DNA of 64,000 nucleotides from an uncultured Planctomycetia bacterium (GCA_964421015.1 CAYQUS010000005.1:10063-74062); one strand, 5' to 3'; positions 1 through 64,000 are shown, counted from the first letter of the stretch. Made by a program: numbers and translations. The notes: generated from the sequence alone by a model not told the origin.

Positions 1-416
1 CGGAGATGAGAAAACACGGGGTAAAGATAAAGTTAAACCCCATAATGTCGGTGCTTAAGAACAAGAGGGTGATTGTCGTGGAAGACTCTATAGTTAGAGG
101 CACCACCACGAGCTGCAGGATAAAAGAGATACGGGACGCGGGCGCGAGCGAGATACACATGAGAATAAGCTGTCCTCCCATAAAGTTCCCTTGTTTTTAC
201 GGAATAGATTTTCCGTCAAGAAAAGAGCTTATAGCCAACGAGTACGGGACCGTAGATGAGGTCGCCTCGGCGATAGGAGTGGACAGCCTTAAGTACCTTA
301 GTATGGACGGTATGTTCGAGGCGATAGGCGGCAACAAGTTCTGCGCGGCCTGTTTTAACGGGATCTATCCCACTAAAACAAAGAAGGCCGCGGTCAAGGC
401 GGCGTTCGAAAAATAG
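1..416 (+). CDS. purF: Amidophosphoribosyltransferase, C-terminal part (5'-truncated by window edge)
   Basis: The translation contains the PRPP-binding loop VVEDSIVRGTT and a PurF-type C-terminus ending in the Cys-rich tail CAACFNGIYP. The reading frame is open to the window start. Confidence 0.8.
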   Translation, partial: EMRKHGVKIKLNPIMSVLKNKRVIVVEDSIVRGTTTSCRIKEIRDAGASEIHMRISCPPIKFPCFYGIDFPSRKELIANEYGTVDEVASAIGVDSLKYLSMDGMFEAIGGNKFCAACFNGIYPTKTKKAAVKAAFEK

Positions 417-437
417 CTAATAAACGGCAGGTGTAAA

Positions 438-2054
438 ATGGCGAAGTACATATATGTTACGGGCGGCGTGGTCTCTAGTCTCGGAAAAGGCATAGCGTCG
501 GCCTCGATAGGAAAGATCCTTGAATGGGCCGGGTACAAGGTAGCTATAGTTAAATGCGATCCTTACATAAACGTTGATCCCGGGACCATGAACCCGTACC
601 AGCACGGGGAAGTATACGTTACCGACGACGGCGCCGAAACCGATCTTGATCTGGGGCATTATTACCGCTATACGCGCTCCCCGCTTTCCAGAATAAACAA
701 TATCACCACCGGGAAAGTATACCAGAACGTTATAAATATGGAGAGAAAAGGGGACTTCCTGGGGGACACAGTACAGGTCATACCGCATATAACCAACGAG
801 ATAAAGTCGCTTATCCGCCGCGCGGAAAAGGAATATAAGGTAGACATAGTGCTTGTGGAAATAGGCGGTACGGCGGGTGATATAGAGAGCCTTCCTTTCC
901 TTGAGGCCATAAGGCAGATGAAAAATGAACTTCCGGCGGGGGATTCCGTTAACATACACCTGACGCTCCTGCCGTACATAAAGTCCGCGGGAGAGATGAA
1001 GACCAAGCCCACTCAGCATTCGGTCGGTAAACTTAGGGAGATAGGTATACAGCCCGAGATACTGATGGTGCGGACGGAAAGGCCGCTGGAGGATTCCTCG
1101 AGGGCTAAGATAGCCCTTTTCTGTAACGTACGGAAAGAATGCGTCATCGAGGCCCGCGACGTTGATAACGTGTATGAGATACCGCTTAAGTTCAGGGAGA
1201 GCGGCCTGGATAAGATAATAATGGACCTTTTAAGGATAAAGAAAAAACGCGACTACCGCGACCGCAACTGGGAAAAGGTGATCCTCGCCGCTAAAAAAAC
1301 CGAGAAAAAAGTCAAAATAGGTATAGTGGGAAAATATATAACATTGCAGGACGCCTACAAGTCAATAGACGAGGCGCTCAAGCATGCCGCTATAACCGCG
1401 GGATTAAAGCTGGAGCTGGTTAAGATAGAATCGGACGATCTTGAGAAGAAAAGCCCGGAGGCGCTGGAAAGTATCTTTGAAGGGGTTTCAGGTATTCTTG
1501 TCCCGGGAGGGTTCGGTTCCCGCGGGATAGCGGGTAAAATGGCCGCGGCCAGATATGCCAGGGAAAAAGCTTTGCCTTATTTCGGGATATGTCTGGGGAT
1601 GCAGGTGGCTGTTATGGAATTCGCCCGCAACGTATGCGGGCTCAGCGGAGCTGATTCTACTGAGTTCAGGCCGGGCACACGCTATCCTGTTATATCGCTT
1701 CTTTCTGAGCAAAAGAACACAAGGATGATGGGCGGGACAATGAGATTGGGCGAGTACCGCTGCGATCTTTCAAGCGGCAGCAAGGCCAGGGCATCTTACG
1801 GGAAGGCTTCTGTAATGGAGAGGCACCGTCACCGGTACGAGTTTAACGGGGACTACAAGAAACTTTTCGAGAAAAAGGGAATGCTCTTAAGCGGTATACA
1901 TCCCAAAGGAAAGCTGGTCGAGATAGTAGAGATAAAAGACCACCCGTGGTTCGTGGCTGTCCAGTTCCATCCGGAATTCAAGTCGAGGCCCGATGAGCCG
2001 CATCCCCTTTTCAGGGATTTTGTGGCGGCTGCCGGCAGAATTTCGTTGACATGA
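438..2054 (+). CDS. pyrG: CTP synthase
   Basis: N-terminus MAKYIYVTGGVVSSLGKGI is the CTP synthase signature. A C-terminal glutamine amidotransferase domain is present (GICLGMQ, HRHRYE). 538 aa. Confidence 0.95.
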   Translation: MAKYIYVTGGVVSSLGKGIASASIGKILEWAGYKVAIVKCDPYINVDPGTMNPYQHGEVYVTDDGAETDLDLGHYYRYTRSPLSRINNITTGKVYQNVINMERKGDFLGDTVQVIPHITNEIKSLIRRAEKEYKVDIVLVEIGGTAGDIESLPFLEAIRQMKNELPAGDSVNIHLTLLPYIKSAGEMKTKPTQHSVGKLREIGIQPEILMVRTERPLEDSSRAKIALFCNVRKECVIEARDVDNVYEIPLKFRESGLDKIIMDLLRIKKKRDYRDRNWEKVILAAKKTEKKVKIGIVGKYITLQDAYKSIDEALKHAAITAGLKLELVKIESDDLEKKSPEALESIFEGVSGILVPGGFGSRGIAGKMAAARYAREKALPYFGICLGMQVAVMEFARNVCGLSGADSTEFRPGTRYPVISLLSEQKNTRMMGGTMRLGEYRCDLSSGSKARASYGKASVMERHRHRYEFNGDYKKLFEKKGMLLSGIHPKGKLVEIVEIKDHPWFVAVQFHPEFKSRPDEPHPLFRDFVAAAGRISLT

Positions 2055-2109
2055 ACCCGTAATGATGTTATAATCAGCTCAACAAAGATGTTGACACAGC
2101 GGCTACGTG

Positions 2110-2140
2110 GCCCCGGTTTTAAGTCGGGGCTTTTTTATTT
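2110..2140 (+). terminator. Rho-independent terminator after pyrG
   Basis: Stem GCCCCGG/CGGGGC (2110-2130) followed by a TTTTTT tract. Confidence 0.6.
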
Positions 2141-2156
2141 TCCGCGTAAGGCGATG

Positions 2157-2201
2157 AAGCCCTTTCAAGTACCGTATCGGTCTTGGTAAGGGCTTTTTTT
2201 T
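2157..2201 (+). terminator. Second, imperfect hairpin with a long T-tract
   Basis: AAGCCC...GGGCTT stem with an inner imperfect stem, then TTTTTTTT (2194-2201). Confidence 0.4.
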
Positions 2202-2253
2202 ATGGTCTTGTGCATAATTTAAAGGCAGAAGCTGCACAAACCAGGGTTATGAG

Positions 2254-2505
2254 ATGCCGGAGGCAAGGCTTTTGTCCTCCCGGGGAGCGGTTATGGAAGA
2301 TATAGACAGGATGTTCCTTATGATAGGCCGCGGAAAGGTGTATAATAAGGTGATAAATGACACTGAAAAGATGCTTATCGAAGGTGCCCTCGCCAGGGCT
2401 TTCGGTAACCAGTCTATCGCGGCCAAGATACTGGGCATAAACAGGAACACCATGAGGGCAAAGGTAAGAAAACTCGGGATAGATCCCAGAAAATTCAGGA
2501 TATAA
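2254..2505 (+). CDS. Small Fis-family HTH DNA-binding protein
   Basis: C-terminus GNQSIAAKILGINRNTMRAKVRKLGI matches the Fis/NtrC HTH_8 helix-turn-helix (compare Fis [25 protein letters not shown]). The start may instead be the internal ATG at 2293 (MEDIDR), which has a GGGAG RBS. Confidence 0.6.
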   Translation: MPEARLLSSRGAVMEDIDRMFLMIGRGKVYNKVINDTEKMLIEGALARAFGNQSIAAKILGINRNTMRAKVRKLGIDPRKFRI

Positions 2506-2518
2506 AGCGGGGAAAAAT

Positions 2519-5500
2519 ATGAGAAGTCCGAATCTTCCGGTCAAGCAGGGGTTATACGATCCGGCTTTCGAACATGACAGCTGCGGAGTAGGTTTTGTAT
2601 GCGACATCAAAGGCAGAAAATCGCATGATGTTGTTGCTAAAGGGCTTGAAGTCCTCGAAAGGATGAGCCATAGGGGAGCCGTAGGCGCGGACCCAAGAAC
2701 CGGGGACGGAGCGGGTGTGCTGATCCAGATACCGCACGCTTTTTTCGCGGACGAGTTCAGGAAAAAAGGCCTTACGCTGCCGGGCGAAGGAGAGTACGGA
2801 GCGGGAGTGGTTTTCCTGCCTCAGAACAGCAAGTGCAGGGAAAATTGCGAAAAAATAGTGAAAGAGGCCGCGGAAGAAGAGGGGCAGGTTTTTATAGGAT
2901 GGCGGGACGTTCCGGTTGATGAGACCATAATAGGGAAAGTAGCCAAGATAACGCAGCCTGTTATAAGACAGGTTTTTATAGGCAAAGGTTTGTCGTGCCC
3001 TGACGATAAGGCTTTTGAGAGGAAACTTTACGTAATACGGAAGGTGGCTGAAAACCGGATAGAGGCTTCAGATATCCCGGAGAAAGACTTTTTTTACATG
3101 ACCGGGCTTTCCTCCAAAAAAATAATTTACAAAGGGCTTTTAATGCCGGAACAGGTGGGGCCTTACTTCCCGGACCTGCGGAACAGCCTTATTTCCAGCG
3201 CTCTTGCTCTTGTCCACTCGAGGTACAGCACGAATACTTTCCCGACCTGGGACCTTGCACAGCCTTTCCGGTATCTGGCGCATAACGGGGAGATAAATAC
3301 GCTGAGAGGTAATATTAACTGGTTCCGTTCCGGAGAGAGGCTCCTGGCATCCAAGCTTTTCGGCAACGATATATCAAAGGTAAAACCTGTGATAGTCGAG
3401 GGGGGTAGCGATTCTGCCGCTATAGACAATGTTTTCGAGCTGCTTACGCTGAGCGGAAGGCCTCTTCAACACGCGATGATGATGCTTATTCCCGGTTCCT
3501 GGGAGCATGATGCTTCCCTGGATGAGAAGGTGAAGGATTTTTACGCCTACCACGCCTGCTTTATGGAACCATGGGACGGTCCCGCAGCCATAGCCTTTAC
3601 CGACGGAAAAGATATAGGTGCGGTCCTGGACAGGAACGGCCTTAGGCCCGCAAGGTACATAATAACCAAAAAAGATCTTGTGGTCATGTCCTCAGAGGTG
3701 GGGGTGCTGGATATCTCTCCTGGAGAAATAGCTGTTTCGGGAAGGCTGGAACCTGGGAAAATGTTCTTTATCGATACTTCCGCCGGCAGGGTCGTGGGCG
3801 ATGAGGAGATAAAAAAGACGCTTGCCTCTTCCAGTCCATACGGTAAATGGCTGGGGGAGAACATCGTTGACGTCGAAGAACTTCCCTCTTCGGCGGCAGG
3901 GGACAGAAAACCCGCCGACCTTACCAGGATGCTCAAGTGTTTCGGGTATTCCAGGGAGGATCTCGGGGTGATACTTAAGCCCATGGCAGAAGAGGGAAAA
4001 GAGCCCGTGGGCTCGATGGGTAACGATATCCCACACGCTTTTCTCTCGAAAAGGCCGCAGCTTCTTTTCGATCATTTTAAGCAGCTCTTTGCCCAGGTTA
4101 CCAATCCCGCCATAGATCCAATAAGGGAAGATGTGGTAATGAGCATGGAAACTTATATAGGAACAGGCGGGAATATACTTGAGGAGTTACCCGGGCATTG
4201 CAGAAAGCTCAGGTTAACCGATCCCGTACTTTCCGACGAGGAAACTTCGCGGATAAAACATGTCAATTCGGATGTTTTCAGGGCAAAAACGGTATATGTC
4301 TTTTTTGATCCCGAGAGAGAGAACGATTTCGCCAAAGCCATAGACAGGATATGCTACGAGGCCTCTTTCGCGGTTGAGGAGGGTTATAGCTTTCTTATAC
4401 TGAGCGACCGTGGGCTGAACTCCGAGAAAGCGGCTTTACCTTCTCTTCTCGCCCTTAGCGCCGTGCATCAGCATCTTGTAAGGAGTTCGGTGAGAACCCA
4501 GATAAGCATAATAGTGGAAAGCGGAGAGCCTCGCGAAGTGAATCATTTCGCGCTGCTTTTGGCTTATGGCGCGGACGCCGTTAATCCGTATCTTGCTTAT
4601 GAGGCTATAAGGGATATGGCAAGAAGAGGTGAAGTGTCCTGCGGCGTGGACAAGGCCGAAAAAAATTACCGCAAGGCTCTGGAAGCCGGGATACTGAAGA
4701 TACTTTCCAAAATGGGGATATCAACGCTGCGCAGTTACAAGGGAGCGCAGATATTCGAGGCGCTTGGACTGGACAGCGACGTTGTGGAAAAATTCTTCAC
4801 CAACACGGCCTCGAGGATCGGGGGCGTGGGGCTTCTCGGTATCAGGAAGGACGCTGTTGAAAGACACACGGCGGCATATCTGGTCCCGGAAGGCGCAGGT
4901 AGGGACATACTTCCGTCGGGAGGGGTATATCAGTGGAAAAGGGACGGCGAGTTCCATCTGTGGAACCCCGAAAGCATAGCGGCGTTGCAGGACTCTGTCA
5001 GAAAAGGGGATTACTCCGGGTACAGGAAATTCGCGGCGCTTATAGACGATCAGTCGGGTAACCCGGCTACCATAAGGAGTCTTTTCAAATTCATCAAAAG
5101 GGAGCCCGTTCCTATAGAACAGGTCGAACCCGTTGAGAGCCTTCTTAAAAGGTTCGCTACGGGGGCGATGAGTTTCGGTTCCATAAGCAGGAACGCTCAT
5201 GAGACCATAGCGATAGCCATGAACCGTATCGGGGGGAGGTCAAACACGGGCGAGGGAGGGGAGGACCCGGCGAGGTTCATACCTCTTCCGAATGGAGATT
5301 CGCGCAAGAGCGCCATAAAACAGGTAGCTTCCGGAAGGTTCGGCGTTACGGCGAATTATCTTGTTAATGCCGACGAGATACAGATAAAAATATCTCAGGG
5401 CGCTAAACCGGGCGAAGGAGGCCAGCTTCCCGGGCACAAGGTAAGCGCAATTATAGCCAGGACCAGGTACACCACTCAGGGGGTTACGCTGATCTCGCCT

Positions 5501-7051
5501 CCGCCGCATCATGACATATATTCGATAGAGGACCTGGCGCAGCTTATATTTGATCTTAAAAGCGTGAATCCTATGGCAAGAGTGAGTGTCAAGCTTGTTT
5601 CCGAGGTGGGAGTAGGGACTGTAGCGGCCGGAGTGGCCAAGGGCCACGCCGACATGATACTGATATCCGGAGGGGACGGCGGAACAGGAGCTTCTCCCAG
5701 GACGTCGATACGGCATGCCGGACTTCCCTGGGAATTAGGGCTTTCGGAAACCCATCAGACTCTGGTGCTTAACAATTTAAGGAACAGGGTGCGGTTACAG
5801 ACCGACGGTCAGATGCGTACAGGAAGAGACGTGGCTCTTGCCGCCATACTGGGCGCGGAGGAGTTCGGGTTCTGCACGGCCGTTCTTATAACCCTGGGAT
5901 GCGTGATGCTAAGGCACTGTCACCTCAATAACTGTTCGGTAGGAGTGGCTACCCAGGATGAGCTTCTAGAGAAAAGGTTTTCCGGCAGGCCGGAATATGT
6001 TGTCAATTACATGAACTTTATAGCGATGCATCTAAGAGAGATCATGGCGGATCTGGGTGTGACAAAACTGGACGACCTTGTGGGGAGGACGGATCTTGTG
6101 GAGGTAAACAAGGACATACTCCCTGAAAAAGCAAAAAACACCGATCTTTCTCAGATACTTTACCGCCCACGGACGCCGGAAAGTCTGCTTGGAATAAACG
6201 TGGACGGCGGGAGCGGCGTAAACAGGAACATGCTTGACGAGACCATAATACGATTGTCCGCCGAAGCCATAAATAGCGGAACTCCGGTAGAGATGGACCT
6301 TGATATACACAATCACGACAGGGCCGTGGGAGCCAGGCTCAGCGGGAAAGTCTGCAGGGAACATGGGGAGCAGGGTCTGGGTGAAGATACCATAAGGTGC
6401 CGGTTTAAAGGGTTCGCCGGGCAGAGCTTTGGGGCGTTTCTCGCCAGAGGCGTCACTTTTGAGCTTTCCGGCATGGCCAACGATTATGTGGGTAAAAGCA
6501 TTTCGGGAGGAAAAATAATCGTGTATCCCGGAAGGGGGGCTTCATACAAGGCCGAAGAAAATGTCATAATAGGTAACACCTGTTTTTACGGAGCGATATC
6601 GGGGGAGGCTTACATAAGAGGCCGCGCCGGTGAAAGGTTCTGTGTCAGGAATTCCGGTCTTTACGCCGTTGTAGAGGGGCTGGGGGATCATGGTTGCGAG
6701 TATATGACCGGGGGCAGGGTCGTTGTACTGGGTAAGACAGGCAGGAATTTTGCCGCCGGCATGTCAGGGGGTATAGCCTATGTCTACGACAAGAAAAAGG
6801 AACTTAAGGGCAAATGCAATATGGAAATGGTGGAGCTTGAGGCTCTTAACCAGGATGACAGGACAATGGTATACGGTCTTTTGCGGAGCCATCATGTGAA
6901 TACGTCAAGCTCGGTTGCCGGATACATACTTGAGAACTTTTCCTCGGAGATAGAAGCTTTTATAAAAGTAATGCCTGTGGAGTATAAGCGGGTGATGGCG
7001 GCAAGGGAGATGGAAGAGAAGATGGGGCTAGGGGAGGCTTCCGATGGGTGA
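2519..7051 (+). CDS. gltB: Glutamate synthase large subunit
   Basis: 1510 aa. The N-terminal Ntn-amidotransferase Cys motif CGVGFV is present, followed by FMN/Fe-S central and C-terminal GXGXG domains typical of GltB. Confidence 0.95.
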   Translation: MRSPNLPVKQGLYDPAFEHDSCGVGFVCDIKGRKSHDVVAKGLEVLERMSHRGAVGADPRTGDGAGVLIQIPHAFFADEFRKKGLTLPGEGEYGAGVVFLPQNSKCRENCEKIVKEAAEEEGQVFIGWRDVPVDETIIGKVAKITQPVIRQVFIGKGLSCPDDKAFERKLYVIRKVAENRIEASDIPEKDFFYMTGLSSKKIIYKGLLMPEQVGPYFPDLRNSLISSALALVHSRYSTNTFPTWDLAQPFRYLAHNGEINTLRGNINWFRSGERLLASKLFGNDISKVKPVIVEGGSDSAAIDNVFELLTLSGRPLQHAMMMLIPGSWEHDASLDEKVKDFYAYHACFMEPWDGPAAIAFTDGKDIGAVLDRNGLRPARYIITKKDLVVMSSEVGVLDISPGEIAVSGRLEPGKMFFIDTSAGRVVGDEEIKKTLASSSPYGKWLGENIVDVEELPSSAAGDRKPADLTRMLKCFGYSREDLGVILKPMAEEGKEPVGSMGNDIPHAFLSKRPQLLFDHFKQLFAQVTNPAIDPIREDVVMSMETYIGTGGNILEELPGHCRKLRLTDPVLSDEETSRIKHVNSDVFRAKTVYVFFDPERENDFAKAIDRICYEASFAVEEGYSFLILSDRGLNSEKAALPSLLALSAVHQHLVRSSVRTQISIIVESGEPREVNHFALLLAYGADAVNPYLAYEAIRDMARRGEVSCGVDKAEKNYRKALEAGILKILSKMGISTLRSYKGAQIFEALGLDSDVVEKFFTNTASRIGGVGLLGIRKDAVERHTAAYLVPEGAGRDILPSGGVYQWKRDGEFHLWNPESIAALQDSVRKGDYSGYRKFAALIDDQSGNPATIRSLFKFIKREPVPIEQVEPVESLLKRFATGAMSFGSISRNAHETIAIAMNRIGGRSNTGEGGEDPARFIPLPNGDSRKSAIKQVASGRFGVTANYLVNADEIQIKISQGAKPGEGGQLPGHKVSAIIARTRYTTQGVTLISPPPHHDIYSIEDLAQLIFDLKSVNPMARVSVKLVSEVGVGTVAAGVAKGHADMILISGGDGGTGASPRTSIRHAGLPWELGLSETHQTLVLNNLRNRVRLQTDGQMRTGRDVALAAILGAEEFGFCTAVLITLGCVMLRHCHLNNCSVGVATQDELLEKRFSGRPEYVVNYMNFIAMHLREIMADLGVTKLDDLVGRTDLVEVNKDILPEKAKNTDLSQILYRPRTPESLLGINVDGGSGVNRNMLDETIIRLSAEAINSGTPVEMDLDIHNHDRAVGARLSGKVCREHGEQGLGEDTIRCRFKGFAGQSFGAFLARGVTFELSGMANDYVGKSISGGKIIVYPGRGASYKAEENVIIGNTCFYGAISGEAYIRGRAGERFCVRNSGLYAVVEGLGDHGCEYMTGGRVVVLGKTGRNFAAGMSGGIAYVYDKKKELKGKCNMEMVELEALNQDDRTMVYGLLRSHHVNTSSSVAGYILENFSSEIEAFIKVMPVEYKRVMAAREMEEKMGLGEASDG

Positions 7052-8489
7052 TGTAAGAGGATTTCTTAAAGTGCGGAGAAAAGAGGCTTCATACCGGCCC
7101 GTATGCGAGAGGGTGGAGGATTTTGAGGAAGTGGCGGTGCCGCTTACTTCGGAAGAGGCTTCACATCAGGCTTCAAGATGCATGGACTGCGGGACGCCGT
7201 TCTGTCATTGGGGGTGTCCGCTCGGGAACCAGATACCCGAGTGGAACGATCTGGCCTTCAAGGGGGAATGGGAAAAGGCCTTCCGCCTGTTATCGTCCAC
7301 TAACAATTTCCCGGAAATAACGGGACGCGTCTGCCCGGCGACATGCGAATACTCATGCGTGCTCGGCATAAACGACGAGCCTGTAACGATACGGCAGAAT
7401 GAACTTTCGATTATAGAGAAGGCCTTCGACGCGGGGATGGTAAAGCCTAGGGTAAGGGAAAGAAGGACCGGGAAAAAAATTTTTGTTGTTGGGTCGGGAC
7501 CTGCCGGCCTGGCCTGCGCCGATCAGCTTAACAAGGCTGGGCATGATGTGACTCTTTACGAGAAGGACGATAAATCCGGGGGGCTTTTACGTTACGGCAT
7601 CCCCCAGTTTAAGCTTGATAAAAGAGTTCTGGACAGGCGATTAGAGCTTATGAGAAAAGAAGGTATTGAGTTCGTTACAGGTATGCTCGTGGGCAGGGAT
7701 ATTCCGTCCGGCGAGCTTTTGTCAAAGGCCGACGCGCTGTGTCTGGCTCTGGGGTCGGGCTGCCCAAGGGACATCCCCATCGAGGGAAGGGATCTTAACG
7801 GGATACACTTCGCGATGGAGTATCTGACACAAGGCAATAGGATAGCCGCGGGGGAAAAGATACCCGCGGATAAGCTCATATCGGCCGAAGGTAAAAAAGT
7901 CGTTGTTATAGGGGGAGGCGACACCGGGTCGGATTGCGTCGGGACGGCCAATAGGCAAAAAGCGGCATGTGTTGTGCAGATAGAGCTTCTTCCCAAACCT
8001 CCCGATCAGCGGACGGAGGAATATCCGTGGCCGAGGTATCCGGTGGTCCTTAAGACCTCTTCCAGCCACGAGGAAGGAGCGTCGAGGGAATGGGCCGTAC
8101 TTACAAAAAGGTTCCTGGGAAGAGCGGGAAAAGTTACCGGTCTTGAGTGCGCGAGGGTGGAGTTCGTGAAGTCGCCTGTTACGGGGCGCTTAGAGATGAA
8201 AGAGATGGAGAATAGTCGGTTCCCCGTAGAGGCCGATCTTGTTATAATAGCCGCGGGTTTCGTTCATCCGGAACAGGGCGGCATAGTTTCCGAGCTCGGT
8301 CTGGAACTCGATGAAAGGAAGAACATAAAGACCGGGCAGGAGATGATGACCAGCGTGAAGAAGGTTTTTTCCGCGGGGGACAGTAGAAGAGGCCAGTCCC
8401 TTGTTGTCTGGGCCATATCTGAGGGGAGAAAATGCGCCCATAACATAGACAAGTATCTTATGGGGCGAAGTTTTCTGCCGTTCATGTGA
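7044..8489 (+). CDS. gltD: Glutamate synthase small (NADPH) subunit
   Basis: Fe-S Cys cluster CMDCGTPFCH...GCP and two dinucleotide-binding motifs (VVGSGPAGLA; VIGGGDTG). Overlaps the gltB stop by 8 nt, consistent with translational coupling. Confidence 0.9.
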   Translation: MGDVRGFLKVRRKEASYRPVCERVEDFEEVAVPLTSEEASHQASRCMDCGTPFCHWGCPLGNQIPEWNDLAFKGEWEKAFRLLSSTNNFPEITGRVCPATCEYSCVLGINDEPVTIRQNELSIIEKAFDAGMVKPRVRERRTGKKIFVVGSGPAGLACADQLNKAGHDVTLYEKDDKSGGLLRYGIPQFKLDKRVLDRRLELMRKEGIEFVTGMLVGRDIPSGELLSKADALCLALGSGCPRDIPIEGRDLNGIHFAMEYLTQGNRIAAGEKIPADKLISAEGKKVVVIGGGDTGSDCVGTANRQKAACVVQIELLPKPPDQRTEEYPWPRYPVVLKTSSSHEEGASREWAVLTKRFLGRAGKVTGLECARVEFVKSPVTGRLEMKEMENSRFPVEADLVIIAAGFVHPEQGGIVSELGLELDERKNIKTGQEMMTSVKKVFSAGDSRRGQSLVVWAISEGRKCAHNIDKYLMGRSFLPFM

Positions 8490-8573
8490 GGATAATATTT
8501 GTGACATGCCGGCGTGGCGAAAAAGGTTTGATAAAGGTCTATAACAGCGAGGCACAGGTTCACGGGAGGGAGC

Positions 8574-11150
8574 ATGATAAGTACCGGATTCAAAAATCTA
8601 GATGATGTCATAACCGGACTTAGGACGGGAGATAACGTTGTATGGCAGGTTGACGACATAAAGGAATACAGGGAATATGTCGATAATTTCGTACGGGAGT
8701 CCCTGTCATCCGGAAAGAAAGTCATATATATGAGGTTCGCCGGGCACGACGACCTTGTCAAACCATCGGAAGGGGTTTCCATATACAAGCTTGACTCGCA
8801 TGAGGGGTTTGAAAGTTTCTCTACAGAGGTTAACGCGATAATAACCAGGGAAGGCGTAGGGGTACATTATGTTTTTGACAGTCTTTCCGATCTTCTCCCG
8901 GCGTGGGCTACCGACCTTATGATAGGCAATTTTTTTATGGTTACCTGCCCGTATCTCTATGAACTTGACACCGTTGCTTATTTCGCCCTTATACGCAACT
9001 ACCATTCTTATAAGACAATAGCCCGCATACGCGAGACCACCCAGCTTCTTATAGACGTTTATGACTGTAACGGTGAGTTCTACGTGCACCCTCTTAAGGT
9101 CTGGAACAGATATTCTCCGACAATGTTCCTTCCGCATCTCAAACAGGCGGACAAGTTCACTCCTATAACTGACAGCGTTGAAGCCACAAGAGCCCTATGC
9201 TATATGAAAAACCCCGTTATAGAGGCCGGGAAACGCAACCTGGATTACTGGGACAGGCTTTTTATGAAGGGGGAGGAGCTGTTGGACTCTAGCGCTCCGG
9301 CAGAAGAGATAAAAAAAATGATCTCCCTTTATTCGAACGTAATGATATCCAAGGATGCCAAGATACTTTCTCTGGTGGAAGACAACTTTTCACTGGAGGA
9401 CCTTCTTGAGATAAAAGCCAGGATGATAGGAACGGGTATAATCGGAGGGAAAGCCGTAGGTATGCTGCTGGCTCGAAAACTGCTTTCTAAAAACCCGGAA
9501 CTCAAATGGGAGAAATGGTCGGAGCCGCACGATTCGTTTTACATAGGGTCTGATGTTTTTTACAGCTATATCGTGCAGAACGGATGGTGGAAACTGAGGC
9601 TTGAGCAGAAAACGGAAAAAGGATATTTCGAGGCAGCGCGCGTGCTCGGGGAAAAGATGCTGCACGGCAAATTCCCCGAGGAGATAAGGGACCAGTTCCA
9701 GAGGATAATGGAATATTTCGGGCAGTCGCCGATAATAGTGAGGTCTTCCAGCCTTCTTGAGGACGGGTTCGGTAACGCTTTTGCGGGCAAGTATGACAGT
9801 TTCTTTCTGTCTAATCAGGGAACCCCCGAAGAGAGGTTCATAAAGTTCGCAGAGGCCGTACGAAAGATATACGCCAGCACGATGAGCGAGGACGCTCTTG
9901 TCTACAGGAAGCAGCGGGGCCTTGATAAGCTCGACGAGCAGATGGCACTTCTTGTGCAGAGAGTCTCGGGGGCGTATCACGAGGACAGATTTTTCCCTGA
10001 TATGGCCGGGGTGGGGATATCATATAACACTTACGTATGGAGCAAAGATATGTCTCCCGAGGCCGGGATGCTGAGAATAGTCATGGGTCTTGGGACAAGG
10101 GCGGTAAATCGGGTCGAGGGTGATTATCCCAGGATAACAGCACTTGATAAACCTTTACTGAGGCCGCATGCCGGCCGCAATGACCTTGTCAAGTATTCGC
10201 AAAGAGAGGTTGACGTCATTGATATAGCCAGGAACTCTTTTGAGACCGTTCCGCTTGACGATGTTTCCTCGGCACCGGATGTTCAGCACTTGATGGACAC
10301 CATAGCCGAACGAGATCACGAGGGAATGAGGATGATGGCGGAAAGGGGCATGAACAGGGAAGCTCCGTGGATAATAACTTTTGATAGTTTTTTTTCGCGC
10401 GGCGATTTCATAGAAAAAATGAAGCTGATGATGAAAACGCTGGAAAAAGGATACAATTATCCCGTGGATATTGAGTTCACGGTTAACCTTACGGAAGGAG
10501 GGTACGCGGTAAATCTTCTGCAGTGCCGGCCTCTTCAGACGAGGGGGTTGGGCAAAAAGGTCGAAATACCTTCCGATATCAAAAAAGATAAGGTTATGTT
10601 CTCTTCCGGAGGGTACTTTTTCGGCGGGAATATTTCTCAGGATATACACTCCATAATATACGTGGATCCGGCCGGGTACATAGCTCTTTCGGAAAGCGGG
10701 AAGTACGATATCGCCCGGGCGGTGGGAAAACTTAACCGGAAAATATCCGGCAGGAATTCTTCTCCCACGCTTCTTTTCGGGCCGGGAAGATGGGGGACAT
10801 CCACCCCGTCGCTCGGGGTTCCCGTGAGCTTTTCCGAGATAAACAATATAGCGGTGCTCGCCGAGATATCTTTTTCCGGGGGCAACCTTATGCCGGAACT
10901 TTCTTTCGGAACTCATTTTTTCCAGGATCTTGTGGAAACGGAAATATTCTACGCGGCGATATTCCCCGAAAGAAAGGACACATACTACGACTCTTCGTGG
11001 ATGTCAGGTCTTAAGAATATGTTCGCGTCGGAACTCGAAGAATACGCCAAGTACAGCAATGTTATAGGGGTCTATGACGTAAAAGGCAAGGGGCTTAAAA
11101 TGCTCTCTGACGTCATGACCCAGAAAATGGTCTGTTATTACACTATTTAA
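8574..11150 (+). CDS. PPDK_N-domain protein (PEP synthase/pyruvate phosphate dikinase-type ATP-binding domain) with a degenerate RecA/KaiC-like N-terminal domain
   Basis: GGKAVGM, IIVRSSSLLEDGFGNAFAGKYDSF and DIEFTVNL...LLQCRPLQ match the PPDK_N/ATP-grasp signatures (GGKxxN; RSSAxxED; DIEFaidGklyiLQaRP). The N-terminus GFKNLDDVITGLRTGDNVVWQVDD resembles a KaiC/RadA fold without a Walker A motif. Confidence 0.6.
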   Translation: MISTGFKNLDDVITGLRTGDNVVWQVDDIKEYREYVDNFVRESLSSGKKVIYMRFAGHDDLVKPSEGVSIYKLDSHEGFESFSTEVNAIITREGVGVHYVFDSLSDLLPAWATDLMIGNFFMVTCPYLYELDTVAYFALIRNYHSYKTIARIRETTQLLIDVYDCNGEFYVHPLKVWNRYSPTMFLPHLKQADKFTPITDSVEATRALCYMKNPVIEAGKRNLDYWDRLFMKGEELLDSSAPAEEIKKMISLYSNVMISKDAKILSLVEDNFSLEDLLEIKARMIGTGIIGGKAVGMLLARKLLSKNPELKWEKWSEPHDSFYIGSDVFYSYIVQNGWWKLRLEQKTEKGYFEAARVLGEKMLHGKFPEEIRDQFQRIMEYFGQSPIIVRSSSLLEDGFGNAFAGKYDSFFLSNQGTPEERFIKFAEAVRKIYASTMSEDALVYRKQRGLDKLDEQMALLVQRVSGAYHEDRFFPDMAGVGISYNTYVWSKDMSPEAGMLRIVMGLGTRAVNRVEGDYPRITALDKPLLRPHAGRNDLVKYSQREVDVIDIARNSFETVPLDDVSSAPDVQHLMDTIAERDHEGMRMMAERGMNREAPWIITFDSFFSRGDFIEKMKLMMKTLEKGYNYPVDIEFTVNLTEGGYAVNLLQCRPLQTRGLGKKVEIPSDIKKDKVMFSSGGYFFGGNISQDIHSIIYVDPAGYIALSESGKYDIARAVGKLNRKISGRNSSPTLLFGPGRWGTSTPSLGVPVSFSEINNIAVLAEISFSGGNLMPELSFGTHFFQDLVETEIFYAAIFPERKDTYYDSSWMSGLKNMFASELEEYAKYSNVIGVYDVKGKGLKMLSDVMTQKMVCYYTI

Positions 11151-11258
11151 TCAGATCGATGGCGCGAAAAACGTATAAGAATTCTCTTGCCTTATGCCAA
11201 CAATTTGATACTATATCCCTGTAATTTACCCATTTATTTTGTCCAAAGGGAGGGCAAG

Positions 11259-11684
11259 ATGAGAAAAGTAACATTGTTATTAGCTGTACTGTGTCCTGTT
11301 TTATTGCTTCTTTCCGGCTGCGCGTCAACAGGCTCTAAAGAAATGGGGAGCCTGAAGAACAGGATGAACGCCTTGGAGGAAAGACAGGATGCTCTGGAGT
11401 CAAGGTCAAGAGCGGTCTCGACGGATGTGTCTTATGTGTCGGCCGTTGAGAGGCCCGCGCCGTATACCAGCGGATCTTCAAGCAGCCAGACGTCATCGGT
11501 GATGACAAAGACCGATGTACAAAGGGCGCTGAAAAACGCCGGTTACTACGACGGGTCTATAGACGGTAAAATAGGGCCCAAGACACGTAAGGCCATAACG
11601 GATTTCCAGGCGGCAAAAGGCCTGAAAGTCGACGGAGTTGTGGGTCCCGCTACCAAAGCGGCGTTATCGAAGTATTTGCAGTAA
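11259..11684 (+). CDS. Lipoprotein with C-terminal peptidoglycan-binding domain
   Basis: Signal peptide plus lipobox LLLSGC, and a C-terminal PG_binding_1-like repeat (GYYDGSIDGKIGPKTRKAITDFQAAKGLKVDGVVGPAT). Starts at ATG 11259, preceded by a GGGAGGG RBS; the track ORF begins further upstream at 11187. Confidence 0.7.
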   Translation: MRKVTLLLAVLCPVLLLLSGCASTGSKEMGSLKNRMNALEERQDALESRSRAVSTDVSYVSAVERPAPYTSGSSSSQTSSVMTKTDVQRALKNAGYYDGSIDGKIGPKTRKAITDFQAAKGLKVDGVVGPATKAALSKYLQ

Positions 11685-11744
11685 GCGTTTTAAAGGCAGT
11701 TTTTCCTTGACTGCCCCAAGGTAAAAGAAGATAATCTTGAGTGA

Positions 11745-11797
11745 ACAAAGGCGTTCATCCTCAAATGTGTTTTATGGGGAAGAACGCCTTTTTTTAT
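11745..11797 (+). terminator. Rho-independent terminator
   Basis: Stem AAAGGCGTTC...GAACGCCTTT followed by a T-rich tract. Confidence 0.6.
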
Positions 11798-11859
11798 CAC
11801 AAGATGCCTTATCTTGAGGCTTTTTATGATGTTTTTATGACCTAAAGGGAGAAAGGGAA

Positions 11860-12702
11860 ATGCACAAAATAGTTTTCAAAAAACAGCTTAATCCCGAGAT
11901 ATGTCTTGTTGAATTCGAGGCCGGGGATCTTGCGGCCGCGGCTAAAGCCGGACAGTTCGTCATACTGCGCGTGGATGAGAAGGGAGAAAGGTTCCCTCTT
12001 ACAATATACGATTTTAACGTTACCAAGGGCACGGTTACGGTTGTTTGCCAGGCGGTGGGTGTAAGCACAAAGAAGCTTTGCGCTCTTAACCAGGGAGAAA
12101 GCATTCTTGATGTCGCCGGGCCTCTTGGCCACGCTACGGCCACGGAAAATATAGGCAAGGTTATCTGTATAGGCGGAGGTGTGGGTACCGCTGAGGCTTT
12201 TCCTATAGCGCGCGCGATGAAAGAGGCGGGCAACGACGTGACGGTCATAATAGGGGCCCGCAATTCGGGTCTTGTCATATGCGAAAAAGAAATAAGGGAG
12301 TTCTGCGATAAGGTGCATGTTACAACAGACGACGGTTCGTACGGAAGGAAGGGTTTTGTCACGGATGTCCTGAGCGAGCTCATAAAAGCCTCTAGGTATG
12401 ATCTGGTTTTCGCCATAGGCCCTGTTCCCATGATGAAAAGGGTCGCGGATGTTACAAGAGGCGAGAACATAAAGACAATGGTGTCGCTTAATTCCATAAT
12501 GATAGACGGTACAGGCATGTGCGGGGGATGCCGCCTCAAATATGACGGCAAACCAAGTTTTGCCTGTGTGGACGGGCCTGAATTTGACGCGCATCTGGTG
12601 GATTTCGACGACCTTATGAAACGGGGATCGAGATATAAAGACAAAGAAAAAAGGGCCAACGAGCATTACGGCGAAAAATGCAGGATAGGTCTGGGAAAAT
12701 AA
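11860..12702 (+). CDS. NfnA/SudB-like ferredoxin-NADP+ reductase subunit (PyrK-like FAD/[2Fe-2S] protein)
   Basis: 280 aa. Has a PyrK/FNR-like fold and a C-terminal Cys cluster CGGCRLKYDGKPSFAC. It sits directly 5' of a GltD-like subunit, which is the NfnAB/SudAB arrangement. Confidence 0.7.
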   Translation: MHKIVFKKQLNPEICLVEFEAGDLAAAAKAGQFVILRVDEKGERFPLTIYDFNVTKGTVTVVCQAVGVSTKKLCALNQGESILDVAGPLGHATATENIGKVICIGGGVGTAEAFPIARAMKEAGNDVTVIIGARNSGLVICEKEIREFCDKVHVTTDDGSYGRKGFVTDVLSELIKASRYDLVFAIGPVPMMKRVADVTRGENIKTMVSLNSIMIDGTGMCGGCRLKYDGKPSFACVDGPEFDAHLVDFDDLMKRGSRYKDKEKRANEHYGEKCRIGLGK

Positions 12703-12718
12703 ATTTTTCGGAGAAAAA

Positions 12719-14119
12719 ATGGCTGACAAGGTAAAAATGCGAGAGAGAGCGGCGAAGGAACGGGTCAAGGATTTTGCCGAGGTCCCTTACGGGTATAACG
12801 AAGAGGAAGCGGTCGCGGAGGCCTCGAGGTGCCTCGGATGCAAGACGGCTCCCTGTGTTTCAGGATGCCCCGCCGAAGTGAACATCCCGGCTTTTATAAA
12901 GATGATAAAGGAAAGAAAGTTCGACGAGGCTGTAGCCGTGATCAAAAAGACCAACACGCTTCCGGCGGTATGCGGCAGGGTGTGTCCCCAGGAAGACCAA
13001 TGCGAGAAAAATTGCGTGCTGGCAAAAGCGGGAAGGCCCATCGATATAGGGTCTCTGGAAAGGTTCGCAGCCGATCATGAACGGGCGAAAAAAAAGGGTT
13101 CAAGCGCGAGTTCAGGTCCAGTAAGTAACAGCAAGGGACAGAAGGTAGCCGTTATAGGGTCCGGGCCCGCCGGTCTTACGGCGGCGGCCGATCTTGCCAG
13201 GATGGGTTACAGTGTTACGGTATTCGAGGGGCTCCATAAACCCGGAGGGGTACTTACTTACGGCATTCCGGAATTCAGGCTGCCCAAAGAAATAGTGATG
13301 CTGGAGGTAGAGGGCATAAAGTCTCTGGGCGTTGAAGTGAAATACAATTACGTCATAGGCAAGATAAAGACCATAGAGGGGCTCAGGAAGGAAGGGTTTA
13401 AGGCTTTCTTTATATGCACCGGAGCCGGGCTTCCCTCGTTCATGGGAATAGAAGGCGAGAACCTTCCGGGAGTATACTCGGCCAACGAATTTCTGACCAG
13501 GGTAAATCTTATGAAGGCCTACAGTTTCCCGGAATATGATACACCTGTCAATATAGGGGCTAAAGTGGCCGTGATAGGCGCCGGTAACGTGGCTATGGAC
13601 TCTGCCAGATGCGCTCTCCGCCTGGGAGCGGAAAAAGTCTACATAGTCTACCGCAGGACCGAAGAGGAAATGCCGGCAAGGCTTGACGAGATACACCACG
13701 CGATGGAAGAAGGTGTGGAATTCCACCTTTTAACAACGCCTGTAAAAATATTGGGCGACGAAAAAGGCGAAATAAAGGGAATGGAATGTATAAAGAACTC
13801 TCTCGGCGAACCGGATTCAAGCGGCAGAAGAAGGCCGGTGCCGATAAAAGGGTCTGAGTTCGAGATGGCTGTTGATACTGTGATCGTGGCAATCGGCAAC
13901 GGGCCGAACCCGCTTCTTCTGAATACCGTTAACGGACTTGAACTCACAAAGTGGGGCAATATAAAGGCCGATGACGACGGAAGAACATCGGTTCGTGATA
14001 TTTTTGCCGGAGGAGATATAGTGACGGGAGCGGCTACGGTCATAGCCGCCATGGGCGCCGGGAAAAAGGCAGCCCGGACCATTGATAGTTATCTCTCGGG
14101 GAAAACCGGAGAGAAGTGA
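12719..14119 (+). CDS. NfnB/SudA-like (GltD-family, 'homotetrameric NADPH glutamate synthase GltA'-type) oxidoreductase
   Basis: Two Fe-S Cys motifs (CLGCKTAPCVSGCP; CGRVCPQEDQCEKNC) and two Rossmann motifs (VIGSGPAGL; VIGAGNVAMD). 466 aa. Confidence 0.75.
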   Translation: MADKVKMRERAAKERVKDFAEVPYGYNEEEAVAEASRCLGCKTAPCVSGCPAEVNIPAFIKMIKERKFDEAVAVIKKTNTLPAVCGRVCPQEDQCEKNCVLAKAGRPIDIGSLERFAADHERAKKKGSSASSGPVSNSKGQKVAVIGSGPAGLTAAADLARMGYSVTVFEGLHKPGGVLTYGIPEFRLPKEIVMLEVEGIKSLGVEVKYNYVIGKIKTIEGLRKEGFKAFFICTGAGLPSFMGIEGENLPGVYSANEFLTRVNLMKAYSFPEYDTPVNIGAKVAVIGAGNVAMDSARCALRLGAEKVYIVYRRTEEEMPARLDEIHHAMEEGVEFHLLTTPVKILGDEKGEIKGMECIKNSLGEPDSSGRRRPVPIKGSEFEMAVDTVIVAIGNGPNPLLLNTVNGLELTKWGNIKADDDGRTSVRDIFAGGDIVTGAATVIAAMGAGKKAARTIDSYLSGKTGEK

Positions 14120-14148
14120 AAAGTCTAAAATAAAATCGGAGGTGTTAA

Positions 14149-15486
<1,338 letters not shown>

Positions 15487-15506
15487 GCCTGCCTATATGA
15501 TCAAAA

Positions 15507-15544
15507 AGGGGACATGCGCTTAAAAGCGTATGTCCCCTTTTTTA
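15507..15544 (+). terminator. Rho-independent terminator after gdhA
   Basis: AGGGGACATGCGC/GCGTATGTCCCC stem with one G-U pair, then TTTTTT. Confidence 0.7.
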
Positions 15545-15593
15545 CGCGGTAAAACTCTTTATGCTTACATCTTTTTACAAATATTGTGCAATA

Positions 15594-15672
15594 GGCTCGG
15601 GAGAGCTCTTTGCGCCTCCCGAAGGTCTAAAATTTCCAATGGGGCCTCTTGATTAAAGAGCTCTCCCGAGCC
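15594..15672. repeat. Perfect 18-bp inverted repeat with a 43-nt loop
   Basis: Arms GGCTCGGGAGAGCTCTTT (15594-15611) and AAAGAGCTCTCCCGAGCC (15655-15672). Confidence 0.8.
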
Positions 15673-15748
15673 TTATCACTCCAAGAACGAATGTTTAAAC
15701 GTCCCTGGTAAAAGCACAACCCGAAGCCTAGGGTTGCTACAATGCGAA

Positions 15749-15777
15749 TTGACACCCGAGGAGCGATGTGGTCTAAT
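15749..15777 (+). promoter_or_regulatory. Sigma70-like promoter for the thi operon
   Basis: TTGACA (15749-15754), a 17-nt spacer, then TCTAAT (15772-15777), placed just upstream of the riboswitch. Confidence 0.55.
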
Positions 15778-15787
15778 GTAGGCTATA

Positions 15788-15880
15788 TATCCGGGGAGGG
15801 CGTGTGGCGCTCTGAGAGTTCCGATCGAGAAGCGGATTACCCGAGTAACCTGATCTGGATAATGCCAGCGTAGGGAGAGT
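15788..15880 (+). promoter_or_regulatory. TPP (THI-box) riboswitch
   Basis: Conserved CTGAGA, and ACCCGAGTAACCTGATCTGGATAATGCCAGCGTAGGGA matching the THI-element core (ACC...GAACCTGATCTGGATAATGCCAGCGTAGGGA). Lies 5' of thiE. Confidence 0.85.
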
Positions 15881-15892
15881 GAAGATATAAAA

Positions 15893-15925
15893 CCTCATGC
15901 GCTGCATGGGGTTTTTTGTTTTCGG
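15893..15925 (+). terminator. Riboswitch attenuator terminator
   Basis: CCTCATGC...GCATGGGG stem then TTTTTTGTTTT, positioned between the aptamer and thiE. Confidence 0.65.
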
Positions 15926-16025
15926 AAGAGACCTTGTAATCAGAGAGGCGATAGGGATAGTGTTCGGGCTAAGTCTGGGTAGGGCTTCCGGTGTTATGGG
16001 TTTCAACGCATGAGGGTTTAGCAAG

Positions 16026-16880
16026 ATGAAAAATAAAAAACTGAATGACCGTAATCTGTACCTCGTTACGGGACAGGAATGTTCGCTTGGCCGAGCCACC
16101 ATTGAAGTTGTTAAGGCTGCCATACTGGGCGGTGTTGATATCGTTCAAATGAGAGAGAAAACGTTTTCAGCCGCCGAACTCAAAGAGCTGGGTGTTAAAC
16201 TCTCAAAGATATGTTCCGGAGCCGGGGTTAAATTTATAGTGAACGATGATCCGTATCTTGCGAAAGAGGTCGGCGCCGACGGAGTGCACCTCGGGCAGGA
16301 AGACCTTAAGAAATTCCCCATAGATACGGTTCGCCGTATTTTAGGGCCGGACGGGATAATAGGTGTTTCGACACATTCACTGCAAGAGGCCGAGATCGGT
16401 ATGACAAGTGACGCGGATTATATCGCGTTCGGGCCGGTCTTCCCGACAAAGACCAAAGACTATTTTGTAGGCATTTCTGACGTTCCCGGTGTGCTTGGTC
16501 TTGGGAATAAGCCTGTAGTAATGATAGGCGGCATAAACGGGGATAATATCGATCAACTCCTTTCTCTGGGAGCCGGAAATATAGCCATGATAAGGCATAT
16601 AACGGAGGCTTCAGATATAGAAAAGGAAGTAAGAAGGATGAAAGAAAAGATATTTTCTTCAGGTTCAAGCGGTACGGGAGTCAATATCAGGATAAACGGT
16701 GTTGTTCAGGCGATCGGAAAGGAAATGAGCATTTTTGAATTGGTAGAGTCAAGGGGGCTAAGGCCTGAACGGGTAGTTATAGAGCATAACGATAAAATAG
16801 TCCTGAAAGATATGTGGTCTGAAGTTTCCCTGCGCGGCGGGGACAATGTTGAAATAGTGAGTTTTGTTGGCGGAGGATGA
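16026..16880 (+). CDS. thiE: Thiamine-phosphate synthase fused to a ThiS-like sulfur-carrier domain
   Basis: The N-terminal roughly 210 aa is ThiE-like (LYLVTGQE; VDIVQMREK). The C-terminal roughly 65 aa ends in ...VSFVGGG, a ThiS/MoaD-type Gly-Gly terminus. Confidence 0.7.
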
Positions 16881-17664
16881 TATGGAAGATTTTCTTGAGA
16901 TAGCCGGGAGAAAGCTCTCCAGCAGATTTTTTCTGGGGACGGGAAAGTTCCCCAGAAAGTCAATGATAAGAGAAGTTCTTGATGTGTCGGGAGCCGATGT
17001 GGTGACGGTAGCATTAAGGAGGGTAGATACCGGTTCAGAGGATGAGAATGTTCTGGACCACATACCTGAAAGATGCGTGATAATGGCCAATACTTCCGGC
17101 GCCAGGAACGCAGAGGAGGCTGTAAGGATAGCCCGGCTTGCCAGGGCCGCGGGTTGCGGTAACTGGATAAAGATAGAGGTGATCCCGGACAATAAGTACC
17201 TTCTTCCCGACAATATGGAGACGCTTAAGGCTACCGAAATACTTGTGAAGGAGGGTTTCACGGTACTTCCTTATATGAATCCGGATCTTGTTTTAGGGCT
17301 TAAAATGGCCAAAGCCGGCGCCGCGGCTGTAATGCCGCTTGGGTCGCTGATAGGCAGTAACCGGGGCCTTAAGACCGAGGAAATAGTAAGCGTTATGATA
17401 AGGGAGATAGAAGTCCCGGTCATAGTGGACGCGGGGATAGGCAGGCCTTCCGACGCGGCAAGGTGTATGGAAATGGGGGCCGCGGCAGTTCTTGTCAACA
17501 CGGCGCTTGTTACTTCTCGGGATCCGGTAGCTATGGCGGAAGCATTCAGTCTTGCCGTCAGGGCGGGAAGACAGTCGTTTCTTTCCGGTCAGGGCGGAGA
17601 GTTTTTAGGGGCAAGGGCATCGTCTCCGTTCGAAGGTTTTTTGAGGGCAATAAACAATGAGTAA
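16864..17664 (+). CDS. thiG: Thiazole synthase
   Basis: Has the ThiG TIM-barrel motifs ([26 protein letters not shown]). Start is ambiguous; an internal Met at MEDFLEIAG is possible. Confidence 0.85.
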
Positions 17665-18772
17665 AATCGGGACTTTTTTGGACATAATTAATTCTTTTGA
17701 GGAAGGCTTTCCCGGGATGCCTTCCGCTCAAAATCGGGATCTTGAGGCAAGGAAGGCGATATGGTCTGACATCGTTACTCCCGAGGGGTTTTCCGCTCTT
17801 CTTTCAGACCTGTCCGATAGCGTCATAGAAGAGGCTGCCGAGCGGTCGCATGAGCTTACCGTTCGTAATTTCGGCAGAGTGGCGCATCTTTATACTCCGA
17901 TGTATCTTTCCAACTATTGCGACAATGAGTGCGCGTACTGCGGTTTCAAGAGAGATAACGCCATAAAGCGAAGAACACTTACTCTTGAAGAAGTGCGGCG
18001 CGAGGCGGAGTTCATATCTTCCAAAGGGCTAAGGAACCTGCTGATACTTACCGGAGGTTCAAGAAAGGAGGCTCCGGTAAGTTATATACGCTCATGCGTC
18101 AAGGTGCTTAAGGAATTTTTCAGTTCCATAGCGATCGAGGTCTACGAACTTACCCTGGACGAGTATAAAGAGCTTATAGATGAAGGTGTTGACGGGCTTG
18201 TGATATATCAGGAGGTGTACGACAGGGAAGTGTACCGCAAAGTACACCTAGCGGGATCCAAAACAGATTATGATTTCAGGCTGGCCGCTCCCGAACGGGC
18301 TCTATCGGCGGGCATGAGAACGGTCAATATAGGTTCTCTACTCGGGCTTGGTGAATGGAGAAAGGAAGTTTACCTTACCGCGCTGCACGCGGCGTATCTC
18401 GAAAAAAAATTCCCGGCCGCCGAGATCAGTGTTTCCGTACCGAGGATCCGTCCGCAGGTCTCTTCTTTTATCCCGAACTCTTTAGTTACCGACAGGGATC
18501 TTGTTCAGATAGTTACGTCGCTGCGGATATTCCTGCCCAGGGTGGGAATAACTCTTTCCACGCGGGAAAGAGCGTCTTTGAGGGACATGCTCATTCTGGC
18601 GGGCGTAACAAGGATGTCGGCCGGGTCGACGACCGTCGTGGGAGGGCATACTCTCCCGGGAGAGCCGTGCCGGGCGGAACAGTTCGAGATACTTGACGAA
18701 AGAGGTGTCGAGGAGATAAAAAAAATGCTGCGGGCAAAAGGATACCAGCCCGTTCTCAAGGATTGGGCATGA
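17657..18772 (+). CDS. thiH: 2-iminoacetate synthase (radical SAM)
   Basis: Radical-SAM [10 protein letters not shown] motif. The 371-aa length fits ThiH; HydG would be about 470 aa with an extra C-terminal Fe-S domain. Confidence 0.75.
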
Positions 18773-19437
18773 CGGAAGAAAACAGGCTCAAAGATAAAGA
18801 CTCTCTGGATAGGCAGCTCGAACGCAAGTTCGGAACTGAGTATATGAAAAAGGTCCGGGGAGTGCTGGTTGGGATAGCGGGCGCCGGCGGGCTGGGGTCT
18901 AACTGCGCGGCGAACCTTGTCAGGAGCGGGTTCAGGAGGTTCGTTGTCGCGGATTTCGACACGGTCGAACATTCGAATCTTGACAGACAGTTCTATTTTT
19001 ACGACCAGGTGGGCAGGAAAAAAGCAGATGCCTTAAAGGAAAACCTAAAGAGAATAGATCCCGATGTCGAAATAGTTATTTTCGGGGAAAAGGTTACCGT
19101 GGAAAACGCGGGAAAGGTCTTTTCGGAATGTGATGTTATTGTGGAGGCTTTTGACAAGGCCGAAGAGAAGAGGATGCTGGCCGAGATTTTCATGAAAAGC
19201 GGGAAATTCATGGTTTCGGCTTCCGGTATTTCCGGAATAGGGCACTCCGACGGGATAAGGACAAGAAAGATAAATGATAACTTCGTCATAGTGGGGGATC
19301 TTATGTCGGACATAAGCGAAAGCCCGGCGGTATCCCCCAGGGTGAACGCGGCCGCCGCCAAACAAGCCGACGTTGTGCTGGAACATGTGGTCGGGAGAAG
19401 CTTGCGGAAAGATCCCTCTACGGGTGGTGGCCGATGA
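18763..19437 (+). CDS. thiF: ThiF/MoeB-family E1-like adenylyltransferase
   Basis: GIAGAGGLGS nucleotide-binding loop and ADFDTVEHSNLDRQ. Confidence 0.85.
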   Translation: MGMTEENRLKDKDSLDRQLERKFGTEYMKKVRGVLVGIAGAGGLGSNCAANLVRSGFRRFVVADFDTVEHSNLDRQFYFYDQVGRKKADALKENLKRIDPDVEIVIFGEKVTVENAGKVFSECDVIVEAFDKAEEKRMLAEIFMKSGKFMVSASGISGIGHSDGIRTRKINDNFVIVGDLMSDISESPAVSPRVNAAAAKQADVVLEHVVGRSLRKDPSTGGGR

Positions 19438-20429
19438 AAGCCGTATGTTCCTTTTCCGGCGGGCTCGACAGCATGCTTGCCGCTGAACTTATGCTTGAAC
19501 AGGGGATAAAGGTGGAAGGTCTTTATTTCCGGACCGGTTTCGGCGGCTGCGGCGATTCGGAGGATGCGACGCCGGTAAGGGAGCGTGCGGAAAAACTCGG
19601 CATAGGTTTCAGGGTGGTCGATGTCGGGGAAGATCTCCTAAAGATCGTAAAAGACCCGCAGCACGGTTACGGAAAACACATGAACCCCTGTATAGACTGC
19701 CACGCGCTTTTCTTCAGGAAATGCGGCGAATATATGAAAAAGCTCGGATGTTCTTTTATCGTTACCGGTGAAGTTCTCGGCGAGCGGCCGATGTCGCAGC
19801 GCAGGTTCGCGATGAGGCAGGTGGATAAGGCGAGCGGTCTCGGCGGACTTATACTGCGGCCTCTTTCGGCGAAACTTATGGATGTGACCATCCCGGAGAA
19901 AAAGGGATGGGTGGACCGGGAAAAACTTCTCGATATAAACGGCCGGTCGCGCAAGAGGCAGAGAGAGCTCGCTAAGAAGTTCGGTATAAAAACCTATCCG
20001 AATGCCGCGGGAGGGTGTCTCCTCACGCAGAAGGATTTTTCGCGCAGGATGAAAGACCTCTTGGAGAATAAAAAGGACATATCCGCGAAAGATGTCCTGT
20101 CCCTTCGGTCGGGCCGGCATTTCCGTCTTCCCGGAGGAACTAAACTTGTTCTCGGCCGGGACCAAAAAGAGAACCTTAAACTTTACGGGTCGCTCGCGCC
20201 GAAAGAGATATTTCTGATAACGGTGGATGTTCCTGGTCCTGTGGGCGTGCTTTCGGGACAGATAAACGAAGATGATCGTGATCTTGCCGCGGGGATAATA
20301 GCGGCTTACAGCGATTCGGAGTGGGGCGACATAGTGGAAATGGAAATACAGAAAGGCCCTTCGGGGAAACGCCGGAGCATTAAGGCGGAAACCCCCCGCA
20401 AAAAAGAGGCGGAGAGGTTTCTGGTGTAG
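19434..20429 (+). CDS. ThiI-like PP-loop ATPase (AANH domain only, no THUMP/rhodanese) with a C-terminal extension of about 100 aa
   Basis: N-terminal PP-loop SFSGGLDS; IVTGEVLGERPMSQ and LRPL resemble ThiI ITGESLGQVASQTL and RPLI. The last roughly 100 aa are not recognised. Confidence 0.55.
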   Translation: MKAVCSFSGGLDSMLAAELMLEQGIKVEGLYFRTGFGGCGDSEDATPVRERAEKLGIGFRVVDVGEDLLKIVKDPQHGYGKHMNPCIDCHALFFRKCGEYMKKLGCSFIVTGEVLGERPMSQRRFAMRQVDKASGLGGLILRPLSAKLMDVTIPEKKGWVDREKLLDINGRSRKRQRELAKKFGIKTYPNAAGGCLLTQKDFSRRMKDLLENKKDISAKDVLSLRSGRHFRLPGGTKLVLGRDQKENLKLYGSLAPKEIFLITVDVPGPVGVLSGQINEDDRDLAAGIIAAYSDSEWGDIVEMEIQKGPSGKRRSIKAETPRKKEAERFLV

Positions 20430-20482
20430 GTAAATGGAGAGGCGCTCAGGGAGAAGACTAGTGGAGTAATAAGGAGAACAGA

Positions 20483-20640
20483 CATTGTCATTCTGAGGGG
20501 GCGAAGGTAGCGCGAATAAACATTGTCATTCTGAGGGGCCGAAGGCTCCGAAGAATCTAAAAATATTTTAATGTGATCCTTCGTCGGCCTGCGGCCTCCT
20601 CAGGATGACAATTTTGGTTGGCCTCTTCAGGATGACAATG
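20483..20640. repeat. MITE-like repeat element (family 'TTGTCATTCTGAGG')
   Basis: Two forward cores CATTGTCATTCTGAGG (20484, 20521) and two inverted cores CCTCAGGATGACAA (20597, 20626), with a central CGAAGAATC...GTGATCCTTCG. Near-identical to the copy at 59719-59845. Confidence 0.8.
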
Positions 20641-20647
20641 ACGTGTT

Positions 20648-20687
20648 GCGAACGGGGACGTGTACCTTTGGTACGCGTCCCCGTTCC
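20648..20687 (+). other. Perfect 11-bp hairpin
   Basis: GAACGGGGACG...CGTCCCCGTTC. Confidence 0.6.
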
Positions 20688-20724
20688 GAGAGTAAAAAGT
20701 AGGGCAACAACTCAATAACGAAGC

Positions 20725-21765
20725 ATGAACATAAAAACGATCTTCAAAAAGATTGACAATGATACGCCCCTCAGCCAGGAAGAGGTCGAGTTTCTGCTCT
20801 CTGCCTCCGGCGACGATATGTCCGCGCTTTACGAAAAGGCCGACAGTGTGCGCCGTGAGTACATGGGCGACGAGATATTTCTCCGGGGCATAATAGAGTT
20901 CTCTAATTTCTGTACAAAGAAGTGCCTTTACTGCGGCATAAATTCGCGTAACGATAAAGTCGCGCGATACCGCATGTCTGACGAAGAGATACTTGAAGTC
21001 TGCCGCGGAATGGTATCACGCGGACAGACCACAGCTGTCCTCCAGTCGGGAGAAGACCCTTTTTACACTAAAGAAAAAATGGCAGGTCTTATAAAGGCGA
21101 TAAAGAAGGAAACTTCGCTTGCGGTAACGCTTTCGGTAGGGGAAAGGGACAGAGATACTTACGCTTTATGGAAAGACGCGGGCATGGACAGGTATCTTCT
21201 CCGTTTTGAGACCTCGGACGAAGAGCTTTTTAGGTCGTGCCACCCTGACAGCGATCTTAAGACCCGGGTAAAGTGTCTCCGTGACCTAAAGTCTCTCGGC
21301 GTTCAGACGGGGTCAGGTTTTCTTATAGGTCTCCCCGGCGAGACCATACAGCAGCTTGCGCGCGACATACTTTTCTGTACATCGCTTTCCCTCGACATGA
21401 TAGGAGTGGGGCCCTTTATACCTCACGGGGATACCGGGTTCGGCCTCGAGAACAATCCATTTCCGAAAGATGTCTTTTTTAAGACAGTATCTATCCTGCG
21501 TCTTCTCAATAAGACCGCTCATATACCCTCAACGACGGCTTTCGACGCCATAGATCCCGACGGCAGGAACCTTCTTCTCGAAAGAGGGTGCAATGTCTTC
21601 ATGCCTAACGCCACTCCCGGTAAATACCGCAAACATTATCTCCTTTATCCGGGCAAACCCTGCGTCGATGAATCTTCCGAAGACTGCGCTTCGTGCGTTA
21701 TCGCGCGTATAACCTCTCTAGGCAGAAAACTGGGTAAAGGCCCGGGACACTCGTTACGTAAATAG
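20725..21765 (+). CDS. hydE: [FeFe]-hydrogenase maturase HydE-like radical SAM protein (BioB-like family)
   Basis: YMGDEIFLRGIIEFSNFCTKKCLYCGINSRNDKVARYRMSDEEI...AVLQSGEDP closely parallels HydE (YVGDEVHIRAIIEFSNVCRKNCLYCGLRRDN...RYRM...IVLQSGEDP). Confidence 0.7.
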   Translation: MNIKTIFKKIDNDTPLSQEEVEFLLSASGDDMSALYEKADSVRREYMGDEIFLRGIIEFSNFCTKKCLYCGINSRNDKVARYRMSDEEILEVCRGMVSRGQTTAVLQSGEDPFYTKEKMAGLIKAIKKETSLAVTLSVGERDRDTYALWKDAGMDRYLLRFETSDEELFRSCHPDSDLKTRVKCLRDLKSLGVQTGSGFLIGLPGETIQQLARDILFCTSLSLDMIGVGPFIPHGDTGFGLENNPFPKDVFFKTVSILRLLNKTAHIPSTTAFDAIDPDGRNLLLERGCNVFMPNATPGKYRKHYLLYPGKPCVDESSEDCASCVIARITSLGRKLGKGPGHSLRK

Positions 21766-21773
21766 CCGTTTTC

Positions 21774-21925
21774 GTTATTGCGTTGTTGAGTTATTGCGTT
21801 GTTGCGTGGTTGTCATCCTGAAGCCCAACCAACATTGTTATCCTGAGGCCCAACCAACATTGTCATCCTGAAGGCCAACCAACATTGTCATCCTGAGGCC
21901 CGAAGGGCCGAAGGATCACATAAAA
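21774..21925. repeat. Direct and tandem repeat block (16-bp duplication plus four 25-bp units of the MITE core, reverse-orientation MITE end)
   Basis: GTTATTGCGTTGTTG occurs twice. Units of TTGTYATCCTGARGSCCAACCAACA start at 21810, 21835, 21860 and 21885, followed by CGAAGGGCCGAAGGATCACAT. Confidence 0.8.
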
Positions 21926-21935
21926 ACAAAAATGA

Positions 21936-21984
21936 CGGGACAGGTGGTGCCCGACATTTACGCCTCAGCTGTCGACCTGTCCCG
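21936..21984 (+). other. 10-bp hairpin
   Basis: CGGGACAGGT...ACCTGTCCCG. Confidence 0.5.
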
Positions 21985-22065
21985 AAAAGTACAAGATGGT
22001 TAGAAATGAAAAAGACGGTTGTCTTTTTGTTGTTTTAACAGAATGAAAATATTATAATACCTGCG

Positions 22066-25000
22066 ATGATATTACATAAAGCTAGGTATAACGTTGTTTT
22101 AAGGGGAATAGCGGCTGTTCTTGCTTTTGCCGTGGCATTTCCTTCTTATTCCGCCGACATCGCTCCGGGGTTACCAGCGGCGTCGGAATACTCTTCAGAT
22201 ACTCTCGGTATACTCCCTGCGCCCATGCGCGGTATAGATAACGAAGCGCGCAATATGGCGTACCGTGAGCTATTCGAAAAGAACCTCGCGCCCGTTTACG
22301 GCGGAAAAGGCGCGTGGGATATCCTCCTTGAACGACTCTCCTCGAAAATAGGTTTTAATACGGCGACTTCTGTAAGGTTTTCCATAGAAGATGTATGGGC
22401 GCGTTTCATAGACGCCAATAGCGCTCTTGCGGAGGAAGGCAACGCTTTTATAGACAGATGTATTGCTTCCCCGGACGGCGTGCACGGTGTGTTGGATAAA
22501 TATGATGTAAAAAAGCTCGAAGAGATGGCTTCGAACTTTGTTTTCCCGCCCGAGCTCGAACTCTACATAAAGAAACACACAAAAGACCTGACCGGATGGG
22601 TCATTGCCAGGTCCAGCGGTATAACGGAAGACTCTTACATAAGGAACCTTGCGGGTATCTTCAAGTCCCCTAAAGAAAAAGACGAGCGGCTTGTGGCGCA
22701 CGGCATAAAAACGATATTTGCTGACGCCGTAAGGAAAATATGGATAGAGCAGAATTACGAGGACGGGTATATAAAGATAGACGGCATACCCGACAGGCTT
22801 ACCCGTTCTGACGGGTTCGGCGTTGTTGTGCAGCCTTTTCTGGATTTTGACGCTTCCGGTACGGGCATGACGGATATGTACGGATGTTCGACCATACAGG
22901 CGGTCGTGGGCGATGCCGATAAGGCCGTGCTTCCTGTGTACGCCACGACATGCCAGTTCCTTTTTAAGAAGGACGCCGCTGCCGGGAGCGATATGGAGTT
23001 TAATCCGTCATTCGAGCGTCTGCCGTACGAATTCCGTCTTAAAGGCGAACTTTATTCCGCGACTGACCCGCAAGGCGCCGAAAAGGCTTTGGCCGGTTAC
23101 CCTAAGATAGACGGCACCTTTTCCCCGATAAGCGAAGACGCGGCGAGAGAACTTTATCGTGTTATGAGCGCGCTTGAAGAGGAGATAGGCTGTCCTCTCG
23201 ACGTGGAATGGGGTTTTCTTGACGGCAAACTTTACATAGTGCAGATGAGGCCCATAATAGGCGATTTTAAAAAGCCTCTTGTTGAGCCATGCGAAAAATT
23301 GAAGAACTCAGAGCCCATAGCGCGTACACCGGTGGCCAGGGGGGAGACCTCTCCGGAAGGGTTTACCTCGAAAGTGGTCCTTATTGCCGATATAGTGGGA
23401 CGTGACGACGTTAAAAAGTTCGAGGATACTCTGGACGGGGGATATATACGCGTGCAGTACGATGTTGCGACTAAGCTCCTCCCTAAGAATGATAACGGTG
23501 TGTTCGAGGAAATAGCTACGAAGGCAAAGGTTCTTGTGGACCCGTATCAGGGGTCCCCCGAAGCGCATAACATAGTACAGCAGTACGGCCGTATAGCTTC
23601 CGGGGAATTTGTCTACGCGAACGGGCCTAAATTGAGGAACGGCCTCAATGACAACCTTACTTTTGTGCCGCATCCCGACATAAGAGGCATATGGGTGTCG
23701 AAAGAGGATGTTACATATTTCTGCGACGGTTTAAGGGCGCAGTTCTTCATAGCTTCAGAAGGTGAAAGAGAGGACGAGCCGAAACTCGACGAAAGACAAA
23801 AAACTATTATGGATTTTAATTCCAGAGTAAGAGGAATGTGGTTTGAGAATTTATACTCTAAATTCTGGCCCGAAGACCATAGTTTGTTTAAAAGCCGTAT
23901 ACTTACAGAGATCGTTTTTAAAGGGGCTACCAGTGGACAAAAATCAATAGCACAACATTTCTGGTACAGCGCATCAGACGATTATATTGAAAAAGCCCGG
24001 TCGGTTATTTTGAAGGGAAGAGCTTCGGAAGAAGACTTAAACACGATAGGCCCTTTTGTGGAGCTTTTAGAAGAAATTTTATCTTATCCGCTTTATCCGA
24101 GAGAATGGGAATCAGAGTGGATGGAGGAATATCAGCGCGTGCTGAAGCTTACGGATATGTCCGGGGCAGTAGAGGAGAGAAAGGCAGAAGACGCCGTTAA
24201 GGTGGTACCCAAAAAATACAGGGCGGTTTTTGCAGATTATAAATATCCGCGGATATTTCTAGCTTCTCGTCTTGAAGAAGATCTCCCGGAAGCTGAAATA
24301 TTACGCGTTCCGACATTAGATCCGGGTCAGATTAAATATGAACTTTCGAAAGTGGATTATGATGTAGCTTTCTTCTACACTCATGAAACGGGCTGGAAGA
24401 AGGGAGAACTGGTGGACATCATAACCAGGATAAAAGAGAAAAACCCTGCTGCCGATATTTTTCTGGACTCGGTCATAGGAGGGCCTGATCTATCGGCTTT
24501 GCAGGAAAAATACGACAGAATATACAGAGATGTAACTCATCAAGATAAGGTTCTCGAAAAAGCCATACAAGAAGGATTTTTAAAGTGGCAGGACGCTGTG
24601 CGGGCCGAGGGGGCGGAAGATAGTGAAAAACAAGAAAATCTCTCGCCCAGTCGGCTAAATTACAGGGCCTTTTTTGTTGATGAGTGGACAAAGTCGCGTG
24701 AAATGATAACGGATGAGGTTCAGGATGATTTTCCGGATTGTGAAGTGATAAGACCCAGCGGAAGCGGCCAGACAGACATAATAAACGCTCTTGAGAAAGT
24801 CGATTACGACATAGACTTTTTTTACACTCACCTTACGGCAGGTTGGCCCCGCGCGGACTTTTTAGAGATATTGGCAAGAATAAGGAAAAAGAACCCGGAA
24901 GCCCTGATATTCATAGACAGTACTATGGAGGACTTTTTGTTTTTCGAGGCCTTTGAGGCCGAATTTGGAAAAGTGCACCGCGCAATGAGCGTTTCCGATG

Positions 25001-28000
25001 AGCTCATTAAAAGAGCTATGGTAGAAGGGATACTTAAAAAACGTTCGGGTGCAAGTTCTTCTAACACGGTATCCGAAGAAATGTCGGAGACAGCATCAAC
25101 TTCAGCCTCTAGTAAAAATTTTTCCGAAAAACTTAAAATATTGGTGTTCGATGACAGCAGGTTATATCTTTTGCCTTTCGTTGAATATCTGGGAAGGGCT
25201 CTTCCACAAGACGAATTTGAGATAGTATCCGCGATGAGTAATGATGAGGTCGTCTCTCTTCTTGAAAGCGGCGGATTCGATATGGTCATAGCCGACCTCC
25301 AATTTCATGGAGCGATAGACGATGGGATAATAGAACTGCTCGGAAATGTTCCTCATGTAGTGGCTTTCTCGGGAGATGAGGAAGATGAGATGCGAAGAGT
25401 AGTGAAGAGAGATTTCCCGCAGGAGCTTGCTGAAAGGACCATCATCGTTGAAAAAGGAAATGTGAAGCTGAGCGCCGAAAAAATAACTGTCCTCGCGAGA
25501 GACATAAGAGAACAGCTATTAAGAGCCGAGGAAGAAGCGGGTATAGATGGCGATGGTACTGATACGACAGGTACCTCCGAATCAAAACTCAGAATTTTCA
25601 TGGTAGAAGACGAAGAAAATACGGCCAAGAGGATAGAAGGCGATATTTTAGACAGTCTGTCAAAAGACGAATATGAGTTCAGCCGTGTTTCTCTCTCCGA
25701 GCTTATGCACGGGAAGCTTCTTGAGAGAGGTGACGTAGTTATTCTTGATATTTCGGGGATATCACAGACGGCGGGTGGTATTATCAGGGATATGCTCGAT
25801 ATGGGAGCGGCGATCATCTGTCACACCGCTTACAGCGATAAGGAAGTTGAAGACAGGATAGGCAAAGAATTATTCTCTCTTGTGGAGTATTCGGATAAGG
25901 TCGGCGGGAGCTCGAATATAGTACCGCTTTTAAGATCGGTAATGGAAGAGCAAATGATACAGTCTGGAATAGAGCCAGAATCCGCAAGTAAAGTGAGAGT
26001 TCTGTGGGTAGACGGAAACTCGGATGATATCGCAAGGGCCCAAAAAACCAATAATGAAATGTTCCATACCGAAGGGGATATAGAATTTGTATATGTTTCT
26101 TCCATGGAAGAAGCCCTGCGGGAGATGACGTCCGGGAAGTTCGACGCGGCGGTATTTGACGCTGAGCTCGAAGAAGAACCGGCATTTACGCGCGACTTTT
26201 ACCGTCAGATCTTTCGCATACCAAGGCTATGCGCCTTAACTTCAGGCACTGTGAAAGAAGCGGCTCGGGATCTTTCAGAGATAAATCAGGACAGTTTTGA
26301 AAGAGTGGAGATATTCCCGAGGATATACTCCAGGGACGATAACCGTGAAATAACGGCCCAGAGATACGTAAAGGTGATAGCCGACAGGTTAAGGCCCTAT
26401 TTTGACATGAGGCTTAGCGAGTTAAGACTCAGAAAAGATCCGTCTTGGGGGCGATCTGAATGGGGGGAAAGCTTGGGAAAACCCAATGTGACATTTGACG
26501 ACGAAGAGCCTGTTCTTGAGAAGGTAAAAGTGCTTTATGTGGACAAGGGTTTAGATGAGAAGAACCCGGGCTATCTTAATTTATCGCGCGAGCTTGATAG
26601 GTTTTTTTCTGGACAGCTTGATATAGAGGTCTTTTACGCCAAGGATCCATCGAGCGCCGATATCATTCTGCAAAAAGAACTGCCTGACGTGGTAATTTGT
26701 GATATGAACCTTAAAGACGCTCTCGAATCAGCCGAGGAAATATTTTATTTAGCCAGACATTACTCGAAAGAGAAAATGAAAAAAGTTTTTCTTATGGGAG
26801 TAAGCGGACTTGTGGATATAGATATTGAGAGGATATCCGACCGCGTAGGCGCGCCCATAGAGCTTCTCGACAAAATGCGCGCGGATCTAAATAAAAATCC
26901 AACACGGACATTGCTGGACATACGAGAGAGGAATATAAAAGAATTCCAGGCAAGAAAAAAAGCCATGGATGACATTGAGATAAAGAAACTTATTAACGAT
27001 CCCCAAAAGATAAAAATTCTTTTCGTCCAGGATTCCAAAGGGGTGACGGATTACGCGAAGGATGTATTCACCAAAGAACTCGGGCTTGTTTTAAAAAACG
27101 AACGTCTACTGTCGGGAGAAGAATATATTATCGTTTTTAGCGATTCTGAATGGGAAGCCCTTGGTTTTTTTGACGAAGGGGCTTTTGACCTCATTATATC
27201 CGATTGGCTCATATCTTCTGACGGTCCTATGGACCTTTTTAGGACGGCTGCCGCACGGGGCATGAAAAAGATAGGTGTATATTCGGCCAACTGGAATTTT
27301 GTGGAACTTGCCCGGACAAGGTTTGGGGATGTTATGGAGGTTGTGGATTGCTGCGGGGGCCTTTCCGATACAGCGGTGCCGCTAATAAGGTCTCTTCGGG
27401 AAGAACAGCTTAGGCGCATGGATGAGGAAAAGGCGGCTTTAAAAGTGGAAGAGCCAGGTTCTGACGAAGAAGATAAGACCAAAGGCCGGCCCGAATATCC
27501 CAGGCCGATGAAGGCGCTTGTTGTTTATGAGGACGTTGCGCGTGAGGATGAACGTTATTATGAGAGGAAAAAGACTTTTCTTTCTGAAATAAGCGAATAT
27601 TTTTTGCTTGAAGAAATAGCCCCGGGACGATATGCGGGAGAGGATATAGAAATAGAATATTTCAAGGCTGAGTCTTATGACGAGATATGGGACAGGATAA
27701 CGGAAGGCGACATCGATATAGTGGTGAACGAGACTATACCCGAACTTGATAGGAATAAAGGGTATTTCAATCACGTTTATGCTTCCGTTCGGGATGCCAA
27801 CAACATGCTGCCCAGGATGTTTGATGAAGTTCTCTCAGGCAACGCGGAAGTCAGCGGTTTTGTCGAGAGCGTGGTCGAGCGGAGGGACAAAGAGCTTTCT
27901 CTTTATAGACAAGATCTTGCCAGATGGGAATCGGCGCATCTTCTGAGAGAGCCCGAAAGGCCGGAAAAATTAACGGTTTTATGCCTGCAGGATGAACCGG

Positions 28001-30441
28001 AGATAATAACCGGAGAATGGTGGCATGATATGATAAGATCCGAGCTCGATCCAAACGAATATATTGTTCTTGGGGCTAAAAATGTAGCCGAGGCCCGGGA
28101 AAGATTTGGACATATGAAAGTTGATATATGTTTTTCCGATATAATGGGGACATTCGCCGCGGAACACGCTAAAGAGCTTTATGTATTATTTCGCGGTGAG
28201 GATTATGGCATAACATTGAGTTCGATTGTGTCTATAAAACACATTCCTCGGGCGATTGGCCCTGGAATCAATATTAAAACTAGCCTTATAGACGCCGGGT
28301 TTGATCCAGAAGGCGTTCATGTAACTGTCGGTATATCTCCTGGAAGTATTAAAAACAGGGTGCTCGCCGCCCGCGAAAAACAGCTTAAGGAATATGAAGA
28401 GCTTAAGAAAAAGTGGGATGAGAAGGTCGCCCGTGAGGCTTCCGCCTCCGCCGGTAAAAGCGGAGAGGACGAGCCGCTAAAAACTGAAATATCCGAAGAA
28501 AAACTTCCGAAACTCCGCATTATTATAGGCGAAGATGATGAGGACCTCAGGTCTGAGCTGTTGGGTGTTTTGATGGTACGATTCGGGCTCTCCCGTATAG
28601 ATGATTTCCACTATGAGGGGGAGGATATCTTTGTCACAACTGTCGCGTCACAAGGGGATTTTTTAGATCGCTTGTCGTCTCAGGATGCGGATTACGCTGT
28701 TATAGACTGGGACCTTGTCGGGGGCAAAGGGCCGTTCGATATGCTTGATGCGCTTTCCGGGAAAAATATAATGGCTGTCGATCTCAGGTCAGGGCTTCCT
28801 CTTTCTTTTGACAGTAAATTTCATGATGCCAGAGAAAAATATCCGGATCTTGCTATAGAAGAATTTCCTTTTGAGCCCGAAGATATTATTACGCGTATTC
28901 GCCAGTTAAGAGAAGATCAGATAGCGGGTTATGCTGAGACTTTCGATAGCGCCGAAGAGGCGGTATCGCCGCTGACACGTCCCGAAAAACCCGAAAAGTT
29001 CAGGGTTTTGATGGTAGACGATAACGGTGGGGTTACGAGTGCCATAGAGGATATGTTTAAAAAACGTCTGTCTGAAGAGTTTGAATTTTATTCGGCATAC
29101 AGGGTTCTTTCGTCGATAGATCTACTTAAGAACATAGATTTTGATCTTGTTATATACGATATGTTGCTTCCCGGGTCGGCTGTTCCCGGAATAGACGAAG
29201 TTTTCAGGGATAAGCTGCTAAAAGTGCCGCACCTTATAGTTGAATCGGGAGGGGGCTTTCCTAAAGAGGCGGAAGGGCCGTGGGCCGAACTCTATCCCAG
29301 GGCAGAGACATTATGGAAGGGGGATATTATCGGCAAGCTTCCCGGGATCGTTATGAGTTACCGTGAAGAACAGCTCAGGCAATACGAAGAGGCCGTTAAA
29401 GAATGGGAAGTATCCAATGTAAATGTGGCTCCGCGCGCGGAAAAACCCGCCGGGGAAAAAATATTCATTGTCGATGATTTTGGTGACGACGCGGCAAACC
29501 TCGCGTCGTTCATAGCAAAAGAAAAGGAAAATTTTAAGGTTGATAGGTACAACATGATGTATACCCTGCGCCGGGCGCTTGAAAAAGGCAAAGTGCCGGA
29601 TATCCTTGTTGTGAATTCGGCCGGCGTGAAAAAAGAAGGCGAATTAGAGAAAGAGTCCATGGACGTTATAATACGCGCGGTCATGGAAAAGAACCCGTCG
29701 GTCAGGGTGATAGTTATAAGCGACGAAGCTGCTGTTTTACCGGAAGACGGCAGGGAGGACCTGAATATAGAGGCTGTTATCGAACGGCCGTTCCATTTCG
29801 CGCTTGTGGCAGATGCTATAAACGGCAGGCTTGATCAAAAGAGAAAGTTTTCCCGCGAATTATTCGGCCTGGAAGAGACTGAAAGAATTTTTGACGATAT
29901 GGAACAGGCCGAGCTTTATGGAGAGACGGCAAATATAAACGTGTGGAAAGGTTATGCCGCTCCGGCCCAGGAGAACATGCTTACGCGTATACGTAAACAC
30001 ACCGAAAAAGGGCCGTATAAAGTGAGTTTTGGTTCCGAAATAAATGACCTTGTGAAACGCGCGGCAGAGGCTTCCGGTAAAGATAATACGGTTACAATAT
30101 TGCCTTACGGAAAACTCAGCGAAGCGCAAAGAGAAGAGCTTAACTCATCAAACGCCCGAGTTATATTTATGGATATACCCGGCGACGTTACCTCCTCAGA
30201 AGATGGTTACACGAATCTTGCCGCCATCATCGGAGCGGGGGCGGCGTATTTAAACATGAATACCACTGCTTTAACAGGTTTTTATTCTATACTTACCGAA
30301 GAGACCCTCCAAACTGATATTACAGTAGAAAGCCTCATGAAAGACCCCGCTAGGTTTATTTTTAACCTCGCCCCCAGGCACAGTTACGGTGAACTCAAAC
30401 TTATCAACGAAAGAATCGAAAAGATCCTAATGATGGCGTAA
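22066..30441 (+). CDS. Giant (2791 aa) protein: N-terminal signal/anchor, PPDK_N-like ATP-binding domain, then a tandem array of about 12 degenerate CheY-like receiver (REC) modules
   Basis: The N-terminus is a hydrophobic signal or anchor sequence. YGGKGAWDIL, ARSSGITEDS and LDVEWGFLDGKLYIVQMRPI match PPDK_N motifs. Repeated module starts (KILVFDD, LRIFMVEDEE, VRVLWVDGNSDD, VKVLYVDKG, IKILFVQDS, FRVLMVDDNGG, KIFIVDDFGDD) are each followed about 50 aa later by a hydrophobic-D strand (DMVIADLQF, DLVIYDMLLPG). There is an internal duplication DYDVAFFYTHETGW / DYDIDFFYTHLTAGW. Confidence 0.6.
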   Translation: MILHKARYNVVLRGIAAVLAFAVAFPSYSADIAPGLPAASEYSSDTLGILPAPMRGIDNEARNMAYRELFEKNLAPVYGGKGAWDILLERLSSKIGFNTATSVRFSIEDVWARFIDANSALAEEGNAFIDRCIASPDGVHGVLDKYDVKKLEEMASNFVFPPELELYIKKHTKDLTGWVIARSSGITEDSYIRNLAGIFKSPKEKDERLVAHGIKTIFADAVRKIWIEQNYEDGYIKIDGIPDRLTRSDGFGVVVQPFLDFDASGTGMTDMYGCSTIQAVVGDADKAVLPVYATTCQFLFKKDAAAGSDMEFNPSFERLPYEFRLKGELYSATDPQGAEKALAGYPKIDGTFSPISEDAARELYRVMSALEEEIGCPLDVEWGFLDGKLYIVQMRPIIGDFKKPLVEPCEKLKNSEPIARTPVARGETSPEGFTSKVVLIADIVGRDDVKKFEDTLDGGYIRVQYDVATKLLPKNDNGVFEEIATKAKVLVDPYQGSPEAHNIVQQYGRIASGEFVYANGPKLRNGLNDNLTFVPHPDIRGIWVSKEDVTYFCDGLRAQFFIASEGEREDEPKLDERQKTIMDFNSRVRGMWFENLYSKFWPEDHSLFKSRILTEIVFKGATSGQKSIAQHFWYSASDDYIEKARSVILKGRASEEDLNTIGPFVELLEEILSYPLYPREWESEWMEEYQRVLKLTDMSGAVEERKAEDAVKVVPKKYRAVFADYKYPRIFLASRLEEDLPEAEILRVPTLDPGQIKYELSKVDYDVAFFYTHETGWKKGELVDIITRIKEKNPAADIFLDSVIGGPDLSALQEKYDRIYRDVTHQDKVLEKAIQEGFLKWQDAVRAEGAEDSEKQENLSPSRLNYRAFFVDEWTKSREMITDEVQDDFPDCEVIRPSGSGQTDIINALEKVDYDIDFFYTHLTAGWPRADFLEILARIRKKNPEALIFIDSTMEDFLFFEAFEAEFGKVHRAMSVSDELIKRAMVEGILKKRSGASSSNTVSEEMSETASTSASSKNFSEKLKILVFDDSRLYLLPFVEYLGRALPQDEFEIVSAMSNDEVVSLLESGGFDMVIADLQFHGAIDDGIIELLGNVPHVVAFSGDEEDEMRRVVKRDFPQELAERTIIVEKGNVKLSAEKITVLARDIREQLLRAEEEAGIDGDGTDTTGTSESKLRIFMVEDEENTAKRIEGDILDSLSKDEYEFSRVSLSELMHGKLLERGDVVILDISGISQTAGGIIRDMLDMGAAIICHTAYSDKEVEDRIGKELFSLVEYSDKVGGSSNIVPLLRSVMEEQMIQSGIEPESASKVRVLWVDGNSDDIARAQKTNNEMFHTEGDIEFVYVSSMEEALREMTSGKFDAAVFDAELEEEPAFTRDFYRQIFRIPRLCALTSGTVKEAARDLSEINQDSFERVEIFPRIYSRDDNREITAQRYVKVIADRLRPYFDMRLSELRLRKDPSWGRSEWGESLGKPNVTFDDEEPVLEKVKVLYVDKGLDEKNPGYLNLSRELDRFFSGQLDIEVFYAKDPSSADIILQKELPDVVICDMNLKDALESAEEIFYLARHYSKEKMKKVFLMGVSGLVDIDIERISDRVGAPIELLDKMRADLNKNPTRTLLDIRERNIKEFQARKKAMDDIEIKKLINDPQKIKILFVQDSKGVTDYAKDVFTKELGLVLKNERLLSGEEYIIVFSDSEWEALGFFDEGAFDLIISDWLISSDGPMDLFRTAAARGMKKIGVYSANWNFVELARTRFGDVMEVVDCCGGLSDTAVPLIRSLREEQLRRMDEEKAALKVEEPGSDEEDKTKGRPEYPRPMKALVVYEDVAREDERYYERKKTFLSEISEYFLLEEIAPGRYAGEDIEIEYFKAESYDEIWDRITEGDIDIVVNETIPELDRNKGYFNHVYASVRDANNMLPRMFDEVLSGNAEVSGFVESVVERRDKELSLYRQDLARWESAHLLREPERPEKLTVLCLQDEPEIITGEWWHDMIRSELDPNEYIVLGAKNVAEARERFGHMKVDICFSDIMGTFAAEHAKELYVLFRGEDYGITLSSIVSIKHIPRAIGPGINIKTSLIDAGFDPEGVHVTVGISPGSIKNRVLAAREKQLKEYEELKKKWDEKVAREASASAGKSGEDEPLKTEISEEKLPKLRIIIGEDDEDLRSELLGVLMVRFGLSRIDDFHYEGEDIFVTTVASQGDFLDRLSSQDADYAVIDWDLVGGKGPFDMLDALSGKNIMAVDLRSGLPLSFDSKFHDAREKYPDLAIEEFPFEPEDIITRIRQLREDQIAGYAETFDSAEEAVSPLTRPEKPEKFRVLMVDDNGGVTSAIEDMFKKRLSEEFEFYSAYRVLSSIDLLKNIDFDLVIYDMLLPGSAVPGIDEVFRDKLLKVPHLIVESGGGFPKEAEGPWAELYPRAETLWKGDIIGKLPGIVMSYREEQLRQYEEAVKEWEVSNVNVAPRAEKPAGEKIFIVDDFGDDAANLASFIAKEKENFKVDRYNMMYTLRRALEKGKVPDILVVNSAGVKKEGELEKESMDVIIRAVMEKNPSVRVIVISDEAAVLPEDGREDLNIEAVIERPFHFALVADAINGRLDQKRKFSRELFGLEETERIFDDMEQAELYGETANINVWKGYAAPAQENMLTRIRKHTEKGPYKVSFGSEINDLVKRAAEASGKDNTVTILPYGKLSEAQREELNSSNARVIFMDIPGDVTSSEDGYTNLAAIIGAGAAYLNMNTTALTGFYSILTEETLQTDITVESLMKDPARFIFNLAPRHSYGELKLINERIEKILMMA

Positions 30442-30590
30442 CATTGAAATAGGGTTTCTGTGATCCTACCAGGGCCCCTCCGCCCGGTGTAGATCCTCCC
30501 TGTACGGATCACAGAAAACACCTTCTATCTTTGTGCCGGGAACAAAGTCCGCTATCAAAGTGTCCCCAAAACGCTTCGTCATTCAGTCGA

Positions 30591-30703
30591 GTTGGTGACA
30601 GGCACCAGCGCCTTTAACAGGCGAATTATGAAGCGCGCAGAATACCACTTCCCAGCGGGTAACGGCTATTATAGATTCTTCGCTTCGCTCAGAATGACAA
30701 TGT
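30591..30703. repeat. Fragments of both dispersed repeat families
   Basis: TTGGTGACAGGCACC (30591-30612) is a palindrome-family half. GATTCTTCGCTTCGCTCAGAATGACAATG (30675-30703) is the MITE core in reverse orientation. Confidence 0.6.
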
Positions 30704-30880
30704 TCCTACTTCCTACTTCCTGCCTTTGCTATGTCTCTCGACTGTTGCCTCCGGCCCCGCCCATGCACAAACATTTGCCCGATTTGGCCTTTATGTTATA
30801 ATATCCCAACGGGGTAGATAATACACTCCGCGGTGATCAACGTTAAAAATGCCCCTCTGGGCAATGGAAGGCCGGTCGAT

Positions 30881-32071
30881 ATGGTGGAAAAACATATATA
30901 CATGGATAATAACGCGACAACCCCTCTTCACCCCGAGGTGCGAAAGGCCATGGCGGATGCCATGGATGTTTACGGCAACCCTTCAAGCCTTCACTGGTTC
31001 GGCAGAAAAGCCAAGGGTATGATAGAGACGGCCCGAAGGAAGGTAGCCGGTCTTATAGGGGCTTCCCCCGAGGAGATAATATTCGTAGGCAGCGGGTCAG
31101 AGGCCAACAACACAGTTCTTTCTATTTTTTCCTGCCATCCGAGGTCCTGTGACGGATGCCGGCAGGGAAGAGATGAGATAATAACGACCTCTATCGAGCA
31201 CCCGTGCATTATTGAGACCTCAAAATGCCTTGAGATGAAGGGTACTTCCGTGAAATACCTCATGGTAGACCGTTACGGAAAAGTGGATACGACGGACCTT
31301 AAGGCGTCCCTTGGCAAAAAAACCGGTCTTGTGTCTGTTATGATGGCCAATAACGAGATAGGCACCCTGCAGGACATAAAGCTTTTGGCCGCCATGGCCC
31401 ATGACGCCGGAGTGCTTTTTCACACTGACGCTGTGCAGGCCGTGGGCAAAGTGCCGGTAGACGTGAAGGACCTTGATGTGGATTTTCTCACTATATCCGG
31501 GCATAAGATATACGGACCCAAAGGAATAGGAGCGCTTTACATAAAAAAAGGAGTGCCGTTCTGTCCCATGATAAGAGGCGGGCACCAGGAGATGGGCAGA
31601 AGAGCCGGTACCGAGAACACTATCGGTATAGTGGGGCTGGGAAAGGCTGCCGAGATGCGCGTGAAGGAAATGGCGGAAGAGGAAAAAAGGCTGCTCGAAA
31701 TGAAGACTAGAATAAAAAAAGGGCTTATCGAGAATATCCCGGATATTGTTTTCAACGGGCATCCTGTTGATTGCCTGCCGGGAACATTGAACGTTTCGTT
31801 CGAGGGGGCCGAGGGAGAATCGGTTCTTCTCGGGCTTGATCTTGAGGGGATAGCGGTTTCGACAGGATCCGCCTGCGCCTCGGGAGCCCTGGATCCTTCG
31901 CATGTTCTGCTCGCTACCGGGCTTGATGTTGCCCTGGCGCACGATTCCATAAGGATAAGCCTGGGACGGGAAAACACTGCAGGTGAGGCGGACAGGCTTG
32001 TAGAGGCGATGGCGGGCGTTGTATCAAGGATACGGAGCATATCTACCGCCTATGGGAACAGAAAAGGATAG
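30881..32071 (+). CDS. nifS: Cysteine desulfurase (NifS/IscS type)
   Basis: Class V aminotransferase motifs, PLP-Lys region SGHKIYGPKGIGALY and active-site Cys loop STGSACAS. The track ORF starts at 30833; the Met at 30881 (MVEKHIYMDNNATT) or 30902 is more likely. Confidence 0.85.
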   Translation: MVEKHIYMDNNATTPLHPEVRKAMADAMDVYGNPSSLHWFGRKAKGMIETARRKVAGLIGASPEEIIFVGSGSEANNTVLSIFSCHPRSCDGCRQGRDEIITTSIEHPCIIETSKCLEMKGTSVKYLMVDRYGKVDTTDLKASLGKKTGLVSVMMANNEIGTLQDIKLLAAMAHDAGVLFHTDAVQAVGKVPVDVKDLDVDFLTISGHKIYGPKGIGALYIKKGVPFCPMIRGGHQEMGRRAGTENTIGIVGLGKAAEMRVKEMAEEEKRLLEMKTRIKKGLIENIPDIVFNGHPVDCLPGTLNVSFEGAEGESVLLGLDLEGIAVSTGSACASGALDPSHVLLATGLDVALAHDSIRISLGRENTAGEADRLVEAMAGVVSRIRSISTAYGNRKG

Positions 32072-32104
32072 ACGGCGGCATACAAATATGAAAAGGCGGA
32101 CTGT

Positions 32105-32707
32105 ATGGATTGGGCCTACACAGACAAAGTAAAAGACCATTTTGTAAACCCCAGGAACATACTTAAGGATGAGGAAGAGTATAAGTATGACGGCAGGGGC
32201 ATGGTTGGGAACATAAAGTGCGGAGATCAGATGCTTATGCTGATCAAGGTGGATCCTGACAAGGGAACCATAAAAGACTGCAAATGGAAAACTTACGGCT
32301 GCGCCAGCGCCATAGCCTCGACCTCGGTCCTGTCGGAAATGGTAATAGGCATGAAACTGGATGACGCGTACAGGATATCCCCGAAGGAGATAATGGAAAA
32401 ACTCGGGGAGCTTCCCGAACACAAGATACATTGTTCCGTTCTCGGGGACAAAGCTTTAAGGGAGGCCATAAACGACTACTATCGGAGGTCCGGGAAAGAA
32501 AATCTTATTGAAAAAGAAGAGGTAAGGATAGTCTGCCAGTGCATGAATGTAACCGACAGAGAAATAGAGGACGCCGTTCTTGAAGGCGTGAAAACATATC
32601 TGGAGCTGCAGGAGCGAACTAAGTTAGGCACGGTGTGCGGACAGTGTAAGGAAGAAGCCACAAGGCTTCTCGCCGAGTACAGGGAAAAACACTTTACAGC
32701 CGGTTGA
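32105..32707 (+). CDS. nifU: NifU-like Fe-S scaffold (IscU domain plus BFD-like [2Fe-2S] domain)
   Basis: IscU-type Cys residues (CGD...C...HCS) and a C-terminal CQC...C...CGQC BFD-like domain. Confidence 0.8.
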   Translation: MDWAYTDKVKDHFVNPRNILKDEEEYKYDGRGMVGNIKCGDQMLMLIKVDPDKGTIKDCKWKTYGCASAIASTSVLSEMVIGMKLDDAYRISPKEIMEKLGELPEHKIHCSVLGDKALREAINDYYRRSGKENLIEKEEVRIVCQCMNVTDREIEDAVLEGVKTYLELQERTKLGTVCGQCKEEATRLLAEYREKHFTAG

Positions 32708-32764
32708 TGCCGGAAAGATCTCTTACAAAGACGATAACCGCGTTATCCTTTTTTCAGATAAAGC

Positions 32765-32793
32765 TTGACAAATGAGATAAAAATGGTATCATT
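32765..32793 (+). promoter_or_regulatory. Promoter with an operator-like palindrome upstream of the rubredoxin operon
   Basis: TTGACA (32765-32770), a 17-nt spacer, then ATCATT. AATGAGAT...GGTATCATT closely matches the Rrf2-gene promoter at 43195. Confidence 0.5.
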
Positions 32794-33027
32794 ATGTCAT
32801 CTGTCGAAAAGTTCTAAAAGAAAAACCACAAAGGAGGCGGCATGAAAGTCACTGTAAGATACATGCTTCGTCCAGTGGCCCATTGTAAAGAGGGCTGCTG
32901 TACAAGGTCCCGGGTAAGACGGTAAACTGCCTCTGGTGTCCGCCAGGGCCGGTGTAGAAATAACGGCGCCGGTCCCGGCGGCATCAAGAAAAATAAAATT
33001 TTTAAAAAACAGCTCAGGAGGGGAATA

Positions 33028-33165
33028 ATGGATAAATATGTATGTCTGGTTTGCGGTTATGTTTACGATCCGGCGGAAAATGATGGGGTGTCCTTTCAGG
33101 ACCTGCCCGAAGATTGGGTATGCCCGGAATGCGGAGTGGGAAAAGACCAGTTCGAGAAGGCGTGA
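33028..33165 (+). CDS. rub: Rubredoxin (45 aa; not in the ORF track)
   Basis: Translation [45 protein letters not shown] has the CxxCG...CPxCG rubredoxin knuckles. A GGAGGGG RBS lies upstream. Confidence 0.85.
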
Positions 33166-33237
33166 GAAGAGATAGAAAATAGAAGGTAGAAAGGAGAAAG
33201 GTTTAGGTTGAGGTTAAGGTTGAGGGGGAGGTAAAGT

Positions 33238-33744
33238 ATGATAAGCGACAAGATGGTAAAGGGGATTACAAGGCAAATAAACCGCGAAATATATTCCGGT
33301 TATTTTTATCTGGCCATGGCGTCTTTTGCCCAGGACGCGGGGCTTTCGGGCGTGGCTAACTGGTTCAACGTACAGCTTCAGGAAGAGATGAGCCACGCTA
33401 AAAAGTTTTACGACTATCTCCAGCAGCGGAATGTCAGGGTAAAACTTGATGCTATAGAGGCTCCGCCGCAGGAATTTTCTTCGGTGACGGATCTTTTTAA
33501 GCAGACTTTGGAACATGAGAAAAAAGTAACGGCCATGATAACGGATCTTGTGAATATGGCCATAGAGGAGAAGGACAGGGCCACGGAAATAATGCTTCAG
33601 TGGTTCGTTACCGAGCAGGTAGAGGAAGAAGCTAACGCTTCGGATATACTGCAGAAGCTGAAGGTCTTCGGGGAAAAAGGTGACGCCCTTCTTATGATAG
33701 ACAGGGACCTGTCGCAGAGGGTATTCACCCCTCCCGCGGCGTGA
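33238..33744 (+). CDS. ftn: Bacterial non-heme ferritin
   Basis: Ferroxidase-centre residues (E...EExH...) in a ferritin-like four-helix pattern. 168 aa. Confidence 0.8.
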   Translation: MISDKMVKGITRQINREIYSGYFYLAMASFAQDAGLSGVANWFNVQLQEEMSHAKKFYDYLQQRNVRVKLDAIEAPPQEFSSVTDLFKQTLEHEKKVTAMITDLVNMAIEEKDRATEIMLQWFVTEQVEEEANASDILQKLKVFGEKGDALLMIDRDLSQRVFTPPAA

Positions 33745-33762
33745 GATACGGAGAATAAAAAC

Positions 33763-34929
33763 ATGAAACCCGTAAGGATAAAAGAAGACATATACTGGGT
33801 GGGTGGCATAGACTGGGACCTCAGGAACTTTCACGGGTATTCCACTGGAAGAGGGTCGACTTACAATTCATACCTTATTCTCGACGAGAAGAAGGTACTG
33901 GTCGATACCGTAAAAGTGCATCTTTTCCCGGAGATGGTAGAGAGGGTCTCGGGGGTAGCGGATATATCGGGACTGGACTATATCGTTTCGAGCCATACCG
34001 AGATGGACCATTCTGGAAGTCTTCCTGAGCTCATGAAAATGTGCCCTGACGCCGTAATAATAACGTCTCCCAACGGGGAAAAGGCGCTTAGGAAACATTA
34101 TACGCACAACTGGAAAACAAAAGTTGTTAACACTGGTGACGAGCTGAAAATAGGCAGAAGAACGTTAAAATTCGTTCTTATGCCCATGGTACACTGGCCG
34201 GATTCCATGGCTACCTATGTGCCGGAAGAGAAACTTCTTCTTCCCAACGACGCTTTCGGGCAGCATATAGCTTCGGTTGAAAGGTTCGATTCGGAAGTGG
34301 GGCTTGATATCCTTACTGGGGAGGCCGCTAAATATTACGCTAATATTGTTCTCCCGTACGGGGCGCAGGTAACGAAGGTCCTGGAGACTGTCTCAAAGCT
34401 GGATGTGGACATGATAGCTCCGAGTCACGGAATAATTTGGGAGAAACACATATCCCGCATAAAAGAACTTTACGCTGCCTGGGCCTCCAATATTACAAAG
34501 GAAAAGGCGGTAGTGGTGTATGACACGATGTGGCATTCCACCGAGGCAATGGCGAAGGCGATATCCGAAGGGTTCGCTCGTGAGGCGATAAAGGCCGTTC
34601 CCATGAACCTGGAAACGAACCATATTTCCGACATCATGACCGAAATATTGGACTCGAAATACATCTGCGCGGGTTCTCCGACACTGAATAACGGTCTCTT
34701 GCCTTCGGCGGCGGCTTTTCTTACGTACATGAAGGGCCTCGCTCCTAAAGGAAGAAAGGCGCTAGCGTTCGGGTCTTACGGATGGGGAGGCCAGAGCGTA
34801 GATCAGATAGATGAGATATTTAAAAACTGCGGGTTCGAGACTTTCGATAAAATAAGGACGCAATGGGTACCCTCTAAAAGCGAGCTTGAAGATATAACTT
34901 CCCGGGTAGCCGGCTGGGTACGCAAGTAA
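33763..34929 (+). CDS. fprA: Flavodiiron protein (rubredoxin:oxygen/NO oxidoreductase, FprA/ROO)
   Basis: N-terminal metallo-beta-lactamase-like diiron domain (HTEMDHSGS) followed by a C-terminal flavodoxin domain. Confidence 0.85.
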   Translation: MKPVRIKEDIYWVGGIDWDLRNFHGYSTGRGSTYNSYLILDEKKVLVDTVKVHLFPEMVERVSGVADISGLDYIVSSHTEMDHSGSLPELMKMCPDAVIITSPNGEKALRKHYTHNWKTKVVNTGDELKIGRRTLKFVLMPMVHWPDSMATYVPEEKLLLPNDAFGQHIASVERFDSEVGLDILTGEAAKYYANIVLPYGAQVTKVLETVSKLDVDMIAPSHGIIWEKHISRIKELYAAWASNITKEKAVVVYDTMWHSTEAMAKAISEGFAREAIKAVPMNLETNHISDIMTEILDSKYICAGSPTLNNGLLPSAAAFLTYMKGLAPKGRKALAFGSYGWGGQSVDQIDEIFKNCGFETFDKIRTQWVPSKSELEDITSRVAGWVRK

Positions 34930-34941
34930 AGGAGGAAGGAA

Positions 34942-35319
34942 ATGACAAGATTAAGACAGATCTACAGATGTAACGTATGCGGCAACGTGGTGGAAATTTT
35001 GCATGAGGGCGCTCCCGATCTTCATTGCTGCGGCGAGGCGATGTCCAGGCTCGATGAAAAATCTCAGGATACCGGGCTGGAGAAACATGTGCCTGTTGTG
35101 GAGGAAAATACCGCGGGTGTTCTTGTGAAGGTGGGAAGCGTCGAGCATCCGATGGAGGAAAAGCACTATATCAAATTCATCGAGGTGCTTACCGCTGACA
35201 AAGTGCTTCGAGCGGAACTGAAACCCGGGATGAAACCACAGGCTGTATTTCCCGTAAAAAAGAGCGAAATTGTCCTTGTAAGGGAGTTTTGCAACATACA
35301 CATGCTTTGGAAGGCCTGA
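34942..35319 (+). CDS. dfx: Desulfoferrodoxin (superoxide reductase, 2Fe-SOR)
   Basis: CNVCGN...CCG desulforedoxin domain plus KHVPV...EEKHYI...C..H SOR centre. Near-collinear with Desulfovibrio Dfx. Confidence 0.9.
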   Translation: MTRLRQIYRCNVCGNVVEILHEGAPDLHCCGEAMSRLDEKSQDTGLEKHVPVVEENTAGVLVKVGSVEHPMEEKHYIKFIEVLTADKVLRAELKPGMKPQAVFPVKKSEIVLVREFCNIHMLWKA

Positions 35320-35360
35320 GACAGGATATTTTAATTAAAAACCGACGAAAGGAGAAAGAG

Positions 35361-35936
35361 ATGGCTAGCGTAAAAGGTACAAAAACCGAAAAGAACCTTC
35401 TGGCGGCTTTTGCCGGAGAGTCGCAGGCGCGCAACAGGTATACCTATTTCGCGGGTGTGGCTAAAAAAGCCGGGTACGAACAAATAGCGGCTGTTTTTCT
35501 TGAGACCGCGGACAATGAAAAGGAACATGCCAAGATGTTCTTCAAGCACCTGGAAGGAGGAGAGGTCGAGATAACCGCTAGCTATCCTGCCGGGAAGATA
35601 GGCGATACCGCGGCGAATCTGGAGGCTGCGGCTGACGGAGAGAAGATGGAGTGGACGTCGTTGTACAAGGATTTCGAGACTACCGCCAGAGCCGAGGGTT
35701 TTGACAATATAGCCGAAACTTTCAAAGAAATAGCCGAGGTGGAGGAAGAGCACGAGAAACGGTACAGGGCTCTTTTAAAAAACGTAAAAACCGGCAAGGT
35801 ATTTTCCAGGGAATCCGCCGTTAAATGGCACTGCCGTAACTGCGGGTATGTGCACGAGGGCAAAGAAGCTCCCAAAGTTTGTCCGGCGTGCAAGCATCCC
35901 CAGGCCCATTACGAGATCCTGGCGGAAAATTATTAA
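35361..35936 (+). CDS. rbr: Rubrerythrin
   Basis: Diiron ExxH motifs and a C-terminal rubredoxin-like CRNCG...CPACK domain. Starts at ATG 35361 after a GGAGAAAGAG RBS; the track ORF begins further upstream at 35289. Confidence 0.9.
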   Translation: MASVKGTKTEKNLLAAFAGESQARNRYTYFAGVAKKAGYEQIAAVFLETADNEKEHAKMFFKHLEGGEVEITASYPAGKIGDTAANLEAAADGEKMEWTSLYKDFETTARAEGFDNIAETFKEIAEVEEEHEKRYRALLKNVKTGKVFSRESAVKWHCRNCGYVHEGKEAPKVCPACKHPQAHYEILAENY

Positions 35937-35978
35937 TCTCAGCTGCCTGAGGCGCTTTCCAGGAGAAAGGCGGGAAAT

Positions 35979-36461
35979 ATGGCTAAAAGGTTTTCGGCTT
36001 GCGAGATAATAGAAATAGGGATACAGATAGAGGAGAACGGCAGGGACTTTTACAAAAGTCTCGCGGCTGTGGCGCGGGGAACAAAGGCTGAAAAGGTCCT
36101 GCTGGGCCTGGCCTCGGCCGAAGAAGATCACATAAAGGTGTTCAGGGAGGTCTTTACAGGTTCATGCGCGTATGATCCCGAGGGAGCTTACCCGGAAGAG
36201 TACTTTTCCTACATGAACAGTCTCGCTTCAGAATATGTTTTTACGAGGAAGGGAGCGGGGGAGAAGGCTGCTTCGGGGTTAACGACCTACGAGCAGGGGC
36301 TGGATCTGGGTATATCTTTCGAGAAAGACTCCATCCTTTTCTACGAGGAAATGAAAAAGTTCGTGGCTGCCTCGGAAAGACGAAAAATAGACATCCTTAT
36401 AGAGAACGAGAAAAAACATCTCAGCCAGCTTGTACAGATGAAGGAGGACGCTAAAAAATGA
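35979..36461 (+). CDS. Ferritin-like/rubrerythrin-family diiron protein (no rubredoxin domain)
   Basis: Ferritin-like helix pattern with EED/H motifs (EEDHIKVF...EKKHL). Confidence 0.55.
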   Translation: MAKRFSACEIIEIGIQIEENGRDFYKSLAAVARGTKAEKVLLGLASAEEDHIKVFREVFTGSCAYDPEGAYPEEYFSYMNSLASEYVFTRKGAGEKAASGLTTYEQGLDLGISFEKDSILFYEEMKKFVAASERRKIDILIENEKKHLSQLVQMKEDAKK

Positions 36462-36691
36462 AGAATGTGATAATCTATTCTACACCTACATGCCCATACT
36501 GCATAAAGGCCAAGAAATTCCTCGAGGAAAAGGGAATTGAGTATGACGAAAAGGACGTTTCCTCGGATACGGAAGCGGCCGACGAAGCGGTAGAAAAATC
36601 CGGGCAGATGGGCGTGCCTGTCCTGGATATAGAAGGGGAGATAATAGTAGGGTTCGACAGGGCCGCGATATCAGAGGCTCTGGGAATATAG
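36458..36691 (+). CDS. grx: Glutaredoxin
   Basis: CPYC active site and thioredoxin-fold length (77 aa). Confidence 0.85.
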   Translation: MKNVIIYSTPTCPYCIKAKKFLEEKGIEYDEKDVSSDTEAADEAVEKSGQMGVPVLDIEGEIIVGFDRAAISEALGI

Positions 36692-36706
36692 GGAGCCGCG
36701 CATCAG

Positions 36707-37627
36707 GTGGATACACTGTATGATCTCATAATAGCCGGGGCCGGGCCTGCCGGAATAACAGCCAGCGTGTATGCCGCGCGAAAAAGGATGTCGCTCAGTG
36801 TGCTTACCGGTGACATAGGGGGGCAGACGGTATGGAGCGGTGATATAGAGAACTATACCGGCTATCAGTTCATAAGCGGGGTGGATCTCGCCGGTAAATT
36901 AGAGGAACATATAAAGCAGTATTCCATAGAGGTCAGGGAGGGTGAAACCGTAACCGAGGTGCGTAAAGAGGGCAGCAAAATACATACTTTTACTTCAAAG
37001 GGGGAGTATGTATCCAAAACCCTTATAATCGCTTCCGGTAAAAGGTCCAGGGAGCTCGGTGTCCCGGGGGAAAAGGAATTCAGATCAAGGGGACTTGCGT
37101 ATTGCGCCACATGCGACGGTCCCCTTTTTGCCGGCAAGGACGTAGCCGTGATAGGAGGGGGTAACTCCGCTCTGGAAGCGGCAATGCAGCTTATCAGGAT
37201 AGCAAAAAAAGTTTACATCGTTAATCTCGCGGAAACCCTTACCGGAGACGCCATACTTATAGAAAAGATCGAGCGATCGGGTCTTGTAACGCTGATCAAT
37301 GGCGCCAGCGTAACGGCTGTCAAAGGCGGAAGATTCGTGGAGTCCATAGATATCGCCGGGCGCGGCAGAACGGAAACACTTTCGGTACAAGGTGTTTTTG
37401 TGGAGATAGGCCTTATCCCTAATACCGATTTTAAAAGCGATATTGAGCTTAACTCCAAGGGGGAGATAAAGGTAGACAGCGGTAACCGGACAAACATACC
37501 AGGGATATTCGCCGCCGGGGATGTTACGGATGTTCCCGAAAAGCAGATCATAATAGCCGCCGGAGAGGGCGCGAAAGCGGCTCTGAGCGCGTTCAACCAC
37601 ATAGCAAGGTCGAAGGAATGGCAGTAA
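36707..37627 (+). CDS. trxB: Thioredoxin reductase
   Basis: GAGPAG FAD motif, CATC redox-active disulfide, GGGNSA NADPH motif. Confidence 0.9.
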   Translation: MDTLYDLIIAGAGPAGITASVYAARKRMSLSVLTGDIGGQTVWSGDIENYTGYQFISGVDLAGKLEEHIKQYSIEVREGETVTEVRKEGSKIHTFTSKGEYVSKTLIIASGKRSRELGVPGEKEFRSRGLAYCATCDGPLFAGKDVAVIGGGNSALEAAMQLIRIAKKVYIVNLAETLTGDAILIEKIERSGLVTLINGASVTAVKGGRFVESIDIAGRGRTETLSVQGVFVEIGLIPNTDFKSDIELNSKGEIKVDSGNRTNIPGIFAAGDVTDVPEKQIIIAAGEGAKAALSAFNHIARSKEWQ

Positions 37628-38295
37628 AAAAAGAGGAGAAAAGCCCCGCGGGATCCGAATACAGTGTTTCCGCCCTCGTGAAAGAGCACTCAAAAAGGAA
37701 GACCGCCATAAGGCGGAGACTGGATGATTTCCGTAAAGTGTGGGGCCTCCCAGACAGGAAAATATTCGCGGAACTGTGTTTTTGCATATGTACCCCGCAG
37801 TCAAAAGCGGTTTACTGCGATGAGGCTGTAAGAGGCCTGGAAAGAAGCGGTGTTCTTTTTACTGGAGAAGAGAATGATATCCGCCGGGGCCTGGTAAGAG
37901 TGAGGTTTCCCAATAATAAATCCAGGTTCATAAGGGAAGCGAGAGATACGTTTACTTCTCGCGGGCGTATAGAGATAAAAAAACACATAGATGTTGCCGA
38001 CATAACAGGTACGAGAGAACGGCTTGTGAATAAAGTAAAGGGTATAGGCTATAAGGAAGCCAGCCACTTTCTGAGGAATATAGGGCACGGGTCCGATATA
38101 GCTATACTTGACGTTCACATTATAAAGAACATGATAAGGTACGGCCTTATCGAAGATAAACCATCGTGCATATCGAGGGGATGTTATATGGATATGGAAG
38201 AAAAACTCCGAGCTTTTTCCAAAAAAACCGCCATCCCCATGGATGAGATGGACATTCTTTTCTGGTCCATGGAAACGGGGGTAATATTCAAATAA
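37618..38295 (+). CDS. ogg: 8-oxoguanine DNA glycosylase/AP lyase, Ogg2-type (HhH-GPD)
   Basis: FAELCFCICTPQS resembles Ogg2 FEELVFCILTANSS, and GIGYKEASHFLRNIGH...ILDVHI resembles the HhH-GPD motif. Confidence 0.65.
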   Translation: MAVKKEEKSPAGSEYSVSALVKEHSKRKTAIRRRLDDFRKVWGLPDRKIFAELCFCICTPQSKAVYCDEAVRGLERSGVLFTGEENDIRRGLVRVRFPNNKSRFIREARDTFTSRGRIEIKKHIDVADITGTRERLVNKVKGIGYKEASHFLRNIGHGSDIAILDVHIIKNMIRYGLIEDKPSCISRGCYMDMEEKLRAFSKKTAIPMDEMDILFWSMETGVIFK

Positions 38296-38313
38296 CTACC
38301 CGGAGGGGGCAAG

Positions 38314-39369
38314 GTGACGGACGTTCTTATCGGGATATTCAGGGCGGCGTATGACCTTTTCGGCAGTATGGCGCCGTATCTTCTTTTTGGGTATTTCTTC
38401 GCCGGGATCTTGCACGTTTTTATACGACCGGGGGCCATTTCGGCGCATCTGGGAACAAACAGCTCGGCTTCGGTGATAAAGGCCGCGTTATTCGGGGTTC
38501 CTCTGCCTCTTTGCTCCTGCGCCGTTATTCCCGCCGCTCTTTCTCTGAGAAAGGAGGGGGCCTCTAAGGGCGCGGTACTGTCATTCCTTATATCCACCCC
38601 TACCACAGGGATAGATTCCATACTTGCCACATATTCCCTTTTGGGCTTATTTTTTACTGTTTACAGAGTAGCAGCTTCTTTTATAACAGGGGTCTTATCC
38701 GGTTTTCTGGCCAACATAATGCTGCCCGACGTAAAGGACGCGCCTTCTGCCGATGTATGTTCCCGGTGTCACAGCGATAGAGAAATGCCTTCGGAGGGGG
38801 TCTACGGACGTATCCGGAGAGTTTTTACTTACGCTTATGGGGATCTTCTAAAGGATAGCGGCCCGTCCTTAATTGTAGGTATATTGCTGGCGGGCGTTAT
38901 AACTTTTCTGATCCCGCCGGAGATCGTGGAGACGCACCTGGGTTACGGCATAGCGCCGATGCTGATAATGCTCGCGGTAGGACTGCCTATGTATGTGTGC
39001 GCCACGGCTTCTATACCCATAGCCGCGGCTCTCATGATGAAGGGACTTTCTCCCGGAGCGGCCTTTGTTTTTCTTGTCGCCGGTCCGGCGACAAATATGC
39101 TTACGATGTCGGTGGTCGCTAAAAGCCTGGGTAAAAGAGCTCTTTTTATATACCTTTTTTCTATAACGGTCTCAAGTATAGGTATGGGAACGATACTTAA
39201 CTATTTCTGGAAAGGACTGGACCTGAACTACGGGATCTCCCATATCCATCAGCAGAAAGAAATGATACCGGAATGGGCGGTACTTATTTCCAGCGTAACG
39301 CTCGGGATCCTTATCTTCAGCGACGTTTTATTGCTTTTTAGGCGGAAATACTTATCCTCAAAGAACTGA
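38314..39369 (+). CDS. Predicted permease (COG0701/DUF318-type, CxC motifs)
   Basis: Multi-TM hydrophobic profile with a CSCAVIP motif typical of this permease family. Confidence 0.6.
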   Translation: MTDVLIGIFRAAYDLFGSMAPYLLFGYFFAGILHVFIRPGAISAHLGTNSSASVIKAALFGVPLPLCSCAVIPAALSLRKEGASKGAVLSFLISTPTTGIDSILATYSLLGLFFTVYRVAASFITGVLSGFLANIMLPDVKDAPSADVCSRCHSDREMPSEGVYGRIRRVFTYAYGDLLKDSGPSLIVGILLAGVITFLIPPEIVETHLGYGIAPMLIMLAVGLPMYVCATASIPIAAALMMKGLSPGAAFVFLVAGPATNMLTMSVVAKSLGKRALFIYLFSITVSSIGMGTILNYFWKGLDLNYGISHIHQQKEMIPEWAVLISSVTLGILIFSDVLLLFRRKYLSSKN

Positions 39370-39380
39370 AAGGAGTCAGC

Positions 39381-40109
39381 ATGCAGGATATAACCCTGGG
39401 AGTGGCGTTCATCGCCGGCATTCTCTCTTTTCTCTCTCCGTGTGTTCTGCCACTTGTGCCGGGGTACATATCTTTTGTTTCGGGAGTTTCATTCGAGGAG
39501 CTCAAAGACCGTTCAGGCGGAAGCAAAGTCATGTGGCGTTCTGTCATGATGTCGGTATTCTTCGTCACGGGGTTTTCGATAGTTTTTATACTTATGGGGG
39601 CGACGGCCACGTCTTTGGGGCAGGCGCTGGCGAGGTATATCCACGTTTTTACGCGCGTGGCCGGGGTAGTGGTCGTGGCGCTCGGCCTTCATCTTTCTGG
39701 AATACTGAGGATTAGCTTCCTCGAATATCAGAAAAAGATAGATGTGTCTCCCTCTAAGAAAGGGGCTTTTGGCGCTCTTTTGGTAGGATTTGCTTTCGCC
39801 TTCGGTTGGACACCGTGTATAGGACCCCTTCTCGGCGGAATACTTGCCGTAGCGGCTACGGAAAGCACCGTGACAAGGGGAATAACCCTTCTTTCGGCGT
39901 ATTCGCTGGGGCTTGCGATACCGTTCGTCGCCACGGCTTTTGCAATAAGTTCCTTTATGAAGTTCATGCAGAAATACAGAAGTTTCATCAAGTGGGGGGA
40001 AGTGACAGCAGGGGTTTTTCTTATAGCGGTGGGGGTGCTGATATTTTTCGACAAATTAGGTGTCTTGGCCTACGCCTTGCAGGATCTTTTGCAGTTGGAC
40101 AAGGTTTAG
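39381..40109 (+). CDS. ccdA: Cytochrome c-type biogenesis/thiol-disulfide transporter CcdA (DsbD core)
   Basis: LSPCVLPLVPGY and TPCIGP motifs. Confidence 0.85.
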   Translation: MQDITLGVAFIAGILSFLSPCVLPLVPGYISFVSGVSFEELKDRSGGSKVMWRSVMMSVFFVTGFSIVFILMGATATSLGQALARYIHVFTRVAGVVVVALGLHLSGILRISFLEYQKKIDVSPSKKGAFGALLVGFAFAFGWTPCIGPLLGGILAVAATESTVTRGITLLSAYSLGLAIPFVATAFAISSFMKFMQKYRSFIKWGEVTAGVFLIAVGVLIFFDKLGVLAYALQDLLQLDKV

Positions 40110-40132
40110 GTTTTAAAACAAGGAGGTCATAC

Positions 40133-40660
40133 GTGCGCTCATTATTGCAAAGGTCTGTGCTGGGTTCGGTGTTACTGGCGGTATCTTTGTTCGCTCTGGC
40201 ATCGTGCGGAAACACAACCTCGGCCAAAGGGTCTCTCGGCCCGGCGGCGGATTTTACTTTGAAGGACGAAACAGGCGAGGACTACAATTTTTCGGAAAAC
40301 ACCGAAGGCAAGGTGGTCATCCTGAACTTCTGGGCCAAAAGATGTCCGGCTTGCAAGGTCGAGATCCCGAATCTGGTCGAGATATACGGCGAATACGCCG
40401 ATTCCGGTCTTGAGGTGATAGGAGTGGATGTGGACGCAAGCGGAGTGGCCGCGATGAAGGCCGCCAGCTCCCAGTACGGGATAGATTATCCGCTACTCAG
40501 CGGAACTTCAAGAGAGATAGGGCGGATCGTATCGAGCTATGGTTCTTTCAGGTTCATACCGACCACCTACATAATAGACAGGGAAGGCAATATTACGGAA
40601 AAACTCAGCGGTCCAAAAGGAAAAGCTTACCTGGAGGGCGCGGTAAAGAAGCTGTTATGA
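40133..40660 (+). CDS. TlpA/ResA-like thioredoxin-fold thiol-disulfide oxidoreductase lipoprotein
   Basis: GTG start 8 nt after an AGGAGG RBS. Lipobox LASCG, then WAKRCPAC (CxxC). The track ORF at 39806 overlaps ccdA and has no in-frame Met. Confidence 0.7.
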   Translation: MRSLLQRSVLGSVLLAVSLFALASCGNTTSAKGSLGPAADFTLKDETGEDYNFSENTEGKVVILNFWAKRCPACKVEIPNLVEIYGEYADSGLEVIGVDVDASGVAAMKAASSQYGIDYPLLSGTSREIGRIVSSYGSFRFIPTTYIIDREGNITEKLSGPKGKAYLEGAVKKLL

Positions 40661-41562
40661 CACGCATCGCCACGCTGTTCAAGCTTACACGGATCAATTT
40701 CGTTCCCGCGAGCGTTCTGGCTTTTTTTATGGGTTCGGCGCTGGCTTTCAGAGAGGGGTATGCCGTGTCCCCTTCAAGGTTCTTCGCGGCCATGATTGGC
40801 GTAGCCGCGGGGCATCTGGCGGCGAATACGTTGAACAACTATTGCGATCATGCATCGGGAGCGGATTCCCTTGAAACCCAAACGACGCCTTTTTTCGGTG
40901 GTACTAAGGTCATCTGTTCCGAGGAGGCGTCGCCGGCTGCGGCTCTTTTAACGGCGGCTATTCTGGTCTTTATGGCTTTTATTTCGGTCTGGGCCGTTTT
41001 CGTCATGACCGCCGACGCGGTCTTTATAATTCTTGCCGTCACGGCGGCTTTTTTAGGCGCAGAGTATACGGCCCGGCCGCTTCGATTCTCCTACAGAGGA
41101 ATGGGAGAGGCTGTTATATTTTTTCTTTTCGGCCCCATGCTGGTGTCTGGAAGTTTTTACCTTTTTTCGGGTTTTTTCTCTATCGGGAGTTTCCTGCTGT
41201 CTCTTGTTCCCGGGGGGCTTATTTTCAGCGTTATTGTGCTGAACGAAATACCCGACGCGGATACCGACAAAAAGGCCGGAAAGAACAATCTTGTTGTTAT
41301 CGCCGGAAAAGAGCTCGCTGTTTTCTTTTATGTCTCCGGCGCCGTGGTGTCGGCGCTTTCTCTGGCGGTATCTGTTCTTAAAGGTATTCTTCCGCCTTTT
41401 GCCATGGCCATTCTTTTGCCGTACGCCGCTATTTTCGCGGTATTCGCAAAAATGTCGGAGCGTATTCCGGGGGCTGAGGGAATGTCTCGTTTCTCTGGAA
41501 TAACCGTGGCCACACACGCTCTTGTGACATTGCTCGTGACCGCGGTTTTAATTGTATCCTAG
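40657..41562 (+). CDS. UbiA-family prenyltransferase (MenA-like)
   Basis: Polytopic membrane protein with NNYCDHASGAD (NDxxDxxxD) and a second D-rich motif (EIPDADTD). Confidence 0.7.
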   Translation: MTRIATLFKLTRINFVPASVLAFFMGSALAFREGYAVSPSRFFAAMIGVAAGHLAANTLNNYCDHASGADSLETQTTPFFGGTKVICSEEASPAAALLTAAILVFMAFISVWAVFVMTADAVFIILAVTAAFLGAEYTARPLRFSYRGMGEAVIFFLFGPMLVSGSFYLFSGFFSIGSFLLSLVPGGLIFSVIVLNEIPDADTDKKAGKNNLVVIAGKELAVFFYVSGAVVSALSLAVSVLKGILPPFAMAILLPYAAIFAVFAKMSERIPGAEGMSRFSGITVATHALVTLLVTAVLIVS

Positions 41563-41583
41563 CTGTCTTTTCCCGGAGGGATA

Positions 41584-42750
41584 ATGGCGAAAAAGAAAAT
41601 CATCATAGCCGGGTGCGGCTTTGCCGGTTCCAACGCACTGAAACGTTTTGGAAAACTCAGAAAACTGTGGTCCAGGGATTTTGAAGTTTTAGTTTTTGAC
41701 CCCAAGGAAAACCTGGAATTTCTGCCGATGCTTCCGGATGTCCTGAGCGGTAAGGTATCTCCCGGAGCGATAAGCTATCCCATAAAAGAGCTTTGCCGAA
41801 AATACGGATGCGTTTTTGTGAGGTCCGCTGTTACATCAATAGATCCGGTTTCGAGAAAGGTGTGCTCGGGCGAAGGCGTTTTTGAGTACGAGTATCTTCT
41901 TTTGTCGCCGGGGTCACAGACGAATTTTTACGGCAACGAAAAGATGGAAAAGGCCTGTTTCAAAATGGACTCTGTGTCCGACGCCTTGTCGGTCAGAAAA
42001 GAAATACTTTCAAGATCTTCTTCAGGCAGGGAGGTCAGGGTCCTGGTGATAGGAGGAGGATACACAGGGATAGAAACCGCCTCCGCTTGTGTTTCTCTTT
42101 TAAAGAAGACGGGAACAAGGCATAAAGTGATGATATCCGAAATGTCGCGTGATATTCTTCCGTCTCTTCCGGAATGGATAAGAGTATTCGCGCGGGGGGA
42201 ACTTGAAAAAATGTCTGTCGAAGTATTTCCGGAGGAGTCCCTTAAGGATATCATTTCAGGGAAGGCCATAATGGCTTCCGGCAGAGAGATCGATGATGTT
42301 ATGCCAGTATGGACGGCCGGGGTAAGAACGCCAATGTTCCTGGAAAGTTTCAGTTCTCCGAAGTTCCGTACGAGGTTGAACGTAGACAGTAAGATGTGCC
42401 TTGAGACCTTTTCAGAAGGTAAGATCTTCGCCTCCGGCGACGCCGCGGCTTTTTACCCGTATCCGGGAGGCGAACCCGCGCGGATGTCGGTCGTCTCGGC
42501 GATAAATCAGGGAAAGGCCGCGGCTGAAGGCATATTAAGACTTGCCGCTTCGAGGCCCGCTCCGGCCTACAGGCATTACGATCCCGGATATGTTGTTCCG
42601 TTTTATAACGGAAAAGCCCCGGGTATGTCGATGGGCATGAAAATTCCGCCTGTTATCGGTTATTTTCTGCACTACTTTATGTGTGTTTACAGAGCGCCTT
42701 TTCGTGGGAAAATAAGGATAATTAGGGACATTATTTCAAAGAGGAGGTAA
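41584..42750 (+). CDS. NDH-2-like FAD-dependent pyridine nucleotide-disulfide oxidoreductase
   Basis: IIIAGCGFAG and VLVIGGGYTGIE Rossmann motifs. Confidence 0.6.
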   Translation: MAKKKIIIAGCGFAGSNALKRFGKLRKLWSRDFEVLVFDPKENLEFLPMLPDVLSGKVSPGAISYPIKELCRKYGCVFVRSAVTSIDPVSRKVCSGEGVFEYEYLLLSPGSQTNFYGNEKMEKACFKMDSVSDALSVRKEILSRSSSGREVRVLVIGGGYTGIETASACVSLLKKTGTRHKVMISEMSRDILPSLPEWIRVFARGELEKMSVEVFPEESLKDIISGKAIMASGREIDDVMPVWTAGVRTPMFLESFSSPKFRTRLNVDSKMCLETFSEGKIFASGDAAAFYPYPGGEPARMSVVSAINQGKAAAEGILRLAASRPAPAYRHYDPGYVVPFYNGKAPGMSMGMKIPPVIGYFLHYFMCVYRAPFRGKIRIIRDIISKRR

Positions 42751-42752
42751 TT

Positions 42753-43163
42753 ATGAACAGTGAAAGATCGATCGATACGGCTTTAATGATCATTCGTTTG
42801 ACTTTAGGGGGGATAATGGCCGCCCACGGGGCGCAGAAGGTATTAGGAGTTTTCGGAGGAAGCGGTATAGAACCCTTCGCCGGCATGATAAAGGCGATGG
42901 GATTTACCCCGCCGCTTGTTTGGGCATGGGCGGCGGCTTTAAGCGAACTTGCCGGAGGCATACTGTTGGCTCTTGGAATAATACCGCGTTTCAGCGCCGC
43001 GATGATAGGGATTGTCATGGCTGTTGCCATAATTAAGGTGCACGGAGCCAACGGTTTTTTTATGATGAAAGGGGGCTACGAGTATCAGCTTCTCATTTTG
43101 GCGTCGTGCGTGGCTCTTGTTATTTCCGGAGCAGGTAAATATTCATTATTCAACAAGTTTTAA
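42753..43163 (+). CDS. DoxX-family membrane protein
   Basis: 136 aa, four predicted TM helices and a DoxX-like pattern. Confidence 0.7.
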   Translation: MNSERSIDTALMIIRLTLGGIMAAHGAQKVLGVFGGSGIEPFAGMIKAMGFTPPLVWAWAAALSELAGGILLALGIIPRFSAAMIGIVMAVAIIKVHGANGFFMMKGGYEYQLLILASCVALVISGAGKYSLFNKF

Positions 43164-43194
43164 GTTTTAATCGGAAAAGAGAGATATTTTTCTC

Positions 43195-43223
43195 TTGACA
43201 AATGATACTCGGGTGGTATCATT
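43195..43223 (+). promoter_or_regulatory. Promoter with a perfect palindromic operator upstream of the Rrf2 regulator
   Basis: TTGACA (43195-43200), a 17-nt spacer, then ATCATT. Palindrome AATGATAC-N6-GTATCATT overlaps the spacer and -10 element. Confidence 0.6.
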
Positions 43224-43239
43224 AATAAAAGGAAAAAAC

Positions 43240-43653
43240 ATGAAAACAATAACAAGGGACACCGACTACGCGATAAGGGCTCTAGCCTGCGTGGCTTCTT
43301 CTTCCGGAGGAATGGTAACGGTAAAGGAACTTTCAAAAAAACTGAATATACCCGGACCTTTTCTGAGGAAGATATTTCAGGCGCTGAATAAAGAGGGGAT
43401 CATGAAGTCCTTTAAGGGGAAGTCCGGCGGTTTTTCTCTGGCGGCTGACCCCGACGGCATAACGGTGTTGAGGCTCGTTGAGATCTTCCAGGGACCGTTC
43501 TGTCTCAGCGAGCATCTTTTTAAAGGAAAGATCTGTCCTTTGGTAAAAGTATGTTTTCTTAAGAAAAAACTGGACGATATAGAGAGGACTGTCAGTAAAG
43601 AGCTTAGTTCCATAACTATCGGGGAACTTGTGAGAAAAGGAAGGGTATCGTGA
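43240..43653 (+). CDS. Rrf2-family transcriptional regulator (NsrR/IscR-like)
   Basis: N-terminal wHTH MKTITRDTDYAIRALACVA...GGMVTVKELS. Starts at ATG 43240; the track ORF begins further upstream at 43195. Confidence 0.8.
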   Translation: MKTITRDTDYAIRALACVASSSGGMVTVKELSKKLNIPGPFLRKIFQALNKEGIMKSFKGKSGGFSLAADPDGITVLRLVEIFQGPFCLSEHLFKGKICPLVKVCFLKKKLDDIERTVSKELSSITIGELVRKGRVS

Positions 43654-44510
43654 CTAAACGTTCGATAATCACAATAGACGATAAAAAATGCGACGGATGC
43701 GCGTTATGCGTGCCTAACTGTCCGGAAGGCGCTATACAGATAATAGACGGTAAGGCCAGGCTTGTAAGCGACCTGTTTTGCGACGGTCTGGGGGCGTGCA
43801 TAGGGCACTGCCCTAAGGGAGCGATAAAGATAGAGGAGAGGGAAGCTGAGCCTTACGACGAGAAAAGGGTAATGGAAAATGTGTCTAAGCACGGCTCTAA
43901 TGTGATCAAGGCTCATCTTAAACACCTGAAAGATCACGGTGAAGAAGAGTATCTTAAAGAAGCTGTGGATTTCCTGAAAAAGAACAGGATACCTGTACCG
44001 GACTATGAAGGCTGCGGATGTAAGTCGGAAATGCCGGGTTTTAGTTCCTGTCCGGGGGCCAGGGTCATGGATACAAGGCCGGGTTCCGGTGATGCCTTGG
44101 CATCAGGGGATGAAACAGGCCAGAGAAAGTCGGAGCTTACACAGTGGCCCGTTGAACTTCACCTTGTGCCTCCCGGAGCATCTTTTTTTAAGGGGAGAGA
44201 TGTTCTTATTTCCGCTGACTGCGTGGCTTATGCCCTGGCAGATTTTCATAAAGACTACCTTAAGGGCAGGGCTTTGGCGATAGCGTGTCCCAAACTTGAT
44301 TCGGGACAGGAAGTGTATCTGGAAAAAATAAAGGATCTTATAGATAAGGCCGGGATAAAAACCCTGACGGTCATGACCATGGAGGTCCCATGCTGCATGG
44401 GACTTGTCTCTCTTGTCAGGAAAGCGGCAGAATCGGCGGAGAGAAAGGTCCCGATAGAACACATAACCGTCGGGATAAACGGGTCCGTGCTAAGCAGGAA
44501 AAAAGTTTAG
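43650..44510 (+). CDS. Ferredoxin-like protein with 2x[4Fe-4S] motifs and a Cys-rich C-terminal domain
   Basis: CDGCALCVPNCP and CDGLGACIGHCP motifs. C-terminal CPKLD...VPCCMG. Confidence 0.6.
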   Translation: MTKRSIITIDDKKCDGCALCVPNCPEGAIQIIDGKARLVSDLFCDGLGACIGHCPKGAIKIEEREAEPYDEKRVMENVSKHGSNVIKAHLKHLKDHGEEEYLKEAVDFLKKNRIPVPDYEGCGCKSEMPGFSSCPGARVMDTRPGSGDALASGDETGQRKSELTQWPVELHLVPPGASFFKGRDVLISADCVAYALADFHKDYLKGRALAIACPKLDSGQEVYLEKIKDLIDKAGIKTLTVMTMEVPCCMGLVSLVRKAAESAERKVPIEHITVGINGSVLSRKKV

Positions 44511-44547
44511 TTTATAGGAACAGGCGGTAAAATCCAAGGAGGGAAAC

Positions 44548-46212
44548 ATGTTTTGCAGGCAGTGTGAGCAGACGGCTATGGGCAAGGGGTGCGACAAACA
44601 AGCTGGGGTATGCGGTAAGACCGATGAGACGGCGGTGCTACAGGACCTCTTAATACACAGCCTTAAAGGGATAGCGATCTATGGTAACATGGCAAGACCC
44701 CTGGGCGTTAAGGACCCGGAAATAGACCGTTTCATGATGGAAGGTCTTTTTAGCACGATAACGAATGTCGATTTCGATCCGGAAAGGCTTAAGGGACTTT
44801 TATCTGCGTCTTACAAAATGAAAGCGAGGATAAAGGATTCTTTCGAGAAAGCTTACAAAGAGAAAAATAAAAAAGACTTTTCAGGAACTCTTCACTCTTC
44901 GGCGTCATGGGAACCCGCCTCTTCAACGGAAGGATTGATAGAGCAAGGCAGGAAAAATGGTATTTTGTCCCCCGAGGGGATATCCGAAGACGTGAGGAGC
45001 CTCAGGGAGATAATTCTGTATGGTCTTAAAGGCATAGCGGCTTACGCGGACCATGCCGCCGTCCTCGGGAGAACCGAGGAAGAAGTAAGCGCTTTCTTTT
45101 ATGAGGCGCTTGCGGCGATAACAGACGATAAATTATCAGCTGACGCTCTTACCGGTCTTGTGTTAAAAGCCGGCAGTGTGAACCTTAAATGCATGGAGAT
45201 GCTGGACGCGGCGAATACCGGAAGATTCGGGCATCCGGTTCCCACTAAGGTCTTTCTTGGGGCCAAAAAGGGACCGGCTATACTCATAACCGGTCATGAC
45301 TTGGCCGATATGGAGGATCTTCTAGAGCAGACTAAAGACAAGGGAATAAACGTGTACACGCATGGGGAAATGCTGCCAGCCCACGGTTATCCGGGTCTTA
45401 AGAAGTATCCCAATTTCGCGGGGCATTTCGGAGGAGCCTGGCAGGATCAGCAGAAAGAGTTCCCGTCTTTTCCCGGAGCCATGCTTTTTACCACGAACTG
45501 TATACAGAAACCCCTGGATTCTTACAAAGACAGAGTTTTTACAACAGGGCTTGTGGCCTGGCCCGGAGTGGTCCATATCTCGGGAAAGCCCGGCAAGAAA
45601 GATTTTACGCCTGTTATTAAAAAAGCTCTCGAAGCGGGAGGATATAAAGAAAATGTCCCCGGTAAGGAAATAACCGTGGGATTCGCTCACAACACGGTAT
45701 TGAGCGTAGCCGACAAAGTGGTGGATCTTGTAAAAAGAGGTAAAATAAAAAGGTTTTTTCTCATCGGAGGGTGCGATGGGGCAAAATCCGGAAGGAACTA
45801 TTACACAGAGTTCGCCGAGAAAGTCCCTAAGGACTGTGTGATCATAACTCTGGCCTGCGGGAAGTTCAGGTTCAACAGGCTTGAGTTCGGGGATATAGAA
45901 GGAGTGCCTCGTCTTCTTGACTGCGGACAATGCAACGACGCTTTCTCGGCCATAAAGATAGCCTCGGCGCTTGCGGGAGTGTTCAATTGTTCCGTTAACG
46001 ACTTACCGCTTTCCATGATACTTTCATGGTACGAACAGAAAGCTGTGTGTATTTTGCTTACGCTTTTTTCACTCGGAATAAAAGGCATAAAACTTGGGCC
46101 GAGTTTGCCCGCATTCGTATCGCCTAATGTGCTTAAGATCCTTGTGGAAAAATTCAACATAAGCCCTATATCCACAGTGGACCAGGATCTTAAATCTGCT
46201 CTTGGGAACTAA
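44548..46212 (+). CDS. hcp: Hybrid-cluster protein / hydroxylamine reductase
   Basis: N-terminal MFCRQCEQTAMGKGC...GVCGK cubane cluster motif and Hcp-like length (554 aa). Confidence 0.9.
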   Translation: MFCRQCEQTAMGKGCDKQAGVCGKTDETAVLQDLLIHSLKGIAIYGNMARPLGVKDPEIDRFMMEGLFSTITNVDFDPERLKGLLSASYKMKARIKDSFEKAYKEKNKKDFSGTLHSSASWEPASSTEGLIEQGRKNGILSPEGISEDVRSLREIILYGLKGIAAYADHAAVLGRTEEEVSAFFYEALAAITDDKLSADALTGLVLKAGSVNLKCMEMLDAANTGRFGHPVPTKVFLGAKKGPAILITGHDLADMEDLLEQTKDKGINVYTHGEMLPAHGYPGLKKYPNFAGHFGGAWQDQQKEFPSFPGAMLFTTNCIQKPLDSYKDRVFTTGLVAWPGVVHISGKPGKKDFTPVIKKALEAGGYKENVPGKEITVGFAHNTVLSVADKVVDLVKRGKIKRFFLIGGCDGAKSGRNYYTEFAEKVPKDCVIITLACGKFRFNRLEFGDIEGVPRLLDCGQCNDAFSAIKIASALAGVFNCSVNDLPLSMILSWYEQKAVCILLTLFSLGIKGIKLGPSLPAFVSPNVLKILVEKFNISPISTVDQDLKSALGN

Positions 46213-46220
46213 CTTTTTTA

Positions 46221-46261
46221 CACATTGGTGCCAGGCACCACTGGTGCCTGGCACCAATGTG
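46221..46261. repeat. Perfect 20-bp-arm palindrome (GGTGCCAGGCACC family); likely also a terminator for hcp
   Basis: CACATTGGTGCCAGGCACCA c TGGTGCCTGGCACCAATGTG. Confidence 0.8.
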
Positions 46262-46294
46262 TAATGCTGTTAGGAGTATAAAATCACTTATTTC

Positions 46295-46324
46295 TTGACA
46301 TAAACCTGCCCTTTGCGTTACAAT
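46295..46324 (+). promoter_or_regulatory. Sigma70-like promoter for giant ORF 2
   Basis: TTGACA, an 18-nt spacer, then TACAAT. Confidence 0.45.
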
Positions 46325-46474
46325 TTCATCTATAAATAGCTCTATAAAAAGCCAGTCTTTTAGTGAGAATAAAGTGTACTAATGCACTTTTGAGGACAAC
46401 TGCTCCCGGCAAATGTCTGAGATTAGCGAGATTTTAGTATAGAAACCCGACCTTCAAAAAAAAGAGGTGTCCAG

Positions 46475-49400
46475 ATGGGATCTAGCAGAAAAATTCTCCG
46501 CAAGATATTCTCATTTCTACTGCTAATAACTTTTTCGTTACAAAATGTTTCTTCCGGCCAGGATATTTTTACAGATACTCTGGCCACCAGCCCGGTTTCT
46601 TCGGAAAAACCAGTTACAGAGGAATCTTTTCTTTTCAGTCAGGCGATACGCGGCGACATAAGAATGATGTCCGTTATTTACTCTGTTGCTCAGGCCTTTT
46701 TTGAGTCGGGGGAGAGTAAAGAAGGTCTTCTGAAAACTCTTTCCGGAAAATTTTTCTGGAACGATTCTTTCTTAAGAGGTCTAAACATAGATCTTGAGAA
46801 CATATCTATGGAGGATTACAGAAATGACGGTTTTTTGAGCATACCTTTTGTGTCTGAGGACGGTAGGCTCAGCGGAATAGTTGGCGTATGTCCGGTGACG
46901 TCCCGGGTGGTTTCCGCCAGGGATGATAAGAGCTGGGAGAGACTCGGCGAATACACTTTTTTTATTGAAAGCAGACCCAGGGGAACGGATATAACGTCAA
47001 GAGATATGCGCGGCCCGGCGGCTTTTTCTGAAACCAATCCCATACTGGAGGGGCTAATAGTTTCGGGAAAGGTGGTAGAGCTTTCCATGGACACAGAAAA
47101 CGGGGATTTTAAAGCCCACAGAGTAAAGTGGGTGGAGGACTATGTCCCGGGCGCCACTCCGGAAGACGTGTATAAAGGCTCTGAGATATCTGTCTCCCAG
47201 GTGCTGTCACGGTCCGAGAGGAAAGTTTTGCGCAGGTGGATGAGAGAGCATTCGGTGCGCGGGTCTCCGGTCAAGTTCAGGATAATACTGGGAGATCCCG
47301 CGATAGGGTGGTTCAGCGATATGGACCATTCTTACATAGCACATGCCGGGTTCAGGGATAATGCGGTCTACATGGGTTCTCTTCTCTTAAGGTATCTGCT
47401 CCGGGAGGAGTCATCCGGGGTAAGGTCGGAGATACTCGATAATGACGAGTTCAGGCACCTTAGCGGTCTGGATCACGGGACAGCCGAAGAGATAGAAAGA
47501 AGGCTTTCTCTTGTGAGCGAGGCCATGGAAAGGGAGAATTTGCAAAGAACAGGAGCGGCTATAGCTGAAGACGATGTAGATTTTATGGTCGCGGAGATGA
47601 AGTCGCTTCTTTCCTCGGGTGACACTTACGGGATACTGAACTTTCTGTCGGCGGTGAATGACGTAGCTCTCACAAGAGGTAAATATCCGGTTGAGAGCAC
47701 ATACCCCATAAAACACGCCGTAGCTCTTCTTTCTAAGAAAGAACAGGATCTGCTTATGGATATACTCACCGGAACGGTTTCGAGGTCCGAGGAATATCGC
47801 TACAAGATAGTGGTTGACGAGCTCATTTCTATGCTGGATGAGGACCAGGTGCTTCAGGAATGGATAAAGGTTTACGCCCCCAATCTTGAGGGCCGCTCCC
47901 TGTGGCAGATATCTCCGGAAATATGGCATGAGGCGGGTGGGCTTGCCAGGGTAATGCAGTACCACGGCGCCGGTATAAAGCATCTCATAGGACAGTCAGG
48001 AGTGAGGTTCCGGCATATAGAGCCCCATTATCAGAACAGGATAGATGCCCAGGGTAATCCCGGGAAGTTGGACTACACTGACGCAGCCCATATAACCCAT
48101 CCGATACAGGGAGAGCTTGAGGAAGTGGCAAGATATTCCGTGGAACTTAACGGCAAGGACGTCAATGTTATAGTAAGCCGAGGCGTTAACGACCTGGGGA
48201 TAGAAATATATCTCATACGTGACGAGGGAGGAGTTTACACACACTCGCTCTACAACTACAGGAATCCATGGGAAACAAGGACGGATCTGCCAACATGGGA
48301 GGAGTTTTCGGTTTTTTATTCAAAGGCTTCTCTTGAGCTGGTGAGAATAATAGAGGAAAGGGAAAAGACCGCGCTCGAGAACCTGCACAAAAAATGGAAA
48401 GCTCCTCTTCTTCATCTAAATGATTCCCAGACCGCCCTTGTAGCGGCTTTCCGTAAAATATACTATGACGAGGATCCGGTTCTTGGCAAGGCGATAGTGG
48501 CTTTTACCACACACACCTATGGTAATAGAAGGGATTATCCGCTTAACGAGGGTTATGGTGACAGGGTACTCAATTTTATGGGCATACCTGAAAAATACCG
48601 GGAGTTTTTCCGGCATATCAAGCCCGGGACGGGCTATGTTTACGACATGGCCTCGGCAGGGCTGCGAATGTCGGATTGGCAGGGAGCCGTATCTAGAGCG
48701 CATCGCGATGACGTGGAAGTTTACGATGAATGGATAAATCATCCGGAAGGTGAGGCTCTTGCGGAATATTACAGGGAAGTCGGAGGACGGTTCAACCTTG
48801 TGGGGGTTTCCAACGGAGACCTGAGATCCAAGACCATGGTATACTTTACCGAAAAGCTCAGGAAACTCTACGGCTCGGACGTGGATGTGGAAGACCTATC
48901 CCCGGAGCAGGTAGCGGAGGCCAAGAAACTGGCTAAAGCTGAACTCAGGGTTTCGGAAAATAAGAATTTCTACTCAAGCCGCGGTTCCGATGACAGGTCA
49001 GGACCTATGCTTGATCCTGATCAGATGGTGGTTTCATATTCAGGCAGGCTTGTGCCTGAAAAAGCCGGCAGATCCAGGGCTTTCACCGACAATAATATCG
49101 AGGAGATGGTAAAGAGCGGTATACAGGTGGTCATATACGGTAACGTTCAATCAAACAACCCAGCCAGCGACAAGCTCAGGGACGATCTAATAGCTTTGAC
49201 GGAAAGGCTAAAAGAAAAGAATTATGAAGGCAGGCTTGTTTTTGTTCCGAGATTCAGCCTGAACGACCAGAGAGCTCTTCTGGCTGCCAGCGACGTACAG
49301 GTGCAGGATTCGCATCCGGCCACAGAAGCCGCGGGTTTTACCGAGGCGGATATTTCGGCCTGCGGTGGCATAGAGGTGGGGACGAGAAGGACTGACAACG

Positions 49401-51844
49401 AGATAGGAGAGGGGCTTTTTGAGGCTCAGGGAATACCTATGGATTTGGCCGTTCCGGGGCATGGGAATGTCATGATACCCGAAAGGCTTGACGAGGCTTC
49501 TTACCTGGCGGTTCTTTTTGATCTTAACGATGCTTATGTCAGGGGGGATCTGAAATATTACCAGGCCACTTCCGTGAGGCTTAGCCGGGTTCTGGAGGCC
49601 AGGCTCACATCGGCGGCGTATCTCAGGCAGTTCAACGATGCCATAGCGCAGAAGGAGAGGGAGAATATCGTGAAAGAACCTTTAAAAACGGACCAGGGAC
49701 GGGAAAGAGCTATGACAACCTCCGGGAAGAACAGCCTTATGGCCCAGATATACCGTTCGGACCCCTCGGCTTACGCGGCCTACAGGGTCAGCGATTACCT
49801 GGAAAGTTCGGATGTGGAGAATGCCCAAAGGGTGTTCTTTACCTGCGAGGCTTTTCAGGACAGACAGGAAAACCTTTCATCCGTGGCGGACACATTTAAC
49901 CGCATAATAGACATGGTAAAAAGCGGGAACATAGGTCATGAAACGGCTAAGGAGTTCTTTTTCAAAATAAAATCCGACGCCATGGAATTTTCGCGGTCTT
50001 ACGCGGTAGCGGAGGCTGTGCAGATAATGTCCATACAGTCGCTTTCGATATTGAGCTGGCAGAAAAGAGGGCTGCGTGAAGCGGGGAGTTTCAGGATAAC
50101 GGCCGATCCACATAAGATGGTGAAAGCCGGAGACAAGGAGAGGGGCCCGAGTTTTCTGAGTATACCGAGAGAGTCCGGCATAAACGAAGCTTTTGCCGAG
50201 GGACACGCGGGTTTTTACTGGCGCGGTATAGAGAAACTTAAAAAGCTCGGGAGCAACGTGATAGCCGCTCTCGGAAAGGTCGACATGACGGGATCCAAGG
50301 CAAAGTCCACGGTCATGTACGCTATGGATCACGGTTTTGTACCAGTTCCGGGAGGGATACTTTCCGATACATGGAAAGGGAAGATAAGCACGCTGCACGA
50401 GACAGCTTTTATAAACGATTTAATCCCGGGGTCTTCCCAGGTCACGTCAACCGGGGCCGGGCATTTTCAGGGGGAAAAACTCGACGTTAAGTATGTTACG
50501 GAAGGTTCCGGGATACAGGTGAATGTCAGGTACGACAGTCGCGGGGAAATAGAAGAGGTGCTTGTTCACAAGGTGTCAAAAGGCGATTGGACGCTGGCTC
50601 TGCCGGGTTATGTAGATTATGTTATAAATCTGGGTGGGCTCAGGTTCAATGATTTTTCTGTGAGCCTTTCCTACGATGAGGCTGTACTTTTTAACAGCAA
50701 GATACTTCACGGAAAAGGCGATGCCGGCATGGAGGACGGGGCTTTTCTCAAGGAGATCGAGGCTGTTTCGCGAAGCATAGAGGTAGACAAAGCGCCTTAT
50801 GCCGCTTTTATGACGGAAACAGCTCCTGCTCTTCTTGAGACCGTTAAGGGTATACCGAGCTCAAGATGGATAGGGGCATTAAGTGATTTTGCCGGGAAAA
50901 ATACAGGGGATCTTACGGAGATGTATCTTTCTTTTTCCTCTTTTGATGAAGTGAGGAAGAAAGTGAGGGAACTGGCCGAGAATTTCAGGGCTAACAGGGA
51001 AAACTCTGAGGCTTTGACGGTTTCTCGGGCGGCGGAAAACGCCGGGGGTATGGACGTTTACGGCGAACCCTTGACTCTCCAGCCCGGGGAGAAACTTTTT
51101 GGAGAGCCCACGCCGGATTCTTTCTCGGGGATAGAAGGGGTAACGGATTACATAGAATCCAGCGAAAAGATCATGGGCGACATTCTTTCGGAGGAAAACT
51201 CCCAGGACAGGCTTTTAAGGGTTCCCGTGGAATGGATAGAATCTGTCGGAATTGATAACGCCAGGGGCGTTATCGAGGCGTTCCAGTCATCGCCGCGTGG
51301 TTTTGTGGAATTTTATTCGTCGGACCGGCCCGAGGGAGTGAAGGACCCTTACGGCGTAGTTACAAAAGACATCCCGGAAGCTCTTACAGCCTCTAAAAGA
51401 ACTAGAGCCAATACCGTGACGCTTTTTCCGGTATTTAAAGGCGAGGTTCTGCCGGCGCGCAGTAACAAGAGATGGGGCGGAGAAGATTATCGAAAAAGCA
51501 TCATATCTCCTTTCGGTTTCAACTATGATGAGGCCGGTGTTATAAGGAGCATCATACTTGGGCTAAGGCTTTCCGCCATAGCCGAAGACCCTGCAAAAGA
51601 TGAAAACAGCGATTTTGTCCTTGAAACCTATTCGCAGTACAGGGAACTTTGTTTGAACCAGGGAGAGGATGAAAGGTCTTTTGACCTGACGGCTCATGAT
51701 ATAGTGAATATGGCCAAAGGCGATGAAAGGGTACAGATATTGTCTCTGAATAAGCTGATAAAACTTCTCCCGATAATGCCTTTCAATACTGAAGAGCTCA
51801 GGATAATGTATAATCGGTTCAAGGAGGCCTTAATAAGAGCATAA
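46475..51844 (+). CDS. Giant (1789 aa) secreted protein with an embedded GT-B glycosyltransferase-like domain (glycogen/starch synthase-like)
   Basis: N-terminal signal peptide. EAGGLARV resembles the GT5 KTGGLGDV motif; RLVPEKAG and EAAGFTEADISACGG resemble the GT-B C-terminal motifs. The rest is unrecognised. Confidence 0.5.
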   Translation: MGSSRKILRKIFSFLLLITFSLQNVSSGQDIFTDTLATSPVSSEKPVTEESFLFSQAIRGDIRMMSVIYSVAQAFFESGESKEGLLKTLSGKFFWNDSFLRGLNIDLENISMEDYRNDGFLSIPFVSEDGRLSGIVGVCPVTSRVVSARDDKSWERLGEYTFFIESRPRGTDITSRDMRGPAAFSETNPILEGLIVSGKVVELSMDTENGDFKAHRVKWVEDYVPGATPEDVYKGSEISVSQVLSRSERKVLRRWMREHSVRGSPVKFRIILGDPAIGWFSDMDHSYIAHAGFRDNAVYMGSLLLRYLLREESSGVRSEILDNDEFRHLSGLDHGTAEEIERRLSLVSEAMERENLQRTGAAIAEDDVDFMVAEMKSLLSSGDTYGILNFLSAVNDVALTRGKYPVESTYPIKHAVALLSKKEQDLLMDILTGTVSRSEEYRYKIVVDELISMLDEDQVLQEWIKVYAPNLEGRSLWQISPEIWHEAGGLARVMQYHGAGIKHLIGQSGVRFRHIEPHYQNRIDAQGNPGKLDYTDAAHITHPIQGELEEVARYSVELNGKDVNVIVSRGVNDLGIEIYLIRDEGGVYTHSLYNYRNPWETRTDLPTWEEFSVFYSKASLELVRIIEEREKTALENLHKKWKAPLLHLNDSQTALVAAFRKIYYDEDPVLGKAIVAFTTHTYGNRRDYPLNEGYGDRVLNFMGIPEKYREFFRHIKPGTGYVYDMASAGLRMSDWQGAVSRAHRDDVEVYDEWINHPEGEALAEYYREVGGRFNLVGVSNGDLRSKTMVYFTEKLRKLYGSDVDVEDLSPEQVAEAKKLAKAELRVSENKNFYSSRGSDDRSGPMLDPDQMVVSYSGRLVPEKAGRSRAFTDNNIEEMVKSGIQVVIYGNVQSNNPASDKLRDDLIALTERLKEKNYEGRLVFVPRFSLNDQRALLAASDVQVQDSHPATEAAGFTEADISACGGIEVGTRRTDNEIGEGLFEAQGIPMDLAVPGHGNVMIPERLDEASYLAVLFDLNDAYVRGDLKYYQATSVRLSRVLEARLTSAAYLRQFNDAIAQKERENIVKEPLKTDQGRERAMTTSGKNSLMAQIYRSDPSAYAAYRVSDYLESSDVENAQRVFFTCEAFQDRQENLSSVADTFNRIIDMVKSGNIGHETAKEFFFKIKSDAMEFSRSYAVAEAVQIMSIQSLSILSWQKRGLREAGSFRITADPHKMVKAGDKERGPSFLSIPRESGINEAFAEGHAGFYWRGIEKLKKLGSNVIAALGKVDMTGSKAKSTVMYAMDHGFVPVPGGILSDTWKGKISTLHETAFINDLIPGSSQVTSTGAGHFQGEKLDVKYVTEGSGIQVNVRYDSRGEIEEVLVHKVSKGDWTLALPGYVDYVINLGGLRFNDFSVSLSYDEAVLFNSKILHGKGDAGMEDGAFLKEIEAVSRSIEVDKAPYAAFMTETAPALLETVKGIPSSRWIGALSDFAGKNTGDLTEMYLSFSSFDEVRKKVRELAENFRANRENSEALTVSRAAENAGGMDVYGEPLTLQPGEKLFGEPTPDSFSGIEGVTDYIESSEKIMGDILSEENSQDRLLRVPVEWIESVGIDNARGVIEAFQSSPRGFVEFYSSDRPEGVKDPYGVVTKDIPEALTASKRTRANTVTLFPVFKGEVLPARSNKRWGGEDYRKSIISPFGFNYDEAGVIRSIILGLRLSAIAEDPAKDENSDFVLETYSQYRELCLNQGEDERSFDLTAHDIVNMAKGDERVQILSLNKLIKLLPIMPFNTEELRIMYNRFKEALIRA

Positions 51845-51865
51845 TCGGACGTTTTTTTTAGAAAA

Positions 51866-51905
51866 AGGGATGCATGCCTTTCGGCTAGCGTCCCTTTTTT
51901 TTTAC
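51866..51905 (+). terminator. Rho-independent terminator
   Basis: GGGATGC...GCGTCCC stem plus T9 tract. Confidence 0.55.
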
Positions 51906-52116
51906 CATAAATTGATTTTTGTTAGTGTTTCAAAAAGTTTGAAAAATAGAATTGCTCCTTATCGTGTCTCAAGGCAAACTCTATTTAGGCGCTATGGCGC
52001 AGGTGAAATAAGAAAATGAACAGTGGCCTTGCAGCCTTATAGGTCCCTCCGTTAAAACGGAGGGAGTATTTTTTGTGTGGACAATTAATTTTATGTTTTA
52101 AAAACTGTGCAAGAAT

Positions 52117-55100
52117 GTGTTTCTGAGAGGCAAAATGGGTATCGGCGGATTTTATCACATAACTGTGAAAATGAAACGGACCATAAGAAGATCCGTGGCC
52201 GTTTTTATCTCTGCCGCCGTGTTTTTTGGAAATTACTGTGAGTTCCGGTGTGAAAATGTTTTTGCCCAGGATGACGAGACGTCTTACGCCTCTTCTTTGG
52301 ACAAGGGGCAATACTGTGTTCTTGACGTTGACACATTTACGCTTCCTCCGCATCTGGGGGATGTAAGGTTCTCCCACAAAGGCCATTCCGCCAGGATGGT
52401 CATACACATACAGGACGCGCATTGCAATTATTTCGCGCAGACCAAAATAGCCGATATCATCGACTATCTCAACAAAGAGTACGGAGTTACTACGATCAAT
52501 GTCGAGGGCGGAGCCGGGGCGTATGATCTTTCGGCGTTTACCGCCATATCAGGCTCTGAGATACGGCGTGAGGTGGCGGAATATTTCGTAAAACGCGGGG
52601 AAGTTAACGGCGCGGAGCTTTACGCCATAAATAACCCCAGGGACGTCTCTCTCTGGGGCATCGAAGACAAGGAACTTTATCTAAGGAACCTCAAGGTTTA
52701 CAGGGATTCCCTTTTGTATAAGCCGGAGGTGGATCTTTATCTGAAAGAACTCAGGCATGCGATAAATAACCTTAAGAGGCATATATACACTCCCGAGCTT
52801 CTCAAGATCGATATGGCCTATAACTCCTATAAGGCCGGGAACATGGATTTTAAGGCGTATCTTGATTTCCTGATATCCACTGCCAAAGGGAGTGGGATCT
52901 CGGTAAAAAAATATCCCAACCTGTACCTCATAGGGCAGGCCATGGAAAAAGAGGCCAGCGTTGATTTTAAGAGAGCCAACGCCGAAAGGGGAGTCCTGGT
53001 CGACAAGATGAAACAGATACTTTCCCGGAACGAAATGGGAGAGCTTTTGTCTAAGACCGTAGACTTTAAGACAAAGAGAATATCGGTAAAGGACTTCTAT
53101 AATTATCTTCTCGGAAAAGCCAGGGAATGCGGAATAAAAACGTCTGATTATCCCGCGCTTTCGGGATATATCGTGTATGTATCCCTTTTCGAGGCCGTAG
53201 ACTCTTTTCTTGTTATGGGAGAGCTCGATAAGCTCGAATCTGAGCTCAAGGAGCCCTTGTACCGCGACCAGAGGGAAAAGGAGCTTAACGTTCTTTCCCG
53301 CAATCTGGCATTGTTGGGGAATATTTTCGAACTTTTGCTCACAAAAACAGATTTTGCGTATTACAAGGAAAATAGCGCGTCCTTCGGCGCTGCGAGGTTC
53401 CTTTCTTTTATAGAAAAGGAGGCGCCGGCTTTCGGGATAACTGCAAAGGTTTCCCGGGAAGCGGTCAACCTTGACAGATACCTGTCCGACATAATCAGGT
53501 TCTATGAACTGTCCTTCGAGAGAGACAAGGCCTTTGTGAAAAATATGCGTTTTGCCTCGTCGCCCAGCGGCAACGAGGCTGCCGTCATAATGACAGGAGG
53601 GTTCCACACAGAGAACCTGTCGGAACTTTTCCGCAGTGAAGGATATTCGTACCTGTCCATTATGCCGAAATTCACATCCGAGGAAAATTACGATAACCCG
53701 TACTTCGCTATTCTTGCCGGGCAGACCGCCGATGTTCAGCAGATGCTGCGCTCCGCCCTGGCACAAACTGCTTTGCTGCAGGTCGTAAGCCTGCTTAACA
53801 GTGATCCGGAGATGTCGGACGCGTTTTACGCCAAAGGCGAGTCGGATATTTTCAGGACCGCGGTCGGGGTAATAGCCTATTTAAGGGAATCGGGATATTC
53901 GCTTTCCGATATCGAGATAAAAGGAATAACTCTCAACTCTTCCGATCTTGGATTGGATGTGAGGTTTTCCGAACGGGGGAAAGAAGATGTTAATCTGACG
54001 GTCCCTTGGGGCAATGCCGGAAGGATAAGCCTTGAAGACAGGCGTGTACAGCTTGAAGCTCTGCGAACGGCCTCTTACAGCGGGGCTTCATCGGGGGCCA
54101 TGACAGAAAAATATTTTGTTCATAAATGTATGAAGAACCTGGAAGAAGGGAAAACGCTTTTAGTTGTTACGGGTGAAACTTCGGGATTGAGCGATCTTAA
54201 CAGCCGGTGGGGACATGTGGGCGTGGATACGGTAAGGGATGCTTTCGGCGAAAAGATGTATGAAATCCTTACGTCCAGAAGAAACGAACTTGCCGGTATG
54301 GGTGTGGAATTTTCGGGTCACAATAACCCCTATGGGGGGAGGTGGCACTTTGCCTTTACGGTAGATGAAGATCAATACAGCAGCGCAAAATTTAAAGAAG
54401 AGATAGAGAATATCTATTTAGCGGCGAAAAACGCTCTAATTGAGGACGCCAGGATCTCTAAGGACATAAGCTCCGAGCTCGATTCCCTGAACGTGGTCTT
54501 CGGTGTGTCTGAACCTATTAGCGCGTCGGGGGTTATGGATCGCATGAGTTCTCTGAAAGAAGGCGACGAGGAGAGGCACCAGTCTCTTCTGGATTCTTAC
54601 GCCAGATATAAGGGGACGGCTCCGGAGGAACTATCTGCCGAGGCTTTTGACGAAATGGGAGAGGTATATAAATACGCGGTCAAAATGCTTTTCGGCGACA
54701 GCCTCAGAGGAATAATATACGCCGAAAATGTTTATTATTCCGATAAAGCTCCCCAACTTCTTTCCAGGCTTCTGCGCGAAGAACTTGAAGGAGGGATAGC
54801 CGCTAACAATGTTTTCTCGAAGGGGGCAGTGCCCTCCGGGGTGGAGAGGGTGTTTTTCTCTTCTGATCCTGCCGGACAGGGGACAATAAAAGACTGGTAT
54901 AGAAGTGAGTGGACGCGCGGCTGGGGTAAATACGATGTCTTCAGGTTCAGGATACCGAATTTTACGCAGATAGAAAGAACCTTAGAGGACCTGGGTGATG
55001 GGAGCCTCACCGAGAGCGAGGCGTCGAGGATAATAGCCGAAAGATTGTCCTTAAATTTTCCAGATATGAGGAGTTTCGGGCAGCTTACCGATTATATTAC

Positions 55101-56529
55101 GGGTCTTGCGGTCCTTTCCCATGATGGTATTCCCCAGGGCAGGGACCTTATTAATACCCTCATGAGAAAATATTCCGAACCCGACGACGGTTTTATGTTC
55201 AGGATAAACCTTGATTTTGATAATCTCTCGCAGGCGCCAGTCGCGTACGGTGATATTGTCAATTCCTCCGGAGTTAATCTCATAGAGGAGGCTTTTAGCA
55301 GAGTTCTAGGAACCGCTGTCACGGTAAGGTCAGGGTCCGGCGATGAGATGGTTGTAGTGGGGTATTCCCCGTTATCGGAAAAGGATACAAAAGACATGAT
55401 CTCTGGGGTTGTTAAAGAACTTAACGAAAAACTGCTTCCTGGACTTACGTCTATTTCTTCCGAAGGTGAAGAGAAGACAATAAGATGGACACTGATGGAT
55501 GGGACGGAATGGTCTCCTTCTATAAGCGCCGGAGTCTCGTTCTTTGATCTGGGGAATAAGGATGATATCGAAAAACAGCTTTCGCTTCTTGACGCTAAAT
55601 CCGAGCAGGCGATTACCGAAGTAAAGAATTCCGGGAAAAGGAATGTTGTTTTTTATGACGAGAATTTGCCGGGCGAGGACCTGTACGAAGAGAACATGGA
55701 ACGTGCCATACCTGCGGATCTTGTGGATGTAGCTCTTAAGACAGTTTCGGCGGCCTACGCGGAAAGAGCCCTGAAAGATCCTTTTGTTACCCCGGATCTT
55801 GCCGCTATTTCTGTGAGAGCCCCGCCGGAAAGCCTTGATATGCCCGAGAGCGTTACCGGAAGTATTTCCCAGCTTATGGGCAATGTCAGGAATCATAACT
55901 ACCCGAATGTCCATATTATAGGTCTGACAAAAGAGGAGTTCGAGATAGAGAGAACATATATGCAGAATCTGAGCAATGAAACAAAACGCTACTGCACAAG
56001 ACAGGTAGGAAATTCCAACTATTACCAGGTTTTCTATAACATGGAAAGCAGCGATGTGCCGGGAGACGTAAAGGAAGCGGTACTGTCTTTGCCTGAAAAC
56101 GTGAGGGGTTCCGAGGAAGCTCGTTTTGTAGCTTCAGGTAATGAAGGCCTGAGGGCCAAGGTGGAAAGTGTTCTTAAAGACGCTGAGGTTACGGGAATGG
56201 GTCAATATGTGGGTATGGTCGAGGGTAACTTTTCACCCGCTGACGGCTACGAGAACCAGAGGTATTCTCACGTAAGCCTTGCTTTTTACGGTATAGGGCT
56301 TATGGAATGGGACAGATCGGAAGGGGCTACAAAGAAAGCTATAGCCGAAAGCCTCAAAACCCTTCTCGGCGCGATAGTAGATAATTTTGATGAGGTTAAA
56401 AATCTGGATCCGGAAGATGTGATACGGCAGGTGCTGAGCGGAAACTTCATAATGAATATAAAGAAAGTGGACTTCGAGAACATAAAAGCTTTCATGGAAT
56501 CAGAAAGGGCGATCCTAAGGTCGCTGTAA
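52117..56529 (+). CDS. Giant (1470 aa) secreted protein of unknown function
   Basis: Signal peptide after the internal Met (MKRTIRRSVAVFISAAVFFG). No confident domain; HIQDAHCN and VIMTGGFHTENL are faintly reminiscent of TraB/Tiki GxxH...GxGHL motifs. Confidence 0.5.
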   Translation: MFLRGKMGIGGFYHITVKMKRTIRRSVAVFISAAVFFGNYCEFRCENVFAQDDETSYASSLDKGQYCVLDVDTFTLPPHLGDVRFSHKGHSARMVIHIQDAHCNYFAQTKIADIIDYLNKEYGVTTINVEGGAGAYDLSAFTAISGSEIRREVAEYFVKRGEVNGAELYAINNPRDVSLWGIEDKELYLRNLKVYRDSLLYKPEVDLYLKELRHAINNLKRHIYTPELLKIDMAYNSYKAGNMDFKAYLDFLISTAKGSGISVKKYPNLYLIGQAMEKEASVDFKRANAERGVLVDKMKQILSRNEMGELLSKTVDFKTKRISVKDFYNYLLGKARECGIKTSDYPALSGYIVYVSLFEAVDSFLVMGELDKLESELKEPLYRDQREKELNVLSRNLALLGNIFELLLTKTDFAYYKENSASFGAARFLSFIEKEAPAFGITAKVSREAVNLDRYLSDIIRFYELSFERDKAFVKNMRFASSPSGNEAAVIMTGGFHTENLSELFRSEGYSYLSIMPKFTSEENYDNPYFAILAGQTADVQQMLRSALAQTALLQVVSLLNSDPEMSDAFYAKGESDIFRTAVGVIAYLRESGYSLSDIEIKGITLNSSDLGLDVRFSERGKEDVNLTVPWGNAGRISLEDRRVQLEALRTASYSGASSGAMTEKYFVHKCMKNLEEGKTLLVVTGETSGLSDLNSRWGHVGVDTVRDAFGEKMYEILTSRRNELAGMGVEFSGHNNPYGGRWHFAFTVDEDQYSSAKFKEEIENIYLAAKNALIEDARISKDISSELDSLNVVFGVSEPISASGVMDRMSSLKEGDEERHQSLLDSYARYKGTAPEELSAEAFDEMGEVYKYAVKMLFGDSLRGIIYAENVYYSDKAPQLLSRLLREELEGGIAANNVFSKGAVPSGVERVFFSSDPAGQGTIKDWYRSEWTRGWGKYDVFRFRIPNFTQIERTLEDLGDGSLTESEASRIIAERLSLNFPDMRSFGQLTDYITGLAVLSHDGIPQGRDLINTLMRKYSEPDDGFMFRINLDFDNLSQAPVAYGDIVNSSGVNLIEEAFSRVLGTAVTVRSGSGDEMVVVGYSPLSEKDTKDMISGVVKELNEKLLPGLTSISSEGEEKTIRWTLMDGTEWSPSISAGVSFFDLGNKDDIEKQLSLLDAKSEQAITEVKNSGKRNVVFYDENLPGEDLYEENMERAIPADLVDVALKTVSAAYAERALKDPFVTPDLAAISVRAPPESLDMPESVTGSISQLMGNVRNHNYPNVHIIGLTKEEFEIERTYMQNLSNETKRYCTRQVGNSNYYQVFYNMESSDVPGDVKEAVLSLPENVRGSEEARFVASGNEGLRAKVESVLKDAEVTGMGQYVGMVEGNFSPADGYENQRYSHVSLAFYGIGLMEWDRSEGATKKAIAESLKTLLGAIVDNFDEVKNLDPEDVIRQVLSGNFIMNIKKVDFENIKAFMESERAILRSL

Positions 56530-56549
56530 AGACTCATACAAATTGTGTG

Positions 56550-56880
56550 TTTTCCTTCAGGGAATCCGCTCAAGTGCTTGAACACGCCCTGGGAGAAAGT
56601 GTGTTCTGCGCGCTTTCGCTACTTCGCCTGTTAATTTTATAGGGTAAGGAGAGCTTGTAATCGAAGCAAATGTCGGGCGTTAAATTTTATCCTTTTCGGC
56701 GGCGAATCCGCTCAAGTGCTTGAACACGCCCTGGGAGAAAGTGTGTTCTGCGCGCTTTCGCTACTTCGCCTGTTAATTTTATAGGGTAAGGAGAGCTTGT
56801 AATCGAAGCAAATGTCGGGCGTTAAATTTTATCCTTTTCGGCGGCGAATCCGCTCAAGTGCTCGAACACACTTTCTCCCC
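56550..56880. repeat. 142-bp tandem direct repeat, about 2.3 copies
   Basis: Unit starts at 56562, 56704 and 56846 (GAATCCGCTCAAGTGCTTGAACACGCCCTGGGAGAAAGTGTGTTC...). Copy 3 is truncated, with its internal hairpin collapsed. Confidence 0.85.
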
Positions 56881-56989
56881 GGCTAATTTTTTCAATATGT
56901 GTCATCCGCGAGGCCGACCGTGAGGATTTATCTCCGCTTCCCACATCCGCCACGTACATGTATAATGAGATGGTATAAAGGAGATAATT

Positions 56990-57925
56990 ATGAAGTACAG
57001 AAGACTCGGTAAAACCGGAATTGACGTTTCCGAAATATGCCTCGGGACGTGGGTTTTTGGCGGAGACCTGTGGGGAGAGGTGGACGACAAGGTGTCGGAA
57101 AGTGTCGTTAGCCTGGCGATAGACAAAGGTATCAATTTTATAGATACGGCCCCGATCTACGGAGCGGGAAGGTCGGAATCCGTCATAGGAAGGGCTATAA
57201 AAGGGAAGAGGGATAAGGTTGTAATAGCCACAAAATGCGGGCTTAAAGCTAAGGGTCACGGTATAGAGGTAGATCTTAGCGCGGGTTTTATAAGAGAGGA
57301 CATAGAGAACTCTCTTAAGAGGTTGGATACGGATACGATAGACCTGTACCAGTGCCACTGGCCCGACAATAAAACGCCTTTCGACGAGACCTTCAATGAA
57401 TTAAACAAGCTTGTTAGAGAAGGTAAGGTGAAACATATCGGGATATCCAATTTTGATCCGCGTCAGACCATAGCCGCAAGTGAAAGGGCCGATATTATCT
57501 CAAATCAGGTGCAGTACTCTCTTCTCGATAGAAGGGTAGAAGCGCAACTTTTCCCGGTACTTGGGGAAAAAAAGATATCGGTATTGCCTTATGGTGTTCT
57601 CGGCGGAGGGATACTTACGGGGAAATACCGCACTCCGCCTGAAATTAAGCCCGGTGAAGTTAAAGATTTTTTCTACAAGTTCTACAAAGAACCGGAGTGG
57701 TCCAGAACCATGAAGCTTGTCTCTGTCATGGACAGAATAGCAGAAAAACACGACGCTTCGGATTCTCATGTGGCCATAAACTGGATGCTTTCGCATGAAG
57801 AAGTGGCAAGCTGTATAGTGGGCTGCCGCACTCCCCAGCAGCTTGACGAGAACCTCAAAGCCCTCGAGTGGGAACTTTCCAAACCAGATGCCGAGAAACT
57901 TGATCTTGTCAGCAAAACAATATAG
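56990..57925 (+). CDS. Aldo/keto reductase
   Basis: AKR N-terminus MKYRRLGKTGIDVSEICLGTW and IDTAPIYG motif. Confidence 0.9.
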   Translation: MKYRRLGKTGIDVSEICLGTWVFGGDLWGEVDDKVSESVVSLAIDKGINFIDTAPIYGAGRSESVIGRAIKGKRDKVVIATKCGLKAKGHGIEVDLSAGFIREDIENSLKRLDTDTIDLYQCHWPDNKTPFDETFNELNKLVREGKVKHIGISNFDPRQTIAASERADIISNQVQYSLLDRRVEAQLFPVLGEKKISVLPYGVLGGGILTGKYRTPPEIKPGEVKDFFYKFYKEPEWSRTMKLVSVMDRIAEKHDASDSHVAINWMLSHEEVASCIVGCRTPQQLDENLKALEWELSKPDAEKLDLVSKTI

Positions 57926-57946
57926 ATCCTAAAGTTTTGAGGAATA

Positions 57947-58102
57947 GGGCACTGTTCTTACTTGCCCTCCAGGGACGGCCAATTTTCCCAGCGAGAAAAT
58001 TGGCCTCGGTGGAAGCCCTCGCTCTCCCGTGGGCTTTTGTGCCCACGGGAACCTTGCCCGCTCGGTCTTCCAACGCCCTTCCGGGCAAATAAGAACAGTG
58101 CC
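57947..58102. repeat. 156-bp nested-hairpin element (20-bp outer inverted repeat enclosing two internal hairpins)
   Basis: Outer arms GGGCACTGTTCTTACTTGCCC / GGGCAAATAAGAACAGTGCC. Inner stems GGCCAATTTT/AAAATTGGCC and CCCGTGGGC/GCCCACGGG. Confidence 0.75.
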
Positions 58103-58226
58103 TCATAGCATGGGGCGCAAGAGGATCCTTAGTGACTGGCGCGGAGTTGCTATTTTCTGATGAGAAGTGCCTGTCAACAATGTGTCTAAACAAGTAGCAA
58201 GGCAGAAGTGGGGAGTAGAATAGAAC

Positions 58227-58270
58227 GTCATTCTGAGCGAAGCGAAGAATCAAGATCCTTCGGTCGCTAG
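58227..58270. repeat. MITE-family fragment
   Basis: GTCATTCTGAGCGAAGCGAAGAATCAAGATCCTTCGGTCGCT. Confidence 0.6.
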
Positions 58271-58315
58271 ACTCTCTCAGGAAAAAGTGGTGAGTGAGTT
58301 ACATGACACCAATCT

Positions 58316-59578
58316 CTAATCAATCCTTCCTGATCGGATTATCTTGGAGTAGCATCTGGCGGACGGGCGGATGGTGCGCTGCTGGGTGCTGAAGTCTACT
58401 TCTACAAGGCCAAATTTTTTGCTGTAACCCGAGTCCCATTCAAAATTGTCGAGGAGCGACCAGTGTAGGTATCCTTTTACGTGGAAGCCTTCGTTCAAGG
58501 CTTTTAGGACGGCGGTGAGATGTTCTTTTATGTAATTTTTTCTTCTGTCGTCGTTTAACGTGCCGATACCATTCTCGGTTATCATCATCGGAAGCCGGTA
58601 TTTGGCGAAAGCTTTTATGACCTCATACAGCCCTTCCGGATAAACTTCCCAGCCCATATCTGTTATCTCTCTTTTCCCGGCGCGCGGGGGGGGAGAGACC
58701 ACTTCTCCGAAAGGATGCGCGAAAAGGTCTTTTTCTCCCCGGATGAACTGCCTGAAATAATAGTTCAGCCCTATGAAGTCGAGCGTACGCGCTGCGGGGA
58801 GCCTTTCTTTGCGAAATGGATCAAACTCTATTCTGCCGTTTACTAGGGAAGATATGAAGTTGTAGTTATGGAACCTGCTTCTAAAGGCGCAAGCCAGGCG
58901 GTCAGAAATTGAAAAAGGCGATTCAGGATGAAAAGCTGTAACAGCTTTTGCTATGCCTATTTGTGTATTTTTGCATGACGTATTTTTTATCATTTCATAT
59001 GAAAGGGCATGGGCTTTGAGCATGTTTCTTAGGACGGTGACGGCCTCATTGAAATTCTTATGACATGGCGGCCACTGACCCCAGAAATACGCGAGTATGG
59101 CGAGTATGTTAGGTTCGTTTATAGTGATCCAGTATTTAACACGGCTTCCAAGTTCCCGAGCGGCTTTTTCGGCGAAACGCGCGAAAATGCAGGGAGAATC
59201 AGGGTTAAGCCATCCGCCTTTTTTTGAAAGCCATAAAGGCAGTGTAAAGTGGTGGAGCGTAAGTATAGGTTCTATATTTTTTTCGAGCAGTGAATCAAGG
59301 ACAGCTCTGTAATGCTCCCATTCCTTATCCTGCCATGTATTCTCGGAAGTCTCTATCCGGCTCCACTCAAGGCCAAGACGATGGGCGTTATGCCCGAGTT
59401 CCGCGGCTATACGGAAATCGTCGTTAAAACGGGTGTAGTGTTCGCAGGCCCGGCCGCATTCTTCGTGCGCGGAAGCTTTTTCCCAATCGGCCCAGTCACA
59501 GGTCGAATTAGCGCCTTCAACCTGATAAGCGCTCGTCGACGCGCCCCACAAAAAGTTTTCCGGGAATTTGTTTTGCAT
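58316..59578 (-). CDS. bgl: GH1 beta-glucosidase
   Basis: N-terminus FLWGASTSAYQVEGA and catalytic TENG/NEP motifs (ITENGIG; YWITINEPN). Confidence 0.9.
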   Translation of the reverse strand: MQNKFPENFLWGASTSAYQVEGANSTCDWADWEKASAHEECGRACEHYTRFNDDFRIAAELGHNAHRLGLEWSRIETSENTWQDKEWEHYRAVLDSLLEKNIEPILTLHHFTLPLWLSKKGGWLNPDSPCIFARFAEKAARELGSRVKYWITINEPNILAILAYFWGQWPPCHKNFNEAVTVLRNMLKAHALSYEMIKNTSCKNTQIGIAKAVTAFHPESPFSISDRLACAFRSRFHNYNFISSLVNGRIEFDPFRKERLPAARTLDFIGLNYYFRQFIRGEKDLFAHPFGEVVSPPPRAGKREITDMGWEVYPEGLYEVIKAFAKYRLPMMITENGIGTLNDDRRKNYIKEHLTAVLKALNEGFHVKGYLHWSLLDNFEWDSGYSKKFGLVEVDFSTQQRTIRPSARCYSKIIRSGRID

Positions 59579-59640
59579 GAGGTAAGTATATCACGGGAAG
59601 GGTAAAAGGAGGAAGAGGGAAGCAGTGAGGGGATGGGCAG

Positions 59641-59678
59641 TTGGTGACAGGCACCACTGGTGCCTGTCACCAATGTGT
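59641..59678. repeat. Palindrome-family element (variant)
   Basis: TTGGTGACAGGCACCA c TGGTGCCTGTCACCAA. Confidence 0.75.
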
Positions 59679-59718
59679 ACAAAAGTCAGGTCAGGAATGA
59701 AAGGACTTCAAACACCCC

Positions 59719-59845
59719 GTCATTTTGAGCCACTCCACCTGTCATTCTGAGGAGGCCGACGGCCGACGAAGAATTTATATTTTATGTGATCCTTCGGCCC
59801 TTCGGGCCTCAGGATGACAAGTTAAGAAAGGCCTCAGGATGACAA
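59719..59845. repeat. MITE-like element, full copy
   Basis: GTCATTTTGAG/GTCATTCTGAGG ... CGAAGAAT...GTGATCCTTCGG ... CCTCAGGATGACAA twice. Collinear with the copy at 20521-20640. Confidence 0.8.
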
Positions 59846-60053
59846 ATACGAATCTTGTGCCGGGTGGGAACCTACATACCAAAGTGTCTCCGGATTATGC
59901 GGTAAAGTGCCCTGTAGTTTTTCGTATATTTATGCTGGATTTAGTTGACTGTGGACATTTTGGTGCGTAATACGGGGACACTTTGCGCTATGGCGGCGCA
60001 CCCGGCGCAAAGCGAAGTCGGTGGGGCATCATTTGCTAAAAAATAAAAAAATG

Positions 60054-60082
60054 TTGACAAAAAATAAAAATAACGCTAAGAT
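60054..60082 (+). promoter_or_regulatory. Sigma70-like promoter
   Basis: TTGACA, a 17-nt spacer, then TAAGAT. AGGAGG RBS at about 60119. Confidence 0.45.
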
Positions 60083-60131
60083 TTAACGCGTGAAACGCGC
60101 CTGGGGTAAGTTTAAATAAGGAGGACGAGAA

Positions 60132-61709
60132 ATGAGAAAGTTTGGTTTTAGGGGTTTTGCCGCGGTTTTGGCTCTGACATTTATCTCGCATATCGCGGAA
60201 AGCGGCGCTGAGTGGACCGAGATAACAGGACATCTCGGGGCATCGGAGGATATCACCTGTATCGGAGGCATACCGGGAACTGATACTATTTACGCCGGAT
60301 CCACCGCCGGGGTGTACGTAAGTAATGATCTTGGGAAAACATGGAAGAGAGAAGATGTATCTTCTTTCGGTCCGAAAGTGACAGGAATAGCCTTTTGGAC
60401 AGGGAAGATCTTTGTATCTTCAGACGAAGGCCTCTATATAAAGGAAGGCACGGAAGACCTGTGGCGTCATTCAGAGGGGGAAAGGAACCTTAAAGGGGTG
60501 TGCGCTTATGGAGACACGGGAGAAATAGTAACATGGACAAGGGACAGGATATTTACGGTAAACGGCGATTCCTGGAGGGATATAACTCCGGGCGCGGTCC
60601 AAGGCGAGATAGTAAAAGTAACGGCAGGTTCGTCTCTCCTTTATATAGCAAGCGGCGGCGAGGTAATTTTTGGTAAACCAGGCACTGACGGCTGGGATAG
60701 AGTAACTCTTGTCGGGGACAAAGGAGAAGAAGTCCCTGAAGACATGGAAAATATTACCGAGGATGAAAATGAAGACGAAGAGGCTGTTCTCCTGGAAAGC
60801 ATAAGGGATATGACACCTCTTTATTCTGACGGAGTCTGTGCGTCCACAGGAAAAGGGATATATTTAATGGAGGGAGCTTCTTTAGGACCAAAGAAGGTGG
60901 ATACCACCGGACTTCCTTCTAAGAGCGTTGTAACGGCCCTGGCCGTGAATGAAGGCATACTCGCCGCTACCGATAAAAAAGTGTTTTTTCGAGGTTCTGA
61001 AGCACTTTCCTGGAAAAGCGTCCTTGAAGTTTCGGACGGGGGGAAGATAAGAGAGATAAAAACATACAAAAGCAATAACGGGCCCGAGATAATATTGGCG
61101 GCTTTCTCAAAGCGGGTATTTCTATTCGCATACAAGCAGGGTTCATTTTCTGATATAAGAGGTCCGGGTGAATTGTCAGTCTTTGGCGAGAGGTTTTCAG
61201 GTGGCCCAGACATAAAGGAAGTGCATAAGATGGCTATTGATTACGCGGAGGTAAGCCCCGGCAAGATCGAAAGCTGGAGAAAAGCCGCCAAGTGGAGAGC
61301 TATCCTCCCAAGATTATCATTAGGTTACGACGAAGATCACAGCGATAACATAGAGATATACACAAGCGCGACGCAGAAGTATCTTGTGACAGGGCCCAGG
61401 GAAAAAAGGGACGGGTGGGATGTTTCGCTTACGTGGGACTTGCCGGACCTTATATGGACCTCGGCTCAGACCAGCATTGACGTAAGGAGTAAACTTATGG
61501 TGCAGCTGAGGGACGATATACTCGAGGATGTGACACGATTATATTTCGAGAGAAAAAGGCTCATAGAGGAAATTTACCTGAGGAGGGAAAAAGATAAAGA
61601 GGTCAGGGATCCGGCGAAGGAGAGCCGGGTGGAAGAGCTTACGGCGTATATCGACGCTTATACAGGAGGGAAATTCTCCGCGGCGATGGATAGCCGGAGC
61701 GAGATGTGA
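60132..61709 (+). CDS. Secreted BNR/Asp-box-repeat (beta-propeller-like) protein
   Basis: Signal peptide, and SNDLGKTWK matching the BNR consensus SxDxGxTW. Confidence 0.5.
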   Translation: MRKFGFRGFAAVLALTFISHIAESGAEWTEITGHLGASEDITCIGGIPGTDTIYAGSTAGVYVSNDLGKTWKREDVSSFGPKVTGIAFWTGKIFVSSDEGLYIKEGTEDLWRHSEGERNLKGVCAYGDTGEIVTWTRDRIFTVNGDSWRDITPGAVQGEIVKVTAGSSLLYIASGGEVIFGKPGTDGWDRVTLVGDKGEEVPEDMENITEDENEDEEAVLLESIRDMTPLYSDGVCASTGKGIYLMEGASLGPKKVDTTGLPSKSVVTALAVNEGILAATDKKVFFRGSEALSWKSVLEVSDGGKIREIKTYKSNNGPEIILAAFSKRVFLFAYKQGSFSDIRGPGELSVFGERFSGGPDIKEVHKMAIDYAEVSPGKIESWRKAAKWRAILPRLSLGYDEDHSDNIEIYTSATQKYLVTGPREKRDGWDVSLTWDLPDLIWTSAQTSIDVRSKLMVQLRDDILEDVTRLYFERKRLIEEIYLRREKDKEVRDPAKESRVEELTAYIDAYTGGKFSAAMDSRSEM

Positions 61710-61715
61710 TACAAT

Positions 61716-62255
61716 TTGATCATGGAAAACAGGTCTGAAAAGATAAAGTTCTGGCTTTTACGTATTGTCCCGGGGGCTGTGCTTGTTGCCGCGTCGGTGA
61801 TACTCTTTTATTCGGCGGACGGGAAAGATGAGTCCGAGCGAACGGGATACGTAGAGCCGGTTAAAGAAGAGGCTAGCGGCAGATTCGGTGATGAGGAATG
61901 GAAGAAATTCTCGGAATACGGCGATAAGATTATTGACCAGGTATTAATCGCCTATAACAACGGTAATTACGATGATTTTGTGAAGCATTTTTCGACTAAA
62001 AGACGGGCGATAACCCCGAGGAGTTTCGCGGCGCTTTGGGAAGGGGATTATAAAGGGAAATTCGGCGAGTTCGTCTCAAAAGAATTTTTTAAGGAAAAGT
62101 CCAATCCTGTCAGGAACTTCCCGCTCCTTACTTACAGGGCTGTTTTTGAGAAAAACGGTGACATCGGTATAAGATGCGTTTTTACCATGGACGATGACGG
62201 GGTATACCGCATATTCTACCTTCGTTTCGATCCCTACCAGGATCTCTTCTACTAA
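61716..62255 (+). CDS. Hypothetical membrane-anchored protein
   Basis: N-terminal TM segment, no recognised domain. Translationally close-coupled to the upstream gene. Confidence 0.4.
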   Translation: MIMENRSEKIKFWLLRIVPGAVLVAASVILFYSADGKDESERTGYVEPVKEEASGRFGDEEWKKFSEYGDKIIDQVLIAYNNGNYDDFVKHFSTKRRAITPRSFAALWEGDYKGKFGEFVSKEFFKEKSNPVRNFPLLTYRAVFEKNGDIGIRCVFTMDDDGVYRIFYLRFDPYQDLFY

Positions 62256-62272
62256 CGAGAGCAAAGACACTT

Positions 62273-62331
62273 TGGTGCCAGGCACTATAAACTGGAAAGC
62301 CAACGCTCTGTGCCAGGCACCTCGACCTCAA
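62273..62331. repeat. Palindrome-family half-sites as a direct repeat
   Basis: GGTGCCAGGCAC at 62273 and GTGCCAGGCACC at 62320. Confidence 0.6.
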
Positions 62332-62424
62332 CCTGAACCTTGATCTGGTCCCCTCACTGCCTCAAATTTTCTTGACAAAAAAAGTAATGCTGTTACAATT
62401 AGGGACGGAAAAACGGAGGTCAAA

Positions 62425-63168
62425 ATGGAACTCAACGGAAAAGTTTCTTTAATAACCGGCGCGGGCCGGGGGATCGGTAAAGAGATAGCTATGCTTTTCG
62501 CCCAGAGGGGATCGAACCTGGCTATATGCGACGTAGACGAGGCTCTTGTGGCCGCTACGGGAAAGGAAATAGAGTCAAAAACAGGCAGAAGGGTGATTAC
62601 GGGCAAAGTTAACGTTACGGCGCTCCCTGAAGTGGAGGATTTTGTCAAGAAAACCCTTGACAATTTTGACTCGGTAGATATACTTGTCAACAATGCCGGC
62701 ATCACCAGGGACAATCTGATCATGAGAATGTCCGAAGCGGAGTGGGATTCGGTAATAAGCGTTAACCTGAAAGGCGCTTTTAACTGTATAAAGGCTGTAA
62801 CCAGGCCTATGATGAAAAAGCGCTCCGGTAAGATAGTCAACATGGCCTCGATAATAGGGGTAATGGGAAATGCCGGGCAGGCCAACTACGCGGCGAGTAA
62901 GGGCGGGCTTATAGCCCTTACCAAGACGGTCGCTAAAGAGCTGGGGTCAAGGAACATAACAGTTAACGCCATAGCCCCGGGGTTCATAAAGACCGATATG
63001 ACCGATAAGCTCGCCGATAAGTCGAAAGAAGCGCTTTTGGGGCTTATACCCCTCGGAAGAATGGGTGAAACGGCCGATGTGGCCAAACTCGCCCTTTTCC
63101 TGGCAAGTGAGGAGTCTTCCTATATAACGGGACAGGTGATAAAGGTGGACGGCGGAATGGTGATGTAG
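62425..63168 (+). CDS. fabG: 3-oxoacyl-ACP reductase
   Basis: TGAGRGIG motif, NNAG, and YxxxK (YAASKGG) of the SDR active site. Confidence 0.9.
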   Translation: MELNGKVSLITGAGRGIGKEIAMLFAQRGSNLAICDVDEALVAATGKEIESKTGRRVITGKVNVTALPEVEDFVKKTLDNFDSVDILVNNAGITRDNLIMRMSEAEWDSVISVNLKGAFNCIKAVTRPMMKKRSGKIVNMASIIGVMGNAGQANYAASKGGLIALTKTVAKELGSRNITVNAIAPGFIKTDMTDKLADKSKEALLGLIPLGRMGETADVAKLALFLASEESSYITGQVIKVDGGMVM

Positions 63169-63228
63169 CCGTGCCCAGCTGAAACAAAGAAACGTTCGTA
63201 ATTAAGGTAACTCATAAAAGGAGGAAAA

Positions 63229-63471
63229 ATGTCAGGGATAGCGGAGAAAGTAAAATCGATCGTAGCGGAACAGCTCGGAGTCAAGATCGAGGAAGTTAAG
63301 GAAGACGCTAAGTTCATAGACGACCTCGGAGCGGATTCTTTGGATACGGTTGAACTTGTCATGGCTCTTGAAGAGGAGTTCGGGGCCGAGATACCTGACG
63401 AGGACGCGGAAAAACTCACCACTGTCGGTGAAGCCATATCTTATATTGAAGAGAAAAGTTCAGGAAAGTAA
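63229..63471 (+). CDS. acpP: Acyl carrier protein
   Basis: LGADSLD phosphopantetheine-attachment motif, 80 aa. Confidence 0.95.
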
Positions 63472-63494
63472 CGTCCACAATCCTCTCACAATAA

Positions 63495-64000
63495 GATGTC
63501 CAATAAAAGAGTAGTCCTTACGGGAGTAGGTGTAGTTACTCCCGTAGGGAACAATATCAAGGATTTCTGGGATTCCCTAATAAACGGTAAAACGGGGGTT
63601 TCCCGTCTTACGGCTTTTGATCCTGAGCCATTCAATTCCCATGTCGCGGCAGAGGTAAAGAACTTCGACGCGACAGCCTACATAAACCCCAAACAGGAAA
63701 GACGTCTTGACCCGTTCGTGAAATTCGCTATAGCCGCTGCCAAAATGGCCTTAGCGGACGCGGGGCTTGATTCTTCGGGTTTCGTACCGGAGAGAGCTGG
63801 GGTGTACATAGGTTCCGGTATAGGCGGGCTGCACACCGTCGAAACTGAGCATGAAAAGTTTCTTAAATCGGAAGATGAGACCAAGGGCGCTTCAAGGATG
63901 TCGCCTTTCCTTATACCGATGCTCATAGTCAATATGGCCTCGGGAATAGTTTCAATAGAGCTGGGTTTTAAGGGGCCTAATTCTTCCTCGGTCACCGCAT
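63495..64000 (+). CDS. fabF: 3-oxoacyl-ACP synthase II, N-terminal part (3'-truncated by window edge)
   Basis: N-terminus MSNKRVVLTGVGVVTPVGN and the KAS fold pattern. Not in the ORF track because there is no stop codon before the window end. Confidence 0.85.

Follow-up and report, generated by a model that had tools for sequence, protein, structure and literature searches.

Do two strong promoters lying 10 kb apart in the 64-kb stretch of DNA analysed here (the window) share an operator, and does the Rrf2-family regulator encoded behind the second of them act on both? The first-pass annotation had proposed that one Rrf2 repressor couples the operon running from rubredoxin to DoxX with the rrf2-ferredoxin-hcp operon, and the conservation of the motif supports such a coupling at the level of sequence. 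With a probability of about 0.8, we consider the shared palindrome to be the operator of this regulator, predicted to be an autoregulating Fe-S repressor that would silence an O2/ROS/NO-defence regulon as long as conditions are anoxic. Computation shows where the sites lie, how they are conserved, that they are tied exclusively to this subfamily of Rrf2 and which genes make up the regulon; what the protein senses (O2, H2O2, NO or iron/Fe-S status) we infer from the regulon content only.

Exact searches of the window placed both promoter strings quoted in that annotation, TTGACAAATGAGATAAAAATGGTATCATTA (32765-32794) and TTGACAAATGATACTCGGGTGGTATCATTA (43195-43224), on the + strand, each with one occurrence and 0 mismatches (Table 1). 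Both are near-consensus sigma-70 promoters, TTGACA and TATCAT separated by 16 nt with a TG-extended -10 box, and agree with the consensus at 11/12 positions. The perfect palindrome said to overlap the spacer and -10 box ahead of rrf2 was found at 43201-43223, its left half-site being the mirror of the right one, and site A, at the head of the other operon, departs from it by 2 mismatches, both in the left half (AATGAGAT). The generalised 23-bp operator reads A-ATGAYAC-N7-GTRTCAT-T. Promoter consensus covers 13 of the 22 positions identical between A and B, leaving 9 shared positions outside it, and the non-consensus C of the TATCAT box is the base demanded by the palindrome and is kept wherever the palindrome occurs. 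In the 64 kb of the source genome that were scanned, the two sites are the sole matches at up to 3 mismatches (0.16 expected; two such matches in 1/100 shuffles), and a weight matrix trained on 29 orthologous sites from other genomes scored them at 24.5 and 22.7 bits, the runner-up in the window reaching 4.0 bits and the top of 20 shuffles 13.9 bits. The motif is absent from the five other TTGACA-type promoters of the window (2046, 46295, 60054, 62372 and 62657), whose spacers are unrelated and whose -10 boxes are ordinary, TATAAT or TACAAT.

Table 1. Features of the two operons and their control regions in the window.
Feature	Position	Strand	Evidence or remark
Promoter/operator A	32765..32794	+	-35 TTGACA 32765-32770
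Operator A, 23 bp	32771-32793	+	AATGAGAT-N7-GTATCATT
Extended -10 of promoter A	32784-32792	+	TGGTATCAT
Micro-ORF, 27 codons	32842..32925	+	MKVTVRYMLRPVAHCKEGCCTRSRVRR*; strong Shine-Dalgarno; first cistron of operon A
Conserved RNA-level motif	32907..32931	+	GUCCYGGGYAWGACNNUAAACUGCC; over micro-ORF stop codon
GC-rich hairpin	32937..32985	+	between micro-ORF and rubredoxin
Rubredoxin, 45 aa	33028..33165	+	PF00301 E 2.8e-15; NCBIfam
Ferritin	33238..33744	+	PF00210 E 2.5e-40
Flavodiiron protein (O2/NO reductase type)	33763..34929	+	ODP and Flavodoxin_1 domains; NCBIfam
Desulfoferrodoxin (superoxide reductase)	34942..35319	+	PF01880, PF06397
Rubrerythrin	35361..35936	+	PF02915, PF21349; translation
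Rubrerythrin-like protein	35979..36461	+	PF02915
Glutaredoxin	36458-36691	+	
Thioredoxin-reductase-like flavoprotein	36707-37627	+	
8-oxoguanine DNA glycosylase	37618..38295	+	PF22175 E 4.5e-50
ArsP-type permease	38314-39369	+	
DsbD_TM	39381-40109	+	
AhpC/TSA redoxin	40133-40660	+	
UbiA prenyltransferase	40657-41562	+	
Pyr_redox_2 flavoprotein	41584-42750	+	
DoxX	42753-43163	+	
Promoter/operator B	43195..43224	+	-35 TTGACA, extended -10 TGGTATCAT
Operator B, perfect 8-N7-8 palindrome	43201-43223	+	AATGATAC-N7-GTATCATT; ahead of rrf2
Rrf2-family regulator, 137 aa	43240..43653	+	PF02082 E 1.6e-29
4Fe-4S ferredoxin-domain protein, 286 aa	43650..44510	+	
Hybrid cluster protein (Hcp)	44548..46212	+	PF03063 E 1e-170; NCBIfam equivalog 819 bits
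Long perfect inverted repeat 3' of hcp	46221..46263	+	read from sequence; likely end of second operon

The genes of operon A follow one another with tight or overlapping gaps, their order from 38314 to 43163 recurs in three other loci (L002, L004 and L034), and nifS-nifU lies directly upstream of site A. Gene content is as described in the first-pass annotation, except that the first cistron after site A is the micro-ORF and not rubredoxin. Information in 53 unique orthologous instances of this ORF amounts to 1.59, 1.74 and 0.71 bits at the three codon positions, a pattern of coding constraint, and we conclude that it is translated; searches of Pfam and NCBIfam gave no match. In Omnitrophota a conserved micro-ORF (…YMLRPVAHCKEGC…) is the first cistron after the operator. 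The RNA motif that covers the stop codon of this ORF lacks codon periodicity, contains a 5-bp helix (GGGCA/UGCCC) with compensatory changes, and was located by a covariance model once and only once in each locus, at the 3' end of the micro-ORF in every case; it matched no Rfam family. Hairpins differing in sequence occupy the place of the GC-rich hairpin in L158, L160 and L161.

About 150 related loci were compared overall. Among 36 genome loci fetched by homology to the Rrf2 protein, from Omnitrophota and Atribacterota/Caldatribacteriota, 28 contained a total of 29 promoter-embedded palindromes, located ahead of the rrf2 ortholog or of its ROS-defence operon, and a site orthologous to B is present in L002 and 27 further loci. 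The half-sites are near-invariant across the 29 sites and the N7 centre is free to vary, while the distance from the -35 box to the palindrome is 1 or 2 nt, shifting by 1 nt between lineages. In these loci the palindrome always heads the transcription unit holding the rrf2 ortholog, which is laid out either as site-rrf2-fer4-hcp or rrf2-ferritin-dfx-fdp-rbr, or as site-(micro-ORF)-rd/ferritin-fdp-dfx-rbr-grx-trxR-ogg-...-rrf2; class II RNR also falls within the regulon in L011 and L013, and nifS-nifU inside the operon in L026 and L073. The circuit is not universal, since in L005 the head site has apparently been lost and a 3-mismatch site precedes rrf2. In the reverse test, metagenomes scanned with the DNA pattern only yielded at least 120 loci, 114 of them evaluable, and an Rrf2 ortholog lay no more than 1.5 kb downstream of the pattern in 97 (median offset 60 nt); the remaining loci carry rd/ferritin/dfx/rbr, hcp, fer4, YHS, MsrAB or Cu-ATPase-grx-trxR. 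Loci were gathered via the regulator or via the motif, so that the association is partly inherent in the sampling, but both search directions agree. In other genomes the motif is strongly enriched near redox genes, as the proposal required, ahead of both the orthologous regulator and O2/ROS/NO-defence genes, and across genome and metagenome loci no regulator gene other than this Rrf2 accompanies it consistently. A paralogous 3-Cys Rrf2 present in six genomes carries another palindrome in its own promoter (ATACTA-N3-TAGTAT), as expected if regulators and operators form cognate pairs.

Proteins of the Rrf2 superfamily combine an N-terminal winged helix-turn-helix with a dimerisation helix over about 130-160 aa and bind inverted repeats some 19-25 bp long, often in the promoter of their own gene. 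The regulator is a member of this superfamily (PF02082, 103 bits, cut-off 30; TIGR00738, 96.6 bits, cut-off 73.3), and its AF2 model (pLDDT 90) retrieved Rrf2 proteins only among its top 37 PDB matches, with RsrR, CymR, IscR and NsrR as the best. The superfamily model is nonetheless the only one in NCBIfam that it passes, and it is none of NsrR, IscR and RsrR, the Rrf2 regulators named in the first-pass annotation, falling far under every equivalog cut-off. In bits against cut-off, the rejected identities are NsrR (NF008240, 45.4 against 182), IscR (TIGR02010, 52.5 against 207.6; NF008110, 36.7 against 275; Lys/Arg at position 108), RirA (70.2 against 193), a SUF regulator (63.6 against 110.7), CymR (36.3 against 195) and HypR (25.9 against 180). 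RsrR was rejected as well, being 24% identical although the best fold match, with Arg at position 13 of the window protein and an operator laid out differently (PMC5015018). The window Rrf2 belongs to no characterised subfamily. The three cysteines anticipated as ligands are there (C88, C99 and C105), but C88 is found in just 12 of the 121 Rrf2 sequences used for ligand statistics, and His92 occupies the canonical position of the first ligand (His in 113/121, Cys in 8/121). C99 and C105 are present throughout, and D9, within the motif T-D-Y-A, occurs in 120/121; position 13 is an invariant Arg and position 108 Lys or Arg. H92, C99 and C105 align with C92, C98 and C104 of IscR (HMMER). The set of three Cys (C-x5-6-C-x5-C) that Fe-S Rrf2 proteins of the NsrR/IscR/RirA type carry in the loop following the wing is thus not conserved across these 121 sequences, and the alternation of His and Cys at the first ligand position is still compatible with an Fe-S cluster.

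It is possible that this Rrf2 binds the palindrome but works as a thiol-disulfide switch through C99/C105 (HypR/SaiR-like) or reports on iron or Fe-S supply (IscR/RirA-like). The missing first Cys and non-canonical ligand set speak for this, as do RirA and a SUF regulator as best sub-threshold matches, the ferritin in the regulon and nifS-nifU within or next to the operon. We nevertheless consider it unlikely, because it is precisely at the position of the first ligand that His and Cys alternate, C99, C105 and D9 match ligand positions of NsrR, and the genes of the regulon serve mainly to detoxify O2, superoxide, peroxide and NO and to repair damage, not to take up iron or assemble Fe-S clusters.

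NsrR, the [4Fe-4S] NO sensor of E. coli, B. subtilis and S. coelicolor, shares with the window protein the Rrf2 fold, a conserved N-terminal Asp (D9 here; in NsrR Asp8, the fourth ligand, contributed by the partner subunit) and the outer half-site triplets ATG...CAT. The equivalence of the two Asp residues is one that we assume from the NsrR N-terminus and from the 5n07/7b0c structural matches. NsrR is also an autoregulated repressor acting at a 23-bp inverted repeat over its promoter (ScNsrR, PMC4432287), an arrangement predicted here too, and its enterobacterial regulon includes hcp (PMC1274295), found here in operon B. On the other hand, identity in the structural alignment is only about 22-23%, a His stands in for the first Cys ligand, and the NsrR motif gATGyAT-N5-ATrCATc (PMC1274295), likewise 23 bp, differs from ATGAYAC-N7-GTRTCAT in spacing and inner bases; unlike that of NsrR, the regulon is chiefly one of O2/ROS defence, with no hmp seen in it. 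RsrR ([2Fe-2S], Streptomyces venezuelae) heads the structural matches (Foldseek E 2e-9, TM 0.77) and has a mixed ligation (His, carboxylate, two Cys) like the set predicted for the window Rrf2. Its ligands in 6hsd are Glu8, His12, Cys90 and Cys110; His12 corresponds to R13 in the window protein, whose His sits in the Cys loop instead. RsrR controls its own gene via complete inverted repeats and can bind sites having one good half as well (PMC5015018), but its 11-3-11 operator and NAD(P)H-metabolism regulon are both unlike the window system. The 23-bp repeat has the size of full Rrf2-family sites, 11-1-11 in ScNsrR (PMC4432287) and 11-3-11 in RsrR (PMC5015018). IscR, a sensor of Fe-S status, has the same fold, one His in its ligation and, like the regulon here, a link to nifS-nifU; it differs in that its fourth ligand, His107, is Lys108 in the window Rrf2 and that the window nifS-nifU lies upstream of the operator, not downstream. 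The window operator, too, resembles neither the type 1 nor the type 2 sites of IscR. An uncharacterised Lachnospiraceae Rrf2, C0FN14, has Asp8, and its gene neighbourhood led to the prediction that it controls genes for flavodiiron protein, rubrerythrin, thioredoxin and ribonucleotide reductase (preprint PMC13404960, 2026). The likeness lies in the Asp and the defence genes, with a class II RNR also in the regulon here (L011 and L013), whereas C0FN14 keeps three canonical Cys, has no defined operator and comes from another phylum (PMC13404960).

Only rrf2-fd-hcp may be regulated in the window, site A being a decayed operator that now serves as a plain constitutive promoter, which we regard as quite unlikely. 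Its two left-half mismatches include C7, invariant in all 29 genome sites, its score lies under those of all 29 training sites, and the related L005 has no recognisable head site; Rrf2 might thus bind site A weakly or not at all. The left half, which had been called partly conserved, is a conserved variant and not a decayed copy: ATGAGAT together with a perfect right half recurs in L158, L160 and L161 (CTTGACAAATGAGAT-N7-GGTATCATTA), making four genomes with the window. The centres of these sites (AGAAATG, GGAAATG and TAAGATG) and their flanks have diverged, which argues for selection on the variant, and since L158 and L002 are one and the same contig, this genome has the two-site layout as well. 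RsrR, moreover, binds sites with just one recognisable half (PMC5015018). Site A is probably a tuned, weaker operator, predicted to release its repressor before the perfect autoregulatory site does.

The palindrome could also be a genuine operator of another regulator encoded elsewhere, for example of the Fur/PerR type or an HcpR of the CRP/FNR type. PerR (Fur family; clostridia and sulfate reducers) is the functional analogue: in anaerobes it keeps the genes for rubrerythrin, desulfoferrodoxin, flavodiiron protein and rubredoxin repressed until oxidative stress sets in. Fur/PerR boxes are 7-1-7. PerR governs the clostridial rbr/dfx/fdp genes, with such repression described in C. difficile (PMC8546684), HcpR governs hcp in many anaerobes (PMC1274295), and the genomes compared were seen only in part. 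We find this very unlikely: PerR comes from a protein family unrelated to Rrf2, its sensing relies on metal-catalysed His oxidation and it has another operator; the 7-N7-7 layout over 23 bp suits Rrf2 sites and not the HcpR motif wyTTGACnnnnGTCAArw (PMC1274295); and both the exclusive link of the motif to this Rrf2 and the distinct palindrome of its paralog point to a cognate pair. Finally, a shared sigma-70 consensus (TTGACA, TGn, TATAAT-like) with no operator in it, although it would fit the 13 consensus positions and the 11/12 agreement of both promoters, is hardly tenable and already contradicted by the present data, the claimed likeness extending beyond consensus in its nine further positions, mirrored halves, ever-present -10 C, free N7 and 1-nt shift of the -35 box, with five TTGACA promoters of the window lacking the motif, the palindrome persisting across two phyla and the pattern by itself recovering the Rrf2 gene at 97 of 114 metagenome loci.

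In the favoured reading, in which the palindrome is the operator of the window Rrf2, the putative operator occupies, in both strong promoters, the space between the -35 box and the far edge of the -10 box, a position at which a bound Rrf2 dimer should exclude RNA polymerase and hence repress. At promoter B this would amount to autoregulation of rrf2-ferredoxin-hcp, and at promoter A it would control the 10-kb operon from the micro-ORF through rubredoxin, ferritin and the ROS-defence genes to DoxX. By analogy with NsrR, IscR and RsrR, an Fe-S cluster is predicted on His92, Cys99 and Cys105 together with Asp9 of the partner subunit; the holo-protein would bind DNA under anoxia, and O2, ROS or NO would damage or oxidise the cluster, abolish DNA binding and derepress both operons. 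The genes so regulated would be those of O2 and NO defence in uncultured anaerobes (Omnitrophota, Atribacterota).

The first-pass annotation had proposed that a single Rrf2 repressor couples the rubredoxin-to-DoxX stress operon and the rrf2-ferredoxin-hcp genes through an operator shared by their promoters, and both of its promoter strings were found, exactly once each, at the head of the stress operon (site A) and before rrf2 (site B). Each combines TTGACA, a 16-nt spacer and a TATCAT box preceded by TG, and in the promoter scan each agrees with the consensus at 11 of 12 positions, the top match of its region. Site B holds a perfect palindrome, AATGATAC-N7-GTATCATT (43201-43223); site A has an identical right half and a left half, AATGAGAT, with two changes. 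At up to three mismatches the palindrome matches the 64 kb at these two sites only (0.16 expected), and 1 of 100 shuffles gave two matches.

Features of the two operons and their surroundings in the window
Feature	Position	Strand	Remarks
TPP riboswitch	15782-15893		Rfam RF00059, 65.7 bits
Very large ORF	22066-30441		2791 aa; flanks nifSU and stress block
Short string	near 30595		GGTGACAGGCACCAGCGCC; related to the post-hcp inverted repeat
nifS, nifU			directly upstream of site A
Site A	32765-32794	+	TTGACAAATGAGATAAAAATGGTATCATTA
27-codon micro-ORF	32842-32925	+	first behind site A; peptide MKVTVRYMLRPVAHCKEGCCTRSRVRR
Micro-ORF with RNA motif	32842-32931
GC-rich hairpin	32937-32985		after micro-ORF
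Rubredoxin	33028-33165	+	second behind site A
Ferritin, flavodiiron protein (FDP), desulfoferrodoxin (Dfx), rubrerythrin (Rbr), rubrerythrin-like protein		+	in this order after rubredoxin
Glutaredoxin (Grx), thioredoxin-reductase-like flavoprotein, 8-oxoguanine glycosylase, ArsP-type permease, DsbD_TM, AhpC/TSA redoxin		+	next in order
UbiA, Pyr_redox_2 flavoprotein, DoxX	ends 43163	+	last of the site A operon
Site B	43195-43224	+	TTGACAAATGATACTCGGGTGGTATCATTA
Rrf2 gene	43240-43653		137 aa; behind site B
4Fe-4S ferredoxin-domain protein			286 aa; between Rrf2 gene and Hcp
Hcp	44548-46212		behind site B
Long perfect inverted repeat	46221-46263		directly after hcp; ACACATTGGTGCCAGGCACCA / TGGTGCCTGGCACCAATGTGT; T-run before it, not after
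Very large ORF	46475-51844		1789 aa; flanks nifSU and stress block

The likeness of the two promoters exceeds what promoter consensus accounts for, as judged from other promoters, orthologous sites, a weight matrix and a metagenome scan by pattern only. In five other TTGACA-type promoters of the window the spacer is unrelated and the -10 box ordinary. Among 36 genome loci obtained via alignment of Rrf2 orthologs, 28 carry TTGACA-N1-2-ATGAYAC-N7-GTATCAT on the coding strand (29 copies, from Omnitrophota and Atribacterota/Caldatribacteriota), with most of the information in the half-sites and a variable centre. Depending on the lineage, 1 or 2 nt separate the -35 box from the palindrome, whose register with the -10 box is constant; the -10 box reads TATCAT at every genome site and, since its non-consensus C complements the G of ATGATAC, it is the palindrome that constrains the promoter, not vice versa. 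A weight matrix trained solely on the 29 foreign sites, those of the window being left out, gave the two window sites 24.5 and 22.7 bits, as against 4.0 for the runner-up in the window and 13.9 bits for the top score among 20 shuffles; the weight-matrix scan revealed no further operator above background elsewhere in the 64 kb. Searching metagenomes by DNA pattern alone retrieved at least 120 loci, 114 of them with enough downstream sequence to be evaluated. Among the matches listed, an Rrf2 ortholog starts within 1.5 kb downstream in 97 of the 114, the median distance from the -35 box being 60 nt. Identifiable downstream genes in the 17 other loci encode rubredoxin, ferritin, Dfx, Rbr, Hcp, ferredoxin and YHS-domain proteins, as well as a PAS protein with MsrA-MsrB and a Cu-type P-type ATPase with Grx and thioredoxin reductase (TrxR); a few of the 17 have no identifiable downstream gene. 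Some of the related loci fetched from other genomes and metagenomes (designated by L-numbers) carry the operator in tandem or in duplicate: a partial operator repeat, GATGATACGAAAATAGTAT, immediately upstream of the full site in L100 (about 540-600), and a second GATACTATCATAGTATC some 25 nt downstream in L139 (about 946-1010).

All genes behind site A are closely packed, and near-identical and homologous proteins elsewhere are attributed by their sources to Candidatus Omnitrophota MAGs. In other genomes there is usually one site heading one long transcription unit that includes the regulator. This unit may run from the micro-ORF through (rubredoxin), ferritin, FDP, Dfx, Rbr, Rbr2, Grx, TrxR and Ogg to Rrf2 (L006, L007, L008, L010, L025, L047); it may begin with (micro-ORF), Rrf2, Fer4 and Hcp followed by Dfx, Rd, FDP, Grx and TrxR (L114, L147, L154 and many others); or, in Atribacterota (L028, L035, L036, L062), it comprises Rrf2, ferritin or Dfx, FDP, Rbr and (Hcp). 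As rrf2 directly follows doxX in L004 and L034, with no promoter in between, the window arrangement amounts to the long operon plus an additional promoter-operator inside it, ahead of rrf2, a two-site layout common to it and the closest genome (contig JBAYES010000002.1, to which both L002 and L158 belong), whose Rrf2 is 76% identical to that of the window. Lineage-specific members include YHS proteins (L017, L033), nifS-nifU (L026, L073) and a class II (B12-type) ribonucleotide reductase (RNR) flanked by operator plus micro-ORF on one side and the rrf2 ortholog on the other (L011, 7641-9965; L013, 7699-9981), which places RNR in the regulon of that lineage and echoes the Rrf2-RNR linkage reported for Lachnospiraceae (PMC13404960). 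Operators also occur away from rrf2: before a PAS_10 protein with an MsrA-MsrB fusion (L063 and L127, site +115 and +644), before a heavy-metal P-type ATPase followed by Grx-TrxR (L092, site +814), and before a YHS protein with the micro-ORF followed by archease-RtcB-SerRS (L038). The L030 locus (3750-9800) has a second perfect operator overlapping the start of another gene cluster, which encodes a glycosyltransferase, a dual-specificity-phosphatase-like protein, a pyridine-nucleotide disulfide oxidoreductase, a DedA-like membrane protein, a radical-SAM/methyltransferase fusion and a DUF2064-like protein. In the close relatives L158 (1834-2292) and L160 (1992-2450), a Fer4_5-domain gene stands between nifU and the head operator, a position at which the window and L161 have none.

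The left half of site A lacks C7, invariant in 29/29 genome sites, and could be taken for the remnant of a decayed operator. This reading is countered by the operon heads of three relatives (L158, L160, L161), fetched via ferritin homologs of 82-86% identity, all of which read CTTGACAAATGAGAT-N7-GGTATCATTATA. Their N7 centres (AGAAATG, GGAAATG and TAAGATG, versus AAAAATG in the window) and flanks have diverged while the variant left half was kept, so the asymmetric half-site is itself conserved; in L005, a more remote relative, no head site could be recognised. Site A is best regarded as probably a tuned, weaker operator, and its conserved asymmetry at the operon head suggests graded derepression. 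RsrR is known to bind sites having one good half alone (PMC5015018).

The window regulator belongs to the Rrf2 superfamily (Pfam, TIGR00738), scoring far under the equivalog cut-offs of RirA, the SUF regulator, IscR, NsrR, CymR and HypR; its AlphaFold model (pLDDT 90) has RsrR, CymR, IscR and NsrR as top PDB matches, at 22-28% identity. Its cysteines are at positions 88, 99 and 105. Over 121 family members Cys99 and Cys105 are invariant, position 88 is Cys in 12 only, position 92 is His in 113 and Cys in 8, and position 9 is Asp in 120. In the HMMER alignment H92 falls on C92 of IscR, and C99 and C105 one residue off its C98 and C104; Asp9 presumably corresponds to Asp8 of NsrR. His and Cys alternate exactly at the first ligand position; this and the Asp that matches the one in NsrR make it likely that the family holds an Fe-S cluster ligated by His/Cys/Cys/Asp. 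Six genomes (L011, L012, L013, L016, L021, L024) have a paralogous Rrf2 directly ahead of Fer4-Hcp, with three Cys at the same spacing, C-x6-C-x5-C (CMFRKxxCxNRxxC); its own promoter bears another palindrome, ATACTA-N3-TAGTAT (L011, about 12560-12590). This distinct pair shows an apparently cognate matching of regulator and operator, as well as an apparent move of hcp control between Rrf2 paralogs; given that the paralog's own palindrome stands ahead of Fer4-Hcp, the paralog, and not the His-type regulator, probably controls hcp in these six genomes.

With intrinsically strong promoters and an operator lying across spacer and -10 box, binding of the regulator dimer should block transcription. 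The regulon comprises genes for reducing superoxide, peroxide, O2 and NO, for sequestering iron, for thiol systems and for repairing 8-oxoguanine and methionine sulfoxide, a content that argues for derepression by oxidative or nitrosative stress. If the regulator works as NsrR does (PMC4432287), its holo form would hold DNA and cluster damage would free it. The circuit would be a functional parallel of PerR in clostridia. The NsrR consensus, gATGyAT-N5-ATrCATc (PMC1274295), has the outer ATG...CAT in common with our motif but differs in spacing; ScNsrR occupies a 23-bp operator of 11-1-11 architecture (PMC4432287) and RsrR one of 11-3-11 (PMC5015018); the operator looks family-typical in size and promoter position and new in sequence. 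A 2026 preprint placed an Rrf2 next to FDP, rubrerythrin and RNR in Lachnospiraceae from gene neighbourhood alone (PMC13404960), a protein that differs from the window regulator in being of the three-Cys kind. In the literature on Rrf2 with rubrerythrin, desulfoferrodoxin, Atribacteria or Omnitrophota we did not find this subfamily, motif or regulon described. On comparative grounds, the circuit appears to be a new Rrf2 subfamily, operator sequence and regulon within an established type of Rrf2 regulator.

A second layer of control may reside in the leader. The micro-ORF occurs in 53 distinct versions of 21-28 codons, all from Omnitrophota loci, usually 50-80 nt behind the operator and with a strong Shine-Dalgarno sequence; it encodes the near-invariant peptide YMLRPVAHCKEGC (consensus M-D-I-T-I-[KR]-Y-M-L-R-P-V-A-H-C-K-E-G-C-[SC]) and has no Pfam or NCBIfam match. 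Its information content by codon position (1.59/1.74/0.71 bits) argues that it is translated. The last 25 nt, GUCCYGGGYAWGACNNUAAACUGCC, are conserved at nucleotide level without codon periodicity, and the stop codon is placed variously within them; with a covariance model each locus yields a single copy, invariably at the micro-ORF end. A 5-bp helix, GGGCA/UGCCC, has compensatory changes at three pairs, a covariation matched by 0 of 500 shuffles; it is thermodynamically weak and not predicted by RNAalifold, which for the 3' motif proposed just GUC/GAC, a 3-bp helix that hardly covaries. At gathering thresholds Rfam matched nothing in the whole window other than the TPP riboswitch, distant from the leader, and a permissive scan of 32780-33040 gave chance-level matches only, so the leader is not a known RNA family. 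The GC-rich hairpin after the micro-ORF recurs in L158 (about 2500-2545), L160 and L161 with varying sequence, the same structure and no clear U-tract. It could be read as an intrinsic terminator; against this, no more than 15 of 42 instances have a strong hairpin behind the micro-ORF and a U-tract is missing from many, and attenuator, processing or stabilising element are further candidate roles. Selenocysteine at the in-frame UGA of the motif was ruled out, since AGA, CGA and GGA take its place in other copies and Cys codons do not. In L045 (about 3069-4800) the micro-ORF lies between P-type ATPase and YHS-domain genes without a recognisable operator, and YHS-micro-ORF pairs occur in L017, L033, L038 and L136; these neighbours hint at a metal connection. 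The micro-ORF may act as a regulatory leader, or its product may be a small Cys/His peptide active on metals or in redox reactions.

It is tempting to speculate that oxygen defence in Omnitrophota is controlled in two tiers, a reading to which we would give roughly one chance in four. The first would be a His-ligated Fe-S Rrf2 repressor in place of PerR or OxyR, and the second a new cis-acting leader made of the micro-ORF, with its stop codon inside the 25-nt motif, and often a GC-rich hairpin after it; the nascent Cys/His peptide, or translation across the motif, might act as a sensor of the thiol, redox or metal state and thereby adjust how strongly the downstream genes are expressed.

Omnitrophota and Atribacterota are abundant anaerobes, almost entirely uncultured, and to our knowledge nothing is known of how they sense oxygen. 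Our analysis defines for them a concrete, testable circuit, consisting of a regulator subfamily, a 23-bp operator and a regulon that spans superoxide reductase, rubrerythrins, flavodiiron protein, Hcp, ferritin, thiol systems and DNA and protein repair, and the motif can be used at once for annotating regulons in MAGs and reading metatranscriptomes. The micro-ORF with its RNA motif provides a new, sharply delimited object for research on small proteins and leader peptides, and the predicted His/Cys/Cys/Asp ligand set, itself unusual, would add to the ways in which Rrf2 proteins tune Fe-S clusters.

Follow-up and report, generated by a model that had tools for sequence, protein, structure and literature searches.

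Two linked Omnitrophota genes for putatively exported modular proteins with enzyme-like cores

Two adjacent genes and their families

The window (the whole 64,000-nucleotide stretch of DNA analysed) carries two long neighbouring genes, ORF1 and ORF2, both on the plus strand (Table 1). Our analysis reproduced the initial annotation's coordinates (46475-51844 and 52117-56529) and lengths (1789 and 1470 aa). For ORF2, the ATG at 52135, which has GAGAGG 4 nt upstream and gives the 1464-aa product called by NCBI (P0032), is a likelier start than the GTG at 52117; ORF2 residue numbers here are counted from the GTG.

Both are real genes, neither chance open reading frames nor chimeras. Independent Logan assemblies and NCBI yield identical full-length proteins (P0289, 1789 aa; P0292, 1470 aa), collinear homologues number dozens across NCBI, ENA, JGI and Logan, AlphaFold models of the tested regions of both proteins are confident, and base composition is even throughout the region. 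Assembly chimerism, which the initial annotation had raised, pseudogene fusion and random open frames have no support beyond an ambiguous ORF2 start (GTG 52117, ATG 52135 or ATG 52171); the collinear homologues and identical independent assemblies refute them, and they deserve practically no credence.

The proteins had been described as lacking recognisable homology; both in fact belong to sizeable families that, as far as the inspected relatives show, are confined to the uncultivated phylum Omnitrophota. ORF1 has 26 full-length collinear homologues at 37-70% identity and ORF2 more than 200 relatives, and all collinear homologues of either are from Omnitrophota. The N-module of ORF2 recurs in 383 confirmed stretches among GTDB species representatives, the best 80 of the 383 all being in Omnitrophota metagenome-assembled genomes (MAGs). 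Several of these MAGs are labelled 'Planctomycetia'.

The two genes also travel together. The order of an ORF1-type gene followed by an ORF2-type gene recurs on at least 12 other contigs. Of 70 loci, 7 have an ORF1-type gene ending <1.5 kb upstream of the N-module gene and 5 more have one within 6.5 kb, the linked loci being those whose N-module is closest to that of ORF2. An ORF1 homologue is not always beside an N-module gene (for example, L001). Because two strong terminator-like hairpins separate them, ORF1 and ORF2 are probably not one operon; we read them as separately terminated, evolutionarily linked genes. The promoter-like site upstream of ORF1 is only suggestive, since such sites are no more numerous in the region than in shuffled sequence.

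Table 1 Features of the ORF1-ORF2 locus (aa, residues of the respective protein; ↓, predicted cleavage)
Feature	Position	Strand	Description
Promoter-like site	46295..46324	+	TTGACA-18-TACAAT, 11/12, 150 nt upstream of ORF1
ORF1	46475..51844	+	ATG start, 1789 aa; N1, N2, GT-B, helical linker, cupin, C-terminal module
ORF1 signal-peptide-like N-terminus	46475..46558	+	aa 1-28, MGSSRKILRKIFSFLLLITFSLQNVSSG↓QD; heuristic; 21/25 family members
ORF1 N1 module	46562..46999	+	aa 30-175, weakly conserved; also N-terminal in relatives with another middle (L024, L029, L038, L084)
ORF1 N2 region	47000..47890	+	aa 176-472, conserved; invariant H290, Y299, E407, K413
ORF1 divergent GT-B domain	47897..49624	+	aa 475-1050, GT5/GT35 lineage
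ORF1 helical linker domain	49640..50041	+	aa 1056-1189; AlphaFold model 2, helices 2-142
ORF1 cupin module	50042..50704	+	aa 1190-1410; invariant STGAGHFQ 1325-1332, D1337, K1339
ORF1 C-terminal module	51122..51841	+	aa 1550-1789 (~240 aa), α/β part and helical bundle, ends at stop codon
Hairpin with U-run, intrinsic-terminator-like	51860..51901	+	Directly after ORF1; ΔG -24.3 kcal/mol, z -6.1
Second hairpin with U-run	52042..52066	+	ORF1-ORF2 spacer; ΔG -17.2, z -3.9
ORF2	52135..56529	+	1464 aa from ATG 52135; 1470 aa from GTG 52117
ORF2 signal-peptide-like N-terminus	52135..52266	+	…MKRTIRRSVAVFISAAVFFGNYCEFRCENVFA↓QDD; heuristic; 84/86 family members
ORF2 N-module	52306..53916	+	aa 64-600 (~540 aa); five-strand parallel α/β core split by all-helical insert aa 185-476 (~290 aa)
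ORF2 N-module strands 1-3			β1 93-98 then QDAHCN; β2 126-129 then EGG; β3 178-181 then IED
ORF2 N-module strands 4-5			β4 487-492 then TGGFHTEN; β5 511-517
ORF2 palm/GGDEF-like domain 1	54154..54516	+	aa 680-800, degenerate; β1 ends TGETS, hairpin NPYGG/RW
ORF2 inter-palm region	54517..55191	+	aa 801-1025, mostly helical
ORF2 palm/GGDEF-like domain 2	55192..55641	+	aa 1026-1175; β1 ends NLD1033-F-D1035, hairpin S-G-S-G-D1076-E1077
ORF2 C-terminal module	55855..56526	+	aa 1247-1470, ends at stop codon

ORF1 joins a divergent GT-B domain to a cupin

The motifs quoted in the initial annotation are present in ORF1 (EAGGLARV, aa 486-493; RLVPEKAG, aa 858-865; EAAGFTEADISACGG, aa 951-965), and the embedded GT5-like domain proposed from them was borne out by Pfam PF08323 at aa 479-747 (E 5.3e-12; score 46.4 bits, threshold 22.7). 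Four GT-B motifs, EAGGL (486-490), HLND (647-650), RLVPEK (858-863) and EAAGFTEAD (951-959), contain the family invariants E486/G488/G489, H647/N649/D650, R858/K863 and E951/G954/E957. Like glycogen synthases (GlgA, GT5) and α-glucan phosphorylases (GT35), ORF1 has an N-terminal GT-B half matching Pfam GT5 and carries R-L-x-x-x-K-G and E-x-x-G motifs, and its H-L-N-D resembles both GT5 H-x-H-D-W and GT35 L-N-D-T-H. Unlike them, it gives weak NCBIfam matches to glgA and α-glucan phosphorylase that fall far under the family cut-offs (26.9 versus 328 bits; 22.6 versus 191.7 bits), replaces the Lys of the GT5 K-x-G-G-L motif with an invariant Glu, lacks the PLP lysine of GT35 and embeds the domain in a 1789-aa predicted exported protein. 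The N2 region before it had no match in Pfam, NCBIfam or PDB.

The flanks had been called unassignable, yet the C-terminal flank holds a phosphoglucose isomerase (PGI)-like cupin and a conserved terminal module. The cupin model (AlphaFold model 2, pLDDT 83, pTM 0.81) found cupin-type PGIs as its top Foldseek matches in PDB (E 1e-5, TM 0.6), the closest solved fold being the archaeal enzyme PfPGI (1X7N/1X82; E 1e-5, TM 0.55-0.62), and one ORF1-family member has a Pfam GPI match (0.009). A G-H-F motif occupies the cupin motif 1 position. Identity to PfPGI is only 11-14%, however, and measured against the published ligand set (PMC6627849) the module fails to preserve the His88/His90/Glu97/His136 metal site (H-F-Q…K), with only the first of four ligands clearly kept (H-x-Q for H-x-H); the ORF1 module also spans ~220 aa with extra elements and sits within a multi-domain protein. 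In relatives the module co-occurs with hexose-phosphate enzymes. It lies inside proteins of up to 5930 aa; one of 4796 aa has it adjoining hexokinase, PGM/PMM, NDP-sugar transferase and FBPase domains, and a different one has it beside mannose-6-phosphate isomerase domains. Given a divergent glycogen-synthase/phosphorylase-type GT-B domain together with an archaeal-PGI-like cupin, ORF1 may be a hexose- or α-glucan-handling protein.

ORF2 combines a TIKI-like module with a double palm

TraB/Tiki-like motifs had been noted in ORF2 as faint. HIQDAHCN (aa 97-104) and GGFHTEN (aa 494-500) are both there, and they look better than faint, since in the AlphaFold model (pLDDT 80.8) both lie just behind strands of a five-strand parallel β core, where the invariant residues of the module are also positioned. 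D100-x-H102, E130 28 residues on and H497 reproduce the 2His/2Glu layout and His-Glu spacing of TIKI/Ere enzymes (PMC6254334). By motif, spacing and predicted topology, the N-module resembles a His/Glu hydrolase of the TIKI/Ere type that carries a large helical lid. With the TIKI/TraB/erythromycin-esterase/ChaN superfamily, which includes the MARTX effector RRSP (PMC6254334) and whose members are often extracytoplasmic or part of toxins and joined to diverse additional domains, it shares the helix-flanked core, an acid-x-His behind the first strand, the Glu behind the one that follows and another His further on, again behind a strand. It differs in that the first acid is Asp rather than Glu, that the ~290-aa helical insert splits the core and that database matches are lacking: the family was not returned by Pfam (whole protein or spliced core) or PDB profile searches, nor was it among the Foldseek matches listed.

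The middle of ORF2, likewise thought unassignable, is a tandem palm/GGDEF, Cas10-like unit. Its best Foldseek matches in PDB were Cas10/Csm1/Cmr2 (E 2e-5 across 570-690 columns) and GGDEF diguanylate cyclases (TM ~0.7), with the same result from a viral library; Pfam GGDEF was not significant. As in Cas10, one chain holds two palms, the first degenerate and the second with the acidic hairpin motif, and as in both families the metal-binding Asp residues close β1 and the G-D-E turn links β2 to β3, which are the canonical positions. The acidic and Gly motif residues of palm 2 are invariant in 11 homologues. Unlike Cas10, ORF2 has no HD domain, neither CRISPR nor Csm/Cmr genes adjoin it, and PADLOC gave no match; unlike GGDEF proteins, its family signature is [S/A]GDE (SGDE in palm 2) rather than GG[D/E]EF or GGDD, and guanine-reading residues are not recognisable. 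The heuristically predicted signal peptide sets it apart from both.

End modules frame exchangeable cargo

In 101 of the 120 ORF2 relatives listed, the C-module ends the protein. Among 100 relatives with both end modules complete, the insert between them ranges from 73 to 1758 aa, and 28 have essentially none; other cargos include Ser/Thr kinases, PPDK_N/PEP-utilizers, HATPase_c, a GlnE-like nucleotidyltransferase, a metallophosphatase and methyltransferases. The ORF1-type C-module is always C-terminal, in host proteins of 215-3773 aa, and the GT-B block between N1 and the C-terminal flank is swapped or missing in relatives.

The two C-modules themselves appear to be distantly homologous. A hidden Markov model built only from ORF2-type C-modules matches the C-terminus of an ORF1-family member (P0021, E 3.4e-5), and a profile-profile comparison is collinear (P 2.6e-6, probability 89%). 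A narrower comparison gave P 4.5e-4, whereas its 13 controls, column-shuffled or reversed, reached P 0.011 at best; iteration from the ORF1 side does not reciprocate.

Predicted export

Signal-peptide-like starts had been proposed for both proteins, and both N-termini do show a Sec-type pattern by heuristic judgement (positive n-region, 12-13-aa hydrophobic core, small cleavage-site residues, acidic mature N-terminus), with predicted cleavage at SSG↓Q in ORF1 and VFA↓Q in ORF2. The pattern recurs in 21 of 25 ORF1-family and 84 of 86 ORF2-family N-termini. The N-terminus of the 2791-aa ORF of the window is also signal-peptide-like; that protein has no significant similarity to ORF1 or ORF2. On these sequence features, we infer that the ORF1 and ORF2 proteins exit the cytoplasm.

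Alternatively, the N-terminal helix might tether them to the inner membrane face, or go unused, leaving ORF1 as a variant glycogen-metabolism enzyme and ORF2 as a second-messenger (c-di-GMP-type) signalling enzyme with ordinary cytoplasmic substrates. Every recognisable fold (GT5-like, cupin PGI-like, GGDEF/palm) is a classical cytoplasmic enzyme type, the relatives' kinases, PPDK_N and HATPase_c are likewise cytoplasmic and nucleotide-dependent, ORF1 homologues are annotated 'glycogen/starch synthase' in databases, and a recent catalogue (bioRxiv 10.64898/2026.06.07.730766) predicts membrane anchoring with a cytoplasmic bulk for 46% of its giant proteins. We nevertheless consider this unlikely. 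The charges fit an N-in/C-out orientation under the positive-inside rule (4-5 Lys/Arg before the core, acidic residues after), cleavage sites are AxA-like (…DAWA↓VVD in relatives, VFA↓QDD in ORF2), the core falls short of the length that a stable transmembrane anchor needs, and neither protein has a second hydrophobic or internal transmembrane segment to bring the chain back. The GT5 nucleotide-binding Lys is replaced in ORF1, and TIKI-superfamily proteins, Tiki, ChaN and PrgY among them, typically work outside the cytoplasm.

Proposed function

We favour, at somewhat better than even confidence, exported modular proteins of an Omnitrophota-specific toolkit, each with a signal peptide, a family-specific N-module, an exchangeable enzyme block and a related ~230-aa end module. 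This reading builds on the observed domain architecture, family distributions, cargo variation, gene linkage and signal-peptide-like N-termini; the enzymatic roles we infer. Both proteins would be exported by Sec with a cleavable signal peptide. The exchangeable block of ORF1, GT-B followed by the PGI-like cupin, would act on hexose or α-glucan, and the cargo of ORF2 would be a Cas10-like palm pair, one degenerate and one with catalytic acids, that binds two NTPs and joins them within one polypeptide, as a nucleotide cyclase or oligonucleotide synthase. The common C-module may serve as a shared address, anchor or assembly module. Counter-points are that folds depending on nucleotides and sugar phosphates would lack obvious substrates beyond the cytoplasm and that the GT-B domain, cupin and palm 2 depart from their reference families at key catalytic positions.

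Catalytically dead folds, exapted as binding or structural modules of an extracellular coat or host attachment, seem a distinctly improbable alternative. Residues are substituted in the GT-B domain (K to E, no PLP Lys), cupin (H-x-Q, K for the Glu ligand; PMC6627849) and palm 1 hairpin (GGRW), the C-module is almost without invariant residues, as expected of a packing or assembly module, and a coat or adhesion role has been proposed in the literature for the giant ORFs of the phylum. Yet each substituted position is in turn fixed across families at 37-70% identity, strand ends are rich in clustered polar residues, as is typical of active sites, and in palm 2 the two metal-binding Asp residues are retained along with the G-D-E turn. 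The surface or adhesion role first suggested also finds no match in content, which is enzyme folds; domain searches returned no adhesins, lectins, dockerins or repeats.

Relation to Omnitrophota giant proteins

A glycosyltransferase fold in a secreted giant had seemed unusual, but in Omnitrophota it is common, and large proteins of the phylum that bear a signal peptide and a GT5 domain have been published. Among the domain types of Archaeovorins, GT5 ranks second in frequency (West-Roberts et al. 2023, bioRxiv 10.1101/2023.11.21.568195). Of 916 Omnitrophota proteins with 10 kAA or more, 153 contain PF08323 and 94% have a signal peptide or transmembrane helix (Nielsen & Lui 2026, bioRxiv 10.64898/2026.06.07.730766). 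In the papers searched, including passages of these giant-protein descriptions, we did not find the N/C-module frame, double palm, cupin assignment or gene pair.

With those giant proteins, ORF1 and ORF2 share the phylum, signal-peptide or membrane-associated N-termini and a 'cytoplasmic' enzyme repertoire (GT5 starch-synthase domain, PPDK_N, HATPase_c, kinases, methyltransferases, sugar-phosphate enzymes), and the ORF1-type cupin lies inside 2-6 kAA proteins that also carry hexokinase, PGM and FBPase. At 1.5-1.8 kAA, by contrast, they are far under the 10-30 kAA study thresholds, with one cargo block each and no internal transmembrane helices. Because cytoplasmic-type enzyme domains lie between conserved end modules, ORF1 and ORF2 may be smaller relatives of the phylum's giant proteins. 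Since such reactions require NTPs or sugar phosphates, the exported enzymes might work at the cell envelope or outside it, for instance where the cell touches a host or prey; in that view ORF1 and ORF2 would be small single-cargo counterparts of the multi-enzyme Archaeovorins.

Two giant genes in an Omnitrophota chromosome

Two adjacent plus-strand genes, ORF1 (46475-51844, ATG start, 1789 aa) and ORF2 (52117-56529, GTG start, 1470 aa), have the coordinates and lengths given in the initial annotation and are each 100% identical to their database proteins (P0001 and P0032, respectively). The 1789-aa and 1470-aa products were recovered again in independent Logan assemblies. Twenty-six full-length homologues, collinear with ORF1, share 37-70% identity with it, and ORF2 has more than 200 relatives, so that both belong to families where no recognisable homology had been noted. 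Chance ORFs, frameshift fusions and the assembly chimaeras raised as a concern in the initial annotation are therefore excluded. The most plausible start of ORF2 is ATG 52135, which follows GAGAGG (4 nt upstream) and yields the 1464 aa of the NCBI call; ORF2 residues are numbered here from GTG 52117.

The window belongs to a contig of 110 kb from a Candidatus Omnitrophota MAG, and neighbouring genes are ordinary chromosomal ones (CTP synthase, glutamate synthase and glutamate dehydrogenase). Directly 5' of ORF1 stands Rrf2-ferredoxin-Hcp, the end of an oxidative-stress/Fe-S block, and 3' of ORF2 are aldo-keto reductase and GH1 glycosidase genes. The block is contiguous (30833-46212, +) and encodes a NifS-like protein, NifU, ferritin, a flavodiiron protein, two rubrerythrins, a thioredoxin-reductase-like protein, Ogg, an ArsP-type permease, DsbD_TM, UbiA, Rrf2, ferredoxin and hybrid-cluster protein, a gene content typical of anaerobes. 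Across the window (1-64000) the plus strand carries nearly all genes, with the GH1 gene (58316-59578) as the sole clear exception, and GC skew is above 0 in each 2-kb bin; both features are consistent with a long leading-strand stretch. The window also holds a 525-aa ORF without a Pfam match (60132-61709, +) and an 858-aa ORF (8574-11150, +) with a strong PPDK_N match (E 8e-50) and no signal peptide, a second PEP/pyruvate-dikinase-like protein, apparently cytoplasmic.

Both N-termini run from 4-5 Lys/Arg through a 12-13-residue hydrophobic core and small residues to an acidic stretch, with heuristically placed putative cleavage sites at SSG/Q (ORF1) and VFA/Q (ORF2). This property, rather than the sequence itself, is kept in 21 of 25 ORF1-family and 84 of 86 ORF2-family N-termini, and many ORF2 relatives have an AxA-type site (for example, DAWA/VVD). 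By these features Sec signal peptides are well supported, if heuristically predicted, on both proteins. At 1789 and 1464 aa, and with no further hydrophobic segment in either, the two proteins fall short of Archaeovorins, the published giant multi-enzyme proteins of Omnitrophota (10 kAA or longer, or encoded by ORFs >20 kb), which tile numerous domains and contain transmembrane helices.

A conserved frame with exchangeable cargo

BLAST coverage showed that most ORF2 relatives share just aa ~64-600 (N-module) and ~1247-1470 (C-module), the middle (aa ~612-1240) being common to ten relatives only. By HMMs, the C-module is the exact C-terminal end in 101 of the 120 relatives listed. In the 100 proteins that have complete copies of the two modules, 73-1758 aa separate the N- from the C-module, and 28 of them have <150 aa there (N+C only, ~890 aa). 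Cargos exchanged within this conserved frame include Ser/Thr kinases, ABC1 kinases, PPDK_N/PEP-utilizer, HATPase_c, a GlnE-type nucleotidyltransferase, metallophosphatase and methyltransferases. Scanning metagenomes for three motifs of the ORF2 cargo uncovered five more loci, at each of which the cargo lies inside the N-module frame. Searching for homologues with the ORF2 cargo alone (53950-55850) missed even the identical P0032, a null that reflects a gap in word-index sensitivity and is uninformative.

In an AlphaFold model of ORF2 (aa 51-1245, 22 sequences, pLDDT 80.8), the cargo forms two palm domains with a helical region between them. Foldseek against the PDB placed the Cas10 proteins Csm1 and Cmr2 at the top (E 2e-5 to 1e-4 over 570-690 columns), with TM of just 0.15-0.22 and high rmsd; next came many GGDEF diguanylate cyclases (DosC, DgcZ, YfiN and others) at a domain-level TM of ~0.7 and 15-18% identity, and a structure search of a viral library gave GGDEF matches only. 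In palm 2, β1 ends in N-L-D1033-F-D1035 and S-G-S-G-D1076-E1077 sits at the β2-β3 hairpin, the canonical positions, and these acidic and Gly motif residues do not vary among 11 homologues. At the equivalent places palm 1 reads T-G-E-T-S and Y-G-G-R-W and is, judging by these motifs, degenerate. The GG[D/E]EF signature is absent, as ORF2 reads SGDEM (consensus AGDE) and GGRW, and the GGDEF profile PF00990 was not significant (E 0.15 in 1 of 11 members). A sequence-profile search of the PDB with the ORF2 family was equally uninformative (best match MorA GGDEF domain, E 1.2).

Cas10 likewise has tandem palms in one polypeptide, and a degenerate plus an active palm in a single chain is its way of joining two NTPs; the ORF2 double palm might condense NTPs in the same style. 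Within the window, we found no HD nuclease domain, CRISPR context or Csm/Cmr genes, the partners of Cas10, and neither ORF1 nor ORF2 matched PADLOC defence models.

The N-module was modelled with a five-strand parallel β core, in which invariant polar residues directly follow the strands: I-H97-I-Q-D100-A-H102-C-N after β1, E130-G-G after β2, I-E183-D after β3 and T-G-G-F-H497-T-E-N after β4. An all-helical insert of ~290 aa separates β3 and β4. Members of the TIKI superfamily combine a five-strand parallel β core with a 2His/2Glu site, which in RRSP consists of E3900-x-H3902, E3930 28 residues on and H4030; the equivalent pair in Bcr135 is H85/E113 (RRSP structure paper, PMC6254334). In the ORF2 model, D100-x-H102, E130 and H497 appear to repeat this layout and its 28-residue His-Glu spacing, with Asp as the first acid, a correspondence drawn by motif and not by superposition. 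The N-module matched no TIKI/TraB/Ere/ChaN profile (PF01963, PF04187, PF05139), no protein of this superfamily stood among the Foldseek hits listed, Pfam returned no TraB/Tiki/ChaN/Ere match on nine 'spliced' cores with the helical insert removed, and a PDB sequence-profile search with a deeper N-module alignment gave nothing informative, its RicF match being taken as spurious. The TraB/Tiki hint of the initial annotation thus fits the layout, spacing and predicted topology and finds no match among profiles or the listed structural hits. The shared layout and spacing make a TraB/Tiki-like N-module a reasonable structural hypothesis, under which it would be a His/Glu hydrolase.

ORF1 combines a GT-B domain with a cupin

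Parts of ORF1 as delimited by conservation along the family alignment
Part	Position	Protein
N1	aa 30-175	ORF1
N2	aa 176-472	ORF1
GT-B domain	aa 475-1050	ORF1
Linker	aa 1056-1189	ORF1
Strongly conserved block	aa 1190-1410	ORF1
Variable stretch	aa 1411-1549	ORF1
Conserved C-terminal block	aa 1550-1789	ORF1

The embedded glycogen-synthase-like GT-B domain proposed initially was borne out by Pfam, with PF08323 (GT5 starch-synthase catalytic domain) matching ORF1 aa 479-747 (E 5.3e-12, 46.4 bits against a gathering score of 22.7) and 23 of 26 family members; the GT5/GT-B-like motifs first quoted are present and invariant across the family. Full-length equivalence to GlgA fell below trusted cut-offs (TIGR02095, 26.9 bits versus 328; PRK00654, 12.5 versus 616), as did membership of the α-glucan phosphorylases, GT35 (TIGR02094, 22.6 bits versus 191.7). 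The nucleotide-sugar motif of GlgA is K-x-G-G-L; ORF1 reads E486-A-G-G-L, and the Glu in place of the motif Lys is invariant in 26 sequences. Similarly, the PROSITE pattern for the PLP-binding Lys of GT35 is E-A-[SC]-G-x-[GS]-x-M-K, and at this site ORF1 reads E951-A-A-G-F-T-E-A-D959, with Asp at the PLP-Lys position. Searching the PDB with the ORF1 family profile gave nothing informative (best match a phosphorylase, E 0.5). This family-wide motif divergence and the scores below cut-off place the domain, at the sequence level, in the GT5/GT35 lineage as an orthologue of neither GlgA nor phosphorylase, and the 'glycogen/starch synthase' label on ORF1 homologues in databases is an over-annotation.

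The flank C-terminal to this domain, previously called unassignable, contains a cupin that resembles phosphoglucose isomerase (PGI) and a conserved terminal module. AlphaFold (aa 1056-1789, 28 sequences, pLDDT 83, pTM 0.81) modelled a helical domain, a cupin barrel and a terminal α/β-plus-helical-bundle domain, and Foldseek ranks 1-11 for the cupin in the PDB were all archaeal cupin-type PGI, from P. furiosus or T. litoralis (E 1e-5 to 1e-4, TM 0.54-0.62). Pfam GPI (PF06560) weakly matched 1 of 26 family members (E 0.009). The metal ligands of PfPGI are His88, His90, Glu97 and His136 (PMC6627849). By a motif register, inferred rather than superposed, ORF1 keeps H1330 and has Q1332 for His90 and K1339 for Glu97; the module thus shares the barrel fold of cupin-type PGI but does not fully keep its metal-ligand set. 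Loss of catalysis from the enzyme folds is a less likely alternative: the substitutions in the GT-B domain and cupin of ORF1 would fit it, and the conservation of putative active-site residues in the N-module and palm 2 of ORF2 speaks against it.

HMMER, run exhaustively with the C-flank, retrieved 259 cluster representatives. In this set the cupin frequently occupies an internal position, in carriers of 2-6 kAA, and the ORF1-type terminal module invariably forms the very C-terminus of its carriers (215-3773 aa). From these sequences, the two emerge as independently mobile units. One 4796-aa protein (P0183) joins NDP-sugar/NTP transferase, PGM/PMM, methyltransferases, an ORF1-type cupin, hexokinase and FBPase in one chain, and another of 1197 aa (P0180) joins the cupin to type-I mannose-6-phosphate isomerase domains. 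Guilt by association with these two lends support to a possible hexose-phosphate role for the ORF1 cupin. Both are polyproteins of sugar-phosphate metabolism, and a relative of 5930 aa is entered at NCBI as 'mannose-6-phosphate isomerase'. Within the ORF1 family, variants consist of N1 and C-flank alone (~880-920 aa), or of N1 and C-flank enclosing a shorter GT5/phosphorylase-like part or an HPr domain. A 1004-aa protein encoded 3' of an N-module gene (L038:15848-18859) has an ORF1-type N1 followed by HD and MbnB/TglH-like domains and is another case of N1 heading different cargo.

ORF1-type and ORF2-type genes are linked

An HMM built from ORF2-type C-modules only matched the C-terminus of an ORF1-family protein (P0021, E 3.4e-5) and those of three others (~1e-3). 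Profile-profile comparison of 118 ORF1-type with 129 ORF2-type modules gave a probability of 89% (P 2.6e-6), collinear over the last ~90 columns, and a narrower comparison gave P 4.5e-4 versus a best of 0.011 among its reversed and block-shuffled controls. Iterating from the ORF1-type profile reached neither the ORF2-type modules nor the 2791-aa ORF, the third giant of the window. Distant homology of the ORF1 and ORF2 C-modules is therefore best described as probable from these profiles, and no such module is claimed for the 2791-aa ORF, which the iteration missed. Hardly any residue of the C-module is invariant, which suits packing, addressing or assembly better than it suits catalysis.

The 2791-aa ORF (22066-30441, +) has a signal-peptide-like N-terminus, PPDK_N at aa 148-397 and a receiver domain at aa 2314-2370. 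Its last ~120 aa resemble the ORF1-type C-module in places (NTVTILPYGK versus NTITLFPVxKG; tail YGELKLINERIEKILMMA versus TEELRIMYNRFKEALIRA), a similarity that was not significant (hhalign P 0.006, HMM E 2.6). BLASTP among all large ORFs of the window found no similarity among the three giants.

Of the 70 N-module genes whose upstream sequence is long enough, 7 are preceded on their own strand by an ORF1-type gene that ends <1.5 kb away, and 5 more have one within 6.5 kb; a metagenome contig provided one further case. The paired loci are those whose N-module is most similar to that of ORF2, and their downstream proteins range from 917 aa (no cargo) to >3900 aa, some with kinase cargos. Gene position is conserved and cargo turns over. 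In another contig (L003:1-25601; GCA_015231405.1, JADGBR010000009.1), an ORF1 homologue stands within a row of giant genes encoding proteins of 8026 aa, 2771 aa (with an FkbO/Hyg5-like domain), 1608 aa (phosphotransacetylase fused to acetate kinase) and 1739 aa (an N-module protein).

The 270-nt spacer between ORF1 and ORF2 holds two strong terminator-like hairpins with U-runs, at 51860-51901 (ΔG -24.3, z -6.1) and 52042-52066 (ΔG -17.2, z -3.9). The first, preceded by an A-run and followed by a U-run, could be a bidirectional terminator. Since these hairpins separate the genes, we rejected an ORF1-ORF2 operon, and the two are probably not one transcript. A near-consensus promoter-like site lies upstream of ORF1; sites of this kind are no more numerous in the region than in shuffles.

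Lineage restriction and possible role at the host or prey interface

Omnitrophota are abundant, uncultivated and apparently host-dependent nanobacteria. Scanning one genome per GTDB species with an N-module pattern returned at least 383 confirmed stretches, the best 80 of which all come from Omnitrophota MAGs (some of them third-party MAGs labelled 'Planctomycetia'), with several paralogues per genome; named ORF1 homologues are Omnitrophota without exception. ORF1 and ORF2 share with Archaeovorins this origin and an enzyme-domain repertoire that includes GT5. GT5, PPDK_N, HATPase_c and sugar-phosphate enzyme domains are published in Omnitrophota proteins of at least 10 kAA with signal peptides or transmembrane segments (bioRxiv 10.1101/2023.11.21.568195; 10.64898/2026.06.07.730766). 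A glycosyltransferase fold in a secreted giant, initially deemed unusual, is therefore not new in the phylum. None of the papers searched was found to describe an N-module (~540 aa)/C-module (~230 aa) frame whose cargo is exchanged, an N-module read as TIKI-like, a double palm of the Cas10 kind, a cupin module resembling cPGI or the conserved gene pair.

Both proteins would be exported, ORF1 would work on glucans or hexose phosphates, and the C-terminal module may direct its carriers to a common destination or assembly. As the substrates are absent from a normal periplasm, action at the host or prey interface, or inside a partner cell, would be the most coherent reading, and it matches proposals for the giant proteins of the phylum (bioRxiv 10.1101/2023.11.21.568195). 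A location facing the cytoplasm is less likely; it would suit the normally cytoplasmic enzymes that these proteins contain and sits poorly with their signal-peptide-like N-termini. The initial suggestion of surface or adhesion proteins was rejected, as no adhesin or repeat domains were found.

Pursuing the host/prey-interface reading, we advance with considerable reserve, and as a rather unlikely proposal in its full form, that the N/C frame is a lineage-specific polymorphic effector scaffold. A TIKI-like protease, exported by Sec, and a shared C-terminal address module would carry interchangeable nucleotide- or phosphate-transfer enzymes (double-palm cyclase, Ser/Thr kinases, PPDK-like) to the surface and into host or prey, with the ORF1-type partner handling glucan or hexose. 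If true, host-dependent Omnitrophota would possess an effector system that had gone unrecognised, and the frame would be the evolutionary building-block level from which Archaeovorin-type giants were concatenated. At 160-200 kDa, these proteins bring to a tractable size the odd biology of the giants, exported proteins full of normally cytoplasmic enzymes, and expose a simple grammar of signal peptide, conserved N-module, swappable cargo and shared C-terminal module. They offer testable objects: a putative Cas10-like single-chain nucleotide cyclase outside CRISPR, a TIKI-like hydrolase, a GT-B/cupin sugar module and a candidate sorting or assembly domain. Study of these objects could reveal the destination of the proteins and the effects of Omnitrophota on their hosts.
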